Shown here piece after piece: positions 1-26,036 of a DNA stretch of 26,036 nucleotides. This DNA comes from Candidatus Woesearchaeota archaeon (lineage in GTDB: Archaea > Nanobdellota > Nanobdellia > Pacearchaeales > GW2011-AR1). The position numbers and the translations under genes are program-made. The notes beneath the pieces are model-generated. The model was not told the origin of the DNA and did not search any database. It saw only the letters and a list, made by a program, of their open reading frames with translations. Positions within the stretch are counted from its first letter, which is position 1; each line of letters begins with the position of its first letter. Where the stretch lies: positions 1-26,036 of the forward strand of contig CAZAZO010000002.1 in NCBI GenBank assembly GCA_964489675.1, read 5' to 3'.

Positions 1-2
1 CT

Positions 3-449
3 ACAGCCACATGTGGTGAGGGGTACGGTTTGCCAATTTTTGAAGCAGCATATTCGGGCATGCCTGTTATAGCAACTGATTGGTCCGGTCATTTAGACTT
101 TTTAAGCGCTCCATATAAAGAAAATGGAAAAACAAAAGATAAGAAATTGTTTGCAAAGGTTAACTACACTTTAGCAGAGATTGATGATGCTGTTGTTTGG
201 GATGGTGTGTTGGTAAAGGGCAGTAAATGGGCATACGTTAACCCTGCTTCATACAAAACTCAGCTTCGCAAAGTTTACAAAAGTTATGGTATGTACAAAA
301 AATGGGCCACCGCCTTGCAAAAGCACATTCTAAAAACTCATAAAAAAGAAGATATAATTCAAAAGTTTGTGAACTCACTAGGTATTGAGCCTGAAACCCC
401 AGAAGTCATTGACTGGATGAGTAGTCAGCAAGAGATTGAACAACTCTAG
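3..449 (+). CDS. Glycosyltransferase family 4 (GT-B), C-terminal part; 5'-truncated by the window edge
   Basis: The frame is open from nt 3 and reads TATCGEGYGLPIFEAAYSGMPVIATDWSGHLDFL, containing the GT4 E-x7-E motif (EGYGLPIFE) followed by G-x-P-V-I-A-T. The track start at 30 (TTG) is internal. Confidence 0.85.
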   Translation, partial: TATCGEGYGLPIFEAAYSGMPVIATDWSGHLDFLSAPYKENGKTKDKKLFAKVNYTLAEIDDAVVWDGVLVKGSKWAYVNPASYKTQLRKVYKSYGMYKKWATALQKHILKTHKKEDIIQKFVNSLGIEPETPEVIDWMSSQQEIEQL

Positions 450-451
450 TA

Positions 452-2095
452 ATGAAAAATATAGTTTTTATATCAGATTTTTTTTTGAAAGATGGGGTAC
501 ACGGTGGTGCAGAACAATTTAATGAAAATCTGTTATCTTTGTTATCCCAAAAATATAAAATATCCAGACTCAATAGTCATAATGCCACTCCTGACATCAT
601 AGAGGCAGGCAAAGAATCTTTTTTTATAATTTCTAATTTCATGAATCTCTCTGAGGCTTGTAAGAAGCTTTTATTTACAAAAAAGTATATCATCCTTGAG
701 CATGACCATAAGTATATAACGAACAATGATCCTTCCAAATTCGTCAACATGATTGCACCTCAGAACAAGATATGGAATTTAGAATTTTTTCAAAAAGCTC
801 AAGCAGTACTTTGTCAGAGTAAAATACACGCCGAAGTCGCGCAGAAAAATCTATTAGTAAACAACATTATTAATCTTTCTTGTAATTTGTGGTCAGACGA
901 ACAATTGGAATTCTTATCTTCTTTTGTGGGCAAAGAAAAGGTGATAAAAAATTCCATTATAGATTCTAACAACAAAAACAAGGGTACCCCAAGCGCCATT
1001 AAATACTGTCAAGACAACAATATCGAATTCAACCGTATAGGTTGGCTAGAATATCCACAATTTCTAGAACAACTAGCGAAGACAGAGACATTAATATTTT
1101 TTCCACAATGGTTGGAATCATTTAACCGTTTAGTTGTCGAGGCTAAAATCTTGGGATGTAAAATAACAACGAATAAATTAGTGGGGGTAGCAAGTGAAGA
1201 ATGGTTCCGCAATGCAAAGCCAGAGGACATTATACCCATCCTCAAAGAGAAGAGAGAACACGTATTAAAAATATTTGAAACACTCATAGAAGAAAAAGAG
1301 CACAATTTATTAATTCCAGAAATTAAAATACCAAAAGTGTCCATTATAACCTCCTTGTATAAGGGTGGTAAATTTATTAAGAGATTTATGGAAAATATAA
1401 CATCACAGACGTGTTTTGATAAGTGTGAATTGATAATTCTAGACGCAAACTCACCGGACAAAGAATATGAGACAACTATTAAGGGTTACTTGGATGAATA
1501 TAACAACATAAAATACAAGAGACTCAAAGACCGAAAGTCTGTTCAAGAAACAATGAACTTGGGGCTAGGACTTGCAACCGGTGAGATATTAACCATAGCT
1601 AGTGTTGACGACTTTCGACACCCCGAACACATTCGGACACTATCTTCTGCATTGGTTGTGGACTCGACTGTAGATTTGGTGTACGCAGACTGTTATCAAT
1701 CATCAGAGTTAGCTGCTAAATTCGAAGAATGTGACAAAAACAACAAATATGAACATTCTATGTTTAAATTCACAAAAGAAAATATGATAAAATGTCTCCC
1801 GGGACCAATGCCGGTGTGGAGAAGGTCTGTACACACCAAAACTGGGAACTTTGACGAAAAATATAAATATGCAGGAGACTGGGATATGTGGCTAAGAATG
1901 GTCAGAGAGGGAAGCAAATTTAAAAAAATAGAGCAAGGTTTAGGAATTTATTATTTTAATCCCGAAGGCTTATCTACATCTGCTGATAACCACAGAGAAA
2001 AGTTTAAAGAGGAAAGAGAAGTATTTAACAAAAACAAGGATATTTTTGGAGACAGAATCACAAACATGTTTGAGGGTTATTTTAATGGAAGATAG
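452..2095 (+). CDS. Two-domain glycosyltransferase: N-terminal GT-B (GT4-like) fused to C-terminal GT2 (GT-A)
   Basis: N-half has DFFLKDGVHGGAE and FFPQWLESFNRLVVEAKILGC (E-x7-E). C-half has KVSIITSLYKGGKFI, LIILDANSPD, DLVYAD and AGDWDMWLR, all typical GT2 motifs. Confidence 0.8.
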   Translation: MKNIVFISDFFLKDGVHGGAEQFNENLLSLLSQKYKISRLNSHNATPDIIEAGKESFFIISNFMNLSEACKKLLFTKKYIILEHDHKYITNNDPSKFVNMIAPQNKIWNLEFFQKAQAVLCQSKIHAEVAQKNLLVNNIINLSCNLWSDEQLEFLSSFVGKEKVIKNSIIDSNNKNKGTPSAIKYCQDNNIEFNRIGWLEYPQFLEQLAKTETLIFFPQWLESFNRLVVEAKILGCKITTNKLVGVASEEWFRNAKPEDIIPILKEKREHVLKIFETLIEEKEHNLLIPEIKIPKVSIITSLYKGGKFIKRFMENITSQTCFDKCELIILDANSPDKEYETTIKGYLDEYNNIKYKRLKDRKSVQETMNLGLGLATGEILTIASVDDFRHPEHIRTLSSALVVDSTVDLVYADCYQSSELAAKFEECDKNNKYEHSMFKFTKENMIKCLPGPMPVWRRSVHTKTGNFDEKYKYAGDWDMWLRMVREGSKFKKIEQGLGIYYFNPEGLSTSADNHREKFKEEREVFNKNKDIFGDRITNMFEGYFNGR

Positions 2096-3110
2096 GAAAT
2101 ATTTAGTTATCGATTCAAGGCCATACGGCTTTTTCTCAATTTTTATGCACACTATAGACAACCTCAAGTGGGCCGATGACCATGGTTACACTCCAGTAGT
2201 CCGTTGGGGCCCGGGCAGAACAGATGTAAACAAGAATCGCCCCGGAGCCGAAAAGGCATCAAGGCTAGCAAACCCAGTCCACGTAGGCACAGAGCCAAAC
2301 TTTTCGGAATTGTCAGACGATTCTCTTAGAGAGGGGTGTTTATATCTGGACGCGTCCAGGTCTGGTGAGTCATCATATTCTTGTTGGGAACACTTCTTTG
2401 AACCTGTCTCTGAATATTCAATTGAACAAGCAATAAATTCAAAACATAAAGTTTCAGATATTTTTCAAGTTGGTTTTCACGATTTGGATGTTTCATCTCT
2501 GGAAAGGAAATTTTTAATATTTAATTTACATAGTTATACGCCTTTAAACCTATGGGTGTATTGTTATAATAAAATGCAGACACTTCAAAAGCACCGACAA
2601 AGGGTATTTTATTATATTAACAAATTTATCAAAGTGAAGCCGAATATTAAGCAGAAGGTGGATTCTTTCGTAGAGGAGCATTTTACAGAAAATGTTATAG
2701 GTGTACACATAAGAGGAACAGATAAGTCTTCAGAATCAACTATTGGTCAAAGACCTTTTATTTCTGTGGAGGACTATATTAGAGATACTGAAAAGGCCCT
2801 TGAGAGTAAACCAGGTGCGTCCATATTTATAGCTTCGGACAATAACGAGGCAATTGGGAAGATGTTTAATCGTTTTCCAAATAATAAAATTATTGTATAC
2901 AAGTGCACAAGAATGTCTTCATATTCTTCACAGACGCCAGTCCATCTTTCGGAGGCCGCTGGTCCTGCAATAGGCGAGGAGGCATTAATAGATTGTTTGC
3001 TATTGTCGAAATGCAACCATTTGGTATGCACCGACTCTAACTTGGCTGCAGCCGCACTATACTTTAATCCTAACAGTACATTGTCTTTTGTGAATTTGAA
3101 AGGAAATTAA
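2085..3110 (+). CDS. NodZ/GT23-like (fucosyltransferase-like) glycosyltransferase, paralog 1
   Basis: Motifs VIGVHIRGTDK, IFIASDNNEAI and EEALIDCLLLSKCNHLVCTDSN match the GDP-fucose-binding motifs of the NodZ/FUT8/O-fucosyltransferase superfamily. Start reassigned to ATG 2085 (SD-like GAGGGT at 2072-2077; aligns with the paralog N-terminus). Confidence 0.7.
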   Translation: MEDRKYLVIDSRPYGFFSIFMHTIDNLKWADDHGYTPVVRWGPGRTDVNKNRPGAEKASRLANPVHVGTEPNFSELSDDSLREGCLYLDASRSGESSYSCWEHFFEPVSEYSIEQAINSKHKVSDIFQVGFHDLDVSSLERKFLIFNLHSYTPLNLWVYCYNKMQTLQKHRQRVFYYINKFIKVKPNIKQKVDSFVEEHFTENVIGVHIRGTDKSSESTIGQRPFISVEDYIRDTEKALESKPGASIFIASDNNEAIGKMFNRFPNNKIIVYKCTRMSSYSSQTPVHLSEAAGPAIGEEALIDCLLLSKCNHLVCTDSNLAAAALYFNPNSTLSFVNLKGN

Positions 3111-3113
3111 AAC

Positions 3114-4151
3114 ATGGATAAGAAATTTTTAATAATAGACTCGCGACCGTATGGTTTATTTTCCATATTTCTACATACGGTAGATAATATCAAATGGGCA
3201 AAGGATAACGACTATATCCCAGTTGTACGTTGGGCCCCTGGTAGAAGAGACTCTAACTACGGAAGAAGGGGAACTATAGAATACAGGGACACTAAAAATG
3301 CAGGAGTTCTTGACAAGAACAACTTTTTAACAGAAGATGCACCCCCCTCATATGGGAACACACCCGGCCTTAAACACTGTCAATGCTTGTATTGGGCACC
3401 GGAGGGCCATCATGGTGAGAAAAACCCGTGGAGGTACTATTTTGAGCCTCTAAACGAGTATACTGTAGAGCAGGCAGAGCAGGCACCACATGATGTTGCC
3501 GATATATTTATGGTTGGAGAATTGGACGACGACTTAGACAACAAATTTTTAATAAAAAGTGTTCACCTTTACGAGCCCTTAATTCTTTGGGATATCCTGG
3601 GTACCGATAAGGAACAAGGCCACAGGCAAGAAGTGAACGATGTTATAAAAGAAAACATTAAAGTTAGAGAGGAAATTTCATTAAAAATAGACGATTTTTA
3701 TAAAAAGCATTTTTCACAAGATAAGAAAACTATAGCAGTACACGTCAGAGGTACAGATAAGAAATTAGAATATCCTCACAAGGCATTGCCAATAGAGGCT
3801 TATAAGATTGCAATACAGAACTACCTAGATAGTTCAGATGAAATCGTAGACTTATATATAGCCTCAGACAATAATGAGGCTATTGGAGAGATAATAGAAG
3901 ACTTTAGAGGTAAGGTTGGAAAAATTATTATATACCCATCTGTTCGAATGCCAAAGTACTTTTCAAAAGACCCAATATGTTTAACCTCTGCAACAGGTCC
4001 GAAACATGGAGAGGAAGTTTTGATAGAGACAATATTGCTTTCTAAGTGTTCGCATCTTATTTGTACAGATTCAAATGTGTCAGCCGGCGCCATGTATATA
4101 AATCCAAATATGTCTATAGACTATTTAAACAGGAAATATGGTTCAAGGTGA
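3114..4151 (+). CDS. NodZ/GT23-like (fucosyltransferase-like) glycosyltransferase, paralog 2
   Basis: Motifs IAVHVRGTDK, LYIASDNNEAI and EEVLIETILLSKCSHLICTDSN; clearly homologous to the upstream ORF along its length. Confidence 0.7.
   Translation: MDKKFLIIDSRPYGLFSIFLHTVDNIKWAKDNDYIPVVRWAPGRRDSNYGRRGTIEYRDTKNAGVLDKNNFLTEDAPPSYGNTPGLKHCQCLYWAPEGHHGEKNPWRYYFEPLNEYTVEQAEQAPHDVADIFMVGELDDDLDNKFLIKSVHLYEPLILWDILGTDKEQGHRQEVNDVIKENIKVREEISLKIDDFYKKHFSQDKKTIAVHVRGTDKKLEYPHKALPIEAYKIAIQNYLDSSDEIVDLYIASDNNEAIGEIIEDFRGKVGKIIIYPSVRMPKYFSKDPICLTSATGPKHGEEVLIETILLSKCSHLICTDSNVSAGAMYINPNMSIDYLNRKYGSR
4120..4127 (+). promoter_or_regulatory. Candidate internal ACTATTTA motif upstream of the transketolase-like genes
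   Basis: Exact ACTATTTA starting 28 nt before GTG 4148, with spacing similar to the 23201 and 23652 sites. It lies inside coding sequence (Asp-Tyr-Leu), so it could be chance. Confidence 0.25.
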
Positions 4152-4897
4152 GAGAGACAAAAAATATAAGAAAAGCAATACTTGAGATGTCTTTCAAATC
4201 GCAAGCAGGGCACATCCCATCAGCTATGTCTATAGTAGAGATATTATACTCTATTTATTCAAGGGTCAAGAAAGATGAAGATGTGTTTATTTTGAGCAAG
4301 GGACATGGTTGTCTTGCTCTATATGCTGTTCTGGTAGAAGTAGGGTTGCTTAATAGGGAAGAATTAGAAAGTTTTTGCAAATATGATAGTATTTTGGGAG
4401 GACACCCTCACAGGCAAAAACATAAGGAGTTCTACTGCTCAGCAGGCTCTCTTGGTCATGGCTTGCCTATGGCCGTTGGAGCGGCTTTGGCTAAGAAGAT
4501 AAAGGGTGAAAAAGGGATAGTATGCTGCTTGATTGGTGATGGGGAATCAAATGAGGGAACAGTCTGGGAGTCATTAATGTTGGCCAAAAACTTAAATTTG
4601 AATAACTTAATATGTATCATAGACAATAATAACTCTCAAACTAGATCAATGCCAGTCCACGCATTGGAAGAAAAAGTCAAGAGTTTTCAATGGCACACAA
4701 AAGTTGTAGATGGCCATAATGTAGAAAACATTACAGAAGCTTTATCTGAAGGCCTCTCCGCGCCACTATGTTTGATTTGTCAAACTACAAAAGGCAAGGG
4801 TATTTCAGAGATGGAGACAAACACATTTGCTTGGCATCATGGACCACCCAACAAAGAACAATATGATAGGTTTGTGAAAGAAGTGGAAAATGCGTAA
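4148..4897 (+). CDS. Transketolase-like protein, N-terminal ThDP-binding subunit
   Basis: Motifs GHIPSAMS, LSKGHG, GHP, GSLGHGLPMAVG, GDGESNEG...DNN (ThDP/Mg motif), DGHN, TTKGKG and WHH. Start reassigned to GTG 4148, which overlaps the upstream TGA and follows AGGA at 4131-4134. Confidence 0.9.
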   Translation: MRETKNIRKAILEMSFKSQAGHIPSAMSIVEILYSIYSRVKKDEDVFILSKGHGCLALYAVLVEVGLLNREELESFCKYDSILGGHPHRQKHKEFYCSAGSLGHGLPMAVGAALAKKIKGEKGIVCCLIGDGESNEGTVWESLMLAKNLNLNNLICIIDNNNSQTRSMPVHALEEKVKSFQWHTKVVDGHNVENITEALSEGLSAPLCLICQTTKGKGISEMETNTFAWHHGPPNKEQYDRFVKEVENA

Positions 4898-5777
4898 ACA
4901 ATTTGCAGATTTGATGATTTCAATGGCCGAAAGGGATGATAAGCTTGTACTTTTAATAGGGGACATTAGTCACCATCTATTGAGAGACTTTGAACAAAAA
5001 TTTCCCAATAGGTTTTACAACGCCGGTATATGTGAACAATCGATTGTTAGTATGGCAGCCGGCCTTGCCGCTGAGGGCTTAAGGCCAGTTGTACACACCA
5101 TTGCACCTTTTTGTGTAGAAAGAGCCTTTGAACAAATAAAAGTAGACTTGTGTTATCAAGATTTACCAGTGACAATTATTTCTGTAGGTTCGTCTTTTGA
5201 CTATGCTCACTTAGGATGTACTCACCACTGTTATGAAGATACATCAATTCTGAGAAGTTTACCTAATATAGATATTTTTGTTCCAGGTTCTTCGGAAGAA
5301 TTTAGAACTTTGTTTGAGGAAACTTGGCACGTTCAAAGGCCAAAGTATTTCAAATTATCAAAAGATGAACATGGTGTAGAAACCAGTGTTGAACCGTACA
5401 AGATGAGTGTTCTTAATAAGGGTGATAAGTCGACAGCTATTTTTGTTAATGGACATCTTTTAAGTGAAGTATATAAAATTGATGATATTGAACAATACAC
5501 TATTGTTTATAGCCCAACTATAGAGCCCATTGATGAACATTCTTTGAAAACAATACACTCCATCCTAAAAACTCACGAAAAAATAGTAACCATAGAAGAA
5601 AACTCGTCAATAGGAAGTTTCGCGGATAAGGTAACTGATATAGCATTTTCCAATAATACTCCTATTTTAAATAAGAAAATAGGTATCCCAAGAGAGTTTC
5701 TGACAAAATATGGAAAAGCATGTGACCATAGGGAGTCATTAGGTCTTGTTGCAAAAAGGATAAAAAATGAATTATAA
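4890..5777 (+). CDS. Transketolase-like protein, C-terminal (pyrimidine-binding plus C-terminal domain) subunit
   Basis: Motifs RFYNAGICEQSIVSMAAGLA, RAFEQIKVDL, GCTHHCYED and IVTIEENS; overlaps the N-subunit gene by 8 nt. Confidence 0.9.
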   Translation: MRKQFADLMISMAERDDKLVLLIGDISHHLLRDFEQKFPNRFYNAGICEQSIVSMAAGLAAEGLRPVVHTIAPFCVERAFEQIKVDLCYQDLPVTIISVGSSFDYAHLGCTHHCYEDTSILRSLPNIDIFVPGSSEEFRTLFEETWHVQRPKYFKLSKDEHGVETSVEPYKMSVLNKGDKSTAIFVNGHLLSEVYKIDDIEQYTIVYSPTIEPIDEHSLKTIHSILKTHEKIVTIEENSSIGSFADKVTDIAFSNNTPILNKKIGIPREFLTKYGKACDHRESLGLVAKRIKNEL

Positions 5778-6831
5778 CCATCATATTATTAGACAAGAAT
5801 GTCAAAGGTTGTTTGAAATAGACAAGTTCGAAGAGTTAAAGAACAAAACCGTATTTGTTGTAGGCGCAAACGGCTTAATAGGTAGTTTTTTGGCAGATTT
5901 TATGGTATTTTTAAACGAAAATGACTATAATATTAGCCTAATATTAAGCTCATATAGTGCCCCTGATAAGGCTGTTCGCATATTACACCTTCAAAACAGA
6001 GATGATGTAAGATACTTTTCATGGGATTGTTCAAAACCGCTACCTCAAAACGCTTTGAAAGAGGAAATCGATGTGACTTTTTTCTGTGCAGGGTATGGAC
6101 AGCCGTCTAAATTTCTCTCAAATAACATAAAGACTACACTGATAAATATTGTTGGTGCGAATAGTATTCTAGATAAACTATCCAGACAAGAAAAAGATAC
6201 AAAATTTACATTTCTAAGTACCAGTGAGATTTATGGAACACCTTCTGTGTATCCGACACCAGAGGAATATCCCTGTCAATTCGATTTAAGTAACAATAGG
6301 GTCGCATATATCCTATCAAAAGCAACAGCTGAAAACTTGTGCGTTCAATATAATAAATTAGAACATCTAGAAACAAAGATAGCTAGAATAGCTTTAACGT
6401 ATGGCCCCGGCACCATGCATAATGACTCTAGAGTCATGCAGGAATTTATTTTTAAGGCAGCTAAAAACGGGAATATATCAATGTTGGACTCAGGCTCCTC
6501 TATAAGGAACTATTTGTATTTAACAGACTCCGCAGAAGCGATCTTAAATGTGACACTTAGAGGTCAGAGTATAGTGTATAATATCGGAGGAGATTCTGAA
6601 GAGGTTAGTATCTATGGTTTAGCTAAACATATAGGCGCTTTGATGGGTACACCAGTTATAAAAGGTGAAGAAAAAAACAAAAATACAAAGTCAGCTCCAT
6701 TGAAAGTTGGCTTGTCAATGAAGAAATATAGGAAAGAATTCCCAAAGTATGGTAATAATATTATTGGCTTGAGTCAGGGAATAGATAGGGTACTAAAGTG
6801 GTACAGACTTATGGAGGTAGAAAATGAATAA
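5767..6831 (+). CDS. NAD-dependent epimerase/dehydratase (extended SDR), UDP-glucuronate decarboxylase (UXS)-like
   Basis: Rossmann motif VVGANGLIGS, STSEIYG, YxxxK (YILSK), ARIALTYGPG, and DSRVMQEFI...GSSIRNYLYLTD resembling the UXS pattern DGRVVSNFI...GSQTR. Exact substrate cannot be assigned. Confidence 0.8.
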   Translation: MNYNHHIIRQECQRLFEIDKFEELKNKTVFVVGANGLIGSFLADFMVFLNENDYNISLILSSYSAPDKAVRILHLQNRDDVRYFSWDCSKPLPQNALKEEIDVTFFCAGYGQPSKFLSNNIKTTLINIVGANSILDKLSRQEKDTKFTFLSTSEIYGTPSVYPTPEEYPCQFDLSNNRVAYILSKATAENLCVQYNKLEHLETKIARIALTYGPGTMHNDSRVMQEFIFKAAKNGNISMLDSGSSIRNYLYLTDSAEAILNVTLRGQSIVYNIGGDSEEVSIYGLAKHIGALMGTPVIKGEEKNKNTKSAPLKVGLSMKKYRKEFPKYGNNIIGLSQGIDRVLKWYRLMEVENE

Positions 6832-7741
6832 ACAAAAGTTAACAGTAAAAGACTTTGAAGAAGCGTGGGGAGAAAAGGTTTCAGATTTTGTCGCAGGAAA
6901 AATTTTAGAATATGACTTTGAATACTCGGAACTCGACCCAGAAACTAGAGAAAAATTGATATTAGAAACGTTAAATCATATAGACTCTGGTTTATATAAA
7001 GCCGGTCCTCACCGGTCAAAAGACTGGGTAAAAGGTTGGGCGGAAAACAGGGATACAAATTCTACAGATTTTTTAGTGCCAAGATACTTTGGAAAATTTC
7101 CACATGTAAGATGGAAGGGGGAACTTGTCAAAACTGAAAGTGAAAACTTTGAATATAGTTGTGCATCTGTATTGCAGTATCACCTATTTGAAAAGTATTT
7201 CAGCACCACGGATAATATTTATGAATTCGGTTGTGGAACTGGGCACAACTTATTGAGGGCCCATGAGGTCAATCCTGCAGCGACAATTCATGGTTTAGAC
7301 TGGGCAGAATCGTCTCAACATACCATTGAGCGCATTAACAAAAGTTTTAACAAAAACTTCAAGTCTAAGAAATTTGATTTTTTTAATGTTGACAAACAAT
7401 TTAAAATTGGCAAAAATTCTGGCGTTTATACTTTCGCAGCACTTGAACAAGTGGGGGAGAAACATACGGGCTTCATAGAATATTTAATATCCCAGAAGCC
7501 TTCTATATGTTTGCATATTGAACCAATATCTGAGTTATTAAAACCAAAAGAGTCATTACTGGACTTTTTAAGTGTTAAGTATTTTGAAGAAAGAAATTAT
7601 TTAAATGGCTTTTATAAAAACTTAAAAAATCTAGAAGATGATGGTATCATAGATATCATACACGCACAAAGAAGCAACATAGGAAGCTTCTACGTTGACG
7701 GGTATTCTGTAGTTGCTTGGAGGCCAAAATGCCACAGTTAG
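6824..7741 (+). CDS. Class I SAM-dependent methyltransferase
   Basis: Motif I IYEFGCGTGHNL, post-motif GLDWA and VYTFAALEQV. Strong SD GGAGGT upstream. Confidence 0.75.
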   Translation: MNKQKLTVKDFEEAWGEKVSDFVAGKILEYDFEYSELDPETREKLILETLNHIDSGLYKAGPHRSKDWVKGWAENRDTNSTDFLVPRYFGKFPHVRWKGELVKTESENFEYSCASVLQYHLFEKYFSTTDNIYEFGCGTGHNLLRAHEVNPAATIHGLDWAESSQHTIERINKSFNKNFKSKKFDFFNVDKQFKIGKNSGVYTFAALEQVGEKHTGFIEYLISQKPSICLHIEPISELLKPKESLLDFLSVKYFEERNYLNGFYKNLKNLEDDGIIDIIHAQRSNIGSFYVDGYSVVAWRPKCHS

Positions 7742-8157
7742 TTTATTCAAAACAAGATAAAGACATATTGTTGTTGGCAATAAATAGAAGAAACGAAATA
7801 TCTGAAAAAAGAGTAGATATTTGCCCCGAGGATCAATACTTGCAGATCTGCACAAAAGTTATGCCCGAAGGATTAACCTTCAAAGCACATAAGCATAACA
7901 AATTAGAGAGAAACACTGATTATACAAATGAAGCGTGGATAATCTTAGAGGGTTCTGTAGCTGCAACTTTTTGGGATATAGATGACGAGAAGATCTTGGA
8001 GACAACTTTAGAATCTGGTGACTGCGCAGTGGTATTCCGAGCTGGACACAGCTTTAAGGTTCTGAAAGAAGGCACTATCTTATATGAAGTAAAATCCGGA
8101 CCATATTATGGTACAGAAAAAGATAAGACTTTTCTGGAGGCCGACAATGATTTATGA
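7729..8157 (+). CDS. WbuC-like cupin-fold metalloprotein
   Basis: Cupin motifs FKAHKH...EAWIILEGS and LESGDCAVVFRAGHSFKV, plus YEVKSGPY. Start reassigned to ATG 7729 after GGAGG at 7719-7723. Confidence 0.7.
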   Translation: MPQLVYSKQDKDILLLAINRRNEISEKRVDICPEDQYLQICTKVMPEGLTFKAHKHNKLERNTDYTNEAWIILEGSVAATFWDIDDEKILETTLESGDCAVVFRAGHSFKVLKEGTILYEVKSGPYYGTEKDKTFLEADNDL

Positions 8158-8320
8158 ATTATGGGATATGGTTTCTCTAGGAGAAGGAGAATCACCCATA
8201 CCACTTACACTCCTAGACAAGAGTGAAAACTTTGAAAACATATATATTAAATTTAATAAAATTATAAAGCACAAGATGTGTGTTATTTTTGTAAGAACAA
8301 GGAACGAAAACAATGACTAA
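8147..8320 (+). CDS. Small hypothetical protein (57 aa)
   Basis: ATG 8147 follows GGAGG at 8136-8140, and the ORF overlaps both neighbours in the same style as the rest of the operon. No recognisable domain. Confidence 0.45.
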   Translation: MIYELWDMVSLGEGESPIPLTLLDKSENFENIYIKFNKIIKHKMCVIFVRTRNENND

Positions 8321-9296
8321 AAAGAGAGCCCTAATAACAGGCATTGGTGGACAAGATGGTAGCTACTTGGCAGAACACCTCTTAGAAAAAGGCTACGAAG
8401 TTCATGGCTTGATAAGGCGACATTCCGTCGCAGAAAATCAAGATAGTAGAATTACCAAATTTTCCAACCAAATAAAGACTTATTATGGAGATCTGTTAGA
8501 TGCCCCATCTTTAACAAGAATTTTTAATGAAAGTAAGCCAGATGAGATTTATAACCTTGCAGCAATGTCACATGTTAGGATAAGTTTCGATGTACCATCT
8601 TTCACTATTCAGACAAATGGTTTGGGTGTCTTAAATATGCTGGAAACATACCGAACTCTAGCACCTAATGCAAAATTTTATCAAGCTAGCTCATCAGAGA
8701 TGTTTGGAAATTCTGTAGATGAAGATGGTATACAAAGGCTTACTACACCTATGAACCCAGTTAGTCCTTATGGCTGCGCAAAGTTGTTGGGATACAATCT
8801 TGTGCGTCATTATCGTCATGCTTACAAGCTTCACGCATGTAACGGTATTCTTTTTAACCACGAGTCCCCACGCCGCGGAACGAATTTTGTGACAAACAAA
8901 GTGGTCAAAACAGCTGTAGAAATTAAATTAGGCTTAAAAGACAAATTAGAATTGGGAAATATGGACTCATTTAGAGATTGGGGACATTCAAAAGATTACG
9001 TTAGAGCGATGAATATGATAATCAATCACGAAACACCGGATGAGTTCATAGTAGCAACGGGACAAACACACTCAGTAAGAGACTTGTGTGATACAGTTTT
9101 TAAGAAGTTGGACTTAAACTATGAAGAATATGTAACACAAAACCCTAAGTTTATGAGACCAGAAGAATTGAAATACCTAAAGGGCGATGCATCTAAAGCA
9201 CAGAAGATCTTAGGATGGAAGCCGGAATATACTTTTGAAAGCATGTTAGAAGAAATGATAGAAAATTGGCAACAAAAATTAAAGGAGAAAACATGA
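8313..9296 (+). CDS. gmd: GDP-mannose 4,6-dehydratase
   Basis: Diagnostic motifs ALITGIGGQDGSYLAEHLLEKGYEVHGLIRR, YNLAAMSHVRISF, YQASSSEMFG, SPYGCAK, GILFNHESPRRG and LGNMDSFRDWGH. Confidence 0.95.
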   Translation: MTKKRALITGIGGQDGSYLAEHLLEKGYEVHGLIRRHSVAENQDSRITKFSNQIKTYYGDLLDAPSLTRIFNESKPDEIYNLAAMSHVRISFDVPSFTIQTNGLGVLNMLETYRTLAPNAKFYQASSSEMFGNSVDEDGIQRLTTPMNPVSPYGCAKLLGYNLVRHYRHAYKLHACNGILFNHESPRRGTNFVTNKVVKTAVEIKLGLKDKLELGNMDSFRDWGHSKDYVRAMNMIINHETPDEFIVATGQTHSVRDLCDTVFKKLDLNYEEYVTQNPKFMRPEELKYLKGDASKAQKILGWKPEYTFESMLEEMIENWQQKLKEKT

Positions 9297-9532
9297 GACT
9301 ATCAAACCAAGCAATGGGAGCCTTAATGATGGCGCTGCAAAAATCCCTATTAGAACAAACAGATATTGTACCTATTTTGGAATCATTTGAATTTACAAAA
9401 TCAAATGATACTAAGAGGTGGGGTTCCAAATCGGGGGAACTTGTTATAAAGAATCCGCCTTCTTTTAAGATAGGCAACGACCACTTTAATCACAACCCAG
9501 AAGAAAACAAAATTACAAGAGGCTCTGACTAA
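9293..9532 (+). CDS. Hypothetical protein (79 aa)
   Basis: ATG 9293 overlaps the gmd stop (ATGA) and follows AAGGAG. Reads MRLSNQAMGALMMALQKSLLEQTDIVPIL. Confidence 0.7.
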   Translation: MRLSNQAMGALMMALQKSLLEQTDIVPILESFEFTKSNDTKRWGSKSGELVIKNPPSFKIGNDHFNHNPEENKITRGSD

Positions 9533-9781
9533 ATGCCTGTATATATCTACAGCTGCAACAGTTGCAAGGAAGAATTTGAAGTAAGACACGGAATGTCTTT
9601 TAATGACCAGAAGTGTGTAATATGCAATAGTGCAGATGTGTTTAAGATACCGGCTTTAAGTATTGATCAGCACCGGCAGATACACTCCAACCGAGCCGGT
9701 AGAATTGTAGATAAATATATAAAAGAAACCAAAGAAACAATTGAGAAAGAAAAGATAGATCTCAGAAAGAGAGAATTGTAG
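9533..9781 (+). CDS. FmdB-like zinc-ribbon protein
   Basis: MPVYIYSCNSCKEEFEV...CVICNS has the MP-x-Y-x-Y-x-CxxC...CxxC signature. Confidence 0.8.
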   Translation: MPVYIYSCNSCKEEFEVRHGMSFNDQKCVICNSADVFKIPALSIDQHRQIHSNRAGRIVDKYIKETKETIEKEKIDLRKREL

Positions 9782-10074
9782 TGTGGGAAACATTTTTTAT
9801 TATAAGTTTTTTAGTTAATATATTTCTGCTCTTATATGCAAGGTGGTTAATAAAATCATATTCAGTGTTGATAGAAGATATATCTTCTATCAATGAGATG
9901 GTGCTTAAATTTACGGAACATGTAAAAAGTGTACATGAACTTGAGACATTTTATGGAGATGAGACTTTGAATTCTTTATTACAGCATGGAAGAGAATTGG
10001 TTGATAAAATAGGAAATTTGGATTTACTAACAGAAGATGAAGAAGATAATAAAGAAGAGACGCAAGAGAACTAA
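9781..10074 (+). CDS. Hypothetical protein with N-terminal transmembrane helix and acidic tail
   Basis: Hydrophobic N-terminus (FFIISFLVNIFLLLYARWLI), a helical or coiled middle and the acidic end TEDEEDNKEETQEN. GTG start overlaps the upstream TAG. Confidence 0.65.
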   Translation: MWETFFIISFLVNIFLLLYARWLIKSYSVLIEDISSINEMVLKFTEHVKSVHELETFYGDETLNSLLQHGRELVDKIGNLDLLTEDEEDNKEETQEN

Positions 10075-10744
10075 GAACAATTACTTCACAAAGGTACATG
10101 AACAGGCCATTGTGGAGTATGCGAATACTGGCTGTATAAAACAGAGGACAAAGTTATATGAGTCCTTAATCCAACCAGCATTTGAGGAGATGGTAAATAA
10201 AATAATTTTTACCTATAAGTTCAACAATCTGCCAAACATTGACCCTCTAAGAGAAGACTGTAAGATATGGTTAACAACTATATTGGATAAATACGACCCA
10301 AACAAGGGTTCAAAGGCTTTTTCTTATTTTTCGGTTGTGACAAAAAACTGGTTTATACATAAAGTAAAAGTTAATTCCAAAAGATTGAGAAGAGAAGTAT
10401 CATACGAAAATTTGGTAGAAACAGGCGGCTCAGATGTGTTGGGGACTTCTGATTCTGAAAGACAAGATTATCTCGAACAAAGAATAGAGATGGAATTTTG
10501 GAACTCACTGTTATTCCAGGTAGATAAGTGGGATACAGGAAATTTAAAACCTAATGAGAAAGCGGTATTGGAAGCAGTTAAAGTGTTGCTGAATAACATA
10601 GAGGATATAGAAATATTTAACAAAAAAGCAGTATACCTATATTTGAGAGAGCTTACAGGATTAAACACAAAGCAAGTCGTTAACAATTTGAACAAATTAA
10701 GAGAAAAGTATAGAATATTTAAATGTAAATGGGATAGAGAATAA
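10037..10744 (+). CDS. Phage-encoded RNA polymerase sigma factor (sigma-70 region 2 / T4 gp55-like late sigma)
   Basis: LDKYDPNKGSKAFSYFSVVTKNWF resembles sigma region 2.3 (FDPxKGxKFSTY) and is preceded by a region-2.2-like LREDCKIWL. A possible C-terminal HTH is present (YLYLRELTGLNTKQVVNNLNKL). Lacks region 1.1 and the length of a housekeeping sigma. Confidence 0.65.
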   Translation: MKKIIKKRRKRTKNNYFTKVHEQAIVEYANTGCIKQRTKLYESLIQPAFEEMVNKIIFTYKFNNLPNIDPLREDCKIWLTTILDKYDPNKGSKAFSYFSVVTKNWFIHKVKVNSKRLRREVSYENLVETGGSDVLGTSDSERQDYLEQRIEMEFWNSLLFQVDKWDTGNLKPNEKAVLEAVKVLLNNIEDIEIFNKKAVYLYLRELTGLNTKQVVNNLNKLREKYRIFKCKWDRE

Positions 10745-10749
10745 AAAGC

Positions 10750-10766
10750 GCAACTAGTCTATTTAT
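10750..10766 (+). promoter_or_regulatory. Candidate late-promoter motif (GCAACTAGT-CTATTTAT) directly after the sigma gene
   Basis: The 25-nt gap contains CTATTTAT (10759-10766), ending 3 nt before an ATG that has no SD. GCAACTA is also shared with the 23198 site. Confidence 0.35.
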
Positions 10767-10769
10767 GAT

Positions 10770-11069
10770 ATGAGTAAAAAAATAGAAAACTTCATAGAGA
10801 GAGCAAATCAAAATATCGTCGACGACCGCGCGGCAACTAAAACTTTGTTAATGACTATCATGAAATACATGCAAACAGGTGATGATAGACACAAGGAGGT
10901 CGGACTTATAGCAGCAAAATATTTAGAAACTCTACAGAGGTCAAATGAACAGCTAGTTAAACTTGCGTCTTTGATGCAAAAAAGTCAATCAGATGAAGCA
11001 GGAATATCCGATGAAGATAAACAGGAGTTATTTGACCTTATAAATCAGAAAGGCGAAAATGATGAATGA
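10770..11069 (+). CDS. Helical phage protein, possibly terminase small subunit-like
   Basis: Helical segment DRHKEVGLIAAKYLETLQRSNEQLVKL loosely resembles the T4 gp16-type R-x-x-E-V...N-x-x-L helix. The ORF itself is solid; the function is speculative. Confidence 0.4.
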   Translation: MSKKIENFIERANQNIVDDRAATKTLLMTIMKYMQTGDDRHKEVGLIAAKYLETLQRSNEQLVKLASLMQKSQSDEAGISDEDKQELFDLINQKGENDE

Positions 11070-11715
11070 TAACGCCAAAAATTTAGATGATATTGTTAGG
11101 AATATGGGCATCGCCGCGGCTCACTCTCAAACACCTAGTCAAAATCCCAATGACGACACCAGCGCATCCGGCAACAATTTTTTTGATTATTTGTTGAATT
11201 CTGTAGAATATTACGATTCTAAACTTCGAAGAAAATTCAAAGATTTAGAGTTTCCTGGTCTAATACTGCATACAAAATTACTTAAATCAAGGAAAGAATT
11301 GGAAAGTTTAACATGCAATGCTTTTGCTAATCAGATTGTAAAAAGCTCTACAAAGACTCATAAATATTGGGAAGTCCATGCTTATGTACAGGAAATTTCC
11401 GGACTCCTGCCACAGCCAACATTTTCGGATATGATGGGGTATGACGATGGTACTTTAGATAAATCTGGTAGAGATAGATATGAAACAATCGTCTCGCGTT
11501 TTACAAAATTCTACTGCTGCCGACGAAACGCGCCAAAGATTTTTGAATGTCACAGGGTATTGTTTCCGGATGAGAATTTCTTCTATTATGGTCTAATAGA
11601 AGAAAATAGTATATTACACAATTCTAGCGTATTGAAAAAAAATGAAAAGGCTATATTGGAAAAGCAAACCGGAGCCGGCAATAATGCATCCTATCTTGGC
11701 GGCATGATGAGTTAG
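11059..11715 (+). CDS. Hypothetical protein, possibly an OB-fold baseplate-hub/spike-associated subunit
   Basis: 218-aa ORF with an AAGG SD and alternating beta-like segments (GLILHTK, YWEVHAYVQEI, RVLFPDENFFYYGLI), directly upstream of the spike-like gene. Fold assignment is inference. Confidence 0.4.
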   Translation: MMNDNAKNLDDIVRNMGIAAAHSQTPSQNPNDDTSASGNNFFDYLLNSVEYYDSKLRRKFKDLEFPGLILHTKLLKSRKELESLTCNAFANQIVKSSTKTHKYWEVHAYVQEISGLLPQPTFSDMMGYDDGTLDKSGRDRYETIVSRFTKFYCCRRNAPKIFECHRVLFPDENFFYYGLIEENSILHNSSVLKKNEKAILEKQTGAGNNASYLGGMMS

Positions 11716-11743
11716 AACAGGGAAGTAAGTAAGGTAAAACATA

Positions 11744-13114
11744 ATGGGAAAACGTACTGTAAAGAAAGGCGATTATCTAATAAAAATTGCCAGAGAGGAA
11801 GGTGTCACGCTAAAAGAACTAATAGCTGCAAATCCCCAAATTTCAGATCCAAACCTAATACACCCTGGAGATTCAATAAATGTTCCATCTTCTGAAGTCC
11901 CATCCGCGACTACATCCGGAGACAATTATACTGACGAGAACTCTCGCGCGCTGTCCGGAATGCAATCACCATCCGCGGCCGAAGAGGCAGGCGAATCAGG
12001 TCCCACCGGTGGTGAGCCTGTGTCCGAACCACCAGAGCCCGGGCTAAAAAGATTCATAAAAGGGCACCATGGAAAATATCATAAAGAGCATGAAGAATTC
12101 ATTAGCGGTGATAACGGCCTGTCCGGCAGTATCCTATCCGAACCTGTACCTGAATTTTTCGCCCGACCGGGCGATGGAATACTTACTGCGACTGAATTTT
12201 CCCAAGGAGCTAGCGATAATAATACGATGATTATTCTGGGCAGAGATCGAACCGGACTAGGAGAGATCGACTCCGCGGACCCTAACTTGGTCAAGTCAGA
12301 CTCAGGATATTCCAGCTATATGGGCGCCGGAGCAATAGATATAGTTGTAGGAAGGTGCTCTCCTTTTCCTTTAAGTATGGAAGGTAAGACCTGGAGTCCG
12401 CTTTTTAATACTCAAAAGAAAATACCAGAACTGAGAATGCAAACGCTGGAAGGAATTGAGAATAACACCCCCTTCTTTACATTTCACCCTGGGTATGTAA
12501 TGGACGCAGCAAGAATTTACATAAGTCAAATGACAGATATAGATGAGAGCTTTAAGATACAAAAAAAATTATTCTTTGGTGGTTCAATAAAGCAAAAAAC
12601 AAATAAAAGAACACCATGTTCTGGAATTATGTTAAAGGCTGACAAGATAAGAATGCATTCAAGATCGGATGTAAAAATTGTAACAGGTGGTCCCCATGAG
12701 ACTGTAAACTCGCAGGGAAATGATATTACTGAGGTTGGTGGGATTCACTTGATGGCAGGAAATCAATCTTCAAACCAGCAGCCAATTCCACTCGGAGATA
12801 ACTTGGCAAGAGTTCTGGATCAGTTGGTTGATAAGGTTGATGATTTAGCTTCAATTGTGTTTTCGCTAGCACACAGTCAAATGAAATTTAATAATATACT
12901 GGGAACGCACTGCCACCAGTCGCCCATGTATGGTATCTCAACGACACCATCCCTAACAGCAGCACCAGCCTCAGTTGAAGCGGTGTTGAATCAATTTTCG
13001 AGAGTTACGAATCAGATCGTATATTTGCAAAGAAATTTAAGTGGCTTTAGGGGAAATTATTTAAGATATGGCTCGGGACACTATATAAACAGTAGTTACA
13101 ATACGACGAATTAA
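11744..13114 (+). CDS. LysM-domain protein fused to a baseplate central spike-like (gp5/gpV C-terminal-like) domain
   Basis: Residues 2-48 form a textbook LysM (TVKKGDYLIKIAREEGVTLKELIAANPQISDPNLIHPGDSINVP). A Ser/Glu/Pro linker follows, then short beta repeats (TMIILGRDR, AIDIVVGR, ARIYISQ, IMLKADKIRM, VKIVTG, GIHLMAG) and an HxH motif (HCH, nt 12908-12916). Located upstream of gp25- and gp6-like genes. LysM is certain; the spike call is contextual. Confidence 0.65.
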   Translation: MGKRTVKKGDYLIKIAREEGVTLKELIAANPQISDPNLIHPGDSINVPSSEVPSATTSGDNYTDENSRALSGMQSPSAAEEAGESGPTGGEPVSEPPEPGLKRFIKGHHGKYHKEHEEFISGDNGLSGSILSEPVPEFFARPGDGILTATEFSQGASDNNTMIILGRDRTGLGEIDSADPNLVKSDSGYSSYMGAGAIDIVVGRCSPFPLSMEGKTWSPLFNTQKKIPELRMQTLEGIENNTPFFTFHPGYVMDAARIYISQMTDIDESFKIQKKLFFGGSIKQKTNKRTPCSGIMLKADKIRMHSRSDVKIVTGGPHETVNSQGNDITEVGGIHLMAGNQSSNQQPIPLGDNLARVLDQLVDKVDDLASIVFSLAHSQMKFNNILGTHCHQSPMYGISTTPSLTAAPASVEAVLNQFSRVTNQIVYLQRNLSGFRGNYLRYGSGHYINSSYNTTN

Positions 13115-13131
13115 GAGACAGGTTTAAGAAA

Positions 13132-16100
13132 ATGCCAAGACTATTAGAAGAGATATTTATAATAAATTCAGAAACAGGAGCACAATATATCCCATTTTTT
13201 AGGAGATATATAGGAGATTCTGGTAGAGACATTGCGGCAGTAAAGGAGGCTCTTGGTGAAATATATTACATACCACAAGACCAACCTAGTGGGAGCCCTG
13301 AAGATAATAGTATTGGAGAATCATGGTTTGAGTGTGCAAGTAATACGCCAGTAACTCAGAAAAAGATAAAAACTTTTGACAGATCATTGAAAATCAGACT
13401 GATGAATTATCAGTTGCAAAATCAGTTTGTAATGTTAAGTTACTATTTTGAAAAATATGGTGTGAGAAGTGTCACTGACAGTGAAAGCTTAGACATCCAA
13501 GTGCAAACTGCAATTAACTTTTACGATTCTGAATTTGGCTCAATTGGGGAGGCTACTATAGCTTGTCTACATGGTTGGCGCCCAAACAGTATAGCATATA
13601 ACCATTCATTCGTGACAGATGGCCCAATAGTTATTGATCAAGTACCTCAAATGTTTAAAGATCTAATTGAACAGGAGGTTATTTCCGAGCCTAGTGAATA
13701 CAAGGTTATGAAAATAGCAACAAACCAATCATCTGACTTTTCAGATATAGCAGAGGATTTTGACAGAACAACTCACTCTTCAAAGAAGTTATTAAATATT
13801 GTGTCCGACACTCCTGTTGTTTATCCTGTCTATAAGCCTGCGTCATATATTGGAAACATTGTAGACAGTGAACTTTATGCAGCCGCACAGCAAATAATGT
13901 CAACTGGTATAGAGATGGATATTCACGAATTGAGAGCCAATGATAGATATCGCGCGCTATCTCCAATGCTTGAACCAGACCCTCTATCAGATCCAGATCC
14001 TTTTGAGTTAGGTGGTGGAAAATTAGGTTTTTTTGATAGAACAGAATTTACACTAGAGACGCTTCCGAATTTTACAAATACGCCGGCACAACTCAGAATA
14101 CTTATGGAAGACAACGCACTCCATAAAGTACTGAAGTTCTATAACAAGCCATTAATATGGCACCTTTCAAAAGATCTTGGACCTTTGGATGAAGTTTTTT
14201 TTGCAAATGAAGAATCTGAAGAAAAATATTTAAATATAATTAAAAATGAAGAACACTATAGAGTGACCACTAGAGCGGCCATCGCAGAATATTCCTTAGA
14301 AGAAACTCAATATGATGCCATATATGGAGAACACTTAAGTGCAGTAAACAAACAGATTCCAATAACCTTCATAGAATATAGAACACCTTCATTGAGACCT
14401 GGAGATGTCTATAGATCATATTTTGAAATACCGCACGCAGTGCTTAATCTAATCAACACAGGTGAAAGTGATATAGATTTGAGACCTTCTAATGCAAATA
14501 TCGGGGAACTTAACACTGAAACACTCTCCTTTATGCAACAAGAAGTTGCAAACATGTATTGTATTGAGAATGCGAATAGTGAAGAGGGCGCTAGATCTAA
14601 ATTTGAAAAATATAAAGCCTTTGCAATGAAAAGAAAACTAGAAATTTCTAGAAACATGCGAGACGCTGCGACTCAAGCGTCATTAGGTCAAGAAGTTAAT
14701 GTTGACATGGGTGTGGCAGGAATACTGTTTGATGACTTTTCATTAACCGGCGAGGATATAGTGGAAGCTAGCTTTGAGGGGATCTCTAATATCATTAATA
14801 GATTTGCCAGTCCACAAGAGAAGCCAGATAGCATCCGGATGTCAGTTAAGTTATTTGACGAATCAATTCAAGCACTCGAGAAAGTTTTTAGAAGTGATAA
14901 AGTAGCAGAAGATGTAAAGAAATTTAAAATATCATCATCCTCTGGGGCCCCTCTAAATCTTATTTTAGAAGCAGATAATTTAGCTTCATTTCCAAATTAT
15001 CTTCAAAATTTGGCATACTCTCACACCCCCCTTCAAGCAGCCGCAAAAGCTAAGAATATGACAGTTTCAGACCTAATGAAAGCAACGTCGACACTTGTCC
15101 AGGGTACTAGTTACAAGATTGACTTTAAGGGCCTCCAGATATCTCAAATTTCAGTTATCAATATAACAAGAGGCATCAACGAGGTTATCTATAGAGTAGA
15201 TGATAAAAGCTATAATAATCTTCGTGGAGCTATGGCTTTGCCTCGTACAGTGAATTATGTTAGAAACATAAACAATATTTTACCCTTACCTCCTGATAAT
15301 TTTTTGGGATACTTAGAAGATTTCATCGGTTTAACCTCAACGCCTTGTTCTGATTCATCAGACGATGCATCCTTACCGGCTGCGCTAATATTAAGGTATA
15401 CAATAAACAATTCCGGAAATCCTGTATCATTTGAGTTTGATTTTGACTATCAGAATGCACTGCACAACTGGAAGGAAAATATACTACAATCGGAAGAGAT
15501 AACAAGACTTAAAGATTTTTACAATGATGTTACAAAGAATCCATTTGATCTCGACGGGCCCGCTTGGGGCGTTGACACTATTTTGCCTGAAATCGGACCA
15601 ACGTGCGACTTGAAAGAAATATACAGGGATGTGGTTAGTAAGAAAAACATGTCAAAACTTTTATGCAATTATTTGACATGTTTGAAAATACCAGACGTAA
15701 ACGTTAAAATACCGAAACTTATGTTGCCAGAATTTGAGGACATCCCGGTATTCGCATTTCCAGGTTTAAAGGATCTTGGAAGGCAAATACTAGAAGCTAT
15801 TGAGGCGCTTTTTACAAGAATTGTTTGCGCGATAGTTAAAAACATACTTGATATACTCTCAAGTCCTTTCTGTGAAGATCAGATGATTCGAGATCTTTAC
15901 GGCGCTGCAGCTAATAATAGCTCGGATGTTCAAAGAGCTTTCGCATCAGCTTTTCTAGATGTTGGAATACCATCAGAAAAAACCACGAATGTATCAGAAA
16001 TGTTAGATGATTTGATAAACTTTTTAACTCCTCGGGAACTCTGCGCACTCTTAAACGGAGACCCAGTAAACGCAGAGGTTTATAGTATGATAGAGAATCT

Positions 16101-19100
16101 TGCTTCCAATTATAATCTATCAGAAGAGATGAGCGGAAGAGAAAGAATAGTTTCTTTTTTCACGGGTTTGGGCGTTTATATTCCTGATGAAATATGCGAA
16201 ATGTTAAATTCCAATAATATATTGGGTGTTGAAAATTGTGAAGATACAGCAAATTTATTAACTCAAATTAGAAACGCTGCAACCCGCGGTGAGGTAGACC
16301 CTCAGCAGGTTGAGGATGCAGTTGCACAATTGGAAAAGAATTTGATGGATAAGAGTAGGGCTTACGAATTGTTGACTGGAGAAGTCTCACTTCAAGATAT
16401 GTTTCCAGACATGTTAAGTGGAGACTTATCAGATAGTCAAGCTCTCAAGGAAACTGCACAAATTGCAGTGGACACAACGTTGCAGATAGTCAAATCTAGT
16501 TTTCTGTCTTCTATGAACTCTTATGTTTCATCACTGTATTTGGATGTTGAGCAGCTGGTGTCCATAGATGATGCAGAGTATGACCCCATTGCAACAATGA
16601 AATTTTTAAGAGCAACAAACAACTTGCAAAAAGTTCAAAGTTTTAATTTATCAGATGCGGATTTTCAGTCTCAAATATTAACGCTTTACCTTAGAAGTAC
16701 GCTAATGAGGCTTTGCGACGATTATGAAAAGGTTCAATATGGCGACTTCGAAGTGTACAGGAGCCAATTACAGCCCTTAAATAGAGAAGATATCTCCTCT
16801 CCAGAAGAACAAGCAGAACAAGTATCTCAAAACATTGAGGATTATCAAGAAAATCAACAAGAGTATTCCCCATACGGAAACATATCTACCGGACTGAAAG
16901 GTTCTTTAATATATGGTCATGATATTTCAGAGGAACTCAAGGATACAGGCTTTAAAAGCCTAAGAGGGATGGACAGTACTGACAGGCTTGAGGCGCGCCT
17001 AAGGGTTCAAAGTGAACAGATATTTTCAAATGTATTTGAATACATGTTCCCTTTATCTGTTGAGATACAGCCGCTGAATCAGGAATTGACAGACCAGTCC
17101 GAAGAGCCAGTTTTGTCCGCAGAAACAACAACGGAGATAATAAACAGTTGGAATTCATTTTCTTTAGATAAATACAAGGGTTCTAATTTTTACCCACCCG
17201 GTGGAGATGGAGTTCAATATGATAATGACCCTAGAAATATTTCAATAAATTTGTCATATTTAAGGGCTATAGTTTCAGTAATTAGTAGACTCCAACAAGA
17301 CATAGAACAAAGTTTAGAGGCGGTTTTCAAAATAGTAAATACAGAAAGTTTATTAGAAGTAATAAGAGACTTTTATAATATAAATTTAGAAGCACTAAGG
17401 GAAGAAGCAGAACAGTTAGAACTTAGTCGGGGACAATTGATAAAAACTGACTTGATATCATCTGGCCAAACGATAACACTGGAACACCCAGTCGTAAATG
17501 ATGCAGGCACAAGTTTGATGTCTACCCTTATGACCGATAAGACCGTAAGTAGAAATTTTATAAGCAACCGCACAAAGATAAAGGACGCCTTTTTTCTCGG
17601 TTCAGAAGCCAATCCGGAGACTGAAATTTCATTATGCGAAGAAATACCAGAACAATATAAGGACTTTTTCTCAGAACAGGTCACTGACAATCCGCTGAGA
17701 AGAAAAGTGTTCAAAGAGCAACTCACTAGAATTGCAAAACATTACTATGATAATTACAAAACCGAAGGCTCTGAGGAGTTTGAAAACATCGGAGAGATAT
17801 CTTTACTTGACGAGGCAGAAAATGAGCAGTACCTAAACGTATTGGAGGGGGTTGTTGAGCAGATGATTTCCTATATGGGAACATCTAGAATGTTCACTGA
17901 TGAGGATTATATAGTTCGCTTAGATTCAAAGCTTAAAGCACGCCCTTATTTCCAACCTCAGGGTGATAACTATTGCATTGTAAATCCCATGGGGTCTTTC
18001 AATGAGGGCGCCATCAAATTTGATGAAATAATAGCTGATAGGTTCCCGAAAGAATATGCAAAAGAATTAGCAGATCCTGCAAACTCTATATATACGATAG
18101 ATTATTCAAAACCCGGCCCTTTCGAGAAAGCAATGATGACAACTGTGATATTGGGATATGTTAAAGTTGTGTGTTTGGAAGCTCTTCTTAAGGGAGCGGT
18201 AGCTTACAGTACTTGGGACGTAGACTTTATAACTCCAGATCCACTATTTAAGCAGTACATATATAAATTGGTAGAGAATGCTATAAATAAACAAGAAATA
18301 TTTCAAGAATATCCAACACTAGTAGACGATGCTTTTAGAAAAATTTCAGGTACAAATAATAGAATATCTGCAATAAGAAAAATTGTAGACACCGAGCTAG
18401 CAACGTCTATTTCGACACTATCAAAAGTTCTGTTTGAGAACAGCAACCAGCAAAATTATGTTCACTGGTTTTTAAACAGAATGTTTATAGTTGATGCACC
18501 ATGGAACAGAAGAGGCGACAATAGCGAGTGGATTTCGGAACTTTCAGAGGCTGACATAAATCAATACAGAAAGAACTCTTTCACATACATGGAGAGATAC
18601 GTAAGAACGAATGGTCAATTAAACGGAATCCTACCAAACCCAGAAGGGTTGGCGGAAACTCAAAAAGAAGCCTTGTTTGATTTTATTAGGTTTGAAGACT
18701 CAAACTATAGTCAAACATTCTTCGATAAATTACATACAGCTTCAGATCCTGAATTTATGGAAATTCCAATAGTACTAGACATCCCAACTCGACAACAAAC
18801 TGAAAATTTTGATATAGGAAACCAAGGAAATTTACTGGAACTAAGTTTAGATTTGCTAGATAATGATCAGTGGCCTGAAAAAGAATTATACTCCCTAGAA
18901 GACTTTAACCAATTGATGATATCAATATTTCAGAACAACCCTGGTGTACAAAAATATATCTTTCATTTACTTAAAAAATATTACGATGAGGCAGATCAGG
19001 GCTCGATTTGGCATGGAAAACCGAAAACACTGAGAAATAAGATGCCGATAAAGGCAATAAAAAGAAGAAGAGCACATTATAAATTTGAAAAAGAAGACTT

Positions 19101-22100
19101 GTTTTCAACTAGATTTGCAGAAGATTTTGAAGGTTTCCTTAATACCACGGCCGGCGGCGGGGCAATACCAAGAGATCAAGCTTCGAAAGAATTGCATAAT
19201 TATATTATGCCCGGCGCTGAACCCAATCGCTCCTCAGGTGACACGGGATTCAATGATTCGGATTACGATTATATAAGATTCGAGGATAGATATTATATAT
19301 CTTCAGTACCCGGGCATGAACTTTTTGACGAAACAGCACAAGATGAACAAAAGGGTATAAAACTTGATGTTCCGTACAGAGCCGGAGACGGCTTTAGTTC
19401 TCAGTCACCACCGCGCGGTATTACTGTCATGAAAGGTAATTCAAATCCTATTTCGCCATGGGAAGAAGGAGCATATAGTGGAGGCTCCGATCCATCAAAC
19501 CCAGTAGATAAAATAGAAGCAGTATTGGAACCATGGGTTGGCGAAAGGACAGGTTTAAATCCGGGAGCTGTGGTTTATGAAAATATAACAGGAAAAGTTT
19601 CAGAATCTCAATACCAAGCTTATACAGATTCCACCTCGGGAATATTGGAGGAAGAAATTTGGGATGAATATGTTATAGATTTAATCGGAGATGCATCACC
19701 TTTCTTTAATCAGCCAGGACATTCGAACTTTGACCCGGAGCAGGAAATATCTGTATCTCAAGCTGACAATATTTCGCGGTACCTCGATGATGCCTCTAAT
19801 ATAGAGCAATATTACCAAGGTAATAGATATGCAATAAAAAAAGGATTATTTTGTCCAGCAGATCAACCCGAACGCACCGGCGCCGTTTTTAATGCAGTTA
19901 TTCACCAAGACCGCGGTCACGATTCGGGGGATGTATGTGATTCGGGCCAGCCCAACAACGCCGGAGTAGCAGTATACATAAGTAGGGGCCCTGGATTTGA
20001 AAAACACATACAGGATACACCCGAGCGCAACATTTTCGTCGGTCAACATGCATTTTTTCGTAATGATGTTAAAGCTCGCTTTGATTCTTCGAAGGGTTGT
20101 TATGTTATAGATTCTAATTCAAAAATTCTCTTAGAACATAATGAATACAAAATACCGGTCAGAATACTAATAACGCAAGTAAAAAATTCATCTGGAAATA
20201 TAGATAAGGTGTTTGTTAGGTACCTGGTACCACAAGTTGTGACGTTTTCAGTTCAAAGTCAACGAGGCGGAGCCATATCCACTGCAGTGCTCGAAACTTC
20301 TAAGGGTTATGTACAATTTTATGAAGATATACTCGAAAAAGGTTTATCTGAGGGTAATCAGCGCGCAACGGCCTTCAGGGCAACTACCCTCCCCACCAAG
20401 ATTGAAGATGCTGAATATAAAACTGATAGAGGTCGAGAGATTTTTGCAGCAGCTCAATATCTCATGGGCGATGATAGTGCCTATGGAGTAGGTATGCACA
20501 ACCCAGTATTATATAGGGATAACTTCCAGAAGCTTCCAGGGCAGTCGTCACATGGTCCTAACTTTTTCTCTATTTCAAAACTGTGGTCTGTTGCTGCAGG
20601 AAACGAGGCATCTCAAGGAAAAGGCCATTTCGTATCAGATTCAGAATCATCATCGCACTCGGAATTTGACAAATTCTTCAAACATAATGTAGGAAAGCTT
20701 TTAAGAAAACCATCTGGACTGGTGCAGAGTATGGACAGCCTTGAGTCATCATTCCCTGTTACCCTAGACTCTCAAACAATGCCGGGAACACATGCACTAG
20801 ATTCGAATAATTTAAATTACGGTGAAACTCTCTTAAAAAGAAATTATATGTATCACAGGGCATCTCAGCATTCATTATATGAAATGGATGTTGAAAATAT
20901 GATAAAAACCGATAGACGTTCATCATTGGTGAGTATTGGCAATCTAGTAGGGTGGTTTTCTCAAAGGAGAATTGATGGTTTTTATGGCGCCACCTCAAAA
21001 GACTGTAAGGGCTCTTTTAATATTGAGGGGGTCATTGCACCTAGTGCCCCGCAAGGCACAAATGTTTCTATGGAAGTACTTAGGGATGAAGCTGCAGATT
21101 TTGACTGTGGTCCTTCATTATTTTACGGAGACGGTAGAACCACAATAGAGGCTTATATGTCCTCCTTATACTCTTATTTGTCTGAAGAACTCGGGGGAAA
21201 TTTGGACACGCCGGCTTCTGCTATCTTTTATAACAATTACTTCGAGGCATTTAGGGAGCAAAATATATATAAAATTTGCCCTAGTATTTTCAGGACACCT
21301 ATAGAGGCGCCAAGTGCTCAAGGACCAGGCCTTTGGCAAACTGAGAGGCCAGAGCAATCTGATAGGCCAAAAACTTTAACAAATCATAAAAGCGATATTC
21401 GAACTGGCCAAGTTTTGCTAAACTCAATCCAGAGGGATTTTTGCGAGCTAGCTCAATACGGGTCGTCTAACTCACGCATGTCTGCTTATCCTATTACCGC
21501 TATTGGACCCGAAGAGTATGTTCTTGGAAACGAGTCTGAGACTTATCAATTTTTTTCAAGTTTAAATTTAGCATCTCTACCACGCGGTAATATTGATTTT
21601 GCTTTTTATAATCCCAAAAGAATTAACGAGAGCAGCGGTCTCCCTGAGCCATTGTATGATCAAATCAAGACAGATGTTCAGATTGGTTCGCGAGCAGCGG
21701 GGGCCCCCGAAACGGTTCAAGAAAATATTGACATCTTTTTAGGTGAAATTAGAAATCTTCCAAATTTATCTAGTTATTATGCAAGAATAGAAGAAGAGAA
21801 ACAAAGATATCCAGAAATACTAGAAGCGGAAAGTGATAGATTCAACAGATCACTGCAGTGGGCCAGTAACTTAATATCAGAGCTTTATAGGATTATGGCA
21901 GGCCTTAACCCTGAAGCCATAGGATTATTGGAATCACTAGATGCTAAGCATGGTATGAGAATGAATGTTGTACTTGGGCAGGACAGTTCTGACTTTGAAA
22001 ATATGGCATCTTTACTCAATGACACGAGAACAGTTTTTAACAATCTCTGGGGACAATCAGAAGTTACAGAAGAGGAAAGAATAGGAAAGATACATTACAG

Positions 22101-23190
22101 AACCGGGCGTTCTGGGATAGAACAATTTGAGAATTACACTAGTGTGCCTATAGCTTTTCACGAAAGACCATTATTTTTACCAGACATCTGTCAGCCCGCT
22201 GAACTCACAAATTTCGTCGGATTACCAAAATTAATTCGCTCAAGAGACCAGGAGATGCTAGAGGCATTGTCGCAAGTACCAGAATTTAAAACCTTTTATG
22301 AATTTTGTATACCATACAGAAGAATGGCCTCTCTATTGACGGTACACAGCACTTCGATGCTGGCAGGATATAGTGATATGCCATCCATCTTAAGTTCCAC
22401 TAGGTCTTCTCTAGCTGGAGTTTTTAAAATAATGGCAGAAAGAAATGATTTTGATTCAAGATCACCAAAGGTATTTGGACCTAAATTTAATAATATTGAA
22501 ATAATGAATGCTATGAATTCAAGCTTTCCCGCCGGCGGAGAAAAATTAGATTGTTTTTCCCTACCGGGCACGGACGAGTGGTTTACAATGATAAAAGAAA
22601 TGATAGTGCAATTTATAAAATATTTTCCAGCTGTTATACTCCGAGGCCTCGCTGACCAAATGGATCCAATGTACAAGGAAATGAAAAGTCACTATTTTGC
22701 TTGCGAGATTCCATTTTTGAGCACACAGTCGCTGACTATGCGAAGCGGAAAAGATAAAATTGAATTTGGGCTAAAAGGTACGGAAAAGGGTAAAAAGAAA
22801 TATGCCCCTGTCTTTCCTAGTTTTCCAGTTGATTTGGGTATAGGCTTATCTAGGCTCTTTTCGAATGGAGACCTTTCTTATCTAGGTATTTCTGTTGATA
22901 AAATGATTTCTTACGCTATAGGAGGTCCAAGGCAATTGATAGATGCATCCTACGCTTTCCAAATTCCATGCCTAGAAGATGACAAATTTAACAGAACAGG
23001 AGACTTTAGAGGTTGGAGTAAATACAGAATTGGCAATCACGGCCGTTATGGTCATCCATTAACTCTGTTGGGCGGCCTAGCTTTAAGTACACGCCATCTA
23101 CCTAGAGACCTAGAGTATAGAAGTCAAGCTTGTCAGATACAAGCGAGAGCAGGCACTGCGCCACAAGTTTGTGATGATGACGAGGAATAA
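13132..23190 (+). CDS. Giant 3352-aa acidic protein of unknown function in the baseplate module, with a degenerate N-terminal peptidoglycan-binding-like domain
   Basis: Uninterrupted 10,059-nt ORF with AGGT SD. N-terminal GDSGRDIAAVKEALG...FDRSLKIRLMNYQ...GSIGEATIACL resembles the three-helix PG_binding_1 pattern with insertions. Confidence 0.75.
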   Translation: MPRLLEEIFIINSETGAQYIPFFRRYIGDSGRDIAAVKEALGEIYYIPQDQPSGSPEDNSIGESWFECASNTPVTQKKIKTFDRSLKIRLMNYQLQNQFVMLSYYFEKYGVRSVTDSESLDIQVQTAINFYDSEFGSIGEATIACLHGWRPNSIAYNHSFVTDGPIVIDQVPQMFKDLIEQEVISEPSEYKVMKIATNQSSDFSDIAEDFDRTTHSSKKLLNIVSDTPVVYPVYKPASYIGNIVDSELYAAAQQIMSTGIEMDIHELRANDRYRALSPMLEPDPLSDPDPFELGGGKLGFFDRTEFTLETLPNFTNTPAQLRILMEDNALHKVLKFYNKPLIWHLSKDLGPLDEVFFANEESEEKYLNIIKNEEHYRVTTRAAIAEYSLEETQYDAIYGEHLSAVNKQIPITFIEYRTPSLRPGDVYRSYFEIPHAVLNLINTGESDIDLRPSNANIGELNTETLSFMQQEVANMYCIENANSEEGARSKFEKYKAFAMKRKLEISRNMRDAATQASLGQEVNVDMGVAGILFDDFSLTGEDIVEASFEGISNIINRFASPQEKPDSIRMSVKLFDESIQALEKVFRSDKVAEDVKKFKISSSSGAPLNLILEADNLASFPNYLQNLAYSHTPLQAAAKAKNMTVSDLMKATSTLVQGTSYKIDFKGLQISQISVINITRGINEVIYRVDDKSYNNLRGAMALPRTVNYVRNINNILPLPPDNFLGYLEDFIGLTSTPCSDSSDDASLPAALILRYTINNSGNPVSFEFDFDYQNALHNWKENILQSEEITRLKDFYNDVTKNPFDLDGPAWGVDTILPEIGPTCDLKEIYRDVVSKKNMSKLLCNYLTCLKIPDVNVKIPKLMLPEFEDIPVFAFPGLKDLGRQILEAIEALFTRIVCAIVKNILDILSSPFCEDQMIRDLYGAAANNSSDVQRAFASAFLDVGIPSEKTTNVSEMLDDLINFLTPRELCALLNGDPVNAEVYSMIENLASNYNLSEEMSGRERIVSFFTGLGVYIPDEICEMLNSNNILGVENCEDTANLLTQIRNAATRGEVDPQQVEDAVAQLEKNLMDKSRAYELLTGEVSLQDMFPDMLSGDLSDSQALKETAQIAVDTTLQIVKSSFLSSMNSYVSSLYLDVEQLVSIDDAEYDPIATMKFLRATNNLQKVQSFNLSDADFQSQILTLYLRSTLMRLCDDYEKVQYGDFEVYRSQLQPLNREDISSPEEQAEQVSQNIEDYQENQQEYSPYGNISTGLKGSLIYGHDISEELKDTGFKSLRGMDSTDRLEARLRVQSEQIFSNVFEYMFPLSVEIQPLNQELTDQSEEPVLSAETTTEIINSWNSFSLDKYKGSNFYPPGGDGVQYDNDPRNISINLSYLRAIVSVISRLQQDIEQSLEAVFKIVNTESLLEVIRDFYNINLEALREEAEQLELSRGQLIKTDLISSGQTITLEHPVVNDAGTSLMSTLMTDKTVSRNFISNRTKIKDAFFLGSEANPETEISLCEEIPEQYKDFFSEQVTDNPLRRKVFKEQLTRIAKHYYDNYKTEGSEEFENIGEISLLDEAENEQYLNVLEGVVEQMISYMGTSRMFTDEDYIVRLDSKLKARPYFQPQGDNYCIVNPMGSFNEGAIKFDEIIADRFPKEYAKELADPANSIYTIDYSKPGPFEKAMMTTVILGYVKVVCLEALLKGAVAYSTWDVDFITPDPLFKQYIYKLVENAINKQEIFQEYPTLVDDAFRKISGTNNRISAIRKIVDTELATSISTLSKVLFENSNQQNYVHWFLNRMFIVDAPWNRRGDNSEWISELSEADINQYRKNSFTYMERYVRTNGQLNGILPNPEGLAETQKEALFDFIRFEDSNYSQTFFDKLHTASDPEFMEIPIVLDIPTRQQTENFDIGNQGNLLELSLDLLDNDQWPEKELYSLEDFNQLMISIFQNNPGVQKYIFHLLKKYYDEADQGSIWHGKPKTLRNKMPIKAIKRRRAHYKFEKEDLFSTRFAEDFEGFLNTTAGGGAIPRDQASKELHNYIMPGAEPNRSSGDTGFNDSDYDYIRFEDRYYISSVPGHELFDETAQDEQKGIKLDVPYRAGDGFSSQSPPRGITVMKGNSNPISPWEEGAYSGGSDPSNPVDKIEAVLEPWVGERTGLNPGAVVYENITGKVSESQYQAYTDSTSGILEEEIWDEYVIDLIGDASPFFNQPGHSNFDPEQEISVSQADNISRYLDDASNIEQYYQGNRYAIKKGLFCPADQPERTGAVFNAVIHQDRGHDSGDVCDSGQPNNAGVAVYISRGPGFEKHIQDTPERNIFVGQHAFFRNDVKARFDSSKGCYVIDSNSKILLEHNEYKIPVRILITQVKNSSGNIDKVFVRYLVPQVVTFSVQSQRGGAISTAVLETSKGYVQFYEDILEKGLSEGNQRATAFRATTLPTKIEDAEYKTDRGREIFAAAQYLMGDDSAYGVGMHNPVLYRDNFQKLPGQSSHGPNFFSISKLWSVAAGNEASQGKGHFVSDSESSSHSEFDKFFKHNVGKLLRKPSGLVQSMDSLESSFPVTLDSQTMPGTHALDSNNLNYGETLLKRNYMYHRASQHSLYEMDVENMIKTDRRSSLVSIGNLVGWFSQRRIDGFYGATSKDCKGSFNIEGVIAPSAPQGTNVSMEVLRDEAADFDCGPSLFYGDGRTTIEAYMSSLYSYLSEELGGNLDTPASAIFYNNYFEAFREQNIYKICPSIFRTPIEAPSAQGPGLWQTERPEQSDRPKTLTNHKSDIRTGQVLLNSIQRDFCELAQYGSSNSRMSAYPITAIGPEEYVLGNESETYQFFSSLNLASLPRGNIDFAFYNPKRINESSGLPEPLYDQIKTDVQIGSRAAGAPETVQENIDIFLGEIRNLPNLSSYYARIEEEKQRYPEILEAESDRFNRSLQWASNLISELYRIMAGLNPEAIGLLESLDAKHGMRMNVVLGQDSSDFENMASLLNDTRTVFNNLWGQSEVTEEERIGKIHYRTGRSGIEQFENYTSVPIAFHERPLFLPDICQPAELTNFVGLPKLIRSRDQEMLEALSQVPEFKTFYEFCIPYRRMASLLTVHSTSMLAGYSDMPSILSSTRSSLAGVFKIMAERNDFDSRSPKVFGPKFNNIEIMNAMNSSFPAGGEKLDCFSLPGTDEWFTMIKEMIVQFIKYFPAVILRGLADQMDPMYKEMKSHYFACEIPFLSTQSLTMRSGKDKIEFGLKGTEKGKKKYAPVFPSFPVDLGIGLSRLFSNGDLSYLGISVDKMISYAIGGPRQLIDASYAFQIPCLEDDKFNRTGDFRGWSKYRIGNHGRYGHPLTLLGGLALSTRHLPRDLEYRSQACQIQARAGTAPQVCDDDEE

Positions 23191-23200
23191 AATACAAGCA

Positions 23201-23208
23201 ACTATTTA
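23201..23208 (+). promoter_or_regulatory. Candidate late-promoter motif ACTATTTA upstream of the gp25-like gene
   Basis: Lies in the 42-nt intergenic gap and starts 32 nt before the ATG. Similar motifs precede other gene starts (23652, 10759, 4120). Confidence 0.4.
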
Positions 23209-23232
23209 GATTTAGTAAAGAGGTTTATTATA

Positions 23233-23625
23233 ATGTTTCAACCAAAATACCCGCTCGAATTGTCTGATGTCGATGGCGCATATAGGGGGATTAGAGACTT
23301 ACAGGAAAATGTAAAACAAAATGTAAGATTTCTCTTGCTGACATCTCCCGGTGAGTGGCCCGGGCGCCCAGAAATAGGTGTAGGTATAAAAAGGTTTTTG
23401 TTTTCAAATTATCCTTCACCAGAATTATTAAGTATCCATAAAACGATAAGAGAGCAATTTTCTAGATATATGCCATTCGTAGAAATAGAATCCGAATTGT
23501 TGGATAAAGATGCTAACGGTGTGAGTTTTATAGATAGGAATGAAATTAAATTAATTGTTAAATATAGGATACCCTCTTTGAAGATATCAGAATACATGGT
23601 TTTAAGCATGGGGGATACAGTATGA
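23233..23625 (+). CDS. Baseplate wedge protein, GPW/gp25 family
   Basis: 130 aa. ENVKQNVRFLLLTSPGEWPGRPEIGVGIKRFLF matches the gp25 pattern (QNxxxLLxTxxGERxxxPxFG) with substitutions, and IREQFSRYMPFV matches the IxxWxPxV-type helix. Lies directly before the gp6-like gene. Confidence 0.85.
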   Translation: MFQPKYPLELSDVDGAYRGIRDLQENVKQNVRFLLLTSPGEWPGRPEIGVGIKRFLFSNYPSPELLSIHKTIREQFSRYMPFVEIESELLDKDANGVSFIDRNEIKLIVKYRIPSLKISEYMVLSMGDTV

Positions 23626-23651
23626 GAAAACGGCTTATAATGGAACAGAGT

Positions 23652-23659
23652 ACTAATTA
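23652..23659 (+). promoter_or_regulatory. Candidate late-promoter motif ACTAATTA upstream of the gp6-like gene
   Basis: Lies in the 57-nt intergenic gap and starts 31 nt before the ATG; one mismatch to ACTATTTA. Confidence 0.4.
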
Positions 23660-23682
23660 TTTTTACAAGCGAGAAAATAACA

Positions 23683-25488
23683 ATGCCTAAAAAAATTATT
23701 CCAGTAGATTACACAAGTACAGACTTTGAGAAAATAAAGAGAGACCTGGTAAACTATGCAAAAAAATATTATCCAAATACATACAAAGATTTTAATGAAG
23801 CTTCATTCGGTTCTTTAATGACAGACTTAGTTGCGTATGTCGGTGATAATTTGTCTTTTTACTTAGATTACAATGCAAATGAATCTTTTTTAAATACGAG
23901 CTTGGAATACGATAATGTTATTGGTCACGCTCAACAATTAGGATACAAGCATCACCCATTCAGATCGTCGATTGGGGAAGTCGAAATTTTATTACCAATA
24001 CCTGCAGATGACGTTAATGTTGCACCAGACACTAGATATTTACCTAGAGTATCAAGAGGTACTTCTTTCGCCACACCTGGTGGTAGTGTCTTTACACTAA
24101 TAGATGACATAGAATTCTTAAATAGTGACTCAGAAATTGTAGCGAATCAGACTTCTGCAGATGGCTCAAAGGTTACTTACTATATCGTAAAGGCTACCGG
24201 ACGCGTTGTTTCTGGAGAGGAGAATCAGACAGTCATAGAAGTTGGAGATTATAAAAGATTTTTAAAGCTCCGAATTCCAGGATCGAATATATCAGATGTC
24301 ACATCAGTTGTGGATTCTGGTGGGAACGAATATTTTGAAGTAGATTATTTAAGTCAAAACACGGTCTATAGACCAATAATGTCTAGAACAAATATTTCGA
24401 ATGATGTGGACCCCACCGCGCCTGCTATAATGAAACCTTACCCTGTTCCAAGGCGTTTTGTAGTGGAGAGGAGTGGTGATGATGTGTATATTGTGTTCGG
24501 GTACGGATCGGAATCAGAACTAAAGGACAATTTGGTAGCAGATCCTTCGGAGGTAGTTTTAGATATCGCCGGAAAAAATTACGTTTCCGACACGAGCTTT
24601 GACCCAAGTAAACTAATGACAACGGATAAATTCGGAGTAACCCCAGTAAATACAAACTTGACAGTTACTTATCGAACAAACACAGTCGAAAACACAAATA
24701 CAGGTACAAACACCATAACAACAGTCGTTTCTCCTTTGGTAGAATTTAGGGATGTACAAGAATTAGAGACTGCAAAAATAAATTATATACTAGGAAACAT
24801 AGAGGTGACTAACCCTTCTCCAATTAATGGAGATATTACCACACCAACAACAGAAGAAATAAAAAGAAGAGCATCAGCGACATTCGCCATGCAAGGGAGA
24901 GCCGTCACTCTGCAAGACTATATATCAGCAACTTATGCAATGCCGGCCAATTTTGGCTCTATAAAGAGAGCCGCGGCCTACAGGGACAACGACGACTTTC
25001 GTAGGAATATGAATCTTTACGTTATAGGGGAAGATTCTAATAGTAAATTGCAGCGTTGTTCTATGTCTATTAAGCAAAATCTTAAGACATGGTTGAATTC
25101 CATAAGGATGATTAATGATAGTTTAGACATTTTAGATGCCACAATAATAAATTTAGGAGTAGAATTTACGGCCTTGTGCCCTCGGGATATAAATAAGAAC
25201 TCCGTATTTAATGAAGCAAAAGAAGAGATATTTTTAAGACTAAATGAAGTAAAGCCAGAAATAGGCGAACCATTTAATTTGACAGATATCTTTAAAATAT
25301 TGAAAGATGTGCAAGAGATAATAGATGTAACAGACATACGAATAACTTCGAAGTCGTCATCTAGTCATTCAAGTTTCCAATACAATGTGGATGCAAATAT
25401 GTCAGAAGAAGGAAGGATGATATATATACCAAAAAATTGCATTTGGGAATTGAAATTTAGAAACGATATAACAGGAACAATATTATAA
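23683..25488 (+). CDS. Baseplate wedge subunit, T4 gp6-like / baseplate J-like
   Basis: N-terminal YTSTDFEKIKRDLVNY...YKDFNEASFGSLMTDLVAYVGDNLSFYLD...ESFL and C-terminal QGRAVTLQDY are characteristic of gp6-like wedge proteins. The 601-aa length fits the T4 gp6 class. Confidence 0.85.
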   Translation: MPKKIIPVDYTSTDFEKIKRDLVNYAKKYYPNTYKDFNEASFGSLMTDLVAYVGDNLSFYLDYNANESFLNTSLEYDNVIGHAQQLGYKHHPFRSSIGEVEILLPIPADDVNVAPDTRYLPRVSRGTSFATPGGSVFTLIDDIEFLNSDSEIVANQTSADGSKVTYYIVKATGRVVSGEENQTVIEVGDYKRFLKLRIPGSNISDVTSVVDSGGNEYFEVDYLSQNTVYRPIMSRTNISNDVDPTAPAIMKPYPVPRRFVVERSGDDVYIVFGYGSESELKDNLVADPSEVVLDIAGKNYVSDTSFDPSKLMTTDKFGVTPVNTNLTVTYRTNTVENTNTGTNTITTVVSPLVEFRDVQELETAKINYILGNIEVTNPSPINGDITTPTTEEIKRRASATFAMQGRAVTLQDYISATYAMPANFGSIKRAAAYRDNDDFRRNMNLYVIGEDSNSKLQRCSMSIKQNLKTWLNSIRMINDSLDILDATIINLGVEFTALCPRDINKNSVFNEAKEEIFLRLNEVKPEIGEPFNLTDIFKILKDVQEIIDVTDIRITSKSSSSHSSFQYNVDANMSEEGRMIYIPKNCIWELKFRNDITGTIL

Positions 25489-26036
25489 TGTCAATAAAAA
25501 GATACTCAGCAACAAAAGACAATACAATTTCAAGTGCTTTTAAGATCAATTTATCAGATAAAGCTCTGACCTCCAACATGGGTTCTTCAGACATTTTGGA
25601 AGTTTTTTCTATCTTTGGACAAGCAAGTTCCACTTCTTTGGAACAATCTAGAATATTAGTAGCTTTTGAAATAGATAAGATATATTCTGATAGGCAAGCT
25701 GGAATTATACCTGCCTCTGGTTCTGCAAAATTTAAGTTAAAGATGTTTAATGCAGAACATAATCAGACGGTACCAGAGAGGATAACTTTAACCGCGATCC
25801 CCCTCGTAAAAGAGTGGAGCGAAGGCTCGGGTCTTGATATGGAAAGTTATTTGGACGTAGGGCCAAGTAGTTGGAACTCAGCTAGCACCGGTGTGGCATG
25901 GACAAACTCTGGTGGGGATTTCCTATCTTCTAGTTATATTGCTTCTTCTCCGGTTCCTTTGAGTTATACACAGTTTTTAGAATCAGGGTTAGAGAGTGTA
26001 GAAATAGACGCCACTGATATTGTTGAACAAATGCTT
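25488..26036 (+). CDS. Putative virion structural protein (DNRLRE-like beta-sandwich); 3'-truncated by the window edge and absent from the ORF track
   Basis: ATG 25488 overlaps the gp6-like stop (TAATG). The frame stays open for 183 codons to the edge: MSIKRYSATKDNTI...QSRILVAFEID...FKLKMFNA...EWSEGSG...AWTNSGGDF...EIDATDIVEQML. The SRIL-x-x-F, W-x-E-G, W-x-x-x-GGD and D-x-T-x-IV elements resemble DNRLRE/CBM96-type domains. Confidence 0.65.
   Translation, partial: MSIKRYSATKDNTISSAFKINLSDKALTSNMGSSDILEVFSIFGQASSTSLEQSRILVAFEIDKIYSDRQAGIIPASGSAKFKLKMFNAEHNQTVPERITLTAIPLVKEWSEGSGLDMESYLDVGPSSWNSASTGVAWTNSGGDFLSSSYIASSPVPLSYTQFLESGLESVEIDATDIVEQML

Follow-up and report, generated by a model that had tools for sequence, protein, structure and literature searches.

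The window analysed here, a whole contig of 26,036 bp, carries one allele of a glycan-synthesis island that is fixed in position and variable in content across a large clade of uncultured marine myoviruses. An equivalent island, with other genes inside, occupies the same genome position in hundreds of related phages. This shared architecture is the main point added to the first-pass annotation, which had recognised in the window a co-oriented run of glycosyltransferase (GT) and nucleotide-sugar genes leading into a sigma factor gene and baseplate genes.

A position-fixed island with a swappable interior

The contig contains a gp55-like sigma factor gene together with gp25-like and gp6-like baseplate wedge genes, and because of the two wedge genes it was assigned to a myovirus. 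The gp6-like protein has 342 relatives in IMG/VR, and related contigs reach 187-220 kb; genomes of the clade are about 190-220 kb long. The clade is without a cultured member: the best isolate matches to the gp6-like protein are 33% and 28% identical, and a nucleotide-level match to isolated marine T4-like cyanomyoviruses or pelagimyophages was not found. The sigma factor has at least 536 relatives in IMG/VR, and 10 of the 10 homologues tested matched phrog_234 (best 1.1e-6). These genes and their relatives bear out the earlier attribution of the contig to a phage. The features downstream of the island's enzyme genes are as follows.

9266-9532, + strand: orf88, conserved right border
9533-9781, + strand: Zn-ribbon protein, right border (Zn_ribbon_8, 4e-9)
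9781-10074, + strand: small protein with one TM-like segment, right border
10037-10744, + strand: gp55-like late sigma factor (phrog_234 'late sigma transcription factor', 1.7e-4 for the window protein)
10759-10765, + strand: promoter-like motif CTATTTA, 11 nt upstream of orf99
23202-23208, + strand: promoter-like motif CTATTTA, 31 nt upstream of the gp25-like gene
23233-23625, + strand: gp25-like baseplate wedge gene (phrog_261, 5e-12; GPW_gp25)
23653-23659, + strand: promoter-like motif CTAATTA, 30 nt upstream of the gp6-like gene
23683-25488, + strand: gp6-like baseplate wedge gene (phrog_219, 3e-19)

Both borders of the island are kept in the relatives. On the left, a PhoH/PIN ATPase and a PD-(D/E)XK nuclease precede two GT4 enzymes and, in most cases, a phage-specific 547-aa GT, which is a near-constant border gene; these left-border genes recur in each of the 49 loci that were anchored on the 547-aa GT, and three other contexts have them too. 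On the right stand orf88, the Zn-ribbon protein and the small TM protein, followed by the gp55-like sigma gene; orf88 is present in at least 81 related loci, always directly upstream of sigma. The order PhoH, cassette, sigma was recovered with the same cassette from eight independent assemblies of different samples by different pipelines (JGI 3300009128, NCBI GCA_001756985.1, ENA ERZ836958, and IMG/VR 3300021197, 3300030099, 3300032083, 3300031957 and 3300006810). Thus the cluster does keep its place in related phages, as had been suggested for checking, while its interior genes differ.

Between the borders lies a cassette of sugar-modifying genes that can be swapped. Across the clade, 654 such ORFs fall into 273 protein clusters, the commonest Pfam families being methyltransferases, GT2, GT1/4, transketolase halves, HAD hydrolases, hexapeptide acyltransferases, cytidylyltransferases and SDRs. 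Cassettes measure 4.0-9.5 kb in 20 closed loci and exceed 10 kb in at least 21 others, with lengths of 17.6 and 22.6 kb by contig coordinates. Cassettes have been replaced within the clade: five relatives (L085, L087 and L089-L091) have a sigma factor 79-84% identical to that of the window yet different cassettes, and three others (L082-L084) carry the window's cassette with a sigma factor merely 48-58% identical.

Between the island and the baseplate genes lie the three small conserved ORFs, the sigma gene and two further ORFs, and then a LysM/gp5-like gene and a 3352-aa ORF. Clade-wide, 125 of 542 occurrences of the motif CTAWTTA stand 10-39 nt before an ORF start; a control motif does so in 12 of 573. 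The motif precedes 56 of 199 structural ORFs versus 1 of 583 island ORFs; inside the window's island there is none except one unconserved in-gene match (4121), and the nearest upstream copy lies before PhoH, about 3 kb ahead of the first GT4. Proximity to the baseplate genes, on which the first-pass annotation had drawn, carries little weight, because the island is part of a co-directional run that is headed by PhoH and the nuclease and ends before sigma.

Enzymes encoded by the window's allele

All island genes between positions 3 and 9296 lie on the + strand and are tightly packed or overlapping.

3-449, + strand: second conserved GT4-type enzyme (GT4B), C-terminal 148 aa, cut by the contig end (weak GT1/GT4 Pfam matches, E ~1e-3)
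452-2095, + strand: bifunctional 547-aa GT (Pfam GT2; GT-B fold by model)
2085-3110, + strand: GT23-like (FUT8/NodZ-type) putative GDP-sugar (fucosyl-type) transferase, copy 1 (FUT8_N_cat 54 bits, cut-off 27.6; NodZ 28.4 bits); start taken from the JGI gene call
3114-4151, + strand: GT23-like transferase, copy 2, tandem paralogue of copy 1 (41-45% identity)
4187-4897, + strand: ThDP-binding N-terminal half of a split transketolase/DXS-like enzyme (Transketolase_N 4.9e-28; NCBIfam transketolase 1e-55, partial length)
4890-5777, + strand: pyrimidine-binding and C-terminal half of the split ThDP enzyme (Transket_pyr 3.3e-24; DXS/transketolase matches)
5767-6831, + strand: extended SDR of nucleotide-sugar epimerase, reductase or decarboxylase type (Pfam Epimerase 1.7e-30)
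6824-7741, + strand: probable class I SAM-dependent methyltransferase (Methyltransf_31 26.2 bits, cut-off 27)
7717-8157, + strand: small WbuC-like cupin (TIGR04366 WbuC 5e-9, 36 bits, cut-off 42)
8313-9296, + strand: GDP-mannose 4,6-dehydratase, Gmd (Pfam 1e-115; TIGR01472 373 bits, cut-off 415)

Pfam, profile and structure comparisons recovered the five co-oriented GT domains described earlier: the GT4 C-terminal fragment, the GT-B and GT2 domains of the 547-aa protein, and the two GT23/NodZ-like proteins. The GT4 fragment is 36-48% identical to the C-terminus of relatives' proteins at the same position, which are 415-431 aa at full length. In the 547-aa GT (AF2 model pLDDT 93.5) an N-terminal GT-B domain (GT4-like, approximately residues 1-285) is followed by a C-terminal GT-A domain (GT2, approximately residues 295-547), the latter matching Glycos_transf_2 over residues 297-460 (E 2e-11). 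Pfam gave no match for the N-terminal 288 aa, whose model (pLDDT 93.6) adopts a GT-B fold resembling the GT4 enzymes BshA, PimA and HepE (Foldseek E 2e-7 to 1e-6, TM 0.56-0.66), so that the original label of GT4-like plus GT2 is right. The C-terminal domain is structurally similar to K4CP, SpsA, TarP and WrtF. Full-length homologues of the protein number at least 290 in metagenomes (44-64% identity); none was found among the isolated phages searched, or in 185,579 cellular species genomes by a pattern-limited search. Copy 2 of the GT23-like pair has no Pfam match by itself, and a profile built from both copies and their relatives matched NodZ (1e-7) and FUT8 (3e-7) in the PDB. The motifs HVRGTDK, SDNNEA and CTDSN are conserved, and relatives carry one or two copies.

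The nucleotide-sugar set listed in the first-pass annotation is likewise present and co-oriented, with the methyltransferase and cupin scoring below curated cut-offs. The ORF of the ThDP N-terminal half opens at 4046 and has a likely ATG start at 4187; cellular homologues of the C-terminal half (~40% identical) always lie beside an N-terminal half, often near an SDR. The nearest PDB entries to the SDR are UDP-glucuronate decarboxylases (4e-27), and a score of 43 bits against a cut-off of 500 rules it out as a canonical GDP-fucose synthase. In L167/L168 the SDR and methyltransferase are fused into one 656-aa protein. The Pfam matches of the methyltransferase are weak, all slightly under the cut-offs, and its PDB profile matches are weak too; its SAM-binding motif I reads YEFGCGTG, and YEFGCGTGHN is invariant in 5 homologues. 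The cupin, for which a Pfam match was absent, probably starts at the ATG at 7729, and its HxH...E...H metal ligands (H58, H60, E72 and H111) do not vary among 6 homologues. By its profile matches the last enzyme is a genuine Gmd, since it matches PDB GMDs at ~1e-90 (7e-92 and below) versus 7e-39 for GDP-heptose dehydratase.

The island enzymes are all predicted to be soluble. TM-like segments were not detected in the window's island proteins, the sole hydrophobic stretch over the cut-off being the N-terminal nucleotide-binding fold of the SDR, and among the island ORFs of relatives just 2 in one set of 654 and 1 in another of 448 were predicted to have two or more such segments. Initiating phosphoglycosyl transferases, flippases, polymerases, ligases, ABC exporters and Gtr-type membrane proteins were absent from these ~1,100 ORFs. 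The lack of a flippase, polymerase or exporter reported earlier thus holds in the window and clade-wide (3 of ~1,100 ORFs with at least two TM-like segments). The argument built on it, that missing exporters favour a protein-linked glycan, separates the hypotheses poorly, because soluble GTs could use host lipid-linked or lipid A-core intermediates and host export.

The glycan and its acceptor

The enzyme families suggest a route to the glycan. Gmd would convert host GDP-mannose to GDP-4-keto-6-deoxymannose, which the SDR, WbuC-like cupin, methyltransferase and split ThDP enzyme would tailor, the part given to the ThDP pair being drawn by analogy. The product would be a GDP-6-deoxyhexose, reduced or epimerised, methylated and possibly two-carbon-branched, and both GT23-like transferases may use GDP-sugars of this tailored kind. 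The conserved GT4, GT4 and GT-B/GT-A enzymes would build a common core, with variable sugars added on top. In the least certain step, the acceptor would be the phage's own virion protein, glycosylated in the cytoplasm during assembly.

We tentatively favour virion proteins as the acceptor (probability about 0.4) over remodelling of the host envelope and glycosylation of DNA. A phage-encoded acceptor is argued by the retention of the core GTs in phages whose gp6 and sigma proteins have drifted apart to 42-76% and 48-84% identity, respectively, and by the failure to find the 547-aa GT at full length in isolated phages or, within the limits of the pattern search, in cellular species genomes. A further argument is that, among solved structures, the one nearest to the first core GT4 is a chlorovirus enzyme, the NY-2A transferase B736L, a full-length match of low sequence similarity (E 1e-9). 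Furthermore, in every experimentally resolved case known to us, lytic viruses with several soluble GTs and their own NDP-sugar genes glycosylate the virion or DNA. Against virion proteins stand the absence of the baseplate-gene motif inside the island, apart from the match at 4121, and the use of the same enzyme families in O-antigen, LOS and capsule synthesis.

Those families, typical of O-antigen, LOS and capsule loci, would also be expected if the soluble GTs worked at the cytoplasmic face of the host membrane, modifying the host's lipid A-core or undecaprenyl-linked intermediates, and host machinery exported the altered LPS, LOS or capsule, blocking superinfection by competitors or keeping progeny off debris. 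We regard such envelope remodelling as rather doubtful. The prophage-encoded teichoic-acid glycosyltransferase TarP is among the structural neighbours of the GT-A domain; the island lies in a run with PhoH and the nuclease and is without the motif that precedes baseplate genes; and hypervariable content would fit hypervariable host surface glycans. However, the membrane components named above are missing from the ~1,100 island ORFs, the core GTs are conserved in very divergent phages that probably have different hosts, the pattern-limited search of 185,579 species genomes detected no full-length cellular homologue of the 547-aa core GT, and the regions examined showed neither an integrase nor any other lysogeny gene. 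We also know of no experimental demonstration of a lytic phage remodelling the host envelope in this way. Published work has read the glycan genes of pelagimyophages and cyanomyoviruses as host-surface modifiers (PMC7029224, PMC12801897).

An oligosaccharide placed on a modified base of the phage DNA, evading restriction and other nucleases, is quite unlikely; the variable cassettes would then reflect an arms race with modification-dependent defences. The first-pass annotation had not raised this reading. To our knowledge, GT23-type enzymes act solely on glycan or protein acceptors, and a chain of methylated deoxysugars built on DNA by six GT domains would be unprecedented. The similarity of the N-terminal GT-B domain to T4 alpha-GT is generic (TM 0.42, rank 8). 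A C5-cytosine methyltransferase, 5mYOX/TET or ThyS-like hydroxymethylase was not found within 10 kb of the core GT in the window and three annotated relatives, nor by a crude motif scan of 1,857 ORFs. On the other side, a DNA acceptor is compatible with all-soluble enzymes, and nucleic-acid enzymes (PhoH/PIN and the PD-(D/E)XK nuclease) adjoin the island. QueF and dGTP-diphosphohydrolase-like genes lie nearby in relatives, which indicates that DNA base modification exists in the clade. There is also precedent in phage GTs related to LPS/teichoic-acid enzymes that, with HAD and cytidylyltransferase genes, put hexose, HexNAc, heptose or Kdo on 5hmC (bioRxiv 10.1101/2023.12.21.572611).

That the DNA is not phage at all, but comes from a bacterial polysaccharide locus or from host and phage DNA wrongly assembled together, is hardly credible: the gene families are common in bacteria and the window's left end is a contig end, but the recurrence of one cassette in one order in eight independent assemblies effectively refutes a bacterial locus or chimera, related contigs extend to 187-220 kb, GC is uniform over the window (0.34-0.43 overall) with no step at the island border, the genes are tightly packed on one strand, and the window has zero tRNA genes.

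Relation to known systems

Virion glycosylation as modelled here would resemble that of mycobacteriophages and that of chloroviruses, in which a conserved glycan core carries strain-specific decorations, an arrangement suggested for the window's clade too. Chloroviruses (PBCV-1 GMD/GMER, A064R-type GTs) likewise encode Gmd, several soluble and partly multi-domain GTs and methyltransferases, without membrane machinery. Unlike the genes of the window, which form one bordered island, chlorovirus glycosylation genes are scattered; their host is eukaryotic, and their virion glycans were shown experimentally, whereas those of the window's phage are predicted from its genes. Mycobacteriophage glycosylation systems comprise two to four genes, without the nucleotide-sugar genes and cassette architecture found in the window's clade. 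Common to the two are soluble GTs of a tailed phage that, together with methyltransferases, would modify capsid and tail proteins in the cytoplasm (Freeman et al. 2023, cited in PMC12619734 and PMC12801897).

Bacterial O-antigen and capsule loci of the galF-gnd type share with the island conserved flanks, allelic and horizontally exchanged sugar/GT cassettes and the same enzyme families; unlike them, the island lacks Wzx, Wzy, Wzz, an ABC transporter and an initiating phosphoglycosyl transferase, and it sits in a phage genome. Phage DNA hypermodification clusters also employ GT-A/GT-B enzymes related to LPS/teichoic-acid enzymes, in some cases accompanied by sugar-activation genes and in some located close to structural genes, but their defining mark is a neighbouring C5-methyltransferase with 5mYOX, or else a ThyS-like gene (bioRxiv 10.1101/2023.12.21.572611), none of which was found in the regions scanned here.

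Glycan gene sets have already been described in large marine myoviruses: P-SSM2, S-SCSM1, S-SCSM2R and S-CAM7 carry LPS-like/cell-wall glycan sets with many GT and nucleotide-sugar genes in hypervariable regions (PMC12801897, PMC7029224). As in the window, the function of such genes in cyanomyoviruses and pelagimyophages is putative and read from genes. Gmd occurs in 57 Synechococcus and 4 Prochlorococcus phage records (46-48% identity), whereas for the 547-aa GT, the GT23 pair and the split ThDP enzyme, isolated phages yielded only a 28% partial match to the S-SRM01 fucosyltransferase. The window belongs to a separate lineage (gp6 28-33% identical to any isolate, with no nucleotide match), and the fixed island position and conserved border core GTs are features of its clade. 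If virion proteins are indeed the acceptor, cassette swapping at this position would yield virion 'glycotypes'.

Phage context and gene content of the island

The island, a run of sugar genes at a fixed genome position of which window positions 3–9296 are one allele, is followed by genes for a gp55-like sigma factor, a LysM/gp5-like protein, an ORF of 3352 aa, and gp25-like and gp6-like baseplate wedge proteins. All ten sigma homologues tested matched phrog_234, and a profile search with the sigma factor found no match in the PDB. IMG/VR contains at least 536 relatives of the sigma factor and 342 confirmed relatives of the gp6-like protein, the latter on contigs of up to 203 kb; the gp6-like protein of the window itself has no second record elsewhere. 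The first-pass annotation had taken the DNA to be phage, and this is borne out: the flanks are phage genes in every assembly, not those of a bacterial chromosome. A host-phage chimera was rejected, since the same PhoH-cassette-sigma order occurs in eight independent assemblies. The window is the entire contig, and the sole contig found to encode exactly matching proteins is a 4.1-kb fragment of the window. Searching 50,697 phage records with the island by megablast gave zero matches. The best gp6 matches among isolates were Microcystis phage Mel-JY01 (33%) and Flavobacterium phage immuto (28%); Mel-JY01, the closest isolate, was discarded as a carrier because a comparable island is absent upstream of its baseplate genes.

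All substantial ORFs in the window lie on the + strand, and GC content ranges from 0.34 to 0.43 with no step at the island border. Within 3–9296 genes lie end to end or share a few bases with their neighbours, the sole gap being 155 nt in front of Gmd.

Features of the island, its right border and genes further downstream
3–449, +, C-terminal fragment of the GT4 glycosyltransferase GT4B (the window starts inside this gene)
452–2095, +, 547-aa glycosyltransferase
2085–3110, +, GT23-like copy 1
3114–4151, +, GT23-like copy 2
4187–4897 and 4890–5777, +, two halves of a ThDP enzyme (Pfam, NCBIfam, PDB)
5767–6831, +, SDR (Pfam, NCBIfam, PDB)
6824–7741, +, probable methyltransferase (near-threshold matches plus SAM motif)
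7717–8157, +, small WbuC-like cupin (below curated cut-off)
8313–9296, +, Gmd (Pfam, NCBIfam, PDB)
9266–10074, right-border ORFs, always between island and sigma: 88-aa protein (orf88), 82-aa Zn-ribbon protein, 97-aa protein with one TM-like segment
11744–13114, +, gp5-like protein
13132–23190, +, 3352-aa ORF

The earlier gene inventory of 3–9296 was correct, the listed genes having family, profile and structure matches. Judged by sequence similarity, the family assignments of Gmd, the GT2 domain, GT23 copy 1, the ThDP halves and the SDR are firm. A further candidate, the 70-aa orf70 (8108–8320), lacks homologues in all related loci and probably does not represent a gene. The AT-rich segment 8158–8312, located 5' of Gmd, is the only sizable non-coding gap of the island and is a possible internal regulatory element.

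The gp5-like protein starts with LysM, followed by a Ser/Thr/Pro/Glu-rich linker (residues ∼50–100), and its relatives conserve only the part after residue ∼120. The 3352-aa ORF, situated between the gp5-like and gp25-like genes, has no Pfam match, and just 24 related loci yielded a homologue. From sigma to gp6 the window measures 13.6 kb, versus ∼9–10 kb in many relatives, which points to a 3352-aa protein that is highly variable in size or identity across the clade. Most ORFs downstream of gp6 exceed 1,500 aa.

Glycosyltransferases and the proposed sugar pathway

The full island contains six glycosyltransferase (GT) domains. GT23-like copy 1 scored 54 bits against FUT8_N_cat (cut-off 27.6) and 28.4 against NodZ (cut-off 28.3) in Pfam. 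Copy 2, a tandem paralogue with 41–45% identity to copy 1, had zero family score by itself, and a joint profile of both copies matched NodZ at 1e-7 and FUT8 at 3e-7. Their conserved motif HVRGTDK has Gly in place of the second Arg of the HxRRxD type. These matches place the proteins in GT23 (FUT8/NodZ-type) as putative transferases.

No sequence-family match was obtained for the N-terminal 288 residues of the 547-aa protein, which are modeled as a GT-B fold (pLDDT 93.6) like that of the GT4 enzymes BshA, PimA, and HepE. The C-terminal half resembles SpsA, K4CP, TarP, and WrtF in its AF2 model (pLDDT 93.5). The single chain is therefore predicted to contain two separate GT folds, a GT4-like GT-B and a GT2 GT-A. 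At least 290 full-length metagenomic homologues were found, on contigs of up to 220 kb. The solved structure closest to GT4A, the other conserved GT4 enzyme of the left border, is the chlorovirus transferase B736L, and multi-domain GTs are present in many uncultured phages and giant viruses.

Gmd matches PF16363 over its full length (387 bits). Its PDB matches to GMDs (7e-92 to 4e-84) are far better than that to GDP-heptose dehydratase (7e-39), and it scores 373 bits against the NCBIfam equivalog TIGR01472, slightly below the cut-off of 415; on this similarity it is a member of the Gmd family, with genuine GMDs closer to it than the related dehydratases are. Cyanophages commonly encode Gmd (84 records). 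Within the phage collection the nearest Gmd, at 65.7% identity, is encoded by LR756511.1 (115913–116881), a 595-kb uncultured phage record that is not a cyanophage.

The HxH...E...H ligands of the cupin are invariant, as is the SAM motif of the methyltransferase, whose family matches are near threshold. The SDR is not a canonical GDP-fucose synthase, which argues against plain fucose as the sugar. A close variant of the window cassette (L167/L168, 14288–16258) encodes the SDR and methyltransferase as a single 656-aa fusion protein, arguing that both act on one substrate; this variant has a single GT23 gene and, 3' of Gmd, an additional TylF-type methyltransferase. Cellular homologues of the ThDP pair, a split transketolase/DXS-like enzyme, are only ∼40% identical and spread over many phyla, and the remainder of the window cassette is absent beside all of them, so neither the host nor a cassette donor can be named. 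In three Lentisphaeria MAGs (L223, L224, and L228) the ThDP pair is directly followed by a homologue of the window methyltransferase (26–27% identity), an arrangement that suggests a recurring ThDP-methyltransferase sugar-tailoring module in some cellular genomes. Literature searches on transketolase-like enzymes in sugar clusters gave nothing useful.

Taken together, these genes constitute a soluble enzyme set for a GDP-linked deoxysugar. As judged from its family, Gmd would convert host GDP-mannose to GDP-4-keto-6-deoxymannose, and the SDR, cupin, and methyltransferase families would be expected to reduce or epimerise and to methylate this product. E1- and transketolase-like enzymes operate in branched-sugar pathways, and by analogy the split ThDP enzyme may add a two-carbon unit. 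The tailored sugar would then be transferred by the GT23-like enzymes, whose family uses GDP-fucose, onto a common glycan core that may be built by the conserved GT4, GT4, and GT-B/GT-A set.

Borders, cassettes and transcription signals in related phages

Approximately 130 related loci were collected using two anchors, the sigma-factor alignment and the 547-aa GT alignment; single-protein anchors were weaker, the gp5-like protein retrieving one relative and the N-terminus of the giant ORF zero. The island has a constant left border (PhoH/PIN ATPase, small ORFs, PD-(D/E)XK nuclease, GT4A, GT4B, and the 547-aa GT) and a constant right border (orf88, the Zn-ribbon protein, and the small TM protein, then sigma). 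Of the 51 sigma-anchored loci with a full 10-kb flank, only one to three show the left border, and one close relative, L089, has both GT4 genes and no 547-aa GT. Left flanks of some relatives (e.g., L169, 2410–2889) carry genes for QueF-like, SpoU methylase, and dGTP-diphosphohydrolase-like proteins a few kb 5' of PhoH, a gene content that hints at 7-deazaguanine-type DNA modification in the clade.

The interior is highly diverse, with the 654 ORFs upstream of orf88 falling into 273 clusters. Sugar-tailoring families predominate in a Pfam census of 150 cluster representatives, which includes several types of methyltransferases (among them TylF, FkbM, and C-methyltransferases), GT2, GT1/4, transketolase and E1 halves, HAD hydrolases, hexapeptide acyltransferases, cytidylyltransferases, GFO/IDH/MocA oxidoreductases, and SDRs; annotated relatives add B12-radical SAM enzymes and UDP-glucose dehydrogenase. 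The cassette, measured from the end of the 547-aa GT to orf88, is 4.0–9.5 kb long in 20 loci and >10 kb in at least 21. In two phages it spans 17.6 and 22.6 kb by contig coordinates, and in the latter the stretch between GT4A and sigma accounts for roughly 28 kb of a 201-kb contig. That the island takes up as much as ∼14% of a 200-kb genome in some relatives clearly implies strong selection.

Comparison of sigma factors with cassettes indicates that cassettes are replaced and not only inherited. Five loci (L085, L087, L089, L090, and L091) have sigma factors 79–84% identical to that of the window and different cassettes; that of L085 encodes a HAD phosphatase, a nucleotidyltransferase-isomerase fusion, a WavE-like protein, another ThDP pair, and a different dehydratase. 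Conversely, L082–L084 have sigma factors only 48–58% identical, yet carry the window's cassette at 43–79% protein identity. The GT23 gene is present in one or two copies across variants. The JGI metagenome 3300009128 contains both part of the window (1–4112) and a different variant, L183 (IMGVR_UViG_3300009128_001063), in which the 547-aa GT is 46% identical and none of the window's cassette genes is present.

Copies of the T4 late promoter TATAAATA show no enrichment (5 found versus 2.9 expected). Of 542 occurrences of a different, clade-specific promoter-like motif, CTAWTTA, 125 lie 10–39 nt 5' of an ORF start, versus 12 of 573 for a control motif. Copies at 10759, 23202, and 23653 in the window precede orf99, gp25, and gp6, respectively; one at 4121 was rejected as a promoter, being located inside coding sequence (DYLN) and not conserved in L082–L084. 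The motif precedes 56 of 199 ORFs from gp25 onward versus 1 of 583 in the island. In most loci the nearest copy 5' of the island stands 26–47 nt before PhoH, and no + strand terminator is predicted in window 1–13500, making read-through of the island from a PhoH promoter possible. The sigma gene is part of the same run as the island.

The acceptor of the glycan and its significance

No TM-like segments were found in the island proteins of the window; only one hydrophobic stretch exceeded the cut-off, and this is the N-terminal nucleotide-binding (Rossmann) fold of the SDR. Among island ORFs of relatives, 2 of 654 and 1 of 448 have two or more TM-like segments; these comprise one left-flank fatty-acid hydroxylase and otherwise short ORFs, with no transporter among them. 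The initial remark that flippase, polymerase, and exporter genes are missing thus holds, and the TM scan of island ORFs extends it to the whole clade. The island has neither the initiating phosphoglycosyl transferase with flippase/polymerase or ABC exporter of a Wzx/Wzy- or ABC-dependent O-antigen/capsule locus nor the membrane proteins (GtrA, GtrB, and integral-membrane Gtr) of a serotype-converting cassette of temperate phages, and integrase genes are missing from the window and from the annotated flanks (10 kb per side). The absence of export genes does not single out an acceptor, as soluble GTs could also use host lipid-linked intermediates at the inner face of the membrane.

We favour virion proteins of the phage as the acceptor, with a probability of about 0.4. 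The GTs are soluble and phage-encoded, as in virion protein glycosylation systems. Four considerations argue for this reading: the core GTs are kept across phages that are only 42–76% identical in gp6; the full-length 547-aa GT was found neither in 185,579 cellular species genomes (in a pattern-limited search) nor in isolated phages; the structure closest to GT4A is from a chlorovirus; and, to our knowledge, the proven cases among lytic viruses with several soluble GTs and their own sugar-nucleotide genes are of virion or DNA glycosylation.

Remodelling of the host envelope by the island enzymes fits the enzyme families and has been the published interpretation in cyanomyoviruses and pelagimyophages (PMC12801897, PMC7029224); we consider it rather unlikely here. 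Glycosylation of DNA is improbable: soluble enzymes and the nuclease and PhoH neighbours would suit it, but its defining partner, a C5-cytosine methyltransferase with 5mYOX/TET or a ThyS-like gene, is absent from the 10 kb flanking the core GT on each side, in the window and three annotated relatives (∼190-kb genomes), and a crude motif scan of 1,857 ORFs for C5-methyltransferase, 5mYOX/TET, and ThyS-like genes was likewise negative.

With virion proteins as the acceptor, the clade, an abundant group of uncultured marine myoviruses, might display virion glycotypes. In this tentative model the conserved GTs would lay a common core on virion proteins, and recombination between the fixed flanks would swap cassettes of 4 to >22 kb, thereby changing the outer sugars.

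Large GT sets of marine myoviruses have already been published (PMC12801897, PMC7029224). Like the glycan sets of T4-like cyanomyoviruses and pelagimyophages, the present one places GT and NDP-sugar genes in a hypervariable part of the genome of a large marine myovirus; this phage, though, does not belong to those lineages, having no close core-gene similarity to their isolates (megablast, gp6). As far as the literature shows, three features are new: a conserved, bordered core with a swappable cassette across a large uncultured clade, a phage-specific GT-B/GT-A transferase, and the GT23 pair with a split ThDP enzyme in a phage.

The fixed locus, few conserved core transferases, and many natural cassette alleles make the clade a clean test case. 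Glycan gene sets of marine phages have been listed for twenty years. The cassettes also represent a pool of unusual sugar-tailoring enzymes, including split ThDP enzymes, B12-radical SAM enzymes, and C- and O-methyltransferases. If the host envelope is the target, this would amount to large-scale alteration of host surface glycans by a lytic phage. If the virion is the target, the sugar coats of ocean phage particles would vary, with consequences for adsorption, grazing, particle attachment, and defence evasion, and virion glycotypes, if real, would be a viral counterpart of bacterial O-antigen serotypes, their diversity kept by selection.

Follow-up and report, generated by a model that had tools for sequence, protein, structure and literature searches.

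The window, the whole stretch of 26,036 nucleotides analysed here, belongs to a marine phage, a myovirus with gp25/gp6 baseplate genes. Near its start lies a run of genes in which the two subunits of a transketolase (TK) are embedded among sugar-modifying enzymes:

30 to 449, plus strand: glycosyltransferase-like gene, a 3' part or a short gene (phrog_2170 glycosyltransferase, E 1e-4, aligned to the C-terminal end of the profile)
452 to 2095, plus strand: glycosyltransferase with an N-terminal domain of unknown family and a GT2 domain at residues 297-460 (PF00535, 44 bits)
2085 to 3110, plus strand: GT23a, a GT23-like glycosyltransferase of FUT8/NodZ-type fucosyltransferase fold (PF19745 FUT8_N_cat, 54 bits, cut-off 27.6; PF05830 NodZ, 28.4 bits)
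3114 to 4151, plus strand: GT23b, a GT23-like paralog, sharing 41% identity with GT23a across some 350 residues
4148 (GTG start) to 4897, plus strand: TK-N, transketolase N-terminal (PP-domain) subunit, 249 residues (PF00456, 98 bits)
4890 to 5777, plus strand: TK-C, transketolase C-terminal (Pyr and C domain) subunit, 295 residues (PF02779, 86 bits)
5767 to 6831, plus strand: SDR, an extended enzyme of the UXS/HS5.17 clade, 354 residues (PF01370, 107 bits)
6824 to 7741, plus strand: MTL, class I SAM-methyltransferase-fold protein (weak PF13847; motifs EFGCGTGHN and GLDW)
7729 to 8157, plus strand: WbuC-like cupin, 142 residues (TIGR04366 WbuC, 36 bits, under the cut-off of 42)
8147 to 8320, plus strand: small conserved ORF, 57 residues as called in L001
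8313 to 9296, plus strand: Gmd, GDP-mannose 4,6-dehydratase, short form, 327 residues (PF16363, 387 bits; TIGR01472, 373 bits, cut-off 415)

From GT23b to gmd each gene overlaps the next by 4 to 13 nucleotides: 4 at GT23b/TK-N, where stop and start share GTGA, 8 at TK-N/TK-C, 11 at TK-C/SDR, 8 at SDR/MTL, 13 at MTL/cupin, 11 at cupin/57-residue ORF and 8 at ORF/gmd. Genes called independently on a metagenomic contig of identical sequence (L001) have the same boundaries. Since the genes overlap and no terminator-like site was found on the plus strand of positions 1 to 11800, we read them as one co-directional, probably translationally coupled unit. Such coupling had been claimed in an earlier note on this DNA, and every gene named there was recovered on the plus strand by profile searches and gene calls. 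The small ORF between cupin and gmd was absent from that account; it has counterparts of about 50% amino-acid identity at the equivalent position in two phages (L003 and L006), and family profile searches gave no match for it.

Immediately upstream stand the GT2 and the two GT23-like (FUT8/NodZ-like) transferases. Orthologs of the GT2 gene occupy the equivalent position in phages L003, L006 and L007 at 52-64% identity, and related phages have two GT4-type genes at the place of the first, short gene of the window, these lying upstream of GT2 in L006 and L007. GT23a was called as 341 residues in L001, while the profile search returned no Pfam match for GT23b itself. The region is best explained as part of a glycan operon of the phage, namely the half devoted to sugar tailoring; in this operon perhaps a GT4, then the GT2 and the two GT23-like transferases are followed by TK-N/TK-C, SDR, MTL, cupin and Gmd.

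The closest solved structures of the transketolase pair are those of a split transketolase, 6YAK for TK-N (137 bits) and 6YAJ for TK-C (114 bits). TK-N keeps the equivalents of E. coli transketolase H26, H66, H100, GDG...N and H261, so that the cofactor-binding and donor-side residues are canonical; its loop following DxNxS is 8 residues shorter. Among them is the histidine that is Phe in DXS, and mutating His100 moves transketolase towards pyruvate (PMC7661550); its retention points to a hydroxylated C2 unit as the donor. The acceptor pocket of TK-C is altered, with VGSSFDYAHLGCTHH in place of THAGLTVGEDGASHQ, that is, H461 to G and D469 to L, and the R520 position is variable. The Asp469 and His461 equivalents, present in sugar-phosphate transketolases and DXS, are missing family-wide, and the clade is defined by the TK-C motif VG[AS]S[YF]DYAxLGCTHH. 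In E. coli transketolase the S385Y/D469T/R520Q substitutions shift acceptor preference away from phosphorylated hydroxy-aldehydes (PMC5073344). The equivalent of Arg358 is kept, and thus some contact with a phosphate or diphosphate may remain. Identity is 28-29% to the housekeeping-type split transketolase and DXS versus 36-73% inside the cassette clade. The loss of Asp469 and His461 and the unconserved Arg520 argue against a pentose-phosphate gene and, as judged from sequence, support, in line with the earlier note, a pair outside central metabolism; it belongs to a distinct clade confined to glycan loci, beside GDP-fucose-pathway genes and fucosyltransferase-like transferases.

Five contigs from related phages keep the order TK-N/TK-C/SDR/MTL, with proteins 50-73% identical in amino-acid sequence. 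The order is unchanged in phages L003, L006, L007 and L008 and in further viral contigs (L004, L124, L126 and L134), and it recurs in the 691-kb contig L009 and in most of the 80 bacterial and archaeal loci that were gathered with MTL as the search key (L010-L089); the module occurs in about 60 loci of uncultivated bacteria. In more than 40 loci from unrelated phyla the transketolase is strictly syntenic with SDR and MTL. This recurrence in phages as well as bacteria and archaea is far beyond chance. TK-N/TK-C/SDR/MTL is thus a conserved, previously uncharacterised module, and MTL is its signature gene. Within 32 bacterial loci carrying a window-type transketolase, an Fcl-like gene was present in 23, the exporter gene Wzt in 13, fucosyltransferase-like GT10 or GT11 genes in 12, Gmd within 10 kb in only 11, and the exporter gene Wzm in 10; L009 has neither Gmd nor Fcl adjoining. 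Usually the bacterial Fcl-like gene is a cassette-specific paralog with a complete epimerase/reductase catalytic set, placed between SDR and MTL. That Fcl is missing, as the earlier note had stated, holds for the window, where tblastn with a cassette Fcl matched only Gmd, at 23% identity; as a trait of the module it fails, since Fcl-like genes accompany most of these bacterial loci and some viral copies. GT10, GT11 and GT23 are GDP-L-fucose-dependent glycosyltransferase families, and therefore the product of the module is probably a GDP-sugar of the fucose type.

Gmd is 82-91% identical in related phages. The association of the cupin is with Gmd and independent of the transketolase, as it is found near Gmd without TK in five loci (L090, L094, L128, L163 and L171). 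Its invariant residues are H54, H56, E68 and H107, and its top fold matches are QdtA, FdtD, FdtA, WlaRB and WbcA (E 3e-3, TM 0.43-0.48). The RmlC-type assignment of the earlier note was consequently dropped, and on the fold matches we consider the cupin a probable GDP-4-keto-6-deoxyhexose 3,4-ketoisomerase or epimerase. It equals the 3,4-ketoisomerases FdtA, QdtA and WlaRB and the GDP-4-keto-6-deoxymannose 3-epimerase WbcA in size (about 135-140 residues), and in phage LR756511 the order cupin, hexapeptide acetyltransferase, DegT aminotransferase and Gmd mirrors FdtA/FdtC/FdtB. However, these matches are weak, with TM below 0.5 and 11-18% identity, and unlike those enzymes the cupin, WbuC-like by name, carries His/His/Glu/His residues that suggest a metal site.

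The best solved relative of the SDR is human UXS1 (2B69, 98 bits), and Campylobacter jejuni HS5.17 (8V4G, 96.6 bits), a CDP-6-D-fructose reductase acting on the acyclic ketone of a CDP-linked sugar, is equally close at about 97 bits to each (PMC10918830). The SDR shares with both the Thr/Ser-x-Glu element (S-T-S-E), Tyr-x3-Lys and the diphosphate-binding Arg, and with HS5.17 an extension ahead of the Rossmann fold, here of about 28 residues. It has neither the beta2 Asp of NAD+-retaining UXS nor the Arg found there in NADPH-dependent HS5.17, and the locus contains no source of UDP-GlcA or a CDP-ketose. Because the SDR is as near to HS5.17 as to UXS, the 4-keto route through UXS-type chemistry that had been suggested is not indicated. 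We regard the SDR as the putative ketoreductase or oxidoreductase of the module; since the Thr/Glu/Arg residues of UXS, a decarboxylase, are retained in it, oxidase or decarboxylase activity is conceivable in place of side-chain reduction. MTL has an N-terminal domain, some 120 residues long, that is conserved. Its AlphaFold2 model (pLDDT 94.4) shows a class I SAM-methyltransferase fold that matches only generic methyltransferases, and all 848 homologs are unnamed or named 'SAM-dependent methyltransferase'.

Most likely, the cassette has no role in central metabolism and makes a surface sugar with a branched or extended carbon skeleton. As to the chemistry, we hold with moderate confidence that a GDP-linked keto-6-deoxyhexose receives a two-carbon ketol unit from the transketolase, at one or another of its carbons, and is probably reduced and methylated afterwards. 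Gmd would convert host GDP-mannose to GDP-4-keto-6-deoxy-D-mannose, which the cupin would isomerise or epimerise. The heteromeric transketolase would load a two-carbon ketol (as dihydroxyethyl-ThDP) from a ketose phosphate or hydroxypyruvate and deliver it to a GDP-linked keto-sugar in place of an aldose phosphate, although ketone acceptors are unusual for transketolases, giving a hydroxyacetyl-branched or, less conventionally, a chain-extended sugar. The neighbouring SDR would reduce the new side-chain ketone, MTL would methylate the product, and the GT23-like enzymes would pass the fucose-like GDP-sugar on, the acceptor being either a surface glycan of the host or a protein of phage or host. 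The C2 branch on a 4-keto NDP-sugar proposed earlier agrees with this in its GDP-fucose-pathway context and in the logic of a ThDP enzyme followed by a reductase, but not as a simple C4 branch. Fcl requires a 4-keto sugar with exchangeable H3/H5 and reduces C4; the embedded Fcl paralog with intact residues therefore speaks against simple branching of the Gmd product at C4, and a quaternary C4 branch is hard to square with Fcl unless there is later re-oxidation or the bond is made elsewhere (C3 or C6).

The transketolase might instead act on free sugar phosphates, making an unusual ketose phosphate (a heptulose or octulose phosphate, for example) that is reduced, methylated and activated later, to give a higher-carbon sugar or alditol for the glycan. 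We consider this unlikely, yet worth weighing: the SDR is as similar to HS5.17 as to UXS, the Arg358 equivalent is kept, and the locus has a second version, of Nitrospirales type, whose transketolase retains the Asp and lies beside an HddA-like kinase, an HddC/ManC-like nucleotidyltransferase, GmhA and an AKR. Against it, the His461, Asp469 and Arg520 equivalents that hold the sugar phosphate are gone, the genes constantly found alongside are Gmd, Fcl and fucosyltransferase-like transferases, and kinase, mutase or nucleotidyltransferase genes occur in at most 2/32 window-type bacterial loci (as do, each, sugar kinases, RmlC and AKR) and were not found in the phage by profile searches.

Rather improbable, in our estimate, is chain extension at C6 of a GDP-hexose in place of a branch at the keto carbon, possibly by addition to a C6 aldehyde or by conjugate attack on the 4-keto-5,6-ene formed as an intermediate by a Gmd-type dehydratase, the resulting eight-carbon fucose analogue then being epimerised and reduced by the Fcl paralog. 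This would account for a cassette-specific Fcl with intact catalytic residues, for the loss of Asp469, which binds an alpha-hydroxyl missing in such an acceptor, and for the use of fucosyltransferase-like enzymes, which tolerate C6-modified GDP-fucose. However, no ThDP enzyme is known to us that extends a nucleotide sugar at C6, no enzyme for the C6 aldehyde is evident, and the phage copy lacks Fcl. We give very little credence to a non-ligating enzyme that acts on an alpha-hydroxyketone in a GDP-keto-sugar by cleavage or rearrangement, in a reaction of retro-acyloin or epimerisation type, or produces a small substituent, not a sugar, for later attachment; ThDP enzymes can cleave acyloins and the acceptor pocket is unlike that of any characterised transketolase, but the histidines kept on the donor side agree with normal ketol transfer and no acyl- or alkyl-transferase conserved with the module was found in its loci. 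Finally, a role as an ordinary auxiliary metabolic gene, strengthening the pentose-phosphate pathway of the host in infection and with coincidental glycan neighbours, is scarcely credible: Pfam and NCBIfam label both halves transketolase or DXS and split housekeeping transketolases are known (6YAK/6YAJ; PMC7661550), but all NCBIfam transketolase/DXS equivalog cut-offs were missed by a wide shortfall, no close homolog was found in cultured phages, and the low identity to housekeeping enzymes, different acceptor motif, overlapping genes and strict synteny speak against it.

For the favoured ketol transfer to a GDP-linked keto-sugar, the closest precedent is the split-gene transketolases of miharamycin and amipurimycin biosynthesis. 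These are proposed, so far without in vitro proof, to form a tertiary alcohol by placing a hydroxyacetyl (C2 ketol) unit on the ketone of a keto sugar; 13 further split transketolases are predicted in Streptomyces (PMC12247030). Like these, likened here by description and not by sequence, the window enzyme is encoded by two genes inside a sugar-tailoring cluster with a partner oxidoreductase for the keto sugar. They belong, however, to actinomycete nucleoside-antibiotic pathways, all in Streptomycetes, whereas window-type transketolases are found in GDP-6-deoxyhexose/fucosyltransferase-type glycan loci of phages, CPR bacteria, Proteobacteria and other groups. YerE, the precedent offered in the earlier note, is more distant. 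YerE/YerF (yersiniose A) and the ErwE/MygE-type enzymes carry out acyl-branching of CDP-3,6-dideoxy-4-keto-glucose (PMC9306805); their genes likewise lie in glycan (LPS O-antigen) loci, and the ThDP enzyme immediately precedes a reductase, as in the window. But YerE-like enzymes consist of a single chain, belong to the decarboxylase (acetolactate-synthase-like) superfamily and take CDP-sugars together with 2-oxoacid donors (acetyl or longer), while the window enzyme is split, of transketolase fold, in a GDP-sugar context and has the His100 typical of hydroxylated donors (PMC7661550). Erwiniose and caryophyllose, considered as precedents for C6 extension, were dropped, as the literature explains both as C4 acyl branches (PMC9306805). 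Lastly, the pair shares with ChTK of Carboxydothermus hydrogenoformans (6YAK/6YAJ; PMC7661550) the two-subunit arrangement and all cofactor and donor residues, but differs in the 28% identity of TK-C, the acceptor motif (THAGLTVGEDGASHQ in ChTK), the shorter TK-N loop and its place in a glycan locus.

The window is phage DNA throughout its 26 kb, with every long ORF on the plus strand, and its sugar genes form a single run of overlapping genes at 452-9296, the boundaries of which were cross-checked against independent gene calls.

Genes of the sugar run and of the structural region
452-2095, plus strand, GT2-domain transferase
2085-3110, plus strand, GT23/FUT8/NodZ-like transferase a (PF19745, PF05830)
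3114-4151, plus strand, GT23/FUT8/NodZ-like paralog b (41% identity to GT23a)
4148-4897, plus strand, TK-N
4890-5777, plus strand, TK-C
5767-6831, plus strand, extended SDR
6824-7741, plus strand, methyltransferase-fold protein MTL
7729-8157, plus strand, WbuC-like cupin
8147-8320, plus strand, 57-aa ORF (length as called), no family match
8313-9296, plus strand, Gmd (PF16363)
11744-13114, plus strand, LysM protein
13132-23190, plus strand, giant ORF of 3352 aa, no family match
23233-23625, plus strand, gp25-like baseplate wedge protein
23683-25488, plus strand, gp6-like baseplate wedge protein

Each gene pair from GT23b through gmd overlaps by 4-13 nt, a scan of the region of the run found no terminator-like site on the plus strand, and the promoter/terminator scan gave background level. 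The coupling of TK-N and TK-C with the SDR, methyltransferase, cupin and gmd genes that the earlier note had described was thus confirmed by gene calls and overlaps. Since the G+C content is even across the window (0.34-0.43), the sugar genes are not compositionally foreign, and an identical copy of the sugar region is present on two metagenomic contigs. For the gp6-like protein, the closest matches come from Microcystis phage Mel-JY01 (33%) and Flavobacterium phage 'immuto' (28%). Small plus-strand ORFs flank gmd on both sides (8147-8320 and 9293-9532, overlapping it by 8 and 4 nt); the first has counterparts of about 50% identity in the related phage loci L003 and L006, and the second has no family match. 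The giant ORF, between the LysM gene and the gp25/gp6 baseplate genes, has no PHROG match, and its residues 1-1000 gave no convincing Pfam match; a very large gene occupies its position in related phages, with 3829 aa in L006 and 2254 aa in phage locus L007, where equivalence of position is less clear, and both products extend past the available locus ends. A 235-aa protein (10037-10744, plus strand), 58-79% identical across related phages, weakly matches the phage late sigma factor family phrog_234 (E 2e-4) and, by this similarity, could control late (structural or glycan) gene expression.

The transketolase halves carry the features expected of a working cofactor site. TK-N aligns over its full length with the Carboxydothermus hydrogenoformans split transketolase (ChTK) and human TKT and contains the ThDP/Mg2+ motif (GDGESNEG...DNNN); the loop after the metal-binding Asn is 8 residues shorter in the clade. 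TK-C Glu49 aligns with the cofactor-activating Glu of ChTK-C and DXS. The donor-side histidines, equivalent to E. coli transketolase H26, H66, H100, H261 and H473, are all conserved in the window and its clade. The His100 position is Phe in DXS, and its mutation moves transketolase towards a pyruvate donor (PMC7661550); its retention suggests that the donor is a hydroxylated two-carbon (ketol) unit and not acetyl. The acceptor side, which we read from sequence alignments onto E. coli R358, H461, D469 and R520, is altered. The equivalents of Arg358, the cofactor Glu and His473 are all present in TK-C, but 42 of 42 sequences of the window-type clade have VG[AS]S[YF]DYAxLGCTHH, the motif that defines this clade, in place of an otherwise near-universal segment (THAGLTVGEDGASHQ in ChTK, DRAGIVGADGQTHQ in E. 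coli DXS), which puts Gly at the His461 position and Leu at that of Asp469. The Arg520 position is variable across the same 42 sequences. In the E. coli enzyme, substitutions at S385, D469 and R520 make phosphorylated hydroxy-aldehydes less preferred as acceptors (PMC5073344). The pair is 28-29% identical to the reference split transketolase and DXS versus 36-73% within the clade, and curated models were missed widely: the best transketolase model, NF004559, gave 196 bits for TK-N and 97.5 bits for TK-C against a cut-off of 488, and the DXS model TIGR00204 gave 74 and 119 bits against 466. The expectation that the pair would not group with central-metabolism enzymes was borne out by these values. 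Judged by its residues, the pair is a real ThDP enzyme with a predicted non-canonical acceptor site, and the earlier note's interpretation is partly supported: the window transketolase is specialised and glycan-linked.

The surrounding module is conserved well beyond the window. The closest TK-N relatives (52-89% identical, about 250 aa) form a large set from marine and other metagenomes, and those with readable context show the same gene arrangement. Four phage loci (L003, L006, L007 and L008) share the order GT4-GT4-GT2-GT23-GT23-TKN-TKC-SDR-MTL-cupin-Gmd at 50-91% identity, followed downstream of Gmd by the same phage genes, and a 691-kb contig (L009) carries GT10-TKN-TKC-SDR-MTL among GT4, GT2, methyltransferase and PMT_2 genes. 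When one genome per species was searched with MTL, chosen as the least generic of the genes, we recovered 80 loci, all from MAGs or single-cell genomes, among them loci of Patescibacteria/CPR, Nitrospirales, Omnitrophota, Planctomycetota, Alpha-, Beta- and Gammaproteobacteria, Bacteriovoracaceae, Nitrosopelagicus and Nitrososphaera. A tblastn map with ORF clustering showed that TK-N/TK-C and MTL are neighbours in most of the 80, with Wzm-Wzt-TKN-TKC-SDR-SDR2-MTL-GT10 as the most frequent order; the neighbouring transferases belong to GT10 (PF00852) and GT11 (PF01531), and the exporter is a Wzt with a Wzt_C domain. Window-type transketolase occurs in 32 bacterial loci, of which 23 contain Fcl, 13 Wzt, 12 GT10 or GT11, 11 Gmd and 10 Wzm, and three further viral contigs hold the bacterial-type cassette, Fcl included. 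Gene identities and conservation of the module are direct observations. As GT10, GT11 and GT23 are the classical GDP-L-fucose-dependent families, the module is tied to a GDP-linked fucose-type sugar. Cultured and deposited phage genomes, searched at the DNA and protein levels, yielded no close transketolase homolog; the best matches, about 30% identical, come from records resembling bacterial contamination, and the single blastn match, to LR756511, was rejected as a transketolase homolog, the match being to Gmd.

Several variants of the locus deserve mention. In many CPR and proteobacterial loci (L010-L055), Wzm and a Wzt with the Wzt_C carbohydrate-binding domain often lie immediately upstream of the cassette. 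Since the O-polysaccharide's terminal cap is what Wzt_C recognises in known systems, the modified sugar might act as a chain-terminating cap. Locus L006 has the SDR and MTL called as one 656-aa fusion protein (11630-13600), which supports a functional link between them, and an extra TylF-type methyltransferase gene after Gmd. In a related phage (L173, a contig of GCA_025933435.1; 6395-8037), TK-N is called as 191+64 aa and TK-C as 149+122 aa, reflecting either assembly-error frameshifts or transketolase decay in that phage. Nitrospirales and relatives (L060-L073, L077 and L089) have a second version of the locus with two ThDP systems side by side, a PDH-E1 alpha/beta-like pair and a TK-N/TK-C pair with the Asp469 equivalent retained (GVDGPTHH), among genes for an HddA-like kinase, an HddC/ManC-like nucleotidyltransferase, Nudix, a Gmd-like SDR, RmlC, aldo-keto reductases, a TylF-like methyltransferase, MTL and a 1733-aa protein.

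Gmd is well supported in the window, with a full-length PF16363 match of 387 bits, SSSEMFG and YGCAK in its translation, and 373 bits to TIGR01472, just below the cut-off of 415. GT23a scored 54 bits to PF19745 (cut-off 27.6) and 28.4 bits to PF05830 (cut-off 28.3), and GT23b is assigned to GT23 solely through its identity to GT23a. Profile searches, with tblastn in addition for Fcl, found no manB, manC or Fcl ortholog in the window; tblastn with the cassette Fcl hit Gmd alone (23% identity), and the window SDR scored 43 bits to NF047922 versus 259 bits for the bacterial cassette Fcl. In a viral scan with an Fcl profile, the contigs of the window's phage clade were not among the 80 matches listed of at least 594. 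The SDR2 of the bacterial loci is a GDP-L-fucose synthase homolog that keeps the Ser-x-Cys, Tyr-x3-Lys and His of the epimerase/reductase, and in several loci a canonical Fcl gene beside Gmd is accompanied by a second, cassette-specific Fcl gene between SDR and MTL; the cassette-specific proteins are 55-70% identical to one another and about 40% to the canonical type. The lack of Fcl pointed out in the earlier note therefore stands for the window, but it fails as an argument about the module, given the Fcl genes in most window-type bacterial loci.

The SDR falls in the UXS clade, with 98 bits to human UXS and 96.6 bits to Campylobacter jejuni HS5.17, an NADPH-dependent reductase of open-chain CDP-6-D-fructose with an extra helix before the Rossmann fold (PMC10918830), which the window SDR has as well. 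Its STSEIYG, YILSK and SIRNY align with the UXS T118/E120, Y147/K151 and R277 motifs, and the family keeps S/T-S-E, Y-x3-K and the diphosphate-binding arginines. We rejected these catalytic residues as a means to separate a UXS-like oxidase/decarboxylase from a ketoreductase, because HS5.17 has the identical set. The beta2 Asp that UXS uses for tightly bound NAD+ (VVDNFFT) is absent from the window SDR, which has LILSSYS instead, and no UDP-glucose dehydrogenase that could supply UDP-GlcA was found in the window or its conserved neighbours. The protein is thus a predicted nucleotide-sugar SDR, either oxidase/decarboxylase or ketoreductase, and the UXS route suggested earlier does not hold as stated, the HS5.17 ketoreductase being equally close. 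The MTL model (pLDDT 94.4) has a class I SAM-methyltransferase core and a conserved N-terminal domain; a fold search returned generic class I methyltransferases only (TM about 0.45), with no close solved relative, so the fold cannot separate O- from C-methylation. Its 848 homologs are unnamed or annotated 'SAM-dependent methyltransferase'.

The cupin scored 36 bits to TIGR04366 (WbuC) against a cut-off of 42, several homologs 63-68% identical to it are named 'cupin fold WbuC family metalloprotein' by JGI, and a His/His/Glu/His set is invariant. Its model (pLDDT 92) gave QdtA, FdtD, FdtA, WlaRB and WbcA as best but weak fold matches (E 3e-3), so that an RmlC-type assignment could not be upheld. 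QdtA, FdtD, FdtA and WlaRB are NDP-4-keto-6-deoxyhexose 3,4-ketoisomerases, and WbcA is a GDP-4-keto-6-deoxymannose 3-epimerase. Because homologs lie near Gmd without a transketolase, in LR756511, in three viral contigs with Fcl and Gmd, and in L171 with DegT and Gmd, and because the cupin is rare in bacterial cassettes, we regard it as an accessory of Gmd, not of the transketolase. A role as the phage's replacement for Fcl was rejected, since cupin, Fcl and Gmd occur together in other viral loci. In the 595-kb uncultured phage LR756511.1 (L090), 7837-10766 encodes a cupin 44% identical to that of the window, a hexapeptide acetyltransferase, a DegT aminotransferase and Gmd, an order resembling a GDP-based form of the FdtA/FdtC/FdtB pathway for 3-acetamido-3,6-dideoxyhexoses, with genes for a GT11-like enzyme, another aminotransferase and two protein kinases in the vicinity. 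Loci L171/L172 (4806-8980) combine an NDP-hexose C-methyltransferase-like gene (PF08421/PF08484), two cupins, one of them WbuC-like, a short DegT fragment, Gmd and CMP- and NDP-sugar transferase genes, further evidence of elaborate phage tailoring sets for GDP-6-deoxyhexoses.

Putting these enzymes in sequence, Gmd would make GDP-4-keto-6-deoxy-D-mannose, which the cupin may isomerise or epimerise; a ketose phosphate or hydroxypyruvate would then donate a dihydroxyethyl (hydroxyacetyl) unit, which the transketolase would place on the GDP-keto-sugar, the SDR would reduce the new ketone, as YerF does after YerE (PMC9306805), and MTL would methylate the product for transfer by the GT23-like enzymes. 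Here the substrates, the site of attack and the step order are inferred. Fcl needs a 4-keto sugar with exchangeable H3/H5 and reduces C4, so a simple C4 branch on the Gmd product does not fit with the dedicated Fcl paralog of the bacterial cassettes, the chief difficulty for this reading. Three possibilities would accommodate Fcl: re-oxidation afterwards, which could be a role for the UXS-like SDR, attack elsewhere after ketoisomerisation, or chain extension at C6. Because of this difficulty we leave the regiochemistry open and give C2 transfer onto a GDP-keto-sugar, at whichever carbon, an even chance. A role for the transketolase at the sugar-phosphate level appears improbable; a GHMP kinase, nucleotidyltransferase, RmlC or aldo-keto reductase is each found in at most two of the 32 window-type bacterial loci. 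Chain extension at C6, one of the ways to fit Fcl, is in itself rather improbable; 6,8-dideoxy-octoses such as erwiniose were rejected as its precedent, being explained as C4 acyl branches (PMC9306805). Non-ligating ThDP chemistry is very improbable for this ketol-type donor site, and a pentose-phosphate auxiliary gene, for a pair so far from the curated transketolase cut-offs, deserves hardly any credence.

With C2 transfer as the preferred reading, we tentatively propose, as something less than an even bet, a hitherto unrecognised pathway of wide distribution in which a transketolase forms a C-C bond directly on a GDP-linked sugar, giving a new branched or eight-carbon fucose analogue that fucosyltransferase-like enzymes would install, possibly as a terminal cap read by Wzt-type O-antigen exporters, and with which phages would remodel host or virion glycans. 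Such a pathway would range over CPR/Patescibacteria, Proteobacteria, Omnitrophota, other uncultivated lineages and several marine phage lineages, and be divergent in Nitrospirales. Should this reading be right, no transketolase-type enzyme would have been shown earlier to act on a nucleotide sugar, the GDP-fucose family would gain a new monosaccharide, and a module common in uncultivated bacteria (including CPR) and marine phages would be given a function; moreover, 'transketolase' in viral metagenomes would not automatically mean a pentose-phosphate auxiliary gene. In phage terms, the reading suggests that the phage itself directs the making of an unusual surface sugar, from genes beside those for baseplate and tail. 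A nucleotide-sugar transketolase would surprise specialists. Ketone-accepting or otherwise non-canonical transketolases, so far proposed (PMC12247030), would gain a tractable example, and the cassette makes the question of ketone acceptance directly testable.

Branching of nucleotide sugars by ThDP enzymes is established for the YerE type, which uses acetyl or longer 2-oxoacid donors and CDP-sugars (PMC9306805). YerE-like lyases, however, belong to the single-chain decarboxylase (ALS-like) superfamily, whereas the window has Transketolase_N and Transket_pyr on two chains, with a short, weak match to TPP_enzyme_C (30 bits over 70 residues). An incomplete literature search found no report of a transketolase in an O-antigen/LPS, GDP-sugar (GDP-fucose) or phage glycan cluster. 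The closer parallel is with miharamycin and amipurimycin, where a 2025 review describes split-gene transketolases proposed to add hydroxyacetyl to a keto sugar and lists 13 further predicted ones, all from Streptomycetes and none characterised in vitro (PMC12247030). Likened by this description, the window also has a split transketolase with an SDR directly after TK-C, an arrangement found in all window-type loci. Thus, the sequence clade, the nucleotide-sugar context and the host range in uncultivated bacteria and phages are new, while the predicted chemistry is of a known kind.

Follow-up and report, generated by a model that had tools for sequence, protein, structure and literature searches.

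The giant gene lies in a conserved baseplate module

The 26,036-nucleotide stretch of DNA analysed here (the window) contains a single open reading frame of about 10 kb (13132..23190) that runs from ATG to stop and encodes 3352 amino acids. It occupies 38.6% of the window, in line with the 39% given in an earlier reading made from the letters alone (hereafter, the sequence-only reading). All features described below are on the forward (+) strand. An open frame of ~10 kb in DNA of 37% G+C cannot be due to chance. Frame length, together with full-length collinear conservation in dozens of metagenomic homologues, shows that this is a real gene. Its product, the giant, is the founding member of a collinear family of orphan giant proteins.

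The syntenic block starts on the left with two very conserved small genes of 235 and 99 aa (10037..11069), which are also found in cultured relatives without the giant. Next comes a fast-evolving slot that holds a 218-aa ORF in the window (11059..11715) and ORFs of 168–268 aa in relatives. A 456-aa gene (11744..13114), which we call the partner, follows and ends 17 nt before the giant. The partner combines an N-terminal LysM with a conserved orphan core, and no PDB relative was found for it beyond the LysM. It is always immediately upstream of the giant, while the peptidoglycan-binding LysM is confined to the partners of the window and its closest relatives. The sequence-only reading had labelled this gene a spike; the N-terminal LysM is the sole part that can be identified.

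Downstream of the giant are genes for a gp25-like baseplate wedge/sheath-initiator protein of 130 aa (23233..23625) and a gp6-like baseplate wedge protein of 601 aa (23683..25488). Both assignments hold, with gp25 (phrog_261, 5e-12; 26.6 bits against a Pfam cut-off of 27.2) weaker than gp6 (phrog_219, 3e-19; tblastn matches to annotated gp6 genes). The ATG of the next gene overlaps the gp6 stop codon. This is an ORF of ~610 aa that follows gp6 in close relatives and is cut at the window end after its first 183 codons (25488..26036).

Gene order was the same in all 23 loci with both flanks: a ~200-aa ORF, a partner of 335–514 aa, the giant, gp25, gp6, and the ~610-aa ORF. Partner, giant, gp25, and gp6 are on the same strand in each of these loci and in the window, and the order is identical in the remote family member P0159. 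The synteny check proposed with the sequence-only reading placed the giant directly before gp25-gp6 at each related locus. The giant therefore belongs to the baseplate module as a constant, syntenic part. The ~610-aa ORF is usually followed by a second giant, which carries ConA-like Laminin_G_3 domains and is in the fibre position.

A collinear family from uncultured marine phages

Full-length members of the giant family range from about 2560 to 4700 aa and are collinear. The N-terminal, Cys-rich, middle, and C-terminal blocks, in a gene upstream of gp25, were found in P0002–P0043, P0047–P0076, P0141, P0159, and others. Even in the remote members P0141 and P0159, the A1 profile aligns from the N-terminus to the C-terminus. 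The constant giant size and collinearity of the family imply that the whole protein is under purifying selection.

All known members come from marine metagenomes (Tara, JGI, and ENA samples), and the contigs that carry them, such as IMGVR_UViG_3300030330_006619 (190 kb) and TARA_SAMEA6053336 scaffold_28 (179.5 kb), reach about 190 kb. For a deeper alignment, about 150 representatives are available. The literature on giant baseplate genes of marine phages contained nothing about it. The host lineage of the gene consists of uncultured marine contractile-tailed phages that are distant from T4 and nearest to Mel-JY01 and immuto. Between the window and locus L004, gp6 (81%) and gp25 (72%) have changed more slowly than the giant (52%), the partner (58%), and the 218-aa ORF (50%). 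Faster divergence of these three proteins is the pattern expected of parts at the host interface.

Domain organization of the giant

The giant is strongly acidic (net charge −169) and built of short helices. No tandem repeats were detected at the DNA level and no internal repeats by self-BLASTP. The sequence-only reading was correct on acidity and on the lack of obvious tandem repeats, as it was on a Cys cluster and a loop-rich centre, described below.

AlphaFold2 models were made for residues 1–1200 and 2153–3352 using 14-sequence alignments. About 40% of the first model is confident and almost none of the second; the confident parts are residues ~30–440 and 560–720 only. Helix accounts for 46–53% of modelled residues and strand for 8–9%. 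The longest helix has 34 residues, and the helical parts have low pLDDT.

Residues ~30–440 (13219..14451) form a predicted mixed alpha/beta domain (pLDDT 70–90) that is the most conserved block of the protein. Its motifs in the family include GRDIxAVKxALG, HGWRP, EPDPLxDPDPF, and RTPSLRPGDVYRAYF. Residues ~560–720 (14809..15291) form a second confident alpha+beta domain, with a predicted beta-sheet at residues 659–688. This is followed by a Cys-rich block at residues ~720–1200 (15289..16731) that is all-helical in a low-confidence model (63% helix, zero strand). Six cysteines, C739, C845, C850, C914, C971, and C1036, are invariant in the family, and three more, C825, C899, and C1022, are nearly so. 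The conserved middle block (residues ~1540–1860; 17749..18711) has the motifs PGPFEKA and LLKGAxxYSVWD. The centre (residues ~1880–2900; 18769..21831) is rich in G, S, P, and N, varies across the family with large indels, and is reduced to ~116 aa in a distant subgroup (e.g. P0034). The conserved C-terminal block (residues ~2990–3352; 22099..23187) contains FRGIADxIDPAYKEMKxHY, GRYGHP, and six conserved cysteines. The family alignment thus shows conserved blocks at both ends of the protein and a centre that varies and can in part be dispensed with.

A hydrophobic C-terminus had also been described, and this was not found. Across the family, no 19-residue window in the C-terminus has a mean Kyte-Doolittle value above 0.94, and residues ~2990–3352 are too weakly hydrophobic to make a membrane segment. 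The sole hydropathy peaks of the giant, at residues 893 and 1668, both include charged residues. As the giant has no conserved transmembrane-grade segment, we ruled out a membrane-spanning reading, and the suggestion of a trans-envelope conduit has neither a hydrophobic C-terminus nor such a segment to back it.

Searches for known families and folds

Pfam, PHROGs, and NCBIfam gave no match to the window giant, and Pfam gave none to 13 diverse and four remote relatives. The previous statement that no motif could be assigned beyond the N-terminus is not confirmed as worded, since the N-terminus did not match a library motif either. Megablast and tblastn (residues 1–2999) found no match to the giant in 50,697 phage records. 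Profile searches of PDB sequences with residues 1–1215, 1250–1880, 1880–2500, and 2153–3352, covering all but ~34 residues, gave no hit with E under 0.026; the few weak rows consisted of short matches in helices. Foldseek searches with both AlphaFold models against PDB (two runs) and BFVD gave no hit at E ≤ 0.001, so no fold match was obtained for residues ~30–440. Piecewise structure prediction combined with Foldseek, an approach recommended in the sequence-only reading, produced two confident alpha/beta regions and no fold identity.

Hub, spike, OB-fold, lysozyme, beta-helix, and PAAR signals were absent from every sequence and fold search run on the giant. Specifically, gp27-type hub domains and a PAAR motif were not seen with Pfam, PDB profiles, or Foldseek. 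The N-terminal OB-fold and C-terminal trimeric beta-helix of a central spike were not seen with Pfam, Foldseek (residues 1–1200 and 2153–3352), or hhalign against a T4-like gp5. No similarity to tape-measure proteins was found in Pfam, PHROGs, or NCBIfam (window protein), in Pfam (17 relatives), or in the PDB profile searches. In 18 family members, Pfam gave no indication of a toxin, enzyme, Rhs, or PAAR domain; lectin, Ig, and collagen-type domains were likewise not seen in the family. Resolution into a known family, such as a tape measure or a fibre, had been named as the outcome that would count against the sequence-only reading; no match to a tape measure, fibre, hub, spike, or PAAR protein was obtained.

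The same slot in cultured and T4-like phages

In the cultured relatives Microcystis phage Mel-JY01 and Flavobacterium phage immuto, the 235-aa and 99-aa genes, gp25, and gp6 flank the slot as in the window, and three small ORFs take the place of the giant. The 343-aa slot ORF of Mel-JY01 has an endolysin/chitinase-like (lysozyme-like) domain (phrog_181, 1e-32). The annotation of a T4-like phage lists gp53, gp5 (hub/tail lysozyme), a 703-aa ORF, gp6, and gp7 in this order, so the position of the giant is that of gp53, gp5, and spike accessories in T4-like phages. The giant is together with the wedge genes gp25 and gp6 in all loci, and its slot is the one used by related and T4-like phages for central hub/spike components that attack the cell wall. 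The positional argument is weak in part because gp5 is not adjacent to gp25 in one cyanophage.

For Mel-JY01, immuto, and LR756508, a search of the baseplate region with a family HMM was negative. Using hhalign, each block of the giant was negative against the slot ORFs of the same three phages, and the blocks were also negative against gp53, gp5, and the 703-aa ORF of the T4-like phage. It should be noted that these results, like the lack of a hub or spike signal in the sequence and fold searches, count against a central-spike reading. An hhalign link between the partner and the first slot ORF of the relatives was weak and unconvincing (E 0.002–0.1), and we rejected it.

A possible central component of the tail tip

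Our leading explanation, which we put forward tentatively, is that the giant may be a virion protein specific to this lineage, which occupies the slot of the central hub/spike and acts with the partner in envelope penetration. We infer its presence in the virion, its central location, and its role in penetration. The conserved N-terminal alpha/beta domains and the C-terminal block would dock the giant, with the partner protein, to the hub/wedge centre, and the variable loop-rich centre would be the exposed, host-facing part. Sheath contraction would then drive the giant-partner complex into the envelope, where it would be released. Such a complex would replace the gp5-type tail lysozyme/spike.

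The T4 gp5/gp27/gp5.4 hub-spike resembles the giant in its slot, which follows a small baseplate gene and directly precedes the wedge genes. The likeness extends to the lysozyme-bearing ORF in the Mel-JY01 slot and the peptidoglycan-binding module beside the giant. Unlike T4 gp5, however, the giant has no OB-fold, lysozyme, beta-helix, or PAAR match; it is also ~6-fold longer, mostly helical, acidic, and Cys-rich. Three copies of the giant would place ~1.1 MDa of extra mass at the tail tip, which speaks against a central-spike reading. To our knowledge, an addition of this size is unprecedented for a central spike.

Alternative explanations

We also considered that the giant is a tape-measure-like internal tail protein that sets tail length, is ejected first, and is fused to extra globular domains. 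A very large tail protein of this kind, gp181 of the jumbo myovirus phiKZ, is reportedly tape-measure-like with extra globular domains. Like such proteins, the giant is very large and helix-rich (about half of modelled residues), has conserved ends with a centre of varying length, and is encoded with baseplate genes. The ~30 kb around it contain no other candidate, the sheath and tube genes being outside the examined loci. Tape-measure proteins were among the top BFVD rows, at non-significant scores (E of at least 0.02, TM below 0.1). Nevertheless, the giant lacks a profile match to any tape measure, its longest predicted helix, in models with low pLDDT for the helical parts, falls short of the very long helices typical of rulers, and it has confident globular alpha/beta domains, no repeats, and many invariant cysteines. 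At ~1.5 Å per residue, family members of 2560–4700 aa would imply tails of ~400–700 nm, for phages with contigs of up to only ~190 kb. On balance, we think a tape measure unlikely.

An appendage or adhesin that decorates the periphery of the baseplate and binds the host surface without piercing it would fit the position in the baseplate operon, the fast evolution, and the variable centre. In cyanomyoviruses and pelagimyophages, a giant virion structural protein (a VrlC-type gp7 substitute) is encoded downstream of gp6 (PMC7029224). The example from cyanomyovirus Sf-CH11 has 3275 aa and adjoins gp6. Both giants exceed 3000 aa, and each is encoded within the baseplate operon of a T4-related marine phage. 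However, the present giant is upstream of gp25 and has no similarity to the cyanophage protein detectable by tblastn; the positional counterpart of the VrlC-type giant is here the second giant with Laminin_G_3 domains, which already takes the fibre position. Furthermore, few parts are as well conserved as the C-terminal block, repeats and lectin, Ig, or collagen-type domains are lacking, and the protein consists mainly of short helices and is not beta-rich, unlike a tail fibre or receptor-binding protein with its variable C-terminal binding domain and repetitive beta-rich shaft. We regard a peripheral appendage as improbable.

Two further explanations fare worse. The sequence-only reading had raised delivery of an effector, as with cargo of T6SS/eCIS systems (VgrG/PAAR-Rhs), in which a large protein is likewise encoded beside spike and gp25-like genes. 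The very acidic, Cys-rich giant resembles no structural fold, which would suit cargo acting inside the host, or a non-virion late protein. However, its family lacks PAAR, Rhs, toxin, and enzyme domains, gp25 is directly next to it where an immunity-like gene might be, and its whole architecture of 3–4.7 kaa is collinear and conserved, in contrast to modular polymorphic toxins. We consider this very doubtful. A polyprotein cleaved at assembly into smaller baseplate or hub parts, in place of the three small ORFs of the relatives, is extremely improbable: gap-rich linkers do separate several distinct conserved blocks, but none of these blocks is similar to the ORFs of the relatives, no protease domain or recognizable cleavage motif was found, and the giant is more than three times the total size of the genes it replaces.

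Taken together, the part of the sequence-only reading that described a syntenic baseplate component of no known family is upheld, while the spike neighbour and the hydrophobic C-terminus are not. Its suggestion that the giant is a substrate of the encoded glycosyltransferases was based on proximity only and is unsupported.

Implications for marine phages

The usual view of contractile-tail baseplates is of a short, conserved list of parts. Here, a widespread marine lineage devotes ~10 kb, several percent of its longest contigs, to a single hub/spike-slot protein that is free of repeats and gave no match to a known domain or fold. A bolder proposal, which we see as unlikely, is a new type of tail-axis machine, a ~370-kDa acidic protein stabilized by disulfides or metal that would be carried on the spike or in the tube and expelled into the host envelope, there to form or guard the DNA conduit. 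Such a machine would be the phage equivalent of T6SS/eCIS cargo linked to the spike, and its set of folds would be entirely new. The giant could otherwise be a ruler, in which case abundant marine phages would have contractile tails of at least 400 nm. If the giant is a virion component, this lineage would have a new way of penetrating the envelope or of building the tail tip, and the protein would add several new folds. Large, conserved genes that defy annotation are, on this evidence, part of core structural modules in abundant ocean phages, and the giant family provides a ready marker for its phage lineage.

Position of the giant gene

As the sequence-only reading had it, the giant is one open frame, running from ATG to stop at 13132..23190 on the + strand (3352 aa, 38.6% of the window). 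Its neighbour genes are all on the same strand, and 17 nt separate it from the upstream 456-aa gene (11744-13114, +), which we refer to as the partner. This gene had been labelled a spike, but an N-terminal LysM is its sole recognisable part. After the giant, again on the + strand, come gp25 (phrog_261, 5e-12; Pfam GPW_gp25 slightly below cut-off), a gp6-like wedge protein (phrog_219, 3e-19; TIGR02243) and the first part of a ~610-aa ORF, cut short by the window end. The ATG of this last ORF shares one base with the gp6 stop codon (25486-25490), which suggests translational coupling within an operon.

We compared gene order across 26 IMG/VR loci, 14 loci from ENA, JGI, Logan and NCBI, and the window. 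The order is unchanged in every locus that retains both flanks, and the anticipated synteny held, with the giant directly 5' of gp25-gp6. From left to right it runs: a small ORF, a Zn-ribbon gene, ORFs of ~100, ~235, ~100 and 168-268 aa, the partner (335-514 aa), the giant, gp25 and gp6 (~600 aa). Even the locus of P0159, a remote family member, retains partner, giant, gp25 and gp6. Contigs carrying the giant reach 190 kb. The giant gene is a constant part of the baseplate operon. The partner core (residues 120-456) has 1224 metagenomic homologue clusters, none of them annotated, and its LysM is limited to the closest relatives; elsewhere the N-terminal extension is different or missing.

The ORF after gp6 is mostly ~610 aa, and in most related loci it is followed by a second giant of 3600 to > 4200 aa (L004:24520-30356, L006:27806-33575 and L040:23909-29711 in three of them). 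Laminin_G_3/ConA-like domains are present on this protein in both loci with recorded Pfam hits. Since the second giant accompanies the first, these phages devote > 20 kb to two proteins.

Between the window and L004, identity is 93% for the 235-aa ORF, 83% for the 99-aa ORF, 81% for gp6, 72% for gp25, 58% for the partner, 52% for the giant and 50% for the 218-aa ORF, making the last three the fast-evolving members of the module. Upstream of these lie a zinc ribbon gene (9533-9781, +) and the 235-aa ORF (10037-10744, +), which weakly matches a late sigma factor family (phrog_234, 1.7e-4). The adjoining 99-aa ORF has YscG-like matches, all sub-threshold. These two genes (10037-11069) are the best conserved in the block, and may encode late-transcription factors instead of structural proteins.

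An orphan family

Forty-two homologues of the giant were retrieved from 5.8 billion proteins; they measure 3028-4524 aa save one of 2437 aa. Every one comes from a metagenome (Tara, ENA, JGI, Logan and a few NCBI assemblies), and none has a Pfam domain or an informative name. HMMER, run exhaustively with an N-terminal profile over 1.84 billion cluster representatives, gave 153 of them; the long ones are nearly all 2500-4500 aa and the remainder mostly short fragments. The most remote long matches, P0141 (3461 aa) and P0159 (3957 aa), are collinear with the family HMM from the N-terminal block through the C-terminus. IMG/VR members are 2659-4693 aa. Among 185,579 GTDB species genomes, the sole match is a 9252-bp contig (L041, NZGS01000004.1) binned with the 'Rhodospirillaceae bacterium MED674' MAG. 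This is probably a phage contig binned into a cell genome, and as a host hint the binning is at best weak.

The giant had no credible match in Pfam (even at E <= 1), PHROGs or NCBIfam, and Pfam matched none of 13 diverse and 4 remote family members. Profile searches against PDB sequences, covering the full length save 1216-1249, were empty, and our literature search found no paper describing the family. Residues 1-350, 400-550, 700-1200 (Cys-rich), 1550-1850 and 3000-3352 are conserved in the alignment, and 1880-2900 is gap-rich and variable; in a distant subgroup this variable centre is nearly missing. Within 700-1200, C739, C845, C850, C914, C971 and C1036 are invariant, and C825, C899 and C1022 nearly so. 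The net charge of the giant is -169 and its cysteines number 30; the family is acidic throughout (net -104 to -176; 24-30 Cys). The G/S/P/N share is raised in the centre (0.28-0.34). The proposed hydrophobic C-terminus did not survive a hydropathy profile, in which 19-residue window means never exceed 1.79, and no transmembrane-grade segment is conserved across the family. Neither tandem repeats in the gene (TRF) nor internal repeats in the protein (self-BLASTP) were found.

In the AlphaFold2 model of residues 1-1200 (14 sequences; mean pLDDT 59) two parts are confident, a mixed alpha/beta region at 30-440 and an alpha+beta domain at 560-720; the stretch at 720-1200 is all-helical, Cys-rich and of low confidence. 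With this model Foldseek reached a best E of 0.9 against the PDB and of 0.019 (TM < 0.1) against BFVD, neither of them a match. The 2153-3352 model is poor (mean pLDDT 49) and had no PDB match. Both models contain 46-53% helix and 8-9% strand, the longest helix being 34 residues.

Relatives lacking the giant

Three phages without the giant, Microcystis phage Mel-JY01, Flavobacterium phage immuto and the 484-kb uncultured phage LR756508, have a gp6 that is 28-33% identical to that of the window; the portal, protease and capsid of immuto are T4-type. Homologues of the 235-aa ORF, gp25 and gp6 occur in all three, and weak homologues of the 99-aa ORF in two. In place of the giant they carry three small ORFs, summing to ~900-1000 aa; in one of those of Mel-JY01 the C-terminal half is endolysin/chitinase-like (phrog_181, 1e-32). 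The giant family HMM did not match this slot region, and block-wise hhalign against the slot ORFs was negative.

The annotated order in a T4-like phage is gp53, gp5 (hub subunit + tail lysozyme), a 703-aa ORF, gp6, gp7, gp8. Taken with the order in the relatives, this places the giant, by position, in the central hub/spike slot, where it replaces the small genes of related phages. hhalign of the giant against the T4-like gp53, gp5 and 703-aa ORF was negative. The 703-aa ORF is unannotated and lies between gp5 and gp6 in Morganella phage vB_Mm5 (L046:2852-4963), so even in classical T4 relatives the pre-wedge slot takes additional genes that vary. In a cyanophage, Synechococcus phage Sf-CH11, no gp5 is adjacent to gp25, and its 3275-aa 'virion structural protein' lies downstream of gp6, making it the positional counterpart of the second giant and not the first.

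Sugar islands

A sugar-nucleotide/glycosyltransferase island is always found upstream of the module, and its pathway varies among relatives. In the window (452-9296, +) it is of GDP-mannose dehydratase/fucosyltransferase type, encoding a GT2, a FUT8/NodZ-like fucosyltransferase, a split transketolase, two epimerase/dehydratases, a methyltransferase and a GDP-mannose 4,6-dehydratase. The transketolase, whose presence in a phage glycan pathway is unusual, is split into a TPP-binding N-terminal half and a pyrimidine-binding half in two overlapping ORFs (4046-5777). Other islands are at L004:1-5285, L006:1-5934 (NeuB + CMP-transferase, nonulosonic acid type) and L040:429-6408 (GT1/GT4 + PfkB + a cytidylyltransferase-like gene). 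None was found in the 15-20 kb upstream in the three giant-less relatives. A role for the giant as glycosyltransferase substrate is not supported: the link is one of proximity, and the clusters vary whereas the architecture of the giant is constant. The host surface or other virion proteins could equally be the targets; pelagimyophage sugar genes have been argued to modify the host surface (PMC7029224).

Possible roles of the giant

Conserved ends, helical content and the lack of another candidate nearby would fit a tape-measure-like protein, but the helices are short, confident globular domains are present, repeats are absent, and the size would imply a correspondingly long tail, so we consider this unlikely. 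A peripheral baseplate appendage is similarly doubtful, given the conserved C-terminus, the absence of beta-rich repeats and the fact that lectin domains sit on a separate giant. Injected cargo or a non-virion protein is less probable again, as neither toxin, Rhs or PAAR domains in the giant nor an immunity gene were found, and a polyprotein is very improbable.

The best-supported reading, which we hold tentatively, is that the giant belongs to the central baseplate complex of the virion and takes part in envelope penetration. Its ends are conserved and its middle variable, and its partner has a peptidoglycan-binding domain in some members only. That it is in the virion, where it sits and how it acts are all inferred. 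The giant represents a new, unannotated protein family within a known kind of machine.
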